Source: Leptogorgia sarmentosa
Lineage: Eukaryota
Reading direction: 5' to 3'
Assembly: GCA_964658305.1 (NCBI GenBank)
Contig: OZ210884.1
Coordinates: 3,596,001 to 3,660,000 of the forward strand
Length of the DNA stretch: 64,000 nucleotides
The notes beneath the pieces were generated by a model that was not told where the DNA came from, did not search any database, and was given only the letters and a program-made list of their open reading frames with translations. Positions 1-64,000 of the stretch are shown here, piece after piece. Made by a program: the position numbers and the translations under genes. Each line of letters opens with the position of its first letter. Positions within the stretch are counted from its first letter, which is position 1.

Positions 1-460
1 TGGTTTGGAACTGGTGGTTAGGGTCAGATTTATCTAACACCGTGTTGATATTTAACACTGGAAAATTTTTCACCGTGTTAACACCTAAAATAAGGCAAGT
101 TTAATGATATTTTATGGTGATGTGATATATTTTCGGTTTAACTATAACGTGGACAATACAGCCGAAGTTCGCAGCATTTGTGTACTTTTACATTACGCGC
201 GCGGAAAGTGCGTTGCAACATTTTCGGAAGATTGTGAAATAAGGAAAGGTTCAATGTATTTCTGTCAGATGGTTTACCGCCTCGATTGTTTTGTCATTCT
301 TCGAATTCCAGAATTCAAGTTTATTCCAGAAGGACATTCGGGTTTGAATGAATACTCTCGAATTCTATATCTCGTGCTTTTCTCGGGAATCAGTGGCTTC
401 AGTGCTGTTTATTTTTTTTAGAGTTTTGCAATCCATGACATTATACAAGTTATGCAAAAA

Positions 461-3400
461 ATGAGATTTCTTCTGTTGTTGCTTATTTGTACTATCAACA
501 TCGTGAAGGTGTTTGGAGGTATGTCATGTATAGGCCTGCATAAATTATAATATAAAGTATACTTGTATTTGTTGAAAAATAATAAAAAGAATCTATGGGA
601 ATGAGATTACAATCTCCTGAGATGACTAAGTGTGCATGGAAATCAAATTTGCAGGTGAATATTTTGACTTTAAACAGTAAATTTTGTCTTCTTTATTTTG
701 CTCTGTACAAAGTTACTTTTCATCATGGTGTAAAAATGAACTTCGCAGGCTACAAAGCAAGTCTTTCATAATTTTGACTTTTTTTGTCATTGTTGCTGGC
801 TATCCCACCCATATTCGAGAGAATCTAATTGTCGCGGGTCGCGGGTTTTTGTCGCGGGTCGCGGGTTTTTTGTCGCGGGTCGAAAATTTTTGTCGCGGGT
901 CGTAAATATTTGTTGTGGGTCGGAAATTTTTGTCGTGGTAAAGTTTTCTAAATGCATGTTGCCTGTGAACATATATCTCAAGACACTATTAACCATTTCG
1001 TTAAGCTCGACCAGAGCAGTCGAACCTAACGTTTAGGTCAAGCTTAACATTTAGGTAGAACCTAATTCGTTTCATACGTCGAATTTATCATGTGCTTCAT
1101 TAAAACAATTAAGTTTGGCACATGAGAAGTTCGACGTCTGAAACAGGCCTAAGGCCTTAATTGTTTTAATGAAGCACATGATAAGTTCGACGTATGAAAC
1201 GAATTAGGTTCGACCTAAATGTTAAGTTCGACCTAAACGTTAGGTACGGTTCGACTGCTCTGGTCGAGCTTGGTCGAACCTAATAACTGACATTAAGTTC
1301 GGCACATGAAAAGTTCGACGTCTGAAACGGGCCTTAATAGTGTCTTGAGGTATATGTTCACAGGCAACATACATTTAGAAAGATTTCGACCCGCGACAAA
1401 AATTTTCGACCCGCGACAAAAATTTTCGACCCGCAACAAAAATTTTCGACCCGCGACAAAAACCCGCGACAAAAAACCCGCGACAGGCGACAAAAACCCG
1501 CGACAATTAGATTCTCTCCCCATATTCTCCAATAATTCGGTTCGTATGATAGTTGAACGCCAAGCTGCCATTTTTAAAACTCTTATATTCACCCCTCCAA
1601 GGACTGAATATCCCCTGGTGCTCGGGCTTTTTTGACCAATCAAATCGCTGATAATGTTCTAGTATAGTTTCGAAATGCACGCCAATGCACTGTATTCAGA
1701 AGACAGATTTTTGGTCGAAATAGCTGGGAATAAAGTAGTTTCGTGATTGCATTCCTTTTCGAATTCTACCAGGCGTAAATGATAGCTATTGGACCACCTG
1801 GCTTGACAGAGACAATCCTGGCGGCGCTGGCGATTTTGAATCCTATGAAAACTTTGTTACGTTTGATTCAATTGTAAGTGAAGTTAATTGTATAATTATC
1901 CAGCAGTAATAAAGAAGCAAAGTTGGTAGTAGGTAGTTACGGTTTTTATTTTCGTCGGTGATTAATTACACGGTTCGAGAAGTATTTATTAATGAAAAAT
2001 TGCACGCGTGCAATTTCGTTTCGCCAAACACAAGTGCAATTTTTTCATTAATACTTCGAGAACAAGTGTAATTTCGTATTAATATCATTGTAGTACACGT
2101 TCACTAACCTTTTTTGTCCAAAGTTGACAATAAACAAAAAAACCCAGAATTTTTGCGTTGATTTAAGCGTTTATTTATTTGTTTTTATAATGTATCGCGG
2201 GCTCGAAACCGTGCAATTAAGTTTAATTTGCACACTGTGGAAATTAAAGTATAATTTGCACAGTTGTTGAAGCTTTTTAGCCAATCAGCGTCCAGGAAAT
2301 TGACAACAATGATATTAATACTATAATCTTTACAATTCTTAAAACGCGATAAAAATGTATAAAATTACAGTGGATTTCAGGTCACTTTGCAAAGCGCGAT
2401 TCCCATGTTTGTTTTAAATATTTCTAATTACATTGCCAAAATTGGAATGTTGCGTGAGAATTGCGAGTAAACAAGAGTAGTATTTCTTTTCAAAATTAAG
2501 CGAGAAAATGTGAATAAAATTCACGAATAACATTATGAATAGGGCCATTTATACCTGTTTAAGCCGCGGCCAAAATAAGTCGCGAACGTAACCGTTTAAA
2601 CGCACAATTTCTTCACGAGGCAGGAACCCTGGGCTAAAATTAGCCGCGGCTTATTTTAGTCACAAAGAAATTGTGCGTTTATACAGACGTTCGCGACTTA
2701 TTTTAGCCGCGGCTTATTCTTCCTCGTATAAATGGCCCTAATAATATTCATCAAGAACTTAAAGTAGTTAAGTAATAGCTATTTGTCTGCTTCCTGGAAC
2801 CAGTTTCATGAAGTTGTTGTACTTTGTCTTGCAAGCAGTTTGTTGCAGGAAGAAAAATCTCTGTCTCATATTATAGATCGGTTCCAACTCTTTTCCACTC
2901 TTCAAAACAGAGAGATTGTCATGCATTCTTTCTTTCTAGATACCATGTAAAACTGGCTTTGAACCAGTTGATGCAAAATGTAGAGTTAGTTCCACAAAAA
3001 TACCTTGGCAAGACTCAGATGATGTTATTAGTGGCTGCACAGCAAAAGGGATTTGGTGTGTGAACCGACTCCAGAAAGACGGTAACTGTAAAGACTATGA
3101 AGTACAGTTTTTGTGTCGAGGTAAGCAAATAGAATTGCATATTCTTGTTTATTCGCTGTGTTTCATAATAAACGAAAGTTTCGTAATGACAGCTTTTGTA
3201 ATTCGACATTGAAACCCGCATATAGCTATGCAGAAAAAAATCTCGCAGTGCTGAACAAACCAGCACAATTATAGCACATAGGCATGTTGGTGTAGTATTA
3301 CACTCATTGGTATTTTGTACGCATTTACGCATGTTAAAACAAATTCGCCCAATATCGTAAGGTATATTTCAGAAGGGATTTGGATTTCGAATCCCACTTC

Positions 3401-4932
3401 TTGGATTCCGGATCATCGTCTTTGGATTCCACATTTCACCATTTAAATTCTGGATTTTTCTCCAAGGATCCTGTAATCCAGATTTGTAGTGGATTTCGGA
3501 TTCTTTCTCTTATTACCATGAGTGTGGATTACGGATCTTTAAGACATTTGGATCCCGGATCCCACTCCCTGTTAATTAAGGGAATTCTAAAGCCAAACAA
3601 AGTAGGATTCTGGATTCAATAACATGGGACGATCATACCGAGTGAAATACTACACCTGTAAATTTCATCCTTACACGGATAGTAGTGCTGCGATGACACT
3701 ACTTGATGTAAGGCAAAATCTCAATTTGGTAGATTTATATTCTTTGATGATATAATCTACCTCATACACGATGTCATGAAACATGACATCCTGCATGCTA
3801 TGAAACATAAAATCCTGTATACACAACAGGAAAGGTGTAATTCAACAATCACACCAGAACTGCTTCAACACGACTATAGCTCAAAGATGTTCTTTAACAA
3901 AAGAAGGTGGGAAAGAAAGTCGTTCATCGGAAATTTCATAGCGCTACAACCTTCTTAAAATTTGCATTCCTTACGTTAAAAAACGTAGGTAAGTATACTA
4001 TATGCCCTTAAAAAATCTTGTAGTGGCTCAACAAGACGCATGCAGTGCTATAACTTTAAAGAACTCATTAATACCCAATGAAGAAAGAAGGGAGTAAATT
4101 ACTACCATACCAGCTGGATTCTAACCATCACGTTAAAGCCTTGTTCACATATGCCCGAGGTATGCCTACGATGCACCTCTACATATTGTACTTCTGCAGG
4201 AGAGTGCAATGACACTGTAAAATTCCCTACCGCCGATAGCAAGTCATAACACACCTCCGCTTACCCGATAACCTGTCGGGAAAGTTGAACTCCAGTCAAC
4301 TCTCCGGGCATTCCGCAGACAACGTTTGTGACTGCTTCTAACACCAGCGAGAAATCGGCGATAAGTGTTCCCGTATACTGAAGAACACCGCAAGCATAGG
4401 TCGCAGGCATACCTCGGGCATATGTGAACCAGGCTTTTTTTGCATGAACTTTGAATACTCTGTTTTTTCGGTTGAGATTTTGTTTATGTTTATGGCCCAT
4501 TTCTGCGATTTCCTGTAAACTTTTACTCTTTTGTTCGATGTGTTAGGCTTTATAAAAAGGAACAGAAGGACGCATTCGTCACTACATGCAGCACTTTAGT
4601 CAATCCTGTTTTTAACGAACCATAACATTGGCGCAGTTAGTATTAATAGGTCATTAAAAACACTGTTTCTGTTGGAACCTCGTTAGCCCAGGCTTTCGTT
4701 TTCCCAAGTGTTAACAAAACCCTGTGGAATTAGTAACCTTTCCGTCTTTACGCTGGATTGACCGATGAACTTTAATATTAGAGAAATGAACCTAACCCTA
4801 ACTTGACCGCAATATTCAAAGTCACTTACGTAGTCCACCATTGGAAGGTAAGCGGTAAGCCCTAAAACTGTACTACTTCAAAAACATCAATTTATTTGCA
4901 ATATATGCACAGGACCGTGGAAGCAAAGGTGA
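461..4932 (+). CDS. Small secreted single WxxW-domain protein (Mucin2_WxxW/CILP N-terminal-like), paralog A, spliced
   Basis: Exons 461-518 (signal peptide MRFLLLLLICTINIVKVFG), 1773-1873 (VNDSYWTTWLDRDNPGGAGDFE...), 2940-3120 (IPCKTG...KCRV...GCTAKGIWCVNRLQKDGNCKDYEVQFLCR). All introns are GT-AG and phase-compatible. WTxW-D-D-P-G-GD-E and C-x-DYEV-x-FLC are WxxW-domain hallmarks. The last exon 4913-4932 (GPWKQR*) is tentative. Confidence 0.85.
817..1518. mobile_element. Non-autonomous foldback DNA transposon with 9-bp TSD (Mutator-like) and nested palindromic insert
   Basis: Long TIRs starting GAGAGAATCTAATTGTCGCGGG, with internal GTCGCGGGTC repeats. TSD CCCATATTC at 808-816 and 1519-1527. 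The empty site is present in the paralog at ~15490. Confidence 0.9.
1961..2319. mobile_element. Hairpin-ended non-autonomous element (Crypton-like?), 353-bp insertion
   Basis: Absent in the paralog (gtgattaatattt at ~16137). ATTAAT direct repeat at both ends, a long terminal hairpin, a subterminal inverted repeat TATTAATATCATTG/CAATGATATTAATA and a GCCAATCAG motif. Confidence 0.7.
2542..2738. mobile_element. MITE, PIF/Harbinger-like
   Basis: TIR GGGCCATTTATAC...GTATAAATGGCCC in a TA-rich site. Absent from paralog copy 2. Confidence 0.8.
4136..4436. mobile_element. MITE, PIF/Harbinger-like (predates the duplication; second copy ~18026-18328)
   Basis: TIRs AAGCC(T/G)TGTTCACATATGCCCGAGGTATGCCT / AGGCATACCTCGGGCATATGTGAACCAGGCTT. 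Confidence 0.75.
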
Positions 4933-5063
4933 GTAAACTTGAAGCGAGAATGGACCCTACCCTTATAGACGAACTTTTGAGTTCAGAAATTTCATTACTA
5001 GACATTGAAACAGTTGAAAAGAGCATCATAAATTTGGTAAGAGTGTATGTTCTAATTTATAAT

Positions 5064-5475
5064 CAAACGCTCAGGTTTTTTAAAACGCTCAGGTTTCAAA
5101 ACGCTCAGGTTTCAAAACGCTCAGGTTTCCAAACGCTCAGGTTTCAAATCGCTCAGGTTTCAAAACGCTCAGGTTTCAAAACCCTTACAAAAATAAACTA
5201 TAGTTTCTTTCACCGAAACTATAGTTTAAAAAACTGTAGTAATTTGGAACAAAAACTATAGTTAAAATTAACTAAAGTTTCTAATAACTATAGTTTCACA
5301 AAACTACAGTTATTAATAAACTATAGTTTTTTACACCGAAACTATAGTTTAATTAAAAACTGTAGTAATTTGGAACAAAAACTATAGTTAAAATTAACTA
5401 AAGTTTCTAATAACTATAGTTCCACAAAACTATAGTTATTAATAAACTATAGTTTTTTCCACCGAAACAATAGTT
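5064..5475. repeat. Short satellite seed (~8 units) followed by an AACTATAGTT-rich ~120-bp tandem module
   Basis: AAACGCTCAGGTTT units at 5064-5180. The module that follows also occurs at ~11555-11715 and partly at ~5725-5790. Confidence 0.9.
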
Positions 5476-5789
5476 TAAAGGTGATGTCCACTCCGTTCTG
5501 CGCATCGGTTCTGCTCATAACAAATCGGGACCCGCAGATATAACATTGCAAAAATTTTGTAATGTTCCGAACTTTTTTTGAAGCAAAACTCTGGTTTATA
5601 TCCATTTATGACCATAGCAAACCAAAACAGCGTTAGATATGCTGTTAGTATTATCATATTTTACAAATATAGCTGTTCAAAATGTCAACAAAGCATTTGT
5701 TTACATTATGAGTGGAGGGCACCTTTAAAAAACTGTAGTAACTTGGAACAAAAAGTATAGTTAATTTAACTAAAGTTTATATTAACTAT

Positions 5790-6090
5790 ACTATTTAACA
5801 ATTAGATTACGAGCTCGAGATTTCTATGAGGTGATAGTTGATGAGGGCGAAGCCCGAATCAACTATCATCTCGTAGAAATCGAGAGCGAGTAATCTAATT
5901 GTTTTAGTAGAATCAGAGATCAAACATGAAAATATTGCAAAAAATAATTTAAAAACGCGTCTTAGAAGACATTTCTTTAACGAAAATTCACATATTTCGC
6001 TACTCGCTATCTATCGAGGAATAGATAGCGAGTAGAGTAGCCAATCAAATTGCAGCATTTGCAATAGTATACGAGTATGATTCTACTAAT
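5790..6090. mobile_element. Hairpin-ended non-autonomous element with GGCGAAGCC loop
   Basis: ~110-nt imperfect palindrome centred on GGGCGAAGCCC, subterminal inverted repeat TTAGTAGAATC/GATTCTACTAA, and TAGCCAATCA near the other end. Confidence 0.65.
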
Positions 6091-6160
6091 TATAATTATA
6101 TACTTTTTGAATCTGTTGTATTTTACTATAGATTTAAGTTATATGCTATGAAACAATTTC

Positions 6161-9100
6161 CAGGTTTCCAAACGCTCAGGTTTCCAAACTCTCAGGTTTT
6201 TCAAAACGCACAGGTTTCCAAACACTCAGGTTTCCAAACGCTCAGGTTTCCAAACGCTCATGTTTCCAAACGCTCAGGTTTCCAAACGCTCAGGTTTCCA
6301 AACGCTCAGGTTTTTTAAAACGCTCAGGTTTCAAAACGCTCAGGTTTTTCAAAACGCTCAGGTTTCCAAACGCTCAGGTTTCCAAACGCTCAGGTTTCCA
6401 AACGCTCAGGTTTCCAAACGCTCAGGTTTCAAAACGCTTAGATTTTTCAAAACGCTCAGGTTTCCAAACGCTCAGGTTTTTCAAAACGTTCAGGTTTCCA
6501 AACGCTCAGGTTTCAAATCGCTCAGGCTTTTTAAAACGCTCAGGTTTCCAAACGCTCAGGTTTTTTAAAACGCTCAGGTTTTTTAAAACGCTCAGGTTTC
6601 CAAACGCTCAGGTGTTTTAAAACGCTCAGGTTTCAAAACGCTCAGATTTTTCAAAACGCTCAGGTTTCCAAACGCTCAGGTTTCCAAACGCTCAGGTTTC
6701 CAAACGCTCAAGTTTCCAAACGCTCAGGTTTCAAATCGCTCAGGCTTTTTAAAACGCTCAGGTTTCCAAACGCTCAGGTTTTTTAAAACGCTCAGGTTTC
6801 CAAACGCTCAGGTTTCCAAACGCTCAGGTTTTTTAAAACGCTCAGGTTTCCAAACGCTCAGATTTCCAAACGCTCAGGTTTTTCAAAACGCTCAGGTTTC
6901 AAATCGCTCAGGTTTTTTAAAACGCTCAGGTTTCCAAACGCTCAGGTTTCCAAACGCTCAGGTTTTTTAAAACGCTCAGGTTTCCAAACGCTCAGGTTTC
7001 CAAACGCTCAGGTTTTTCCAAACGCTCAGGTTTCCAAACGCTCAGGTTTCCAAACGCTCAGGTTTCCAAACGCTCAGGTTTTTTAAAACGCTCAGGTTTC
7101 AAAACGCTCAGGTTTTTCAAAACGCTCAGGTTTCCAAACGCTCAGGTTTCCAAACGCTCAGGTTTCCAAACACTCGGGTTTCCAAACGCTCAAGTTTCCA
7201 AACGCTCAGGTTTCCAAACGCTCAGGTTTCCAAACGCTCAGGTTTCCAAACGCTCAGGTTTCCAAACGCTCAGGTTTTTCAAAACGCCCAGGTTTCAAAA
7301 CGCTCAGGTTTCCAAACGCTCAGGTTTCAAAACGCTTAGGTTTCCAAACGGTCAGGTTTTTCAAAACGCTCAGGTTTCCAAACGCTCAGGTTTCCAAACG
7401 CTCAGGTTTCCAAACGCTCAGGTTTCCAAACGCTCAGGTTTCAAATCGCTCAGGCTTTTTAAAACGCTCAGGTTTCCAAACGCTCAGGTTTTTTAAAACG
7501 CTCAGGTTTTTTAAAACGCTCAGGTTTCCAAACGCTCAGGTGTTTTAAAACGCTCAGGTTTCAAAACGCTCAGATTTTTCAAAACGCTCAGGTTTCCAAA
7601 CGCTCAGGTTTCCAAACGCTCAGGTTTCCAAACGCTCAGGTTTTTCAAAACGCTCAGGTTTCCAAACGCTCAGGTTACCAAACGCTCAGGTTTTTCAAAA
7701 CGCCCAGGTTTCAAAACGCTCAGGTTTCCAAACGCTCAGGTTTCAAAACGCTTAGGTTTCCAAACGGTCAGGTTGTTCAAAACGCTCAGGTTTCCAAACG
7801 CTCAGGTTTCCAAACGCTCAGGTTTCCAAACGCTCAGGTTTCAAATCGCTCAGGCTTTTTAAAACGCTCAGGTTTCCAAACGCTCAGGTTTTTTAAAACG
7901 CTCAGGTTTCCAAACGCTCAGGTTTTTTAAAACGCTCAGGTTTCCAAACGCTCAGATTTCCAAACGCTCAGGTTTTTCAAAACGCTCAGGTTTCAAATCG
8001 CTCAGGTTTTTTAAAACGCTCAGGTTTCCAAACGCTCAGGTTTCCAAACGCTCAGGTTTTTTAAAACGCTCAGGTTTCCAAACGCTCAGGTTTCCAAACG
8101 CTCAGGTTTTTCCAAACGCTCAGCTTTCCAAACGCTCAGGTTTCCAAACGCACAGGTTTCCAAACGCTCAGGTTTTTTAAAACGCTCAGGTTTCAAAACG
8201 CTCAGGTTTTTCAAAACGCTCAGGTTTCCAAACGCTCAGGTTTCCAAACGCTCAGGTTTCCAAACACTCGGGTTTCCAAACGCTCAAGTTTCCAAACGCT
8301 CAGGTTTCCAAACGCTCAGGTTTCCAAACGCTCAGGTTTCCAAACGCTCAGGTTTTTTAAAACGCTCAGGTTTCAAAACGCTCAGGTTTTTCAAAACGCT
8401 CAGGTTTCCAAAGGCTCAGGTTTCCAAACGCTCAGGTTTCCAAACGCTCAGGTTTCCAAACGCTCAGGTTTCAAAACTCTTAGATTTTTCAAAACGCTCA
8501 GGTTTCCAAACGCTCAGGTTTTTCAAAACGTTCAGGTTTCGAAACGCCCAGGTTTCAAAACGCTCAGGTTTCCAAACGCTCAGGTTTCAAAACGCTTCGG
8601 TTTCCAAACGCTCAGGTTTTTCAAAACGCTCAGGTTTTTCAAAACGCTCAGGTTTCCAAACGCTCAGGTTTCCAAACGCTCAGGTTTCAAAACGCCCAGG
8701 TTTCAAAACGCTCAGGTTTCCAAACGCTCAGGTTTCAAAACGCTCAGGTTTCCAAACGCTCAGGTTTTTCAAAACGCTCAGGTTTCCAAACGCTCAGGTT
8801 TCCAAACGCTCAGGTTTCCAAACGCTCAGGTTTTTCAAAACGCCCAGGTTTCAAAACGCTCAGGTTTCCAAACGCTCAGTTTTCAAAACGCTTAGGTTTC
8901 CAAACGGTCAGGTTTTTCAAAACGCTCAGGTTTCCAAACGCTCAGGTTTCCAAACGCTCAGGTTTCCAAACGCTCAGGTTTCCAAACGCTCAGGTTTCAA
9001 ATCGCTCAGGCTTTTTAAAACGCTCAGGTTTCCAAACGCCCAGGTTTCAAAACGCTCAGGTTTCCAAACGCTCAGGTTTCAAAACGCTCAAGTTTCCAAA

Positions 9101-11555
9101 CGCTCAGGTTTCCAAACGCTCACGTTTTTCAAAACGCTCAGGTTTCCAAACGCCCAGGTTTCAAAACGCTCAGGTTTCCAAACGCTCAGGTTTCAAAACG
9201 CTCAGGTTTCCAAACGCTCAGGTTTTTCAAAACGCTCAGGTTTCCAAACGCCCATGCAGGTTTCAAAACGCTCAGGTTTCCAAACGCTCAGGTTTCAAAA
9301 TGCTTAGGTTTCCAAACGCTCAGGTTTTTCAAAACGCTCAGGTTTCCAAACGCTCAGGTTTCCAAACGCTCAAGTTTCCAAACGCTCAGGTTTCCAAACG
9401 CTCAGGTTTCAAATCGTTCAGGCTTTTTAAAACGCTCAGGTTTCCAAACGCTCAGGTTTCCAAACGCTCAGGTTTTTTAAAACGCTCAGGTTTCCAAACG
9501 CTCAGGTTTTTTAAAACGCTCTGGTTTCAAAACGCTCAGATTTTTCAAAACGCTCAGGTTTCCAAACGCTCAGGTTTCCAAACGCTCAGGTTTCCAAACG
9601 CTCACGTTTTTCAAAACGCCCAGGTTTCCAAACGCCCAGGTTTCAAAACGCTCAGGTTTCCAAACGCTCAGGTTTCAAAACGCTCAGGTTTCCAAACGCT
9701 CAGGGTTTTCAAAACGCTCAGGTTTCCAAACGCTCAGGTTTCCAAACGCTCAGGTTTTTCAAAACGCCCAGGTTTCAAAACGCTCAGATTTCCAAACGCT
9801 CAGGTTTCAAAACGCTTAGGTTTCCAAACGGTCAGGTTTTTCAAAACGCTCAGGTTTCCAAACGCTCAGGTTTCCAAACGCTCAGGTTTCCAAACGCTCA
9901 GGTTTCCAAACGCTCAGGTTTCCAAACGCTCACGTTTCAAATCGCTCAGGCTTTTTAAAACGCTCAGGTTTCCAAACGCTCAGGTTTTTTAAAACGCTCA
10001 GGTTTCCAAACGCTCAGGTTTTTTAAAACGCTCAGGTTTCACAACGCTCAGATTTTTCAAAACGCTCAGGTTTCCAAACGCTCAGGTTTCCAAACGCTCA
10101 GGTTTCCAAACGCTCAGGTTTCCAAACGCTCAGGTTTCAAATCGCTCAGGCTTTTTAAAACGCTCAGGTTTGCAAATGCTCAGGTTTTTTAAAACGCTCA
10201 GGTTTCCAAACGCTCAGGTTTTTTAAAACGCTCAGGTTTCAAAACGCTCAGATTTTTCAAAACGCTCAGGTTTCCAAACGCTCAGGTTTCCAAACGCTCA
10301 GGTTTTTCAAAACGCTCAGTTTTCCAAACGCCCAGGTTTCAAAACGCTCAGGTTTCCAAACGCTCAGGTTTCCAAACGCTCGGGTTTCCAAACGCTCAGG
10401 TTTTTTAAAACGCTCAGGTTTCCAAACACTCAGGTTTTTTAAAACGCTCAGGTTTCAAAACGCTCAGATTTTTCAAAACGCTCAGGTTTCCAAACGCTCA
10501 GGTTTCCAAACGCTCAGGTTTCCAAACGCTCAGGTTTTTCAAAACGCTCAGGTTTCCAAACGCTCAGGTTACCAAACGCTCAGGTTTTTCAAAACGCCCA
10601 GGTTTCAAAACGCTCAGGTTTCCAAACGCTCAGGTTTCAAAACGCTTAGGTTTCCAAACGGTCAGGTTGTTCAAAACGCTCAGGTTTCCAAACGCTCAGG
10701 TTTCCAAACGCTCAGGTTTCCAAACGCTCAGGTTTCAAATCGCTCAGGCTTTTTAAAACGCTCAGGTTTCCAAACGCTCAGGTTTTTTAAAACGCTCAGG
10801 TTTCCAAACGCTCAGGTTTTTTAAAACGCTCAGGTTTCACAACGCTCAGATTTTTCAAAACGCTCAGGTTTCCAAACGCTCAGGTTTCCAAACGCTCAGG
10901 TTTCCAAACGCTCAGGATTCCAAACGCTCAGGTTTCAAATCGCTCAGGCTTTTTAAAACGCTCAGGTTTCCAAATGCTCAGGTTTTTTAAAACGCTCAAG
11001 TTTCCAAACGCTCAGGTTTTTTAAAACGCTCAGGTTTCAAAACGCTCAGATTTTTCAAAACGCTCAGGTTTCCAAACGCTCAGGTTTTTCAAAACGCTCA
11101 GTTTTCCAAACGCCCAGGTTTCAAAACGCTCAGGTTTCCAAACGCTCAGGTTTCCAAACGCTCGGGTTTCCAAACGCTCAGGTTTTTTAAAACGCTCAGG
11201 TTTCCAAACACTCAGGTTTTTTAAAACGCTCAGGTTTCAAAACGCTCAGATTTTTCAAAACGCTCAGGTTTCCAAACGCTCAGGTTTCCAAACGCTCAGG
11301 TTTCCAAACGCTCAGGTTTTTCAAAACGCTCAGGTTTCCAAACGCCCAGGTTTCCAAACGCTCAGGTTTCCAAACGCTCCGGTTTCAAATCGCTCAGGCT
11401 TTTTAAAACGCTCAGGTTTCCAAACGCTCAGGTTTCCAAACGCTCAGGTTTTTTAAAACGCTCAGGTTTCAAAACGCTCAGGTTTCCAAACGCTCGGGTT
11501 TTTCAAAACGCTCAGGTTTCAAAACGCCCAGGGTTCAAAACGCTCAGGTTTCAAA
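6161..11555. repeat. 5.4-kb satellite array, 15/17-bp unit AAACGCTCAGGTTTCC / AAAACGCTCAGGTTTTT(C/T)
   Basis: Roughly 350 tandem copies are directly visible. ORFs 6260-6568 and 9300-9992 are artefacts of the array. Confidence 0.99.
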
Positions 11556-14500
11556 ACCCTTACAAAAATAAACTATAGTTTCTTTCACCGAAACTATAGA
11601 GTTTAAAAAACTGTAGGAATTTGGAACAAAAACTATAGTTAAAATTAACTAAAGTTTCTAATAACTATAGTTTCACAAAACTACAGTTATTAATAAACTA
11701 TAGTTTTTTCTACCGAAAACCTTTCTTTTCGGAAAGTCACTGTTTTTTCGGAATTTCGAACCAATCAGAATGCCTGAACCGAATCGTCGCATCAAAAATT
11801 CTAATAAAGTTTGAGGGTTTCGATAACGATTGTGGTGAGGTTGACAGTTGGGATTATAATCTAGATTACATCTCTCTACGAGTGACAATGGCAATGACAT
11901 GTTATAAGTGACAATTACCGGCTGCCAGTGGCAGTTGCTATAAATTTCTAGCAAATGCCGTAAATTTTTCTCCCAAGTCAGTTTACAAAATTTGACTCCA
12001 TGGTTGCACTAGCCTATACGAAGAGCTGGTTGCAAGAGAACGTCAGCCAATCAAAACGCTCTGATGATAAATTTTCAATTGAGAAAAAACTCATATGAAA
12101 AATCGTAGCTTGCTTAGATCGTCTATTTGAGTATCATCATTTCTCTACGAAAGATTTTGTTAAACATCTCATAACAAGCCGTTGTCTTAAAAGTTCTCAA
12201 AAGCACTGCAGGACATTTGAGGCATGGGGATTACCCCCCCTCCCCCCACATTTCTGTTCGGATGAAAACAAGAAGAATGGAAAGAGTTCATATATAGTGT
12301 TGATAAAATTAAGACAAAATTAAATAAAAGAAAAAATTAAATTAGCTCTTTTGGCAGAATATTCTAAATCGCAAGAATGCCATCGGCCTGACAGCATTTT
12401 ATAGAAGAAAGTTTGTTCCTGGAAAATCATATGATAAAATCAGTCGTATTGTATATTGAATTCATCTAACAAGCATATATTGCTTTGTATAAGTATTCAG
12501 CCGGCAATCAAATAATGCCGGCGACTCTGGCTTTTGTTTCATCACATTTTCGTATATTCGACTCGTTTCTCTTTGATATTATTGACTCAACGTAATTTGG
12601 AACTTTCAGATTACTATATGATTATAACTAATTTGAATTTCAAAGCTAGCCAAAAAATGGCTGCCGCTTTGTGTAGATTTTTTTAGCAAAAAAACAAATA
12701 AATGATAGAGGAGCTTAAAACTAGTTCGCAAATTGAAAATACCAGCAAAGATATCTAGTCTTTTGTTTGACTGTGCGGAGAAAATGCTGCATTGTAAAGG
12801 AAATACAGCACGAGATAAAATATTCCGCAACAGGAGTTAATATAGATTATATAATTTGCTCGATTGTTTTTATGTGGAAGAAACAGCGATGAATATGAAC
12901 CAGGCAGCATATAAGTGATATTAACAGCAGTCCATGATGGCAACCATTCTTCGTTCAAGCAGGTGCTCGATGGACAAGCAAACCAACTTCGCTTCGTATA
13001 ATAGCAGCCGAACAACGCGAGACCAGTAATTTTAATTATTAAAATTTGTTCATGTATATTATTAAAGAATGTTCAAAGGAAAAACTCACTCGTGCATGTG
13101 TTTTTCAATTTGCACTCAAAACCATACTATTAACTATACAAATATTTTATTATTAAATGTTATTTTCCGAGTAGCCGAGCATTCTTCGAATTCATAATCC
13201 AAGAGATATTGGAGAAGGAACGTTAATTCTTGCTCATCAAATACAAATCGTGGAATCTGCCACTCGCGCGCTTTACTTCGTTAAACGGTAAGTGTTGTTA
13301 TACTCAGTGTGAGGGTATTTCTTAGTCAGATTGTTGGAATTAATTTTACTGTGATAACTGATGATTGATCACTTTAACATAACGAATCGCTGCTTTCTCA
13401 ATAATGCTCAAGAAGTTTAAATGAAAAAATAAGTTAACTTGTATAATTCACGGTAGCCTATGACCTATGTGGTGAAGATCGGCACACAAGTACGTTTTCA
13501 GGGCTTCTACATAACATGTACTATCCTCCGTGTACCACATTTTGAATAGTTGATACACTTATTATTTTCAGTTTGTTGTGCATGGCATTTGACATGCATT
13601 TTCTTGACAGATATATAATGGATGGTTTAATCAAGTAACCAATGTGAGTCAACATAAACGTGTAGTAGTCGTTGTGCAAAATCATTGACTTTAATCTTTA
13701 TTTTGACTTATAGTGACTTTGATTTAGAATTAAAACTAATTAAATAAATCAGTTATTGACACTAAAAGAAGAGATAAAAATAATGGAATCACATGATAGA
13801 AAAAACTTTAGAATTCATTGTTTCAAATTTGAGGCTTTCCGTGAATAGACTCGCTCATGCTATAACCAGAAATTCTGCCGTTCTTGCTTCTAGATTGTTG
13901 CTGATTTCCTGGTAGGGAGAAAAATAGAGTATTCTAAAACAAAGTATTATTATCAAACTCTGTGACTGCATGCGTGATTGGACATACGGAACATTTCGAA
14001 AGAACAATTATAATTTTTTTAAAACCGATTAATATATATTTTTAGTAATGGTTGGGCACAGATATGCTGCAATTGAAAACCTCACAATTGTTAGATTGAT
14101 AGCGGAACTATTCTCGAACAAAGTTTGCTATGGATACCAGTAATCAGGAAGTAAATAGAACAAGCAGGATGTTTCTGTGGCGAAAATTATTATGTCCAGC
14201 GCCCGCAATTCCTCATTCCATACATTCAGTAATAAAAAATGAGAATATCAATAATATAAAAATAAAGAAGACTTTATTATTTAAGATTTGTACACAGCTA
14301 ATTCTAAAAAGGTTGTCCTTTTCAAACTCAAAACAATAAGCGTTCAACTACTAGCGGTTAAGGGCCTGGTTTCGCGTCATGGACTATTGAAAGTCCGGGG
14401 AGTAAATAGGCGAAAACTCGGGCTTTCGATGAAGTGTGTCTGTCTTACGCAAGGGCACTGATACTCACTTTACCCTAGTAGTCAAAATTCATTATAAAAT

Positions 14501-14675
14501 GCCCTGGTGAGCAGACCGCATTCCAAAAGAATTCTAATAGCTGCTTTTAGAAGTTACATTATACCGTGTTGGTATTTAACACTTCACTATTTTAGAGCGG
14601 ATATTTTTAGTAAATAATTATGGAAAAGTTTGCACAGTGTTACCTAAAATATGGCTAGTTTAATGATATTTTGAG

Positions 14676-14922
14676 CATAATTCGGGCAAAATTCTGAGGA
14701 ATAAGGTAATGCCAACAATCATCCAGTCGTTCACCTAAACGAGGGTACCAAGAAAGTGGAGTGTAGGACTCTGAAATCGCCGTTTCCGGCAATCCAGAGG
14801 TTGTAAAAGTTCAAAAATTTCTCGCTCGGCGCCAACCATGGTGGCGCCTCACATTCGCTACCCTCAAATTCGGGCAAAGATCTTTGTGCCCCCCTTGAAA
14901 AAATGTACCCCGTACGCTTATG
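14676..14922. mobile_element. Dispersed non-autonomous element with CAT...ATG termini (related copy ~38395-38568)
   Basis: Insertion relative to copy 1 (~113). Shares caagaaagtggagt...atcgccgtttccggcaatc with 38405 and a similar cccgtac..atg end. Confidence 0.65.
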
Positions 14923-15228
14923 TATAGTGATGTGATATATTTTGGTTTAACTAAAACGTGGACAATACAGCCGAAGTTCGCAGCATTTGTGTACTTTTAC
15001 ATTACGCGCGGAAAAGTGCGTTGCAACATTTTCGGAAGATTGTAAAATAATTTCAGATGTTTTACGGCCTCGATTGTTTTCCATTCTTCGAATTCCAGAC
15101 TTCATTTTTATTCCAGAAGGAACATTCAGGTTGAATGAACACTCTCGAATTCTATGTCCTGTGCTTTTCTCGGGAATCAGTGTCGTTTATTTTTTTTTAG
15201 GATTCTACATTTCGTGACATTACAAATA

Positions 15229-18200
15229 ATGAGATTTGTCCTGTTGTTCCTTATTTGTACTCTCAACATCGTGAAGGTGTTTGGAGGTATGTCATATGTA
15301 GGCCTGCATATAATATAAACATACTTTGATTTGATTAAAAAATAATAAAATGAAACTACGCGAATGAGGATTTGTCTTCGTTATTTTGCTCTGTACAAAG
15401 TTATTTTCATCATGGTGTTTGAACTTCGCAAGCGACAAAGCAAGGTTTTCATAATGTTGTCTGTTTTGTCATTGTTGTTGGCTATCCCACCCATATTCTC
15501 CTGTACGGCAAGCTGCCATTTTTGAAAACTCTTAAGGCCTGATTCACGGGGGACATTTCTTGGCGAAATGCGAAAATTTTTGCGCGAAATAATTGTACGC
15601 ATGCGTGATAAAGGCAAATAAGATTTCGGGAGAAAAAATTCTCCCTTCGCCAGTGAGTAGAAGTCGGTTCTACTCACAGCGAAAGCGAAAAATGCGGGAG
15701 AATTCAATAGAATCGTTCATGTGCAACCATCCGCATTTCGCAGACACAGTTTCTCGCGAAAGATTTCGCCGTCGTGGAACCAGGCCTTTATATTCACCTC
15801 TTATTCAACTTTTATTTTAACCAATCAAAACGCTGAAAATGTTCTAGTATAGTTTCGAAATTCACGCCAGTGCACTGTATTCAGAAAACAGGGTTTTTTG
15901 TCGAAATAGCTGGGAATAAATATTTTCGTGATTCCATTCCTTTTCTTTTCGTATTCTACCAGGCGTAAATGATACCTATTGGACCACCTGGCTAAATAGA
16001 GACAATCCTGTCCACACTGGCGATTATGAACAATATAAAGACTTTGTTAATTTTAATTCTGTAAGTTAAGTTAATTGTTTAGCGAGTATAAAGAAGCAAG
16101 GTTGGCAATAGGTAGTTACGGTTTTTGTTTTCGTCAGTGATTAATATTTTTATCTTTACAATTCTTAAACCGGGATGAAAATGTATAAAATTACAGTCGA
16201 TTTCAGGTCACTTTTCAAAGCGCGGCTCCTATGTTTGTTTTGAATAGGCCAAATTGAATTGACATGTTGGTGAATCAAGTATACTGACGTTCCCAACTAA
16301 AGTACTGAAGTACTGAAGGGCTCAACTAATTAAGCTTAGACAAAAAAAAAATTTTTCTTCGAGTAAAAGAATTCGCTAGTGCAAAACCGGCTTTAGTTCG
16401 GTATTTTTAGTAATTTAGTTCACTACTTATTTACGTTAGTCCAGTATTTCGGTACTTTAGTACTTAAAACTTCACTTCAGCACTTAATTGACCGACATGT
16501 ATGCCAACCAGTATGCTTTGAAGTGTGACCTGAAATCCACTGTAATCCTATAGCTTAGCAAGTAAACAAGAGTAGTATTTCTTTTCAAAATGGAGCGATA
16601 GCGAGAAAATGTGAATAATATTCATGAAGAATTTAAAGTAGGTAAGTGGCCTAAGTTATATCTGGCTTCGTTTTGCTGCTTCCTGGAACCAGTTTTCCAA
16701 CTCTTGAGAGATTATCATGCCTAAGAGGAGGTAGACGTGATTATGTTTCTCTTTAAATGCATTCTTTCTTTCTAGGTACCATGTAAAATTGGCTTTGAAC
16801 CAGTTGATGCAAAATGTAGAGTTAGTTCCACAAAAATACCTTGGCAAGACTCAGATGATGTTATTACCAGTGGCTGCACAGCAAGAGGGATTTATTGTGA
16901 AACGCGACTCCAGAAAGACGGTAACTGTAATGACTATGAAGTACAGTTTTTGTGTCGAGGTAAGCAAATAGAATTGTATATTGTTCTTTATTCGCTGTGT
17001 TTCATAATTAACGAAAGTTTTGAATAGATAGAAAGAATAGGTATGTTGGTGTAGTATTACACTCATTGGTATGTCGTACACATTTACGCATGTTAAAACG
17101 AAATCTGCTGATGTCGTAAAAGGTATTCCGGAAGGCATTTGGATTTCGAATCCCACTTCTTGGATTTCGGTTCCTCGTCTTTAGATTCCACATCTCATTG
17201 TTTGAATTCTGGATTTCTCTCCAAGGATTCCGTAATCCAGATTTTAATTTGTAGTGCATTCCGAATTCCTCCTATTATTACCATGAGTCTGGGTTGCGGA
17301 TCTTTAAGACATTTGGATCCCGGATCCCACTCCCTGTTAATTAAGGGAATTCTAAAGCCTAACAAAGTAGGATTCTGGATTCAATAACATGGGACGATCG
17401 TATCGAGTGAAATACCACACCTTTAAATTTCATATCTTTAAGACATTTGGATCCCGGATCCCACTCCATGTTAATTAAGGGAATTCCAAAGCCAAACAAA
17501 GTAGGATTCTGGATTCAACATGGGACGATCATATTGAGTGAAATACTACACCTGTAAATTTCATCCTTACACGGATAGAAGTGCTGCGATAACACTACAT
17601 GGTGTAAGGCAAAATCTCAATTTGGTAGATTTATATTCTTTGATGATATAATCTACCTCGTTCTCCATGTCATGAAACATGACATCGAACCTGCATGCTA
17701 TGAAACATAAAATCCTGTATACACAACAGGAAAGGTGTAATTGAACAATCACTCCAGAACTGCTTCAACAGGACTATCTCAAAGATTTTCTTTAACAAGA
17801 GAAGGTGGGAAAGGAAGTCATTCATCGGAAATTTCATAGCACTACAACCTTCTTAAAATTTGCATTCCTTACGTTAAAAAACGTAGGTAGGTATACTATA
17901 TGCCCTTAAAAATTCTTGTAGTGGCTCAACAAGACGCAGTGCTAACTTTAAAGAACTCATTAATACCCATTAAAAAAGAAGGGAGTAAATCACTACCATA
18001 TCAGCTGGTTTCTAACCATCACGTTAAATCTGGTTCACATATACCCGAGATAATATGCCTGCGACGCACCTACATATTGTACTTTCGCAGGAGAGTGCAT
18101 GGGACACTGTAAAATTCCCTACCGCCGATAGCAAGTCATAACACACCTCCGCTTACCCGATAACCTGTCGGGAAAGTTGAACTCCAGTCAACTCTCCGGG

Positions 18201-18821
18201 CTTACCGCTGACAACGTTTGTGACTGCTTGCAACACCAGCGAGAAATTAGCGATGAGTGTTCTCATATACTGAAGAACATCGCAAGTATAGGTCGTAGGA
18301 ATACCTCGGGCATATGTGAGCCAGGCTTTTTTTGCATGAACTTTGGGTACTTTGTTTTTTTGGGTTGAGGTTTTGTTTATGTTTTGGGCCCATTTCTGCG
18401 ATTTCCTGTAAACTTTTACTCTTTTGTTTGAAGTGTCAGGCTTTATAAAAAGAACAGAAGGACGCATTCGTCACTACATGCAGCACTTTAGTCAATCCTG
18501 TTTTTAACAGACCATAACATTGGCGGTTAGTATTAATAGGTCATTAAAAACACTGTTTCTGTTGGAACTTCGTTAGCCCAGGCTTTTGTTTATTGCCCAA
18601 GTGTTAACAAAACCCTGTGGAATTACTAACCTTACCGGGTTTACGCTGGATTGACCAATGAATTTTATCATTAGAGAAATGAATCTAAACATAACTTGAC
18701 CGCCATGTTACGAGTCACTTACGAAGTCCACCATTGAAAGGTAAGCCTCAAAACTTTACTACTTTAAAAACATCAATTTATTTGCAATATATGCACAGGA
18801 CCGGGAAGCAAAGGTGAGTAA
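15229..18821 (+). CDS. Small secreted single WxxW-domain protein, paralog B, spliced
   Basis: Exons 15229-15286 (MRFVLLFLICTLNIVKVFG), 15963-16060 (VNDTYWTTWLNRDNPVHTGDYE...), 16776-16959 (VPCKIG...CNDYEVQFLCR), with the same splice sites and phases as paralog A. The last exon 18799-18821 (GPGSKGE*) is tentative. Confidence 0.85.
15535..15787. mobile_element. MITE, PIF/Harbinger-like, TTA TSD
   Basis: TIR AGGCCTG(A/G)TTC-CAC. TTA at 15532-34 and 15788-90. The empty site ctcTTAtattcacc is in copy 1 at ~1582. Confidence 0.9.
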
Positions 18822-19510
18822 ACTTGACGCGAGAATGGACCCTACCCTAAAAGACGAACTTTGAGTTCAGAAATTTCATTACTATAGACATTGGCACAGT
18901 TGAAAAGAGCATCATAATTTTTGAACTACATGCATTCAGAGATAGCTAATTTTGTATATGTTTGTAAAACATAAATCTGATGATGAGTTCGCTGTACGTA
19001 ATACAAAAGTATAGCTACAAAATTCGCAAACTTTGATTGATTAATATGTATTTTTTCCATATTTTACGATATTTTGCAACCAAACTTCACAATTCTACTA
19101 AATTAACGATGCTCTTTCCAACGGTGGTGATGATTTCTCCTAATTCGTAAGTTCGTCCAAAAGGGGTAAGGTGTATTGCTAAGTCGTATTGCACATCTTA
19201 ATTCATAGTTTATTTTACAGAAATGTAAACAAAGATGGCGTAGATTATCAGATTTGCTAATTTTTAAGGTATTGTTCCTTTGCTAATCATTTATCATTAT
19301 ACATACAAATATTGCTCGACTGTTTTCTGTTATCACAGTGCAAAAACGTGTAATCGAGTTAAAGCGACAAATTGCCTCAAAACAAAAGAAATATGGCGAC
19401 CGCTGCATAAATCGCCACCTCGTTTTGTTCAAAATGTTTTCTACCTAATTCGCTACATAGTTCTGATCAAAATGTTTTCTTTATAATATCATGAACATGC
19501 AGACATACCA

Positions 19511-20416
19511 TCATGAGAATTTAATGAATATGTGACCTCGAAAAACGTTAATTAACTTTGTTCCTTCACGGCGCAAAATCGAATTTCTCCAGAAAAATAT
19601 CAGGCTGTTCAATGTTGAATTAATTGAAACAAATGTGTTTGACCATAAAAGGAATAACATCAAGAATTGATCGTTTACTGCCCTCGTTCCTAATTTGAAG
19701 CGAAAAAATGAAAATAGAACTTGCGGAGCGGAACAAACAAAATAACACCCAACCGCCAAAGAACAAGTGGAAATATTCTTGAGATTTAAGATTCGACTTT
19801 TCCTATTGCTATCCGTGGTCTTTACAGTGGATGGCGCAATTCTTGACTCCCTGCGTTTTGATTTTGCGATGATTAACAGTTTGTAGTTCCCACAGACGAA
19901 AATGAATAAAAGCAATGAGAGAGCCAGAGCGATGAAAATGTTAAAAGCGACAGCTGTTTTGCTGCTGAATATCAGTGGCGCTACACCGATTACTATCATG
20001 GCCGAGAACGCCTGAAAATATACCAGCTTGGTTTTGGTGACTGATCTTTGATGGAAATATGGACAAGTCAGGGCAAGGAATCGTTCGCCGTTCAACGTTA
20101 AAAGCGCAGTCAGCGAGACACCAGATAACATAAAACTTACGAATATCCTTATATTTTCCCATGTTTCATTCTGGCGGCGCACGTCTTCGAAGGAATAATA
20201 AATCGTGGACGTGATCAACAATGGGTGAGTGATGGTCACTACAGCAAGGTCGAAACAAGACAGAACGAGAATCATAAAGTAACACAGTTTATTTCGAAGT
20301 TGTCGCGACTTCCATAGACTGATTATGACGACAGAATTGAAGAATATCCCGGCGACCATAAAAATTACATTTAAAATGCACAGAAAAACGACGTTGAATA
20401 TGTCACCTTGCTGCAT
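19511..20416 (-). CDS. Intronless rhodopsin-like (class A) orphan GPCR, ~301 aa
   Basis: Seven hydrophobic segments with GxxxN (TM1), LSCFD (TM2), ERF at the DRY position, CxxP (TM6) and NSxLNSLIFFWRN (TM7). First ATG is at 20416; the ORF track starts at an upstream GTG. Confidence 0.93.
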   Translation of the reverse strand: MQQGDIFNVVFLCILNVIFMVAGIFFNSVVIISLWKSRQLRNKLCYFMILVLSCFDLAVVTITHPLLITSTIYYSFEDVRRQNETWENIRIFVSFMLSGVSLTALLTLNGERFLALTCPYFHQRSVTKTKLVYFQAFSAMIVIGVAPLIFSSKTAVAFNIFIALALSLLLFIFVCGNYKLLIIAKSKRRESRIAPSTVKTTDSNRKSRILNLKNISTCSLAVGCYFVCSAPQVLFSFFRFKLGTRAVNDQFLMLFLLWSNTFVSINSTLNSLIFFWRNSILRREGTKLINVFRGHIFIKFS

Positions 20417-23106
20417 AATCACGTTCTATTTTGCATTGGTTTGATAGTCGTTTTCTGTGAGTTAGTCGAGCTCAAGCGGCCGATATATTATATTAAGTAA
20501 AAACTACATGAATTAATAAAGTGTGAAATAGGTTGTAATTATTGTTTTCTTCCAACGTTTATTTATTGAAATATTTTCATTTCTATCGATTAGTGAATAT
20601 ATACGTACGGTTCGGTACGCTGCTATTAATTAAAAATGTCCAAAATAATAATTATTGTAGAATTGTTTGGTATATTAAATTTCATAATGTTTGTACATAA
20701 TTATGATCAATGCATGGACTGACATTAAATAATAAAATGACCAAGGAACATGTATTATAATGGCTTTCGTCTGGGAGTGGAGCAAGGGTAGACCAGGCAT
20801 AGTGTTCTTAACCCCATGAATCAAGGGAAATTATGGGCCGAGCAATAGAATTATATCTAAAATATAGTTTGAACGTAAGCTGTACAAGAATTAATTCCTT
20901 GAATGTTTGCGTGGTGAAGATAATATTTATCAAGTTTGTATAGTTTACAACACATAATTTTATTATCGCAAACTGCTTTCGATCCGTAAGCCCGGATCTT
21001 TAAACGTGCCAATAATATCTGACTTCTTCCATTTCAAACAGTCGCTTTTTTTACCGTATAAGCGCCGTGATCAGTATGCACGTGAGTTATTAAAAATTCA
21101 CAAAACACGTCATTGCAAACGTAACGATGTGATCAAATTAACGCGTTCAATTACAAGGCAAGTGTTGATTTTGCACGTTCAGGAGTGCACGCCACGTACT
21201 ATCTAGTGACTTACCGTCTTGATAATGAACAGGAAAGCAAAGGATAATCTCACTACCTAATTGTGTTGTGCTATTCAATTTCAATATACATAGACTCTCT
21301 CATTTGGCGAGAGAACTATGACTATCAATCGTAAAATGTTTGTTCTAAGTAGCTAATTTTACCTTTTCCGGAGTTATTGCAACCTTCCCTTTTTCAAACC
21401 AAAATCAGGATTTGGAAGACTTCGAAAAACGTCAGAATCGAACTTCATGCATATTATGGAAGTTTGGAAAGTCATTGTGTGCGAAATACCAAAAGAACTC
21501 CATCACAAAACATATCAAAATGAAGATAAAACATTGTATAGTAGAATTTAGCTAAGTTTGAAAAGCTTGATTCCTCAGTGTGAATGTTCGAGCATATTTT
21601 AACGCCTACAAACGGTGGCCACCTTCTTCGAAGCGATCTTAATATTTGACCGAACGTTACTCATGGCTGTTTCCTGTTACGCATTTTTCATACGTAATAA
21701 GAAGCTGGTGAGCTTTCAGTCTTTGGGCGGGGGGGGGGGGGGAGTTTATGTAATACTAGGTAATACTAGGCAATTCTAGGCCATTCTACAATATACTTCT
21801 ACTCGTCTAAGCCGATAAGCCGAAGGACTTGCTGTTTCCAAGTCTATTTATGTCAAATTCCTTCGTAAAATGAAACATGGGGTTATTGATGAATAATTAG
21901 GGTAACAATTGGCAGGAATGTTATGGATATATTGGGGTAAAAATTGACAGCTCATTAATATTCAAATTTGTGGCTAAAGAAAATCCACTATCCGCCACGA
22001 GCCGAAACCTAGAGTCGCTTGGACACAGGTGACCCAGCGACTAACTACGTGTACGCACGTAAAAATTGAATTTGATTTTAACGTTTCCATACAATCATAT
22101 GAATAAATGTAAAGTATCTCATACCTTGAAGGATGTAGTATGTGTTTCTAATTACTCGGGCTACCGTAGGTATAGACCGAGTTTAAAAATGGGCTTCGAT
22201 TTTTTTTTTCGGTCGCGAGTTTGCAAAAAACACGCGTGGGCGACACGAAGTCCTTGAACCAGTGAAAACCTTCGTTGAATCGTTTCACGCGTGGGTTCAT
22301 GGTGCATGCCACGCGCACTACCAGTGGGTTCGTCATTTATAAACTTCATGTAGCCCGAGTGAACGCCTGATAGGCGTTTTGTTTATTAATGAAATCGGCT
22401 CACGTACGTGTACATACGCGTATAAATGGAATACAGCCTTTAAGAATCACGCGAAATTCTCTGTTTCTCCGGGAAACACGAATGGCTTCCTTAATTTTTT
22501 CCGTTGAATTATTTCGGATGTAATAAATATTTATAACTTTTTGAAGTTCAACTTTGAAAATACTGCACACAGCTTATGCGTGCGCCATTGTTATGATTTC
22601 TGGCGATAAAATTATGTCAGTTTGAGTTATCGAGGTCTCATTATTTTTTGCATGGAGCGATTGCATGCAATGTGCATAATATATAATATGTTTTTAAAAT
22701 ATTTTGTTTAATATGATTTAATATACTGTAAAATACGCCCACATGAAAACAAGTCTGTTTAGCTGAAGGGGCCGCCAGTGTCTTGTATGTTAAAAAATTA
22801 AAACACAAAATATACAATATTCACGAGTTTTATTTACAAATAGGCTCTACTTTATTTTGGTGACCTGTCAATAAGCACGCAGCTGTCCAAATTGAAGATC
22901 TAAGTCTGAAAACATCGAAGATTTTAATGCATGTGGCATAGTATCTGAACGAATGCCACAACAATGTTATTACATAATATTAGATTATTATAAAGTTTAT
23001 TAATCTAGAATAAAACAAATCAACGGTTTAATATATGAACAGTTTACAATAAAAGAATAAATGTCAACCGTTTCAAAAATAATTAAGCTTGTTTAAACAT
23101 AAAGGA

Positions 23107-23991
23107 CTAATTCTCCCTTGAAGTTCGTAAAGACTTGATAATTTCGATTCCTTCACGCCGGAGAATCGAGTTTCGCCAAAAAAATATGACACAGTTCAAT
23201 GTTGAGTTGATAGAGGTAAAGGTATTTGACCAGAGACTGAACAACAAGACTTCTCTATCGAATGGCGGGGCCCCTGTAGATAAGCGGAAAACCGAGTATA
23301 TAATATGCGGGCACGAACAAATGAAAAAACACCAAACCACCAAATAACATGTGGAAATATTTTTGAGGTTTAAAATTTGATGTTTTCCATTTTTTTCCAC
23401 CACAGCGGATGGCGTGGCCCCTTCGTCTTCGCGTTTTGATTTTGCGATGATGAACATTTTGTAGTTTCCATAAACTAACAAAGATAACAGCAATAAGATA
23501 GCTACAGCGGCGAAAATATTAACCGCGATCACTGTCTTCGTGTTGACGATCACCAATGGCGATACACCGACAATTGTAATCACCAGAAGTACCTGAAAAT
23601 ATACGAGTCTCGTTTTGGTGACTGATGTTTGATGGAAGTAAGGACATGTCAAGGCAAGAAATCGTTCAGCATTCAATATAAAAAGTGAAGACATCGAGAA
23701 ACCACATAGCACGAACGATATGAATGCGCGTGCACATTCTTGTACATCATTGACGTCGTCTTCAAAAAAATAGTGTATTGCTGAGACGATGAGCAATGGA
23801 TGATTGACTGTCACTACAGCCAAGTCAAAGCAAGATACAACAAGAATCATAAAGTAGCACAGTTTCCTCCGAAGTTGTCGCGTTCTCCACAGGCATATTA
23901 TGACGACAGAATTCAGAAATATTCCTGCGACCATAAATATTATATTTAAAAGACACAGAAGCACGACGTTAGAAATATCGCCTTTTTCCAT
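23107..23991 (-). CDS. Intronless rhodopsin-like (class A) orphan GPCR, ~294 aa, paralog of 19511-20416
   Basis: Same motifs (KLCYFMILV.SCFDLAVV, ERFLALTCPYFHQ, NLKNISTC, IFFWRNSILRREG). ATG at 23991. Confidence 0.93.
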   Translation of the reverse strand: MEKGDISNVVLLCLLNIIFMVAGIFLNSVVIICLWRTRQLRRKLCYFMILVVSCFDLAVVTVNHPLLIVSAIHYFFEDDVNDVQECARAFISFVLCGFSMSSLFILNAERFLALTCPYFHQTSVTKTRLVYFQVLLVITIVGVSPLVIVNTKTVIAVNIFAAVAILLLLSLLVYGNYKMFIIAKSKREDEGATPSAVVEKNGKHQILNLKNISTCYLVVWCFFICSCPHIIYSVFRLSTGAPPFDREVLLFSLWSNTFTSINSTLNCVIFFWRNSILRREGIEIIKSLRTSREN

Positions 23992-25880
23992 ATCTATGAG
24001 CACCCTTGCATGCTCGCGAGCACCTTGTTCGTCAATTCAAGTCATACAGCCTTACACTTAAATTAAAATGCAATATCTTATAGACAATTGAATAATTATG
24101 TGTGCACATGTTATCTACTCAAAAAAATGAATATGGACATTTGAATAACTGTAACAATAGGCGAAACGCATCCTTTTGAAGTGGAATATTGGCAGATCCG
24201 AGCGCAAGGATTTAAGCGAAATTAATTCCACGAGTTTTTGTTCAATTTATAACCATGGTACATGAACTTAAATTTCACAGGCAAAGAGAAATTGAATTCA
24301 GTTCAACTTAATGATCACTTTAGATTATTGACCTGTCAGTAAGCATGCAGCTGTGTTGAAAATGAATAAATGTATATTTTTGAGGCTGTGTATCTATGCA
24401 TTCTAGCCAATCAGATTGTTTTCTTTGCGGTACGGTATTTTTTAGGATAGGAACAGCTCAACTGGAGCGCTTTACACGGATTGCAAGCAGTGCACTGAAC
24501 AATAATAAAAGTATAATTCAAAATTGACTTCCATGTTTGAATTTATAACATCTTTAAACCAGTTGTTTAATAAAAAAATAATTTTTAATATGATATATAG
24601 GTGTTTAAATAATTTACTTGGGGATGCTTTCTTGTTTAATTTTGTCAATTTCCTCCTGCGAAACTTCATCAAACCGAGCGGCCATTTTGAATTTTAATTA
24701 TGAAAATTGTTATAGTCACCTCCTAGGAGGAGGTTTTCATGCAACCGCATGAAAATTTTCTTGTTTCTCTATTGTTATAGAAACACGAGTTTTTTGGAGC
24801 TCTCGACCAATCAACGCCCGTCTTTTTAAATGGCTATTTTATAATTTCAGACTACACGCCTATCCCACGTTATAAAACATTTGCAATAACAACAAAATAA
24901 TTCCATGGATTGGTCTATATGTAGCTATGTATGGACTCCAATAAAAGTTCTGTTTTTTTTTCAATAAAAACTTTATAATTGTCGAGGCAGGTGTTTTGAA
25001 TTATTATCAGTATTATTTCAGGGAGAGTGCAGTGTGCCAGAATTGTAGTGTAGCTCTGTGTTGATATATTAGGAATATTCTGCCCTCATTATTTGCTGCT
25101 CTGCAGATAATATGCACACTATATAAACGTTCTGGGGACTTATTCCTGCAATGATTCACCTGAATTTTAGTCTTGGTCCCATCCAAATATACCGTACCTA
25201 AAATTGTTACATGGTTCCAGTTGGAACCCCCCCCCCCCCCCCCACCTCCCTGCTAGTATGGATACGAGGCATGAAAATAACGTAGAAAAATTGCCCGTGA
25301 TGGTTTATGCGGATGAATGAACCTGTACCCGACGATCAAATTGGCCGTGATCGCGTATTGGGAATCTGAAATTTTAAATATTGCATTTCCCTATATCTGC
25401 TACCGAACTGGTGACGTCAGGCTTTTCTTTTTCGCTGCAAAATGAATGACCCAACGCTACTGTTCCATACACCCTAGAGTTCTTTGGTTCGTACATGCTG
25501 GCCTGCAGTTCAAATATCTACCGCTGCATATTTGATCGCGGTCATCATTAATCATTTGCATGAACAGTATGTTGTCAACAATCTTCAAACGCATGTCTAG
25601 ACGTACCATATCATTTTTCAAAATTCCGTTGAAATTCGCCGCTTTAGCTCACAAGATTAAAGGTATTTATTCCCAGTTCATGTCATGTACTTACAACAGC
25701 ATAATGTTCATGGATATTTTTCAGGATCTTGCAATTACTTCTTCAATAGAATCAGTTCATGAATTTCTGATCATGCTCAACTAACTCTAAATCAATATCC
25801 AGAACAATATCGATATCAACAGCTCCGTATAAAATTTTGCCATTCTCTGCATAACTGAGTTCTCACTGTAAGTTTTCTAG

Positions 25881-28800
25881 ATGATCGATGCTTGTAAGGG
25901 ATACTTAACACCGAAAAGATTTGGCATTGTCGCGTATGCATGTGTAATTCTTCACTGCCTCTGTGGAATTGTATTGACTGGTTGCACCATCGATTTGAGG
26001 GAAAGTGAGAGCGGAAAATTTTCCTGCACTGTTGATAGTAAAGCTTCATCCGCGTACAAAACACAGGTTGATCGGTCATGTTTTTTCAGATATGATGAAA
26101 CTTATAACTCTCCTCTGCGGCTGCACGCGTTTGTTTTACTGAGTATTGGACTCAGTGTTCTTATCAGTGTTAGTTATTCACTGGTGGCACGGAAGCGTGT
26201 CGACGAAATCGAGTCAAACCTGGCAGAGGAATATACAGAGAACAGAAGAACTGTCTATGTGTTCACGAGCTATTTCGTCCACCTTGTTCTGCGTGCGTTA
26301 CTTGGGATCATTTTTACTGTTTTACAACACGCATATTTCTATCGCGATGGTTTCGACTCGAAATTCAGCTGTAATTTGGCACTAACGGGTCAGGTAACAT
26401 CAAGTGACATAAACAAAGGAAATGGCGGCAGTCGTAATAGTACCTCAATAACATGTGAAAATGGAACTGCATCTGAAAAAATGGCATGGAGCATAGGTTT
26501 ATCCGTGGTAAACAGTATTGTTGCCTTCATAATACTTATTGAAGTGATTTATCTTTTGCGACGCTCAGTAATCCTGAAACGTCATTGTGAAGCTAGTTGG
26601 AATATTGATCTCGAATTTGTTACCGTCTATTTTCTCGGTAAACGATATACGATCCCTCGCGTCGATCAGGAAGGTATAGTATTCTGGACCAAATTATTCA
26701 AAACACTAGCTACGATCCTTATTTAGTTTCAAAGTTGACCAACAACACTCTTGGTAAACATTCAACATCGTCATTTTCAAATCCAACAGCAAACAAATTA
26801 AGAATAACTTTTCTCCCAGTCAGGACAACGAAATGATTATAAAGAAAGAAACTAGCTTCTTTAACTTGGGCCTAGCTCAAACGTCGCACTTTACATGAAC
26901 CGCTTGATCTCACTTTTAGGGATTGAGCTCATGTAAAGATCGGCGTCTGAATCAGTGAGTTAGTTTCGACTCATTTCGTCATGGTCAAACTTGGCAACCC
27001 AACGGCTGTCAGAATTACGACTTTGGATCGAGTCGCATTCAAACGTCGAACTTTACATAATATCCACAAGTGTCCTCGCATGATGGACGCCGCTATGATG
27101 GACTAATTGAATGAAAATGGCTCGAAATGACGGCTTCACTAGGTACCGTTCGACAAGGGTTCGATGTCTGAATCAACTAACCCTTTAGGACCTAATCATT
27201 CGACAGGATCGGTTTATGTGAAGTTCGACGTTTGAACTAGGCCTTAACTTCCTTACTAGATTCTTTAACCGCAAATCGACCAAATTCAAATTTCCACACT
27301 GCTCATATTGTATTATTTCGAATGCTGTAATTTCTTCAAACTAATGGAGTTGCATATAATTTAGACCTCTACCCTTGGGCAAAAATAGCCCTATGAAATA
27401 TTTCTATGAACTAAATAATCCTGATGTCGGTTAGGATTAAAGCTTTCAAATAATTAATAGAAACGCTGAAAGCTAATTTGAATTAATTTAAACAGTTTGA
27501 AATAAGTTGTTATGAGTTCATTTGAAAAGCAATCAGTCGGGAAGAACCTGTTTGGCGACGTAATTTAATACCGCTCTTGTTTTGTCTCTGCCTGCTACGT
27601 ACAAAAACAATATATATCCGGTCCTTCGACACAGATATAACTTCGTTGTAATATATCCCGTACTTATATAGTGACATACATTGCCAATGGCTGGTACCGG
27701 TTAGTATTGCTCTTTGTTTATCGCTAGTCAAAGTAGTCAAATAGCTAATTCATTATGTAAAGATTGTGTTCAAAATATTCCTAATTTCTAATAATTATAA
27801 GCATGCAGAACGGCGATAAAACGTGTACGTGCATGCGGTTAGTTTATAGTGTTTCTATTCCGATTCGCTCATCTCCTTTTGAATGTTCTTGATTTCATTG
27901 GACCAAAATACTGTATGTTGTATAACCAGGAAAACGTATTGCTTGAACGATCAGAGACCGGTTGTACAAAACTGAAAGTTTTCAACATTATATAGAACAA
28001 CGCGTATTTAGTGCATATCCTACATAGTGCACACTTTGGCTTATCAACCGTTCAGGCTTAACGTGCTTCGTACATCCGGCCGGGCCCCTGCTTTACTATA
28101 GATAAAGCTATCTATCCAGCGTTTTGGCTCACATTTTCGATTTTAAAAAGGCATTTTAGCGATCTATGTACGTTGGACAGATAAGACAAATAATTAAATA
28201 AATGTTGCTACGTTGTAGTGTCATAAGCAATTGGGGGCACTGTGAAACCTCAACGTCTATATTATGTTTGCATTTTCAAAATGGATTATTTGTACAACTT
28301 TTTAATGTATCGAATGTAATAGAGGAAGAAGGCATCGCTATTCCTAGGCCAAAAAATATAGTTTATTGACAATTTCGCCACAATATTTGTTCGCGTGTGT
28401 TATCTGAGAAACGCAGCATGTAAACAGACACCCACTTTCGACTTTTCACAAGACACAATAATTTCGATTCCTTATATTTCATCCACATAGACGTATATGA
28501 ACGTTCTGTTATGTGATAGACAAATCGATTATATGAATAAAATAGATAACAGTTTATTTGCCGTTTTGGCTATTATCAGAAAGATACAAGATAAAGATTA
28601 TCAGTAAGAGTACGCTGCTTTGGCTTAGCGGGGATTGAGCTGCCATGGCTTTCAATTAAATTACTCTTAAGAAATAAATTCTTGAAACAAGGCTCGATCC
28701 TCTATAAACGTTCTGTTTTGATAGACGAATCGATTATATGAATGAAATAAATAACAGTTTGTCGTTTTGGCTGTTATCAGAAAGATAACATGCATGATTT

Positions 28801-31800
28801 GTTCGTGGTTTGATCACACAGTCAGTTCCGGTCGTCTAGCGGGAAGTGCGCTGCTTTGCTTATTAAGAATGTGCTTAAAAGCTCTAAAAATATAGACATC
28901 AAGAGAAAATTTAACAATGACGAAACGTGCTGATTTTTTTAATCTTGCCTATGGTTTAGGTTAATTTGTATATGCGCTATTCGAAAAATGCAATTTTCGC
29001 CGTTAGTCTTGGCAGAATACCACACCGTTCAAAACTAAACAATTCCATTTCCTTTTAGGTAAAGATACGACAGACACCCATGCAGTGATCATGAGAGAAC
29101 CAACAGGTTGGCAAATAATAACTGATCAACTTCAATATGTGCGCGGGCACCGTAGCCAGCGGATGACAACATCAACAAGCTCTTCCTCATGTTCCTCAGT
29201 TCTACTCACTAGCTAAACGATACAATAAGATTGCACGTTTGGAACAAAAAAGGCTCTTCGTTTGTTATAAACAACTTATTTAAATGTTAGCTGAATTTTA
29301 TTCCAAACATATAACTTTTATAATGAATATAAAAATATATTTGTGTCAAATCATGGCCAGAAATAGTGGATATGATTGCGAAATTATACAGCTAGGCCAT
29401 GGAATATTAATTCACTCACACGCTATGTATTGCAATAATGTTTTATTTTACACAAAAACATGACTAAAGTGCCAACTGATATTTTTAAATAACCAAAACT
29501 GAATTATCTCAGCTATAGCAGAGGGCAAAGGTGAATTGAAATAATAATCAGAATGTACTGATATCTCAGAGACTGCACTGATCTCTGACTAATTATATAT
29601 CGATTTCTATTCTGTAGAGACTGATGATCAACCAGACACTCGAACGGCCGTTATTGCCGGTAAAACAACATTATATTTCATCATTTTACTCGCGTAGTAG
29701 TTTAAGTACCTGAAATCGCCCGGGTTGTTTATTGATTACTGTATGTCAGCTTTTTTTTATAGAAAACCGTGTTTCATCATCATCATCACACACACAAGAA
29801 ACGAATACCGGTAATTATTTTTTTATTTGTGCATGCCTAGTGATATTTTTTTATTTCCTGCAATCTGATTGGCTGCAGCAGCGGGCGGCTTTTTACGATA
29901 TCTTGACCGTGGTCCAAAAGTGTTATTTTTTAGCGACTTAGTTTGTTTACAAAGACTCCCTTTAAATTTTTAAAGTTTTTTTAGAACATTCAAAACGAAT
30001 TTAGGCGATAAAGAACAGATGAAAGTTCATTTTATTATGCTAAAGGATATTTTAGGGGATATTTACAGCAACAAAAACAAGTCTGATCAGTATGAACAAA
30101 ACAAAACATTCTCGGCGAAATATTTCGGTGTCTAAAGCGTATTTTAACCATGTTTATATCGTGAAACGAACGGGAAAATAAATAATTTTAATAAGTTTAC
30201 CTTTTTCATTGTAATGTTGAGATGAAAAGCATCAATATTGAAGCAAATGCGTCAATATTGAAGTGTTTTTTCTCACTTCGTCTTGGCTGTTTAGCAGCCA
30301 TACTTGCGATAGAGTAGCAAAGTAAACAAACACAACTGATCTCAAATCTAGTTTGCAACACTGGAATTTCTTATGAGCTTTATTATAGCTTCGAGCATAA
30401 AAAAAATAAATAATTTATTTACCATTTAGGTCGGTCCGTACTGGAAAATATTTTATCTCGGTCTCAAAAACGCCCCTCGGCCTTCGGCCTCGGTCCGTTT
30501 TTAAGACCTCGACAAAATATTTTCCAGTACGGACCTCCCAGCCGGTAAATAACATATATATATTTAATGTTGTAACAATTTAATGTTGTCGTGTCCTCAA
30601 GTAGTGATCGGGAACATCAAAAATCAACCGCTGTAAAACTTGCCCTATATAAATGAAAGTTCCCCTAGGAATCACAGAAACTAGGTATATAGTATAAATA
30701 TGTTTTCATAAGCCGTGTTTACATTGCAGTGGTTTACTTGCCTGTACCTAGCCTATAGCTGGCCAAAGTAATTAGTGTGAACCGGTTTTTACTTCTTCTG
30801 GACCTAACCCAGACCACAAATTATAGGCCAATCAAAAGAGATGACCTACCCTGGACTCAACCTATCCTAGACCAATACATTTTCTTGATGTGAAGAGCTT
30901 TTACTGTCCAATCAACACAGGAAAGCGTTGTTGCTATGGTCTCTCGAGCCCACAATAGCAATTGGTCAGATGAGATAAATTAAACAGCTGGGAAATTCGT
31001 TTGAGCATGCGCGAATTCGAATGCATGGTGCGCGTGAAAATTTTGTGCGCTGCGGGAATTTTCAAAATCTAATATGTAAAAAAATTGGCGGCAAACATTT
31101 TAGTACATTTTGCGTAATAATTCCCTTTGTTTATTTAGTTACAACTTAGAGAAAGACCCCTATAAGTCTCTAGTTTGCCACAAATATGTGAAAACGTTGG
31201 AAACCGTAGGAAAAAGCCGTCCACCACGTCGCGACTTCGATGCTTGCTTTGTCCTGTGTATAGTGTCGTCCAAAAATGCAAGCTGTTTTTTTACAACCCA
31301 AAGCCTGTAGGCGCAATTTTGAGAGGAAATCAACACGTTCATCGTTTAGGCATACAATTAAATAATAAAATTAATTACGATTGAAATGATTTTGGAGCAA
31401 CAGGCAGAATTTTTTAAAATTAGCTTCGAATGAGAAAAGCCCTTTCCTCCAACAGCAACAAAAATAACGTCAAATTCGAATTTCCAGGCACAAAAATCAG
31501 ACCAATTAGAGCTGGTTAATTGCAATAAAACATATTTATAATATCATTAAAGTCTGTGACTAAAGATGAAACTGCGTTTTAAAACATAAAAACTTTGTAA
31601 CTGTACATTGTCGAGGTTGAATCCAAAAGTTAATAACTCGTGTCAGTGTGGACAGCACCCTAGATGTTAAAATCATATATTATCGACTGGAGGATACTAC
31701 ACGCGGTCGTGTTCTTTTTTCCTTGTTTGTTGATCGAACTGCAGCGAGGGATTTTCAAATTGTTTTTAAAATTACACCGATAAACGGCTAATTACGATAT

Positions 31801-33988
31801 GATATACCATGTCCCAAAATGTAGTTAATAAGAATAACTGAACTAGCTACTTGAAAACATATCAACCGCACTTCTTTCATTCAGTCTTATAACACACTCC
31901 TGTTGTCTTTTTAATTGTAGGTGCTGCTGCTTCTGCAGCGGATTTTTTCGAACAGATCTGTGAAAAAAAGCGTTTAAGACTCGGCGACATTAATCCCAAT
32001 GTTTTAAAAAGAGCTTCTGACTTGCTTAATATTGACGACGCGTTGGACAATGATTGGCGAACTTTAGCTGGTATACTTGGATACATTGCAACAGATGTCC
32101 AGGTAGGCCAATAATCAATAGATCAGAGAAAAATCGTGTGGAACGTATACAGGCTGTTCAATTTGATTACTACCAGTGGGCAGACGTATAGCCGCGAAGC
32201 GGAGTCTTTAAATGCTTTTTATAATGCCGGCTCATGCGGATTGGAAATTAATTAAAAAACAAGTGATTTCAAAAGAAATCTATCCTAGAGAATACGAATA
32301 TACGAACATGTACCCCCAATTCATCCAAATTAACGCTCTGTTTATAAAATGATCCAAACGTCAACGAAAATACCGACTATAACCAAACAGGTTCTGCAAC
32401 CGGACTTCACATTCCAATGCCAAATTCTTTTACAAAAAGCTTTTGCTATTATTGAGCAAATATATGGAATCAGATACCTGATGAGATAACGAGCTTATTA
32501 TCGCTAGCTTCGTGTTGCAAAAAGTTTGTTCATCGACCTCTGATTTCACTTCTTGGTCTCAGTGGTTTTTATTTGTTCGTAAATATATTTATTTTTTTCC
32601 GGTCCGTAACTCCCGGTCCGTAATCTAAATAGAGCTTTCTGATTGGTTGCTGAGCGGTCCGTATCCTACGGTACGGACCGCTCGCATTCTCGTAGATACA
32701 AATATAGTCAATGTTTTTGTTTTTTAAAATTGAATGGCCGCTTTTTAAAACATTCAAAACGAATTTAGGCGATAAAGAACACATGAAAGTTCATTTTATT
32801 ATGCTAAGGGATATTTTAGGGGGTATTTACAGCGACGAAAACTCATAAGTATCAACAAAGTCTCATCAGTATGAACAAAACAAAACATTCTCGGCGAAAT
32901 ATTTCGGTGTCTAAAGCGTATTTTAACCATGTTTGTATCGTGAAACGAACGGGAAAATAAATAATTTTAATAAGTTTACCTTTTCCGCAGTAATGTTGAG
33001 TGGAAAAGTCGTCAATATTGAAGAAAAGGCGTCAATATTGAAGGGTTTTTTCTCACTTCGTCTTGGCTGTTTAGCAGCCATACATGCATGCGATAGAGTA
33101 GCAAAGTAAACAAACACAACTGACATCAAAATCTAGTTCGCAACACTAGTGGAATTTTTGACGAATTTTATCATAGCATCGAGGGGAAAAAAATAAATAA
33201 GTTATTTACCATTTAGGTCGGTCCGTACTGGAAAATATTTCGTCTCGGTCTCAAAAACGTCCCTCGGCCTTCGGCCTCGGGCCGTTTTTGAGACCTTGAC
33301 AAAATATTTTCCAGTACGGACCTCCCAGCTGGTAAATAACATATATATATTTTATAGCTACATAGGTGGAGTTTATAACTTTTGAAAATATCTTCTTTTG
33401 TCACACCTCTTTTGTAAACCTCGGCTTTTGCGGAGAAGACTTAGTGCGTTTAAATGAAATCGATCATCATCATCAATATCGTATCAAAATCATCCCATGC
33501 AGTACTCCTGAAAATGGGTTTATAGAGGTTGCTCAATGAACTGAATTTATATTCCTGAGGTGGAAACAAACAACCATAAACATTTTTAATCGAATCCTTT
33601 AAAATTCTCATTAAATCAGCAGTCTTCAAACAGCAGTCTTCTCAGCTTGTTTCCATGAATAAAGAGACAGTTTTCTAAGTTAAATTTTATAACAGGGATT
33701 ATTTTTCAGGTTTTTTATTATTGTTGTAAATACATTTAAAACTGTTTTCAAGGAATTGTCAACTTATCTCCTATTCAGATTTTTGAAAGTTCGACCAGTA
33801 GCGTCAAACAGACCACTCCTGCCAGACGAATGTTGGATCAATGGGGGAATGCAGACGATAACAATGTGGAAAAACTTGTCGACGCTCTCAGGAAGATGAA
33901 AAATCGGCGCGTGATGGAAATGTTTCAGAAAGAATTAAAAAAGAAGGAAGAATCCTGCAACTGCCCCGATTGTAAACATTTAACGTGA
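25881..33988 (+). CDS. Connexin-like four-transmembrane protein fused to a C-terminal death domain (~424 aa, 5 coding exons)
   Basis: Exons 25881-26673 (4 TM, phase 1), 29059-29106 (GKDTTDTHAVIMREPT), 29618-29659 (ETDDQPDTRTAVIA), 31921-32102 (...LLNIDDALDNDWRTLAGILGYIATDVQ), 33779-33988 (IFESST...TPARRMLDQWG...NVEKLVDALRKMKNRRVMEMF...CNCPDCKHLT*). All introns are GT-AG and in phase. The two micro-exons are less certain but frame-neutral. Confidence 0.8.
26868..27244. mobile_element. MITE, PIF/Harbinger-like
   Basis: TIR GGCCTAG(C/T)TCAAACGTCG(C/A)ACTT(T/C)ACAT at both ends. Related termini (gttcgacgtctgaaacgggcc) occur inside 991-1335. Confidence 0.75.
29838..30562. mobile_element. Hairpin-ended non-autonomous element, copy 1 (GGCCTTCGGCC loop)
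   Basis: ~575 bp shared with 32749-33350. Terminal palindrome at ~30415-30555. CTGATTGGCTG near the other end. Confidence 0.8.
32583..33350. mobile_element. Hairpin-ended non-autonomous element, copy 2
   Basis: Direct repeat of 29985-30560 with a different left end that also contains CTGATTGGTTG. Confidence 0.8.
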
Positions 33989-36922
33989 ACGAATTCTAAG
34001 TTAATTTTTCTTGGCATTTCTCATTCTCAAACAATTGATGATAGCTAGAACAAGACCTTTTAAATTTAATTAGCTACTCTCTCACCATTTTGTCCTGAAA
34101 CTACCAATCACTATTTTCAGCTTTACTGAAATCAGTATATGACTTGTAATCATGCACAGCAATTTTCAACCTAATCTGTGGCTAACCTAATCTTTCAGTT
34201 TTTAACCTATAATCTTCAGTCGAACAATCATAATATTTATTGATAATGCTGAAACAACCAATCAGATTTAATAATTATCAGCAGCTAACTAAAACATAGA
34301 AACAAATTATACACATGTTTTACTCTTGAGAATTTTATGCTTGTAAAAAGATTAAGTACTAGATAATTCTCTAGCTAGGAATTGTAATTATATTTCACAA
34401 TAAACAATTGGAAATTCAGTGACAAAATCTCCTATGAAACATAATCGGTGTGACCAAAGCAACGAGCGAACAGGGACAGTTTGTTGCTTCATTTATCATA
34501 GTTCAAAAGAATAAAAACGCACCCTATAATATACGTTCAAAATATCCTGCGTTGTTCTTCAATCTTTATGGATGACCGCCATTTTGATGATATTTTTGCA
34601 GGGTTTCCGACGTGTACAAATACGGTGTTTTAACAAATCTCATTTGCAATTGTTGGTATAATACAGTATCTAGGAGGGAGCATACCAAATCCCACTTTCC
34701 AAAAAATTTTCAGTAGATTTCAAATTGAATATAATATATATAGCTAGCGGAATCATACTCCGTGTCATGCAATTTTGGTCTGAAATCAAACTTTTGCATT
34801 TGATTATAAATTACCATTATAAATTTGTTGTACTTATCATGAAGAATATTATATTGTTCGCATCACCGTGGAGTAACTGTTTATTAATTCTTTGCCCCAA
34901 ACCTTTCAACCCGATCGATTGTCGGCTGGAACAATCCGTCTGACTATATGGTCATGTTCAGGAATCTTCTTGACTCCCCGTGATTTCCGTTATTTTAACG
35001 ATGGTACAGCATAGCTATATCGGTTTTCTCTTCCTGAATATTCACTGAATGACAACGACAACATTAGATTAAATAAGAAGAAAATGATAGGCCTTCTTGA
35101 AGAAGAAGATGTAAGCAAATTAACCAGACAAAAGTGATAATATTATCAAATGAGTAATAAAACAATTATTGAACTCGGTTCTTGCAAAATATCGTGATTT
35201 TTCGGTTGCTTGCAGGTCAATCTGCTTGCGCACGACAAATCACGATATTTCGCTCCACCTCGTCCAATGATTGATAATTTTTGTATGCCGCTGTGAAAAA
35301 AAAAACTTTATGGCAACCGTAGTTCCCAAATAAAGCCATGTAAATATTCTCAATTAATAAGGATTGAAGACACAAGTGAACCGATTAAAGAGACTCAAAA
35401 ACACTGCCTTGAATACCAGTAAAAAATAAACTATTAGCCGGTCATTAATTTTAAGTGTTAATAATTGCAATTTCAATTAGCGGTCTTTTGTAATCAGTTT
35501 TGCGTGGGAGATTGTAAAGCAAACAGACCTTCATTGTAGTCATTTTGCGTGGGAGAAAAGAACACAAAGACTTTACTCTCCTAATTCAATAGATAGAAAA
35601 TTTCAATCTTTCAACAGTCTGAAAATAAGTCAATCTAACAGATTGAATTAAGATTGAAAAATGCTGTTTCAGTGTGTAATTCGATTTAAAGTAAGACAAC
35701 TGAGAATCATGTCAAACTTTGTAATGATTTGACATTCTAAGCCAATCATATTTGATAAACTTCGCGAGTGCGGCAATAGCATTTTCTAGTCTCAATCGCT
35801 CGAAATAAGGTAAATAAATGGCAATAGAAAATGTTTGGTACCTAAAAACAATCCCTAAGAGATTGTTCTTAATACGGTTTGATAATGCCTAACGGCCGGA
35901 AATGATTTTTATATAACAAATGATCCGATTGACAAAATTTGTAAGAAAAACCCCGAAATAGTTAAATTTAAACAACAGCGTTGAAAAGGATACCCAACAG
36001 TTGCTATTATCCAAATTTTGTATATAGAGGATATTACACGACGGTGCGAAGATATGAAATTTATCTTCGAGTGGTGAAAACAATATTTTACGAATGAGCG
36101 CAGCGAATGAGTAAAATATCTTTTACCACGCGAAGAATAGGAAATCGTATTCCCACGACAAGAATACGTTGAAAGACTGCAATTATCCGAGCTGACCTCT
36201 CTTTTTCGATCGACGGCAGGACCTGCATAATTATGTGATAAATGACTTGCCGACACAGTACTTCTCGCTAACAGTTCTGACGATGAACCGACCGTTATGG
36301 CGTGCTGCCGGGAACGGGAGCCTAAAACTACAGAGCAAGAATAACTACTGACGTGAGGCTTTTCGCAGTTAAATAACTGAGCGCTTCAGATATCATAGGG
36401 CTCACGGCTTTCACCTTGCCTTGGATTACCCAATCTCCCGGAGGTAATATAGCCACGCGGAATTACAATCTTGGAAAAAATATTCGTAGACCTCAAATTA
36501 GAACAAGCAGCGTCAAAATTGAATTTCGCCATTAGCACCCTCCCTTCACCACCATTGGTTCACGTGGTATGAATTTAAAATGATGTTGCTTTGGGGGCAG
36601 AGGAGGTGATATATAATTCAAAAATTTTGAGTTCATTTCCAAGATTGTAGTACCCTCTGAGTAGGCTCACACCTGGAACATGGTATGAATCCACGTTGTA
36701 GGGATTAGGTTTGCACAACAATGCAACCGGCCAAGGCATTTAAGCAAAGAAAAGCACTCAAAATCAACTTTTATGCAATTCTACTTTTTTTAATCACAAT
36801 TACTACAAACAATTTTTACTAAAAACATTTTTTCTACAAAAATCTAAGTTACTTCTTTGTGTGCAACTTCTACAGGATCATGCTATCGCTCATGAATTTC
36901 ATTCCTTCTTTCCGTTCCTTCA

Positions 36923-39807
36923 TTAACCTTTAAAATGAAAAATATGTCCTTAATATTTAATTATATATTAGGTATTAATTATATTGAAATATCGTATACT
37001 CTATACTACAAACTATACACCCTAGCTTTGCAAGAAATATCGGATTTGATGTATATATTGTATCGTAATTTAGGTAGTGAGTGTAACAGTTTAATGTTGT
37101 CGTAGTGTGATATCATACTGTTTACCTTTTACCCAATTATTATATTCTATGTCAATTTTACAAAACGCCCAACCCACATAAAGGTCTGAGGGTATCGCAC
37201 TTTACAAAATGTTTCCAAAATTTTGTACATTAATCTCAGTATTTGGCAGAAAAACTGCGATCGAAGGTCAAGCGCATGTGTGAGTATACGCATTGCCGGG
37301 AAAATCTTATTCGAAACAAGAACAAATTAAATGGCGAAAAAAGTCCCTAATACAATTGAAAAAAGCTGAAGTATCAAAAAAGAAACTAAAAGAGAATTCA
37401 TTTTACCGCTTTTTTCTCGTATCAAGGTGACTAAATTCGTACTTAACTTTCTACATTCATTATTTTCCTGTCAGTTTCACTGAAAAGGCGCTCATGTAAT
37501 GTATCTTATACTTTTTTTTTGCCTTACCAACCGACGACCTTACCAACCACGACGATTAGAGTGAAGTTCAGTAAATTCGACGCATGTGCAGACATTTCCC
37601 GCGTTGTTCAAACAACCACAATTTATTAATTTTCATAAAATAAATATAGCTTATTGAATGGTTTGACATGCAATACGGCGTGGTATTTTACGAGTTTCGT
37701 AAAATTATTTATACTTCGTAAAATTATATACGAAATTATACGACACACAACTGTATTTCTGATAATTAGCATTTATTAGATTAAATGTTAGATTAAACAG
37801 TTCGCGTCGGCCATTTTGGCTTTTATTGCTTTGTTTAATTCCGGTTTCGAAACCGGTTTCGAAACCGGTTTCAAACCAGTATATTAGAGTGCAATACGGC
37901 TAGTGCAATACGGCTGGGTATCTGCACTCTGTTTTGCCCTTATATGGTAAAATGACGTCATTGTCGAATAATAATACAACATACTCACATCCTTTCTCTT
38001 TATATTGACAAATGAATCCCTTTCTATGGTCGCATTTAATGTCATTTAGTTGTCCTCTTCTTCCCTGGTCTAACAACATTTCGACACATTTTTCATTTCC
38101 TCCCCAGTTATCTGGCTGGTTATGAGCCCAGCGTACCGCACCCAATGCTTTACGACAAACGTCATAAAATCCAGAACTCCAGAAGTATCTGGAAAAGCAG
38201 GAAAAAAATATTCCGCTGCAGTTATCCATTTTAAATCCCTTTCAAGTTAAACCCAAAAAGTTCAAAAAATTGAATTATCAGCTATGTGTGAAATTGTCAT
38301 ATCTAACAGTTGATGTCGTAACGTGTGACGTTTTCATTCCTGTTCGACGTGATAACGAGGGTGAAAATTCTATGAACAATTCTTCGTCACCTGAATGAGC
38401 GCACCAAGAAAGTGGAGTTATCACTCTGGAATCGCCGTTTCCGGCAATCTAGAGGTTCTAAATGTTCAGAATACTTTCGCTGGCACCTGATGAGATTTAC
38501 CACCCCTTAATTTGGCAAAAAGCTCTCTACACCCCCCCCCCCCTGAAAATGCAGCCCGTACACCAATGGCTATAATTTTGTATAGGGAATGAATCTTCTT
38601 TTACTATTTGCGTTTTACCGAATTAATCAATGGCATGGGTGCAGGTTAGACACCATATATATATAATTCAGTGGTAGTGCTATTGCTACGTATTTCTTGT
38701 TTGGTTCATGAATGGTAACCTTTTGAACGTCACCGAACAGAAATTTATATTCTGGAGTGTAGCTTTCTACTACTGTGAGATGTGACACTGTCGGTCTACA
38801 CCGAAAAAATACTGTTTACTGTCTGAGAAAATGCCACGATTGTAGATCGATATTAGTTTTTTCCGACTCGGTCATATCGATTTGCACAACCGAATTCAGT
38901 TAAAATCCGTCCTCAAAATGCAGTAGTACACGTTTCTTACGGCCTTATTTTCACATTTCCCGATGGGTGCATTTTCCCTGCCTCTCTTTAATGTACGCCC
39001 CTCGGGCGGTCGATCAGCCCGCTGGGCCTGCAAACATCTAGAATAGTATACTTATATTGACATTACATGCAGTAGATTAAGTTATTAGTTTTTAGAGGTG
39101 ACTATAAATTTTTTTGGCTTCCTATCTTTTTGACATTTACCCAGAACAACCAAAGATTTTTTAATGACCTTCAAGGGTATTTTTACTTCTTTAGCTTTCT
39201 TTGTGACAATAAGATGTCCTATTTCCACAGTGGAGTGTTGATTGACTTACCCTCGTCTCACGCCAATCCAAGGAGCAGCCAACCCAGCGCTACTTGCTTC
39301 ATTACTCAAATAAACACTATCAGTATAACTTGTGGGTATGGCCAAGACTCCTCCTTTAGACACACAAGTTAGTCGAGCTGCGTCCCAAGGTTCTTTTTTC
39401 TTCACAAACATATAACAACCATCCAAAATCTTTGACCAACCACAAGGGCACACGTGACCTGTTCAAATTTGCAATGCTGTATTAATAGTTTTTGTCTATT
39501 TCAATCAACATTTACTTCACGATCAACCCGTATTATATTAACCCCGTATTGATATTAACCCGTTTTAAGACGATGTTTCTATGTGTTCATGGCGAAGGAC
39601 TATAAATCAAAATCGACTAATCAGAAAATTGTTCATTGCATGGCTGTCATAAAACTACTATTTATTGCATTCAATATATTGGACATTTCGCTGAAGATAC
39701 ATTTTATATGTTTTGGTAAAACATATGGAATAAAACTTACTAGGGAGGTAACTACTCTCGACGTTGCTTGCGCAAACAGCAAGAACAAGGAGCATTTTGA
39801 ACATCAT
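36923..39807 (-). CDS. Secreted single-domain C-type lectin (QPD motif), ~159 aa, spliced
   Basis: Exons 39807-39741 (signal peptide MMFKMLLVLAVCASNVES), 39458-39251 (CPCGW...GCY...WDAARLTC...GGVLA...WIG), 38188-37989 (W..NQPDNWGGNEKCVEM...LNDIKC...FICQ), all phase-compatible. The terminal micro-exon 36927-36923 (C*) is tentative. Confidence 0.9.
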
Positions 39808-39850
39808 TTTCGGCCCGTCTTCAGTTTTCTTCTCCTCGATCGTCTTTTCG

Positions 39851-39889
39851 ATTACTGAATGAGTTTGGCAAAATTGCTCGGTATTTATA
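39851..39889 (-). promoter_or_regulatory. TATA box and initiator of the C-type lectin gene
   Basis: TATAAATA on the minus strand at 39889-39882, with TCATTC/TCAGT about 30 nt downstream and ~50 nt before the ATG. Confidence 0.6.
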
Positions 39890-40202
39890 GGCACGAGCTG
39901 TGCTTCCTCGCAATATATGAAAGACCTGGACACAGATTTTCATGACGTGAAACGTGATCCACATGCCTGACAGTAAGCCATGATTGACAATTCTTGATTA
40001 GTACTATAATCACACGTGAATCGCAATACGTGGGAGGACACCTCCTCTGTGTTTCACTATTTGATGAGACTTTAATTCAGGGTGAAATTAATTCATTTTC
40101 TACTTTTGTTTTAATTTAGTATCGAGTATGGCGTGTGTGTAGCTACGCAAATATACAAAAAAGAAATAAAAGACCGCCTGCCGGGTGAAGATCGCATCGC
40201 TT

Positions 40203-40875
40203 AGACACCGTCCATACTAGTGTATTTGCATTTGAAAACACATAGATTTCGATGCGTTTAGTCCTTCACACCACACTAATACGCTCGAATACGCTCAGCG
40301 TATTCACTGAAAACGAATCGATTTGAAAATGCTGTTGAAATACGTATCGTATAGTGTGGACACTCAATAACGGATACTTTTGCCAACGGTGATGTATCTC
40401 GCATCGATTGCCAATTCTTTACTATAGAATGTAAGTCAGCTTGTTGCGGAAAAATTACAACCAAACATGGCGAGTGAGCCTGATATGAAATTTCTTATGT
40501 TTCTGGCAAACATATAATTCTTTGTTTGCAGTTGAATCGTTTTTTATACGACATCATGATGACTTAATCATAGCTACCGAAAACAAATAGCTGTATAGCT
40601 GTTCTAAGATAGCCTATTTTATCTGGGCCATCCGCGGTCCAATCCGAGTAAGAAATCGATCGTCTGTAGACCAAGAACTAGATGCTAACACAAACGCCGA
40701 ACATACGAAAATTGCTAATTTACGTCACATACCGATCGGATCAGCGTTTTCAAGCGTTTTAGTGTGGACAGTCGAATATGCTACGAAAACCGTAGTGTGG
40801 ACGCGAATCGATCGATGCGTTTTCGGTCTGACGAAAACGCATACATTTAAAAACGCACTAGTGTGGACAGGGCCT
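40203..40875. mobile_element. MITE, PIF/Harbinger-like (GGCCCTGTCCACACT family)
   Basis: Degenerate long TIRs (ccgtccatactagtg / cactagtgtggacagggcct) with internal GTGTGGAC repeats. Confidence 0.7.
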
Positions 40876-43667
40876 GCCATGCTTGGCAGCTCAGCCAAGA
40901 TTAGATTGAGATTTAATTTTGTCTGTCTATACTAAATTAGTGTGCAATTATATACAAAGAATGATATATATATCTGATATCTCATTTCTGGTTGGTTACA
41001 AAGCAACGGCGTTTTTTTTTTCAGGCTGCGGCAGGTAAACCGATTGATAAAGCAAAACTTGCAAAAGTGCGGACAATCGTTGCCAAGGAAACCATGTCTT
41101 AATATATATAAATCAACAGCGGCCTACGTGTCGGAATGTTTCTGCGTAATCTATACGTATATCCTGCAATATTTGTTCTGTGCAAATATTTCCATGAGAT
41201 TTATCTGGTACATTGTTTTGGCAGATGTGTTCCCATTCATCCGTCTGGTTTACACACCCACGAATGCGACAGGATCTTTTTTGGTCAACATTATTGTTTT
41301 TTAAAAATGCAAAACTAACTGCGTGGATATCAATAAACTAAAAAATGCGGAATAGCTGTGTGGAAACCAATATAAAGTATACAATACTAACAATACTAAT
41401 GACGCGTGTTCGCATATTCGTTTCGTTCCGTAGCAACACTGCGCATTTGCCATCCACTTGTCCGGCAATGCACAGTACTACATTAAGGTGCCGATACTAG
41501 AAATTCATAGCTACATGCAGCCATCCCTCGCTCGTCTTACTAACGTACCAAGACTACATTCAACTCAATGCACTTATATTCTAACAACATGAAGTACCCA
41601 GTCATTGTCGTCATATAATAACAACAACACGGCAATTCATATTTTCCTTATATTTTTTTAAAAATGAAAAATTATGGAAAAATTATGAGTTTTTAACCTG
41701 GTTTTTATAGAATGTTTTTTAATTCGCATAATATATGTCGCACTAATGTCATTAAACCTAAAGTTGATGTAAGACGTTTTGACTGTTTTAACTTTTAGGA
41801 AATTATACTTTATTTCCTACAAATTTCGTCTTTGAAATAAAACTATTTTAAGCCAATATTCGCTCGTATTCTTTTCAACTAAAATTCGTTAGTATCTTAA
41901 AATACTAAAAAGGCCGTCTTACATTTACACAACGTAAAATTTCTTAATTTAAACTATAAACAGATTGAATGCGACTAAGCCAGCCATTCCATAGGGTAGC
42001 CCAACAATTAGTAGTATTATTTCATTTCTGTTCAATAAAATCATACTACTACTCAGCCCCCGACTGCATTGTTTACGCGCGGTCAGATCATGTATGTATC
42101 TCTATACTTGTGTTACCCAGGTGCATAATATTGTGTAAACATTAAAGATAAGTCTCGCAGGTAAACTAAACATTACGCACGAAGAGGAGCTGATAAGCGA
42201 CATTCTTGCTTCAAAATCCAGATAAAGTAAATAATAAATTTTCGAACCTACGCAGAATGTCAACTACGGTTCCAATTAGGCGGATAGAGAAGATAAGCAA
42301 TCTTGGATACTGTCAAAGTTGACCGAAATGTGAGGAAAAAAGCCAGAGGTGTTTGAACAGGCTGTGTACATTGCGAAAATAGAAACCTTGTACTTACGCG
42401 TGCGTATGCTTTGGGTTGCCATCAATCACGCCGCAAGATAATTCGCGCGGTTGAGTAATTACAATAATACGTCATCAAAATCTCAGTTCGTTAAATTCCC
42501 TTCTAAATTAAGTTAACTTATAAAGCTAAGCCTAGATGTTGCACCTCGACTATTTTGCTATTAGTAAGTAATAAAGTAGGTTAGTCTTAACCTATCTAAG
42601 TATCGATAGAATGAGCGTAAAACTGACTTGAGAAGTGCGACAACACCTCAAACAAACAGAACTGGAGAGCTGGAACGAGGGTTCATAGTACAGCACATGA
42701 ACGCTGATTGGTGGATTCAGTATCGTGCCACCTCGCTGTTCACGTGTCCAAAGATCCCCTCGACCGTCAGTATAAAAGGAACTCCCCATCCCAACTTGAG
42801 TCAGTGGACGTAGACCGAAGTAAAGCGTAGCAAATGAAAAGGCTACCGAAATTCAAACAGACAAACTCAACGAGAAACCGACCAAACAACGCTAAGAAGA
42901 AGAAGACGGAAGATCTTGACGAACAGTAGAAATACTATAGACAAAGTGTAACGATTCCCTCCTCGTGCAAATAAAAACATATTTAACACTTGAATCATAT
43001 ATATATGTATCCTATATACGCACGTAGCCCTGGAGAAATAGCACAAAAACTTTACAAATACACAATAAAACACAAACTAAACAACATAAAAGTGAGCTCA
43101 GATACTTCCACTAAACTGCCAGTCAATTTTTTGTCGAAAACAACATCGAAAATAACGAAAAACAAGCACAGTTTTTTATCAATTTTGTCGAGTTTTCGCT
43201 GTGACTATGATGTGGGATGCAAGTTGCCTGATACTGGTATTTTGTTTTAAAATGACGACTACGAGATTTCATTGGCTTTGAACATTTACCTATACACCTT
43301 GACCCAAAATGGCCGCGAAATGACTTTCAACTCTGCTATGCTCGGGGATAACTATTAGGGAGACAATAAAATTACTATTAGGCGAGTAAAAAATTGCCCT
43401 TACCCATCAATGTTCAAATGAGAAAGTCTTCGTGTGTACATTTGCAAATGGTCAACACGCTTAAAAGGAATAGTCCTTGTAATTATTTAATCTACGCAAT
43501 TCAGCTTTTTAGGCCGGCAAGTAGCCTAGTTTTTAATCAACATTAAAAAGAGAACCGTGCCTAATCTTAACCCTAACTGACAATATACAATTCTTAACGT
43601 TGCGGAGTATATATCATAATATATAGCAGTGTCGCTTCAAGCTTTTGAAATATCACAATTTAGACTA

Positions 43668-43860
43668 CAGTAAAATCCCACCATCTCGTTCTCTCAAGGG
43701 CAACGAAAATTTGTTCGAGATAGCGGGAGTTCGACATAGCGAGGGTTGTTGATATGAATGTACTATTAGTTTGAAATTCAGTTCGAGATAACGAGATTCA
43801 GTTCGAGATAACGAGACTATTAGTTTGAAATTCAGTTCGAGATAACGAGATTCACTTTTT
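43668..43860. mobile_element. Terminal fragment of a Tc1/pogo-like MITE
   Basis: TA|CAGTAAAATCCC start followed by GTTCGAGATA(G/A)CG repeats. The other end was not found. Confidence 0.4.
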
Positions 43861-44566
43861 TAATTGAGCATAGCAAAAAAGATGGCAGCATGTAGCTACA
43901 TTTTTACCAGTCAGATAATGCATCGCAGGTATTCTTGCATAATTTGTACGATTAATGAGTAAAGTAAAAAGTGTCTTGGTCGTCTCGATAGGTCAATAAA
44001 TTTGCGGGTTTTGTCTGTACGATCGCGTTGTGTTAACCATGATGATAGCAGATAATTTTAACGCATTAGGTCCGCTATGAAGTATTCACACCAACACATT
44101 GAGTTTACAATATTTATAAGTAAGTATAAAAAGGAGTGACAAATATGTTTGAGCCAAAGTTTATAGTCTTGTAGGACCTACATGGAATTAGAAATTAGTG
44201 TATATATAAAGCATGCGGTTGTGTCTCGTATGATCAACTAATATGAGTTCCAAATCTGAGTAGTACAATGTGCTAATTTGGTTCCTGTATAGTGATCAGG
44301 TCTATAGTGCTAAGCGTTAATACGATTATCGACAAAAAGAAAAAAACATTCGTCAAATCAGGTTTACATTCTTTCGTTAATTTTGGTGGTCTTAAAAGAA
44401 CCGCTTTCATTTTCTGCTTTTATTCCAAAAAAATGAAAACACCCAAGTCGTATAGATCGTACTTTTCGTCAAACTGTTGAATATTGCGCCAAGTGCTTAT
44501 ACATATCCATGTATTTTCTCTACGACGTTCATTAACCGGAAAAAACGTCATCTTTAACGTTGCGGG

Positions 44567-44837
44567 TAGACTTGCTCCAAGTCTGTCTCTTTGTGGGGTT
44601 TTCGGGGGTTATATAGGCATTAGCGCGCGAGAAAATGCGGGCGGGGAATGAAAAATGTAGGCGGAAGGAAAATGCGGGCGGAAAAAATAGGAAGCGGATT
44701 TTCCTATTTTTTCCCGCCCGCCAGCCCCATTTTCCTTCCGCCTTAATTTTCCCCCGCCCGCATGGTCTCGCGCTCTAATCCCTATATGACCCCGAAAAAA
44801 ACCCACATAAGAGACAGACTAAGTTGAAGCAAGTCTA
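44567..44837. mobile_element. Palindromic MITE with TAG...CTA termini and 9-bp TSD
   Basis: TIR TAGACTTGCT/AGCAAGTCTA with extended internal symmetry. TSD CGTTGCGGG at 44558-66 and 44838-46. Confidence 0.9.
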
Positions 44838-47800
44838 CGTTGCGGGTTATTTCATGCTTTTTGCATTGAGATATGACAAATAAGAACAATCCACATTTAA
44901 ACAAACATTTTTAGCGTTTTTTCGTCGGTTTCTATGCCATGGAACTACGCGCATTGTCTTCAGTCATCTTTGTTATCTTATGTTGTCGCAGAAAACAAAT
45001 TTCAATTAATTTAGAAAGCTTCGAAATCCTTCTTCGTCATTGTTGAATTGGTAAAATTACATTCAAACTTCACTAGCTAACAGGTAAGCTAGCTTCTTTT
45101 TAACTCCTCTACTGCAAAAGGTTCGCGTCCTTCCGCTCATTAGGCAATTAATGCCTTCACATTAGGACATGCGGCACAACATCAATTGACTTCAAAAAGT
45201 AGCGTTTTTGATTGCGACCCACCGTATCAAAAATCACAGATCAAGAGTTTTCGACAATGTATGCTTGCGTTCTGCTGTATAAAATTGAAAGAAACACATA
45301 TGAACTTGTTCTAAAACGCGAACTTATTCTATACGGTGGGATCTCCCTTCCTCTTAATGTGTTTACCAGCGGAAGTGGGCGGTACTGGCTCTATGTTGAA
45401 AACAAAACGATGCAAACAAAACCAGGCGTCTTCAGAATTCATTTGTCGCTTTGCCGTTTTTAATTGCCTACCACGCAGCTTAATGAGGTGGTGGGCATGC
45501 ATGGCGTCATTGCGTTCCTGTTACCTGATTGGCTTGCTAGGGTCACATGCTTCTCGTTGAGCAGCATAATTTGACACACGTGTACGGCCTCGGCAGAATA
45601 GCAGAACACACGAAGCGACGAGGTTCATTTGCCAATCTGTCTTGTGAGAAACCACTTCAACATATCTTCGCCATTATATACACGAATAAGGATACGAAAT
45701 GATACTCGTTTTCAAACCTAACGATGTATACGTGCCATAACGGCCAAATATTGGATAGCGAACTCGTGAAATTTGATGCCTAATCTGACTCTGGTGGAAA
45801 ATGGATGCTCAACAGCGATAATCTTTGATCAGTTACGGGGGACAATCGTTGCGTTGAATACAAAATTTACAAGGTAAGATAATATCTTATTATATATTAT
45901 ATTGTTTTTAACGTGCTTAGTTTTGTGTTGTATTCGCTTCTAAAAATGCCCAGTAGGAGCCATGCATATAAATTCGCTTGGGACACATTCGAATTATTTT
46001 GTAGCGCTATTGGTCGCTGTAGCGTCAGGGTTCAATTATTACTTCAGAGCTTGAGCGATGCATGAGTAAGAAAATGTTAATAAATTAACTATTGACTACA
46101 TTGATCCAGTCCAGATCTTCCTCGATCTACCCTTCAATACCTGATATTTTTAAGCTAGATAAGGGAATCTCTCTTTCAAGTTTATTGTTCTGTTCATTTT
46201 CGAAATGTAGCGCTCTCTATAAAGTACGTATTTATTTACTCATGGTAAATTGGCTGTAGCATGGTATTGGATATTAGCAGGCAATGGGAATTTTGAGTGA
46301 AATCCTCTGGGGGTAGATTAACAGTGTCAGTATCCATGAAATCTATTATCAACAAACATCAAAATAGAACATGCCCACGCTAAATCCAAATTTTACCATG
46401 CCCACGTCTGGGATGACACAATTCCCTGCATGGTTATGGAATACCCCGTTGTTAAGTACTAGTGCATAGTAAAAAGGTGTTAGTTTCAACAAAAGTGTAA
46501 GAGTTTGTGATTTTTTTCATATAAAAATACGAAGTCCAAGTCGGCGGGATATTCTTTCAGAGTCAGCCTGGTCACTTGAGTTTTATGACTTGGCTACTCA
46601 ATCTCGTAACATCGCTACGCAACCTAATAAATATAGTCGATAATATGCTTGAAGTTGTTATTGAGGAGAAAGCTTGTTTGATAGCAGCTAAAGCATGATA
46701 CTATTCACTTTACTTAGTACTAATATGATAACCTATGACAGGCGCTATAAAATGCGTTGTTTACGAAGGACTTCAGACATCTCGAAATCAGAGACAAATC
46801 ACCATGACTACGCACGCGGAACCAAACTTTCAAAGTGGACTGCGTGGACATCGCTCTTTTAATCTATTTTAATTAAACAGTTTTGTTACGGATAACAATT
46901 GCAACAAACAAAGGGTTCACTTCTCTATACATATTCGATGCAATAATATTTTTTTGAGCAAAGAGCAATGGCTTATCGTTAAAAATTAGTATGAATTAAA
47001 TTTATAAACTTAATTGTGAAATCTTCCCACGCCTGAACAATATTGATGAAAACAATATTGATTCCATCAGCGTCGAGTCATAGAAAACAACACTATACCT
47101 TTTGTCCCGAACGCCTTCATCAAGGGTTTTCATATCAATATTGGCACAGGATATTAGCAGAGTGTAAATTAGCTAGGTAGTGAGCGACTGTTTTCTATAC
47201 AAATATCTATGCAATCATACACGCAGTAATCGAGAATATAAAGCTACAAAATAAATATGCAATATGTATCTTTCATATTTCATTGAAAAATGTATTTCAT
47301 GTTAATTTGCAGGTGATGTCAATGGTCAAGCACTTAACCTGCGCCATTGAGGTATCCAAGAATCTTCATCCGCATATGTACAGGCTACCAGATGATATGA
47401 TGGCTGCAGACATTGCTTCCATGGTCTTAATGAGGTGAGGGAGCTACAGAAGTGACAAAATAGAGCAATTTCTTTCAATTTGTTTTCAGTAGAACTGTAG
47501 AAGATCGTGTGTCGGCTAAAATATTCCATTGTCGTTCTGTTTTTTCATTTGTCGTTCTGTATTTTCTTCAAGGTCCTATGAAATATTACTGAAGTATATA
47601 CGGACTGCAGTCAAATTAGATGAGAAAACAGTAGACTCGTTTCATCTGAAATATCAGCGATCGATATGATGTTGCTCTGTCATTTGGTACTGGCTTCTCA
47701 AGTCATTCCTCTGATGCAGCAATGTAAAATGGAATGGCTCTATTTGGAATATTGATTGTTTTACTAAATGTTTATTCAACTATAATGCTAACTTGATCCT

Positions 47801-49666
47801 GCCAGTTTGGCCAATTAAGGTTGGTTATTGGCTATAATATTAAAAATAATACTATATAGCAAATTCGCAATATCATAGATTTCGTAATGGAATACTAAAA
47901 CCGCATTAAAGTGAAAAAATAGTGTGAGGTTGATCAACGATTTGAAGATTTAATTTAATGATTTTTTTAGATCAAAACGTTTCAAACACACGTGCTGAAC
48001 TGTATATCAGACTCTCTACGGAACTCTACATCTCGAGGTGGAAATTAAAGCCATGTGTTAAAATACTGGAATTGAATCAAGGCTGGTGAAGGCTAGCTTG
48101 GTGGTGTTGAGGTATGCCGGGTTCAGAGACATCTTATTCATAGCGAACTGTGCCACGTGTATACTAAAAGTACTAAAGTTACCAGTTTTTACTGTCATAG
48201 CGAGAGAGAAATAACGCCTGATTTCAATGTTGGACTTATGATTGTAATTTTTGTTAATTGCTCAAAAATTAATTGAGAGTTTATAATTAATATGGTATAT
48301 TTTTGTTAAATTCCAGAAAAGCACTACAGTCCGTTCAAACCAGAGAATATACAACGCCATTCGGAGAAATCACGCAAAGTTAAAGAATGTAACACGAAGC
48401 TCATTTGAGGTACCAGATTTTTGCTTCTCTTTTGATAGTTCACATGGCAATGTTCAAAATAACGTGTCCGTTTATCAAATTATTCCTTTCTCGATTGCTT
48501 TCTTGCTTTGTCGTGTATTCTTCTGTATTATATGTTGTATCGTATATCGTAATGTGAACTTTGTCTTGTGTTTTTTATCAATAATTTTACCATTTAATCA
48601 CATTGCTAATTTCAACTCGGATATAAAAAATTCGCGCGGTTTTAGTTCAAATTGTTGCTTAAAGTTATCAGACTGTCCTAATTTCCTTTTTAAAATGTTC
48701 GAAATTCCAAGACGGAATTTTAAACAGTGCAATTAAAACATGTACTGTTTATTCATTTTTGTTTTATATATGAAAATATTTTTTGCAATACCAGTCGAAT
48801 CCTAATTTCCGTTGTACAAATTACATTTTAACGATTTCAGTTTATCCATTTACTCGGAAAAGCAGTCAAAATAAGCATTAGCAGGGATAATTTCTATAAT
48901 GTATCTGCAATGAAATATTTTCTATGCGCGGGAAAACGTTTGAATTACGATTAATAGCTAATTGTAATGCGATGCGGACCTGAAAGTATTATATATACAG
49001 AACATAGAACAAAGTATGAGCTAGTAATATTTTTATATTCATAATATTTGCAAGAGAACGAGCAAGGTGTACAACACCTCGGGCTATAATGTCACCGAGA
49101 ACTGCATGTATTTAAATCATCGTATCTACAGTATATATGTGTTATTTTAATGAGGGGGCGTACACAATATAGGTTGTTTTTCGCCAGAAAAATATGTATG
49201 TACACGTAATATTATTCCACGTGTTCATGATCATATGAGATTTTGACGAAAGTTTTCACAGCATTCACAAGGTATTGAAAATCAATGCAAAAATATTAAT
49301 TGAAATTGCACGTTTCATTTGAAAAGTAATAAAAATCACTATAATATGTTTTTACATGTTATACGTGTTTTAGTGAACAAAAGCATGTTAGGTAGCTAAT
49401 CGTTTAAGTTTTCGAAGGTTACATGCATGCTTGAATGAATTTCCCGTAGCTTTTACTTTGGTGAACTGAAGGTTTGTTCGTATATCGTTCGATGCTTCAT
49501 GTCGGATGGTTTGTTGAAATTTAGGATTTTGCATGCTTCGCTGATCAGCAGCCATAGTCTTTGCCAGTTTTAAGGATAAATTCAAACGGTTAATACATCG
49601 CTAAATAATTATTAAGTATTACATTATGTGAACAAGAAAAAATTTAAAGACTTGTTTAAATGTAAA

Positions 49667-52600
49667 AAGGTCGTTTCGGTTTCCAACACCCGCTGCCGAA
49701 GCTCTGCATTCTCTCTATGCATAGTTTCCTCTCTATCTTCTTTGCTGCCCTGCATCGTGCCAAACGTATCCTTCGCACTTCTTTCTGACTCTGTTTTCGC
49801 TCTTCTTTCTGTTTTTGCTCCATAAGGCCGGTGCCTGTCGTCGAGACAGTCGAGTCCCCCATCAAACTCTATGTTGGGCCAGTCGGCGTTGGCCATTACA
49901 TCTCTGAAGAGATTCTCGTCCCATGGTGCATTCGTTGGCGGCTGCTCAGTCGTTCCCTGATGAAGGATTGATTGGACATCCAGCCATTGTTCAGGGTGGT
50001 TTACCAGCAAATGGTCTACCACAGCTTTCATAGTCGTTTCGGTTTCCAACACCTGCTGCCGAAGCTCCGCATTCTACCTCTGCATAGCCTCCCACTCTAT
50101 CTTCTTTGTGGCCCTGTATCGTGCCAAACGTATCCTTCGCACTTCTTTCTGACTCTGTTTTCGCTCTTCTTTCTGTTTTTGCTCCATACGGCCGGTGCCT
50201 GTCGTCGAGACAGTCCAGCCCCCCCAAACTCTATGTTGGGCCAGTCGGCGTTGGCCATTACATCTCCGAAGAGATTCTTGTCCCATAGTGCATTCGTTGG
50301 CGGTTCCTCAGTCGTTCCCTGATGAACGATTGCTTGGACATCCAGCCATTGATCAGGGTGATTTACCAGCAAATAGTCTAAAACGGCTTTCATAGTTGTT
50401 TCCGTTTCCAACACCCGCTGCCGAAGCTCCGCATTCTCCCTCTGCATAGTCTCCCACTCTAGTTTCTTTGTTGCCCTGTATCGTGCCGAACGTATCCTTC
50501 GCAGTTCTTTCTGACTCTGTTTTCGCTCTTCTTTCTGTTTTTGCTCCATACGGCCGGTGCCTGTCGTCGAGACAGTCGAGTCCCCTCTCAAACTCTATGT
50601 TGGGCCAGTCGGCATTGGCCATTACACTGTAAAACTGGGGGAGTAAAAATTACTCTAAAAAGTGGGGTAAATTTCATGTCCAATGAATGCCCCGGGTTTT
50701 GAGAGTAATTTTGCGCAAAGAGTAATTTTTACCCCCCTATAAAAGGGGTAATTTTTACCCCCAAATGAAATGGGGTAATTTTCACCCGCATAAAAATGGG
50801 GTAATTTTTACTCTCTTACCAAATGGGGTAAATTTTACACTTCTACCAAAGATGGGTAATTTTTACTCCTGGTACTCAACGGGGCAATATTTTACTACAA
50901 TTTGAATTAAAGTAATTTCGGCAGGAACCTGCGTGAGTAATGATACATCGAACTTCACTTGTAGTACTCCAATTTTATTATTGTAATACACAATACACAC
51001 GTCTATATAGCGGGTCAATTTATTAGAGTATTTTAAAATCTATTTAAAATTAACAACAAACATAAAAGTTCATTCGAGCGCGCAATATTCCCAGCAGTAG
51101 AATCATGCAGAAATTTTGCAGTGATATTTTGCATTGTCTTTCCATTCTTGAGGACAGGAGATTTTGGAATTGTAACGCCAAAACCGCTCTTGATGACCTT
51201 TTCTCGCGCAATTTCTCCTCTTGCTCCAAGAAACAACCTGCTCAGTGTGTCTGGTCAGTTTGGATTATCCTAAAATGTTGAATGCATGACAACAGCTCTT
51301 AAGTTGAACAACTTGGACAATTAAGTGTGGAACTTGAGCAAAAAAATCAAAGTTAACATTCAACATTCAGGTATATTCATACATGCATCGCATAACTTCA
51401 AAACTCGCTTCGTAATTAGGTAGACGTTTGTGTTGATTTCCTACCCATTACGTGTAGAATATTTCATCGATTTCATATTTTGAAGCCCAATTTTATTCCA
51501 GCGAGGAATTCATACATCATATTTTTTTCTTTTTGGCATGCAAGCAGAACCTATGAGGAATTAAAATTGCAACCTTCGCAAGGCGTGACGCCTCAACGTT
51601 CTGTTTCAGGTCGAGACAACCCGAAACTTCAGCACGGCGCAAAATTCATTCCTAGTAGGTATGCATTCAGTGCATGCTAGTTAAATTAGAATTGTTCTCA
51701 TTAAATTGAAACTTCTCCACTTCGCAAGGCGTGCCGCCTCAACGTTCTGTTTCAAGTCGTGCCAACTCAAAACTTCAGCACGTGAAGAGTTATTTCAATT
51801 CATATTCAAACAATCTGCGACCAAACGAATTTCAAATTTTTATGAGATACACTACATAAAATGGTTAGGATTATAGGAGATCTTCATGCGACTTGAACAT
51901 ATGCGATGTAATGATATTTAGTCTCTCCAGATCTACATATATTATACACAAAGCCTGATGCCTGATGCTTTGGAAAATATACAAATGAGCTATATCATGT
52001 TTGCATGTATTATTTACAGAATAAGAGCGTGGCCATTATATCACAAAAAACAGTAAGTTGGGTCTGTTCTTAATGAACACATCATCTTAATAGTTCCATA
52101 TCGAGGTTCATAATAAAGTGATGCGTGTGTAGTTTATATATAGGAACTGATAATTTCCTTACCCACTAGGCATGCATACTGAAACATGAATCACGCCACA
52201 CAATCACCGCATAAGATTTAAAAAACAGGTATACAAGTTCTAATAAATTTTACATGACTTTTACATGAGCAAAAGCATTTAACAAAACTGTTGATTTTGA
52301 AGAGTTTCAACATACAAAATTACACACACACAATTTAATAGCACCGAATGCTGTTATTGATCAAACCCGCATTTTTTGCATTCCAACAACGCAAATGAAC
52401 CTTAACCTTGATCAGTTTGTGGCAACAACACGCAATATTTGAACGTGGAATTCAGCAATATATAGAGTATAATAAACTTTAAAAGCTTTTATGATTTCAT
52501 AGCAACTATATATACTACAATGTAAGAGTCAGCCGGAATGTAATAAGCCATGCATATATATAAATATAATTGATACTTGACGAAGAGTGAAGAGATTTGG

Positions 52601-54208
52601 CTAGGTGTTGCCACCGAATTTATTGCTTATGTTTATGTTAGCGCGCCGACATACATAAACCATCGGATTCAGTGCGCATTGGCGGCGATAAGTTCGTTCA
52701 TAAAAGTACAACTTACAAATCACGCAGAAATTATACAATGTTAATCAACGCACATATATTGTTGAATTGAATATATATTGATCTACTCAGAGTCAGATTT
52801 CGCGACAGCGACGCTTGTATGTATAAACATGCAGTGTATCAAACAAATAAGAAGCGCTTACCTGTGAAACGCGTTGATGTTATACAAACCCAACACTGCT
52901 TTGATCACGAACGAAGATGAAGCGCGAAAGAGGAGAAGCCTGATTGTTTCGTTATTTTACCATCGTAATTCAGCGCCAAAAATGCGCATTCACTGATTGG
53001 TAGATTTGAAACACGTGGACACAGAAGAGTTAATCATTGTGTCACGACTTGATAAATTTACAAACATTTGTTTCTATTGCTGTCAGATTAAATTTGATAT
53101 GTGGACAAATGCGCAACATGCAAGACTACAAATTTAGAATTACATTTTGAAATATTGTAAGGCCTTTGCGCGCACGTAATACAAAAGTATACAAAATCCG
53201 CAAAATTTCCATGACTGTATATTCTATGCATATTGTGAAATATTTTGCAACCAAACTTCACAGCAAACCTTTCCGAGCAAATGTGCTGCTCTGTGTACAA
53301 ATACTACGTCTATTCAAAGTAATAATCACAGTATGAGAATTATTAAACTATTTGTCCTTTCAGCTTCACTTTTTAACATTTATATGTGAGGCGCAATAAC
53401 ATAGCTTCATTCACATTTCATAACAATGGCAAAAGCTACACATTGAATACACGGCGGGGAAAGAAACGTAGCGCGCTTTCGTCGATAAAGACGGTAATTA
53501 AACACTTCAAAAATAATGAATAATGTCGTTCGGCTTACCTTGTTATTTGCCAAAAGTGGACCGTTTATTCAACACCATTAGTAAATGATAAATGTTGGAT
53601 AATAGCTTGCGGAATTTCAGTATTGCCAGCGCAGAAATAGCTTAGAAATCTCGGCGCTCCTTATTGTCGCCGCCATCTTGAAAAATTGGGGGGTAAGCGT
53701 GGGGTAATTTTTACCCCTTTTTATTTTACACCCGAGTTACACCGCAATCAACTACCCTCGTAACAGGGGTAAAATTTACCCCATGTCAAATTACTCTTCT
53801 ATATTCTACCCCTAAAGTACAAATTACCCTCAATTCGGGAGTAATTTCTACCCCAAAATAGATTACTCCTCTTACATGGGTAATAGTTACTCTCCGAAAG
53901 AGTAATATTTACTCCTCCAGTTTTACAGTGTACATCTCCGAAGAGATTCTCGTCCCATAGTGCATTCGTTGGCGGTTCCTCAGTCGTTCCCTGATGAACG
54001 ATTGATTGGACATCCAGCCATTGATCAGGATGGTTTACCAGCAAATGGTCTAAAACAGCTTTCATAGTTGTTTCGGTTTCCAACACTAGCTGCCGAAGCT
54101 CCGCATTCTCCCTCTGCATAGTCTCCCACTCTATTTCCTTTTTTGCCCTGTATCGCGCCGAACGTATCCTTCGCACTTCTTTCTGACTCTGTTTTCGCTC
54201 TTCTTTCA
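49667..54208 (-). pseudogene. Tandem ~363-bp units encoding a bZIP-like basic/coiled-coil peptide with acidic tail, array A (interrupted by a transposon)
   Basis: About 3.4 units after removing 50625-53930. Unit peptide: MEQKQKEERKQSQKEVRRIRSARYRA.KK.EWETMQRENAELRQRVLETETTMKAVL...EEPPTNALWDENLFGDV. Indels shift frames between units. Confidence 0.65.
50625..53930. mobile_element. 3.3-kb non-autonomous EnSpm/CMC (CACTA-type) DNA transposon
   Basis: TIR CACTGTAAAACTGG / CCAGTTTTACAGTG, TA duplication (50623-24, 53931-32) splitting ggccatTAcatctcc of the repeat unit, and subterminal GGGGTAATTTTTACCCC repeats at both ends. No transposase ORF seen. Confidence 0.93.
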
Positions 54209-54650
54209 AACGAACGATTTTCCTATTAGTTGGAAAATAATGAACATTTTATTTGAACATTTTAAAAACTGTTACATGCAAAGAATTACTATTAAAATTG
54301 GCTTAAAATGTCATCAAATGTTAAATTGAAGTCATCATTTAAAAACGGTTCTTCTTAAAAATAAAAATTGTTCCACTCCAAGGAGGCCAAGAGGTCATCA
54401 CGCCAGGTGAAGGCTAGATCGTATGAACTATTATAACTACTTTTCAGCATGCACAAATAGCATAACTGTGAAAGTAAAATAAAAACACACATATGTAGCT
54501 ATAGGTTTTTTGAACATTTATTTTTCAACATCATTCATATTTTCAAGCACCACATTAAAGACACTGTAAGAGAAAACAAATAAATACATAAATAAAAATT
54601 CTAGATCATGTGATAATGTTTTATGTGAATGCTTAGATAGCGTAAATATT

Positions 54651-55084
54651 CATACATACTTAAAAAGGTCTATCCAGAAGTCAACGTCGTTCATCAGCGA
54701 CGTGACTCTTTCATCTGATTCTCTAATACAAAAAAAAACAAGGAGAAGACATGAAAAGTTAGTAATTGTAAAGAGTGTATTTTCTAAATGTATATCAAAG
54801 AATGTATTTGAGACATACTTGCAAATATTACATATAAATCTTTCCCCGAAGGGAAGATCTGCGATATCATTTATGTGGACCCGATGTCCACATCACGGCA
54901 TTACCGTGGGCCCCTTACACGTGCCGCAGTATTCGATGGCTGAAAACATAGATTTGCTATTAGTGGGAATCTCACAACTATATCGTACATTTAAATGAAG
55001 ATAAAAATAAAAAAAAGAGAAAAAAAAGGGAAAAAAAAGAAAGGTTAGGTTTTGTAGATATATACCTCCTTGACTCGTTGCCAT
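54651..55084 (-). pseudogene. Small RING-like zinc-finger gene copy 1 (in-frame stop)
   Basis: MATSQG|intron 55065-54940|AIEYCGTCKGPTVMP*CGHRVHINDIADLPFGERFICNICK. TGA stands where the paralogs have Ser. Confidence 0.65.
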
Positions 55085-55308
55085 TTCGGGTGTAAGGTGC
55101 CAGCTGTGAGTCTATACGTGTAAGACGGCTAAATATATACGATATGTTTTGCATTAATTTAGGTCTAATGATCTGTATGAAGTGACTTTTATTGCATATA
55201 AATGACAAAAACCTATACAACTATAAATTAATTATTAGTCCTTTATTTTACCGTAACGATCGTTAATTTATCAGATATTGCCATACATATTTTGTAAACT
55301 GTATAGAC

Positions 55309-55714
55309 TTTATGGCATACACACACATACAAACTTCAACATTGAAATCCAAAAATCGAAGTCGTTCAAGAACGACGTGACTCTGTCATTGAACTTTTTG
55401 TATTACAACAACAAGAAGAAGACATGAAATTTAGTAATTTTCAAGAGTGTATTTTCAATTTGTATATCTAAGATTGTATTTGAGACATACCTGCGTTTGC
55501 TACAATAAAAATTTTCCCCAAAGGGAAGCTCGCTTGCATCATTCAAATGGACGAGGTGCACACACGATGGCATAATAACTGGTCCCTTGCATGTAGGACA
55601 GAATTCGATGCCTGAAAACATAGATTTGCTATTAGTGGGAATCTCAACAACTATATCATACATATAATTGAATAAAAAAAGATTTATAGATATACCTCCT
55701 CGATTCGAAGCCAT
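55309..55714 (-). CDS. Small RING-like zinc-finger gene copy 2 (possibly degenerate)
   Basis: MASNRG|intron 55695-55612|GIEFCPTCKGPVIMPSCVHLVHLNDASELPFGENFYCSKR. There is a probable second intron (GTATGT at ~55490) before RVTSFLNDFDFW. The last Cys is replaced by Arg. Confidence 0.5.
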
Positions 55715-55841
55715 TTTCATGTGCAAGGTGCAAACTGTGAGTCTATACATATATGACGGCTAAATATATACGTTTTGTTTTGCATTAATTTAGTTCTAAT
55801 GATCTATATAACGTGACTTTTATTGTCTATAAATGATAAAC

Positions 55842-56420
55842 CTATACAATTATTAGCTGTGTACGTGGAGGTCGGTTGGTCGAATGTGGAGGTCGGTTGG
55901 TTGAACGTTGAGGTCGGTTGGTCGAATGTGGAGGTCGGTTGGTTGAACCTGGAGGTCGGTTGGTTGAATGTGGAGGTCGGTTGGTTGAACGTGGAGGTCG
56001 GTTGGTTGAACATGGAGGTCGGTTGTTTGAATGTGGAGGTCGGTTCGTTGAACGTGGAGGTCGGTTGATCGAATGTGAAGGTCGGTCCACCATACCTTGT
56101 CGGTACAACCCTTTGAAATCATCGCCATTCGCATGGTAGAGCCTGGTTAGATAACGCTTCAGCGCCCTAAATCGTACCAACTCATTCTTTGCCTGAAGTA
56201 GATTTCTTCGGGCCCTTTCGGCCCCTTTTGTCTTTCCTTGCTGTGGTGTAATCTCTGGGACCACAACGAGGTATGTTTCCCCAAACTCGGCGATGATCGT
56301 AGGGTCTAGAGCGATAATATATCGCTCTAGAGCCTTTGGTCGCTCAATCTCTCTTTTCGCCTTAAGCCTGTTTTGTCGCAATCTCTCCGCTGCTTTGTTC
56401 TTTTTTTCTACGGTATTCAT
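55842..56420 (-). CDS. Hypothetical protein with two basic helical repeats; C-terminus runs into the minisatellite
   Basis: KNKAAERLRQNRLKAKREIERPKALERYI and KTKGAERARRNLLQAKNELVRFRALKRYL are internal repeats. TATAAA lies about 35 nt upstream of the ATG. Confidence 0.55.
   Translation of the reverse strand: MNTVEKKNKAAERLRQNRLKAKREIERPKALERYIIALDPTIIAEFGETYLVVVPEITPQQGKTKGAERARRNLLQAKNELVRFRALKRYLTRLYHANGDDFKGLYRQGMVDRPSHSINRPPRSTNRPPHSNNRPPCSTNRPPRSTNRPPHSTNRPPGSTNRPPHSTNRPQRSTNRPPHSTNRPPRTQLIIV
55864..56085. repeat. 21-bp minisatellite TGGAGGTCGGTTGGTTGAA(T/C)G
   Basis: About 10 tandem copies. The same unit occurs at 58848-59012 and 59127-59200. Confidence 0.97.
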
Positions 56421-56510
56421 ATTGAATGTTCACTTGCCCCTTAGGCCAGGGTTTATATCATATTGCCGATGAACACGTGACCTATTGTGATTTTCTGACG
56501 CCTGCTGAAA

Positions 56511-56791
56511 TTACCTGCTTGATTTATCCGTTTTATTAAATGTGCGGCATTGGCTGCATCTCACTGTTCCGGGCGTTGAGCTTCTTGCTGCCCACCGTCG
56601 AAAACACTCTGCTTTGGCTCTTTGACGGCAGCAGTCCACCGTCATGGCCAACATTTCTTTTTTTCAATGTCTTCATAGCAGAAGTAGCACCGTCCTTTCT
56701 CGTCTTTATTTTCCGTTAAAATTGCAAAGAGAGGAATGATAGTTGTGTACATCTCGTCTTCTGGTTCGGGTAGTTTACCTAACTTTGCCAT
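56511..56791 (-). pseudogene. Frameshifted RING-finger-like ORF
   Basis: MAKLGKLP...GRCYFCYEDIEKK/[A7 run, 1-nt shift]/EMLAMTVDCCRQRAKAECFRRWAARSSTPGTVRCSQCRT. Two TATAAATA boxes lie immediately upstream (~56823-56848). Confidence 0.6.
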
Positions 56792-57021
56792 TTCGACGTG
56801 TCCTTGATGTTGATGAGGAATAGTATTTATACTAGTAAATTATTTATACTAGATTCATCGTACACCGATGAATGATACGTCATAACCATGCTTATTTTGT
56901 TTGGTTGACTGTGTTTGATGGATAGAGGGGGACCTGTGAAATATATGTCATAAATCGTATTTGTTTCTGATTGGTCAGCCGTGTTGAATGAAGAATATAA
57001 ATAGAGAAGCCATGATCGTTT

Positions 57022-57978
57022 TCATTCCGTACCTTGATCAAGGATTGACTGGACTTCCAGCCATTGATCAGGGTGGTTTACCAGCAAATGGCCTAACACA
57101 TTCTTCATAGTTGTTTCCGTTTCCAACACCCGCTGACGAAGCTCCGCATTCTCCCTCTGCATAGCCTCCAACTCTACTTCTTTGTGGCCCTGCATCGTGC
57201 TAAACGTATCCTTCGCACTTCTTTCTGACTCTGTTTTCGCTCTTCTTTCTGTTTTTGCTCCATACGGCCGGTGCCTGTCGTCGAGACAGTGGAGTCCCTC
57301 CTCAAACTCTATGTTGGAACAGTGGGCGTTGACCATTACATCTCCGAAGAGATTCTCGTCCCATAGTGCATTCGTTGGCGGTTATTCAGTCGTTCCCTGA
57401 TGAACGATTGATTGGACATCCAGCCATTGATCAGGATGGTTTACCAGCAAATGGTCTAAAACAGCTTTCATAGTTGTTTCGGTTTCCAAAACTAGCTGCC
57501 GAAGCTCCGCATTCTCCCTTTGCATAGTCTCCCACTCTAGTTTCTTTGTTGCCCTGTATCATGCCGAACGTATCCTTCCCACTTCTTTCTGACTCTGTTT
57601 TCGCTCTTCTTTCTGTTTTTGCTCCATACGGCCGGTGCCTGTCGTCGAGACAGTCGAGTCCCCCCTCAAACTCTATGTTGGGCCAGTCGGCGTTGGCCAT
57701 TACATCTCCGAAGAGATTCTCGTCCCATAGTGCATTCGTTGGCGGTTCCTCAGTCGTTCCCTGATGAACGATTGATTGGACATCCAGCCATTGATCAGGA
57801 TGGTTTTCCAGCAAATGGTCTAAAACAGCTTTCATAGTTGTTTCGGTTTCCAACACTAGCTGCCGAAGCTCCGCATTCTCCCTCTGCATAGTCTCCCACT
57901 CTATTTCCTTTTTTGCCCTGTATCGCGCCGAACGTATCCTTCGCACTTCTTTCTGACTCTGTTTTCGCTCTTCTTTCA
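57022..57978 (-). pseudogene. Tandem ~363-bp bZIP-like units, array B
   Basis: About 2.6 units. The right junction ctttcaaacgaacgattttcc is identical to that of array A (offset 3770 bp). Confidence 0.65.
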
Positions 57979-58366
57979 AACGAACGATTTTCCTATTAGT
58001 TGGAAAATAATGAACATTTTATTTGAACATTTTAAAAACTGTTACATGCAAAGAATTACTATTAAAATTGGCTTAAAATGTAATCAAATGTTAAATTGAA
58101 ATCATCATTTAAAAACGGTTCTTCTAAAAAAAAGAAATTGTTCCACTCCAAGGAGGCCATGAGGTCATCACGCCAGGTTCCTGAGTCGGGGTCTCTTCGG
58201 GGGCTTCTTCCAGGGCTTTTTCCGTGAAAGACGACAGCTGAAGGCTAAAACGTATGAACTATTATAACTATATACTTTTCAGCATTCACAAATAGCATAA
58301 CTATGAAAGTGAAATAAAAACACATATGTATAGGTTTTTGAACATTTATTAAAATGTTATATAAAA

Positions 58367-58701
58367 ATGTTACTTTTTTTTCCTTCACTGAATTGAAGAC
58401 ATTCAACATCTCCATCGAAAAATCGAAGTCGTTCAAAAACGACGCGATTCTTTCATCATATTTTCTATTACTACAACAACAAAAACAAGACTCATAAGTT
58501 AGTAATTGTCAAGAGTGTATTTTCTATTCGTATATCATAGAATGTATTTGAGACATACTTGCATTTACTGCAATAAAAATTTTCCCCAAAGGGAAGATCA
58601 CTGACATCGTTTAGGTGGACGAGATGCCCACATGAGGGCATCATTGTTGACCCCGCCTTGAATGAAGGACAGAATTCGATGGCTCCTTGACTCGTTGCCA
58701 T
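58367..58701 (-). CDS. Small RING-like zinc-finger gene copy 3 (intron 1 absent; possibly pseudogene)
   Basis: MATSQGAIEFCPSFKAGSTMMPSCGHLVHLNDVSDLPFGENFYCSKCK. The second Cys is replaced by Phe. The 3' end is approximate. Confidence 0.5.
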
Positions 58702-58940
58702 TTCAGGTGCAAGATGCCAGCTGTGAGTCTATACATGTATGACGGCTAAATATAAACGTTTTGTTTTGCATTGATTTAGTTCTAATGATCTATATGAAGT
58801 GACTTTTATTGCCAATAAATGATAGACCTATACAATTATTAGCCGTGAACGTGGAGGACGGTTGGTCGAATGTGGAAGTCGGTTGGTCGAATGTGGCGGT
58901 TGGTTGAATGTGGAGGTCGGTTGGTTGAACTTGGAGGTCG

Positions 58941-59316
58941 GTTGGTTGGATGTGGAGGTGGGCTGGTTGAATGTGGAGGTCGGTTGGTTGTATGTGGAGG
59001 TCGGTTGGTTGAAAGTTATTTTTTCCCATATCTTGCCGTTGTTGTCGGGTAGGATACGCCTGGTTGCGGAAGTAATTAGTATGCAAAACGTTGCGCCTAA
59101 AGTAATTATAGTATGCTGAAAGTAGCGAGTTGGTTGGATGTGGAGGTGGGCTGGTTGAATGTGGAGGTCGGTTGGTTGTATGTGGAGGTCGGTTGGTTGA
59201 AAGTTATTTTTTCCCATATCTTGCCGTTGTTGTCGGGTAGGATACGCCTGGTTGCGGAAGTAATTAGTATGCAAAACGTTGCGCCTAAAGTAATTATAGT
59301 ATGCTGAAAGTAGCGA
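58941..59316. repeat. 188-bp tandem duplication including minisatellite units
   Basis: tggttggatgtggaggtgggctgg...gtatgctgaaagtagcgagt occurs at 58943 and 59131. Confidence 0.9.
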
Positions 59317-61524
59317 GTAATTAGTATGCAAAAAGTAGCGTAAAAGTTGCTATCATATATAAACGATTTTCCAATTAGTTGGAACATATGAAAATTTAGT
59401 TGAACATTTTTAAACACTGTTATAAAGATTGCTAATAAAATTGATTAAAAAGTCTTTATTACAAACAATATTTGCGAAAGTGCAAAAAGTGTCCACGTTC
59501 TAGCGTTAAGACAAATTTTCCTTCCCTTAGTGGCTGTGAAAAAAAATACAACAAAAACAATAAAAGCTTTGTCTTCAAGTAAAAACTGGCAAATTATCAT
59601 TGAAAATAACCCGTTTTTTTTATTTCCTTCTATCATAACGGTATCGATATGCGTTAAATTTTTGTAAACGTATTTATTTGATTATATGTTTTTAATTACC
59701 TTAATATTGCCAGGGCTGCATGCACAATAAATACGTTTTCCCCATTAAATAACAGACTTATTCACGTACCGGCGCCGAATGCAACATTGGAAATAAAAGA
59801 ATTACCATGAGAAACGAGCTTTTTCTTTCGGGAAAAATGTTTTCACGAAGTGAATGGAGAAACTAAAATTGAGTCAGTCAACCAAATATGAAATTAATTC
59901 CATTTCAGCTTTCCTGATTTAAATTGAATTCTATAAAAAATAACCCAAAACCTGTACTGGTGAGTCGCAGAAAATATTTTCCAATGTCATTTTAAAATTC
60001 GTAAATTGTATGCTTGCTTTTGTCTGTTGCGATTGCGCGCACAAAATTTAATTTTTTTTCGTTTGAAAACAGTTGAATGACGCAATGTGATAGTGGCGAG
60101 CTAATACACCAATGTGCTTCTCTCTTTCTATTTTCGAACCCATATTTTTGGGTCGTTAAACTCCTTTGATGGAAAACTCCTTGCTGTCAAATGCTTATTT
60201 TTTGTATGTATGTTGTGTGAAATTCAACAACTAAATTTTAATATCTTCTCTTTTATATTATGTTATGTGTTGAATTTTGTGTTTTTTCCATTCACCAATT
60301 GTAATGTTTTTTCCCGGACACGATTCTTCTCTTTTGCTTGACTTTGCCATTATGTGACTATCGAGTTGAGTTGCAATTATCAGAAACTTTGTCAGATTAC
60401 AAGAGCAAGGTGGAGACTTCCATTTGGTGGACACTTGAGAAAGAAATCAATACGTATACGTGATGCAGCTACATGTTAACCGACTGCTTGATGATGAAAA
60501 CAATTTTGAGTGACGATGCAATTTCCCTGGAGTAACCTGGAAATGCACTAAGCTTTCAAAGCTTCGTTTGGACAGCATGTTGTTCAAACTACAAAGAAAA
60601 GACCATCGTACGAACAGGCTGAAGTAGAAACGAACTCATTATAGAATAAACATTTTCAAATTCCCAGAAAAGTATTTATCCGAACGGTCACTTAAAAGTG
60701 ATCCAATTGTGCTATTATTTGTTGCATTATTGTTAATACGGGTTGTTTACTTCATGTAATATATGAGAAAAATGTTCAAATTTTCAACCGCCTTTTCCAA
60801 CAGTTAAGTGCTTACTTGAATAGTAGCTGTAGATGAAAGAAACAAAATAAATCTCGGACACTACGAGGGGAATGTACAGCTAAATATAACAGCGTTATAG
60901 TTCTTACAAACACTTGCTGGTTTTTTAATTTTTTTTGTACAGAGAAATGTAAATTAAAAGATGTAAAAAATAATATGGTTGATGCGTTGGTTTAATTAGT
61001 ATAACTATATCCAAAACTGACCTTACTTCAATTCTTGATCACTCGAACGAAACTTGTTTACTTGTTGAGCCCCTTGGGCTGAATTTTGGGACTATAAATT
61101 AAAGATGTTGTCATATATTCAATGAAATGCAAAACCTCGCACACTAAATAAATTTAAAAAATGAACATGCTCAGTCAGTACATCTCGACTGAGATAGCAA
61201 GAGATGGCAAGATACCGATCTAAGCCGTATTTTAACGTCATTTTATAAGATATACACTGTGGTGCTCTAGACAGTTAAAGCCGGAATAGATGTCGCTAAA
61301 ACCCAAGGACATGTTCATTTTTTAAATTCATTATCAGCCTAACTAATGCAATAACAAAGAATAAATATGCATGACGTTAAGCGAAACAATCTCACCTTTT
61401 TTAACGCCACGTCTTCGTCATCAATCTGATACGCGTCCAACCAGTTAAAAATACTAGCACCTGGATTAGCCCTTGATCATGATCATTATGCGCTTTTCTT
61501 TTTCAAAATGAAGGTCTACATTTA

Positions 61525-62242
61525 GGCCCCGTCTAACCGCATCCGGATAAATTTGAAAACGCAAAAATATTTATCCGTTTTCAAAAAAGTCTGCGTCCAC
61601 ACGTTGCCGTTTCTGAATCGTTTTTGGCGTCCACACGTAAACGCGAAAACGATTTGAAAACGCTGACATCGCTAATGAGCATGCTCTTTAGAGAAAAAAA
61701 ATGTGTGCCCGCATGCTCAATATAAATGCGAGTTTGTTTTGATCAAAACAGCACAGCTAAAACGAGCGCATTATTGGCTAATGTTAACAACAAACGCAAG
61801 TTTTAAAATGAATGTTAAAAATGTCACAGTTAATCCACAACACAATAAATTATTTCAAACAATAACAATAGAGGTGTGAGTAGAACGCGCTCTGTCAAAA
61901 CGCTACACTAAATTTTGTTTTTAAAAAAACGCTTGTATCGCATCAACAACCATCAAAAGAAAATACTTCTGATTCTGAGCTTTTATTATGTTCGACCATT
62001 GCTTCCGAGTGCACTGGTTTCGAGTTGTTACGTCATCGTTTTCAAATCGTTTTCAAATTTATCTGGATAAGGCGTCGACACAGATCCGCTTGGCCGGCGT
62101 TTTCAAATTTATCCACTCTTGAGAGCGTTTTCAAATTTATCCGTTTTCAGTGGGTGAAAAAGCCGTTTACGTGTGGACGGAACCCGTAACCGTATAAATA
62201 TTTATGCGTCTTCAAATTTATTCGGATACGTGTGGACGTGCC
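61525..62242. mobile_element. MITE, PIF/Harbinger-like, TTA TSD
   Basis: TTA|GGCCCCGTCT..CGCATCCGGATAAATTTGAA at the left and TTCAAATTTATTCGGATACGTGTGGACGTGCC|TTA at the right. Confidence 0.8.
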
Positions 62243-62963
62243 TTAGTTTTGAGTTGATAATATTGTCATGCGTATGGATATTGGGTTTTGATCTTCATTA
62301 TATTTTATGAATCGCGCGCTACTTTTTTACAACCATTATGCTAAAGAAATACAATATCACGCTACAAACATTGTGCGATAGCGCAATTTTTTTGCGGCGA
62401 ATGTGAGTATGTAAGAAAATTAAGACTGTTCACTGCGTGACGTAATAAAAACATTTAAAATTGAACTTTAACCGCTCGCGTCGGCAATGTGATTTAGCAA
62501 TGTAAATACTTACTTACAACCCCCCGGTATATTATTTCATTTCATTGAACGCATTTTAATTAATTCGAGTGTTCCGCTGTTCCGGTGTTCCGTATTTTAG
62601 TATTCCGGTGTTCCGGTGTTCCTGGTTTTACTAATAGCCATGCGCTACCACTACTAATGCTTTTTTCATATACCTTTCGTCATATATGAAACACTTCGAT
62701 AAATTGCTTAGCGAAGCCGGCATGCGTTAAAATTTTATTTTAAAGTTAGCCCGTACATCTTCCCATTTTTTATCAAATACATAAAGTTTTCTTCAACGGT
62801 AGAAAAACATATAACAAAATTTTGTTTAGTAAAAAACTAAAAATTACGCACTAAAGTGATATAAAGGTTTTCGTTTTACACAAAAATTTACTTTTCGTTC
62901 CATAACTTGATATATAAAAATTAAACCTTAACACTCAACAAAAATCCATACAAACGTTTAAAG

Positions 62964-64000
62964 TTAGGACTTAATTATGTTGTCGATCCACTCATGATAC
63001 GACGAGACTTTAGTATAGTAGCCAACTTCTCCTTTCTGGGCACAACCAATCCCCCAGCTCACGACACCAGCCTGGAACCATCGCCATTTTCCGTCCACTG
63101 GTTGCAATACCATTGCTGGACCACCACCGTCACCATGACATGTATCTTTTTGACCAGTGACGTCACCGGCACAAAATTGGGTCGTGCTGTTAAAATACCA
63201 ATTATCCTTATTCCTCTGGCGCGCCAAGGCTTTTTTGTTCTTCACATTTTCTTCGCAGAATGTGTTTGCTTTAAATGGTAGCCTGACTTCTCTAAGATAT
63301 TTGGACGGGTCTTCTGAATGCTGGTTTGGATTTACAGCCTTGGTTCCTCCCCAGCCTACTACATACATCCCGTTGTATTGTTGTATGATGTTTGTCATGT
63401 TGAGTTCACGTGGCAGGCAGATCGCTTGTTGATTTCGTGTGAAGCGTTTCAGTTTGGGAAATTTGACCAGTGCGATGTCATTGTTGAAGTTACTTGAATT
63501 GTAGTCTTGGTGGATGTGAAGTTCAAGACTTGTGTATACTGTCGATTTTTTGTCTTGAAATACCACTTTGACACTGGGGCGAAAGAAATGAAATAGTTTG
63601 GTGATGTGAATAGCGTGACAGTATGGTTGGCGATTGTAGCGATGATAGAATGGTAGAACAATGTCATCTACTTACTCGTGTGGTTGAGGCGGTTCGTTGT
63701 TAGACCCTGGTAATGATGGTTTGATGAAACAATGAGCTGCACTTAACACAAACTCTTCATTGATTATTGTTCCACCACATTCTGGTGTGCCTGTGATTCA
63801 ATCATAACATGAGCATTAAAAATACCTCAAAAGAAGTTCAGCTGTGTTCTGTAAGCATGTATCAAAAGAAATATTGTGTAGGAAGATTGTCGTTTTCGGA
63901 TGCTGCACTCACCTTTAACGAGTACCCTGACCGCCCAAGGCCAGTTTCGTCCATCTGCTTTTTTCCCGCCAACAATTCGACCTCTCGCATCAAATGGTTT
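62964..64000 (-). CDS. Trypsin-family (S1A) serine protease homolog with catalytic Ser->Gly, 3' exons only
   Basis: Exons >64000-63913 (R|IVGG...WPW), 63790-63676 (CGGTII...LSAAHC), 63573-62964 (NNDIAL...ICLP...GWG...FCAG...DTCHGDGGGP...GVVSWG.GC...YTKV), all phase-compatible. Confidence 0.93.

Follow-up and report, generated by a model that had tools for sequence, protein, structure and literature searches.

Do a four-helix channel exon and a downstream set of death-domain exons, found together in a 64,000-nucleotide window (the whole stretch of DNA that was analysed), form a single gene, and what might its product do? The sequence-only reading had joined the two parts and placed them in an apparently non-chordate genome. 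Both points are borne out: the host is non-chordate and likely an octocoral, and one spliced gene joins a connexin-like channel domain to a death domain, the joints running in frame from exon 1 to exon 5. Joints were read from contigs of X3, X5 and X6, three runs of one study and of unrecorded kind that are RNA-like by their GT..AG joints. The chain was assembled joint by joint, and no one contig or long read reaches from exon 1 to the death domain; every joint is GT..AG and keeps the frame, giving a protein of 440 aa. The features are as follows.

25628..25662, + strand: 3' end of a 5'-UTR exon (joint 25662>25873 in X6, 35 letters on the short side)
25873..26673, + strand: exon 1, with ATG at 25881 and the whole connexin-like (CxL) domain, aa 1-264 (ORF, spliced joints, fold prediction)
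26674..26726, + strand: read-through of intron 1 to a stop (ORF list, contig cover of intron 1)
27673..27699, + strand: second donor, 27699, leading to exon 2, with an in-frame ATG at 27687 (joint 27699>29059 in X5 and X6, frame)
29059..29106, + strand: exon 2, linker, 48 nt, phase 1-1 (joints)
29618..29659, + strand: exon 3, linker, 42 nt, phase 1-1 (joints in all three runs)
29763..29810, + strand: exon 3b, serine-rich linker, 48 nt, phase 1-1 (joints in three and two of the three runs)
31921..32102, + strand: exon 4, aa 311-371, putative first half of the death domain with a DWRxLA motif (joints)
33779..33988, + strand: coding part of exon 5, aa 372-440 and stop TGA, second half of the death domain and a short CxCxxC tail (PF00531, joint in all three runs)

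AG/GT is present at all four junctions proposed earlier, and three of them were seen as spliced joints: 26673>29059 in two of the three RNA-like runs (25 letters on the short side, with a 16-letter loose end in the third run), and 29106>29618 and 32102>33779 in all three. The fourth, 29659>31921, was not seen in these runs and is replaced by the joints of the additional 48-nt exon 3b, 29659>29763 (3/3 runs) and 29810>31921 (2/3 runs, loose ends in the third), which bring the protein to 440 rather than 424 aa. The 5'-UTR intron, 25663-25872, was found in one of the three runs (X6). A retrocopy in the DNA is ruled out for joint 29810>31921, which had a count of zero in X1, X2 and X4, three evenly covered, DNA-like runs.

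The locus may also yield other products. Contigs of the RNA-like runs extend over intron 1; if donor 26673 were left unused, read-through of this intron would give a channel-only product of 281 aa. In addition, the second donor at 27699 is spliced to 29059 by a GT..AG joint in two of the three runs, and would give either a protein that has the death domain and no channel or one that has the channel only. Translation from an in-frame ATG at 27687 would yield a death-domain protein of 180 aa that lacks membrane helices, and there is no other ATG between 27515 and 27686. An ATG falls in frame by chance one time in three.

The coding part of exon 1 lies in a 281-codon ORF (25881-26726). Its four hydrophobic segments and the connexin fold predicted for it agree with what had been claimed, and the whole CxL domain is held within one coding exon (25881-26673) that is open and keeps every invariant residue of the CxL family. 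The predicted structure (pLDDT 80.6) has a charged N-terminal helix at aa 2-8 (D3, K6) and membrane helices within aa 16-46, 81-115, 127-153 and 197-228. A subset of the CxL family has a CO2 carbamylation bridge; here aa 120-153, which take in the beginning of helix 3, contain no lysine, and the residues present nearby are K105 of helix 2 and, following helix 4, R227, R228 and K233. The loop cysteines C49, C67, C164 and C192 are invariant in 38 aligned relatives and kept in 266-273 of 273 family domains; each outer loop carries two, whereas classical connexins have three per outer loop. We also found two sequons in loop 2, N186 and N194, which would argue against gap-junction docking; 263 of the 273 domains carry a sequon in this loop.

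The predicted fold prefers connexins over innexins and pannexins. With this model, Foldseek returned connexins at ranks 1-16 (15 of them among the matches listed) and a pannexin at rank 17, and VIA placed connexin-50 best (Z 16.9, rmsd 3.1 over 172), followed by connexin-32 (14.9), LRRC8 (14.7), pannexin-1 (14.4) and innexin-6 (11.6). LRRC8/VRAC, pannexins and innexins belong to the same large-pore fold class and rank below connexin in both searches; LRRC8 likewise couples its large pore to an interaction domain in the cytosol. In the proposed check against PF00029, the exon-1 domain scored 16 bits, below the curated cut-off of 31.3. PF00029 was matched at E<=0.1 by 36 of the 38 aligned relatives, and no innexin or pannexin family occurred among the 25 of 33 Pfam families listed. 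Neither exon 1 nor its profile retrieved a connexin in a sequence search of PDB. DUF6040, which was under the cut-off (E 3e-4) and occurred in one of 38 members, was put down to chance. In the Atlas, exon 1 led to connexin-bearing clusters at 0.92-0.96, whose label 'commonest Chordata' comes from few members and is uninformative on the host. The chordate connexins Cx26, Cx50 and Cx31.3/GJC3 are the best structural matches, with a weak Pfam match, but share only 12-20% identity with this gene, which differs from them in its loop-2 sequons and its C-terminal folded signalling domain.

The death domain, also claimed earlier, is genuine judging from its profile match: exon 5 alone matched Pfam Death PF00531 at 29.9 bits against a cut-off of 22.6 (E 6e-7, profile positions 42-85 of 86), and its best PDB sequence match, though weak (E 0.017), was the death domain of p75NTR. 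Exon 4 alone had no death-domain match in Pfam or PDB, and carries DWRxLA, which we take to be a death-domain motif; its match to a colicin D immunity protein (E 0.6) was discarded. Folded alone, exon 5 gave three helices at pLDDT 64 and no Foldseek match, and in the Atlas it gave only leads under 0.9. Death receptors and adaptors such as p75NTR, MyD88 and FADD carry membrane-tethered or soluble death domains. The tether of death receptors is single-pass, whereas here it is a multi-pass channel.

By homology, the exon-1 domain is a member of the anthozoan CxL family. Long homologues at E<=0.001 numbered 203, the best of them with E 1e-91 and 62% identity, and 61 homologues were near the length of the domain. 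NACHT was present in all 120 long homologues listed (identity 51-63%), and the closest full-length relatives are connexin-NLRs with 60-63% identity. The spliced frame here ends at 33988 and contains no NACHT or LRR, and when 181 homologues, the majority of them NACHT-bearing, were compared with the 64-kb window by tblastn, no match lay outside exon 1. In the tree, the exon-1 domain nests deep among single-ORF octocoral-type connexin-NLRs; the AU test was borderline (p 0.0455), with the group named after the tree was seen. This nesting rules out an ancestral connexin position, so the earlier suggestion of a relative of the connexin ancestor has to be given up and the fusion is a derived exon swap. 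Two sisters, P0002 and P0003, which are 64-67% identical to the gene and lie on one 610-kb contig, stop soon after the CxL domain with the same G-I-V read-through that begins intron 1 here, a hint of an old shared donor. The branch to the gene is long (0.25 versus 0.07 for the sisters), and among the allele differences listed for exon 1, the codon changes were non-synonymous in 10 of 14 and 15 of 19 cases, in line with the fraction of 0.76 expected by chance. A possible reading of the alleles together with the long branch is relaxed or diversifying selection.

That a connexin outside chordates would be new does not hold. In Yuen et al. (PMC3879445, 2013), cnidarian NLRs of MetazoanNLR clade 1 in Nematostella and Acropora have three to four N-terminal membrane helices and a Gene3D gap-junction-channel match; these are NACHT-LRR receptors, whereas the gene here shares their N-terminal membrane helices and has neither of those domains. 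Functional tests stand in a June 2026 preprint by Butler et al. (bioRxiv 10.64898/2026.06.13.731801), which describes anthozoan CxL proteins as hemichannels that release ATP and glutamate and are fused to NACHT, caspase (plCxL60) or TIR (dpCxL52). The same preprint reports that 8% of anthozoan CxL proteins lack NACHT, with one clade in which an exon ends where the domain does; the NACHT loss seen here may be independent of that non-NLR clade. Its epsilon connexin clade has two cysteines per outer loop, and its CxL proteins share with our gene the homologous four-helix domain, the single coding exon, two cysteines in each outer loop, the charged N-terminal helix and fusion to an immune domain. 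The proposed immune setting is upheld. The C-terminal death domain and the second donor with its channel-less or channel-only form are absent from the preprint's description, whose main text uses 'death', 'Octocoral' and 'Paramuricea' zero times each.

We looked for other fusions of the two domains and found none in literature searches, which covered the main text of the preprint. A second fusion was found in none of 19 candidates when exon 5 was compared with longer proteins, and a death domain in none of the 330 fetched homologues (best E 1.4). Pfam gave no Death at E<=1e-4 in 65 homologues (56 of 84 new representatives of at least 300 aa, and nine earlier ones). Exon 5 was absent from metagenome contigs (0/594 pattern matches), and none of 13 CxL loci of 1.3-8.6 kb had a death domain. 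Most homologues look like unspliced single-ORF calls, which are blind to spliced exons and make these blanks weak. The pairing has no precedent in the literature searched or among the 330 homologues, and the CxL family itself was already described.

We give a probability of roughly 55% to the following explanation. An anthozoan CxL domain has acquired a death domain in place of the NACHT-LRR of its closest relatives, and is predicted to form a hemichannel that would release small signals and would keep death domains clustered beneath the membrane, ready for signalling in immunity or cell death. A single-exon connexin-NLR would have lost everything after the CxL domain and gained a phase-1 donor leading to the death-domain exons. 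By analogy with tested relatives, the subunits would form an unpaired ring of six- or seven-fold symmetry, opening on depolarisation and releasing small signals such as ATP. Docking between cells would not be expected, given the loop-2 sequons and the lack of dye coupling in all three anthozoan relatives tested (10.64898/2026.06.13.731801). From the general biology of death domains, the ring may concentrate them on flexible linkers of about 65 residues, where they could recruit death-domain partners, be it an adaptor, a kinase or a DD-NLR.

Possible, though unlikely, is that the locus works through a soluble death-domain adaptor, a short protein starting in intron 1, the CxL exon being a truncated NLR remnant that is only sometimes spliced in, with no selected role for the fusion. 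Joint 27699>29059 in two of three runs, with ATG 27687 first and in frame, is consistent with this, as are the lack of a purifying signal in the exon-1 alleles, the 18 differences per 733 letters in exon 1 of X6 against none in 317 letters of the death-domain exons (Fisher p 0.003), and R155, L168 and H82 in the window allele, at positions where P, P and Y are retained in other alleles. However, exon 1 is open with all family-invariant residues, two alleles are both spliced from exon 1 to exon 2 (by joint and loose ends), the sisters, 33-36% diverged, seem to stop at a donor of this type, and the ATG has its one-in-three chance of being in frame. We consider it improbable that the CxL domain serves mainly as an address, entering mixed rings with connexin-NLR paralogues, supplying a death domain to receptors that have none and passing on NLR activation. 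Vertebrate connexins do form mixed hexamers, and both the closeness of the connexin-NLRs and their want of a death domain among the 330 homologues would suit such rings, but this copy has changed faster, which could have reshaped the interface.

Least credible to us, and very unlikely, is the executioner put forward in the sequence-only reading: a sensor with a death domain, acting upstream, would assemble on the tails, and the pore, thereby opened, would kill the cell or let danger signals out. The architecture of a pore with a homotypic recruitment domain would fit, and DD-bearing NLRs occur in cnidarians according to PMC8260672; yet the protein has a long, low-complexity linker, and NACHT- and caspase-fused forms opened to depolarisation, some to CO2, with no partner added (10.64898/2026.06.13.731801). 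That work demonstrated neither gating by a fused domain nor signalling from the pore.

In a more speculative combination, which we think improbable, the locus would make both a CxL-death-domain subunit that plugs into connexin-NLR rings and a soluble death-domain partner or decoy, started in intron 1, that tunes it. If true, coral immunity would have a signalling platform that is split and built on a channel, and for which no counterpart is known. Under the preferred reading of a death-domain hemichannel, exon shuffling in octocoral-type lineages took the channel exon out of an NLR, and the dating of connexins is unchanged by this gene. The known CxL fusion partners, NACHT-LRR, caspase, TIR, STING and RHIM, are here extended to the death fold, and a transcript-supported protein of 440 aa that consists of a channel plus a death domain alone offers a minimal test case for the link between CxL channels and immune signalling.

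The gene running on the forward strand from the ATG at 25881 to the stop at 33988, in which a connexin-like first exon is followed by linker exons and two death-domain exons, is real, and its exon model is corrected here. A sequence-only reading had proposed five exons encoding 424 aa; on checking the sequence, their ends carry AG/GT, the frame stays open through them, and the four hydrophobic segments claimed for exon 1 are present. Six public sequencing runs (X1-X6) cover the stretch, with RNA on record for none of the six. Coverage in X1, X2 and X4 is even except at repeats; X3, X5 and X6, three samples of one study, contain exact GT..AG joints and are called RNA-like here.

Splice joints of the gene, written as donor end>acceptor, in the three RNA-like runs
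25662>25873, + strand, joint in one of the three
26673>29059, + strand, joint in two of the three; the remaining run shows one loose end, and loose ends also mark a second allele
27699>29059, + strand, joint in two of the three
29106>29618, + strand, joint in all three
29659>29763, + strand, joint in all three
29810>31921, + strand, joint in two of the three; the remaining run shows loose ends
32102>33779, + strand, joint in all three

Three junctions of the earlier model (26673>29059, 29106>29618 and 32102>33779) were seen; 29659>31921 was absent, a 48-nt exon intervening, and the corrected coding frame is 1323 nt (440 aa). Joint 29810>31921 was not found in the evenly covered X1, X2 and X4. 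Since no contig of the runs spans the whole gene, the fusion of exon 1 to the death domain rests on the chain of joints through exon 2, from which the 11 joints listed include no exit other than towards the death-domain exons. High-copy repeats lie in the introns (29198-29232, ~29860-30570 and 32580-33350; summed depth 1e4-1e5), and the two long ones are mutually similar and look like non-autonomous transposons.

Elsewhere in the window, two tandem intronless rhodopsin-type GPCR ORFs (19514-20425 and 23107-24036, - strand) stand in head-to-head orientation to the gene; Pfam 7tm_1 matches the latter, and the former is similar by eye. All three RNA-like runs cover a segment at ~24613-24900, and in two of them it has a loose end at 24613; this segment is a probable untranslated exon, belonging either to a neighbouring gene or to the connexin-death-domain gene. 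There is also a large tandem-repeat array (~6100-11600) open in all three + frames, a charged ORF unit of coiled-coil-like character in several copies separated by simple repeats (49627-58018, - strand), and exons that by eye we take to resemble a C-type lectin domain and a trypsin-like protease (37903-38241 and 62967-63671, - strand).

The gene product is a member of the anthozoan connexin-like (CxL) family and is not a classical connexin. Pfam Connexin matched exon 1 alone weakly (16 bits, E 0.01). An alignment-based structure model of the exon-1 domain (38 rows, pLDDT 80.6) has four long helices preceded by an N-terminal helix, and outer-loop strands. With this predicted model, connexins filled Foldseek ranks 1-16, and VIA placed connexin-50 first (Z 16.9, rmsd 3.1, 172 aligned), followed by connexin-32 (14.9), LRRC8 (14.7), pannexin-1 (14.4) and innexin-6 (11.6), so that the predicted fold favours the connexin-like domain proposed earlier. 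The membrane domain has 61 near-length and 203 long homologues, with NACHT in all 120 listed of the latter; clustering at 50% gave 199 representatives. Homologues from the octocoral Paramuricea clavata, the one species to which the sources assign any of these relatives, are 54-57% identical, so an octocoral host is likely. Four loop cysteines are nearly invariant across the 273 domains compared, and 263 of these carry a loop-2 sequon. Another fetched homologue, P0228 (778 aa), is a single ORF with two tandem connexin-like domains. The death domain also held up, the last exon scoring 29.9 bits against Pfam Death (cut-off 22.6); a CxCxxC tail follows it at the C-terminus (33961-33988).

Yuen et al. 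(PMC3879445) describe NLRs of cnidarians that match a gap-junction profile and begin with three to four membrane helices. Butler et al. (bioRxiv 10.64898/2026.06.13.731801) identify domains of this kind as connexin homologues, with 4-100 copies per coral genome and NACHT in 92%; the domains form hemichannels that pass ATP and glutamate and are opened by depolarisation and partly by CO2, and fusions with NACHT, caspase and TIR still open. A connexin-like channel outside chordates, at first thought surprising, is already published. The word "Death" is absent from the main text of Butler et al., whose supplements, covering all extra domains, may list a connexin-death-domain architecture. Emery et al. 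(PMC8260672) include the death domain among cnidarian NACHT-joined domains. No connexin-death-domain fusion was found in the literature searched or among the fetched homologues, a set poor at revealing spliced genes, and the transcript-supported pairing is apparently unreported.

Descent was examined with FastTree (273 rows, 57 of 330 proteins being excluded for short cover) and IQ-TREE (63 rows chosen by hand from the FastTree result). The window's domain clusters with three near-identical proteins (90-94%), has P0002 and P0003 (64-67% identical) as sister of its group (support 90), and is nested in starred clades (97) of single-ORF connexin-NLRs, receptors with an N-terminal CxL domain followed by NACHT-LRR. 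Forcing it outside these clades was narrowly rejected (AU test, p-AU 0.0455). The domain thus nests among connexin-NLRs and is not the stand-in for a connexin ancestor once suggested. P0002 and P0003 end shortly after the domain in a G-I-V read-through identical to the start of the gene's intron, and this suggests that the donor is shared. Similarity at the DNA level to connexin-NLR loci stops at ~26649, 24 bases short of the donor, and 181 homologues, most with NACHT, gave no match in the window outside exon 1; the gene is not an NLR. We infer that its ancestor was a connexin-NLR that lost NACHT-LRR and acquired death-domain exons.

The donor at 27699 is likewise spliced to exon 2 (29059), and no acceptor joint upstream of it was among those listed in X3, X5 and X6. 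Either transcription starts in intron 1, where an in-frame ATG lies at 27687 and the preceding 170 bases contain no other, and a 180-aa protein lacking membrane helices would result; or a longer exon 1 runs into the stop at 26724-26726, which would yield a 281-aa channel-only product. A second isoform is possible. Among the differences listed, 14 exon-1 codons in X5 (10 residue-changing) and 19 in X6 (15 residue-changing) differ from the window, the neutral expectation for the residue-changing fraction being 0.76. X6 has no differences in 317 letters of the death-domain exons versus 18 in 733 of exon 1, and the branch to the gene measures 0.25 versus 0.07 for its sisters. Either diversifying selection acting on an immune gene or a relaxation of selection on the channel would fit this pattern. 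Differences between exon-1 alleles (25881-26672) are mostly non-synonymous, with clusters at aa 34-46 and 118-120; at positions 155, 168 and 82 the window allele encodes R, L and H, and other alleles P, P and Y.

It is rather unlikely that the product acts as a soluble death-domain adaptor whose channel exon is decaying. Somewhat more doubtful is a subunit that enters joint assemblies with connexin-NLRs and supplies its death domain to them, and a pore opened through death-domain assembly appears improbable. We favour, at a probability of roughly 0.55, a reading that draws on the observed exon chain and domains, a predicted fold and the channel behaviour of tested relatives, with a signalling step that follows general death-domain biology. 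The gene product would assemble as an unpaired ring that may release ATP-like signals, and the ring would keep several death domains beneath the membrane as a recruitment platform.
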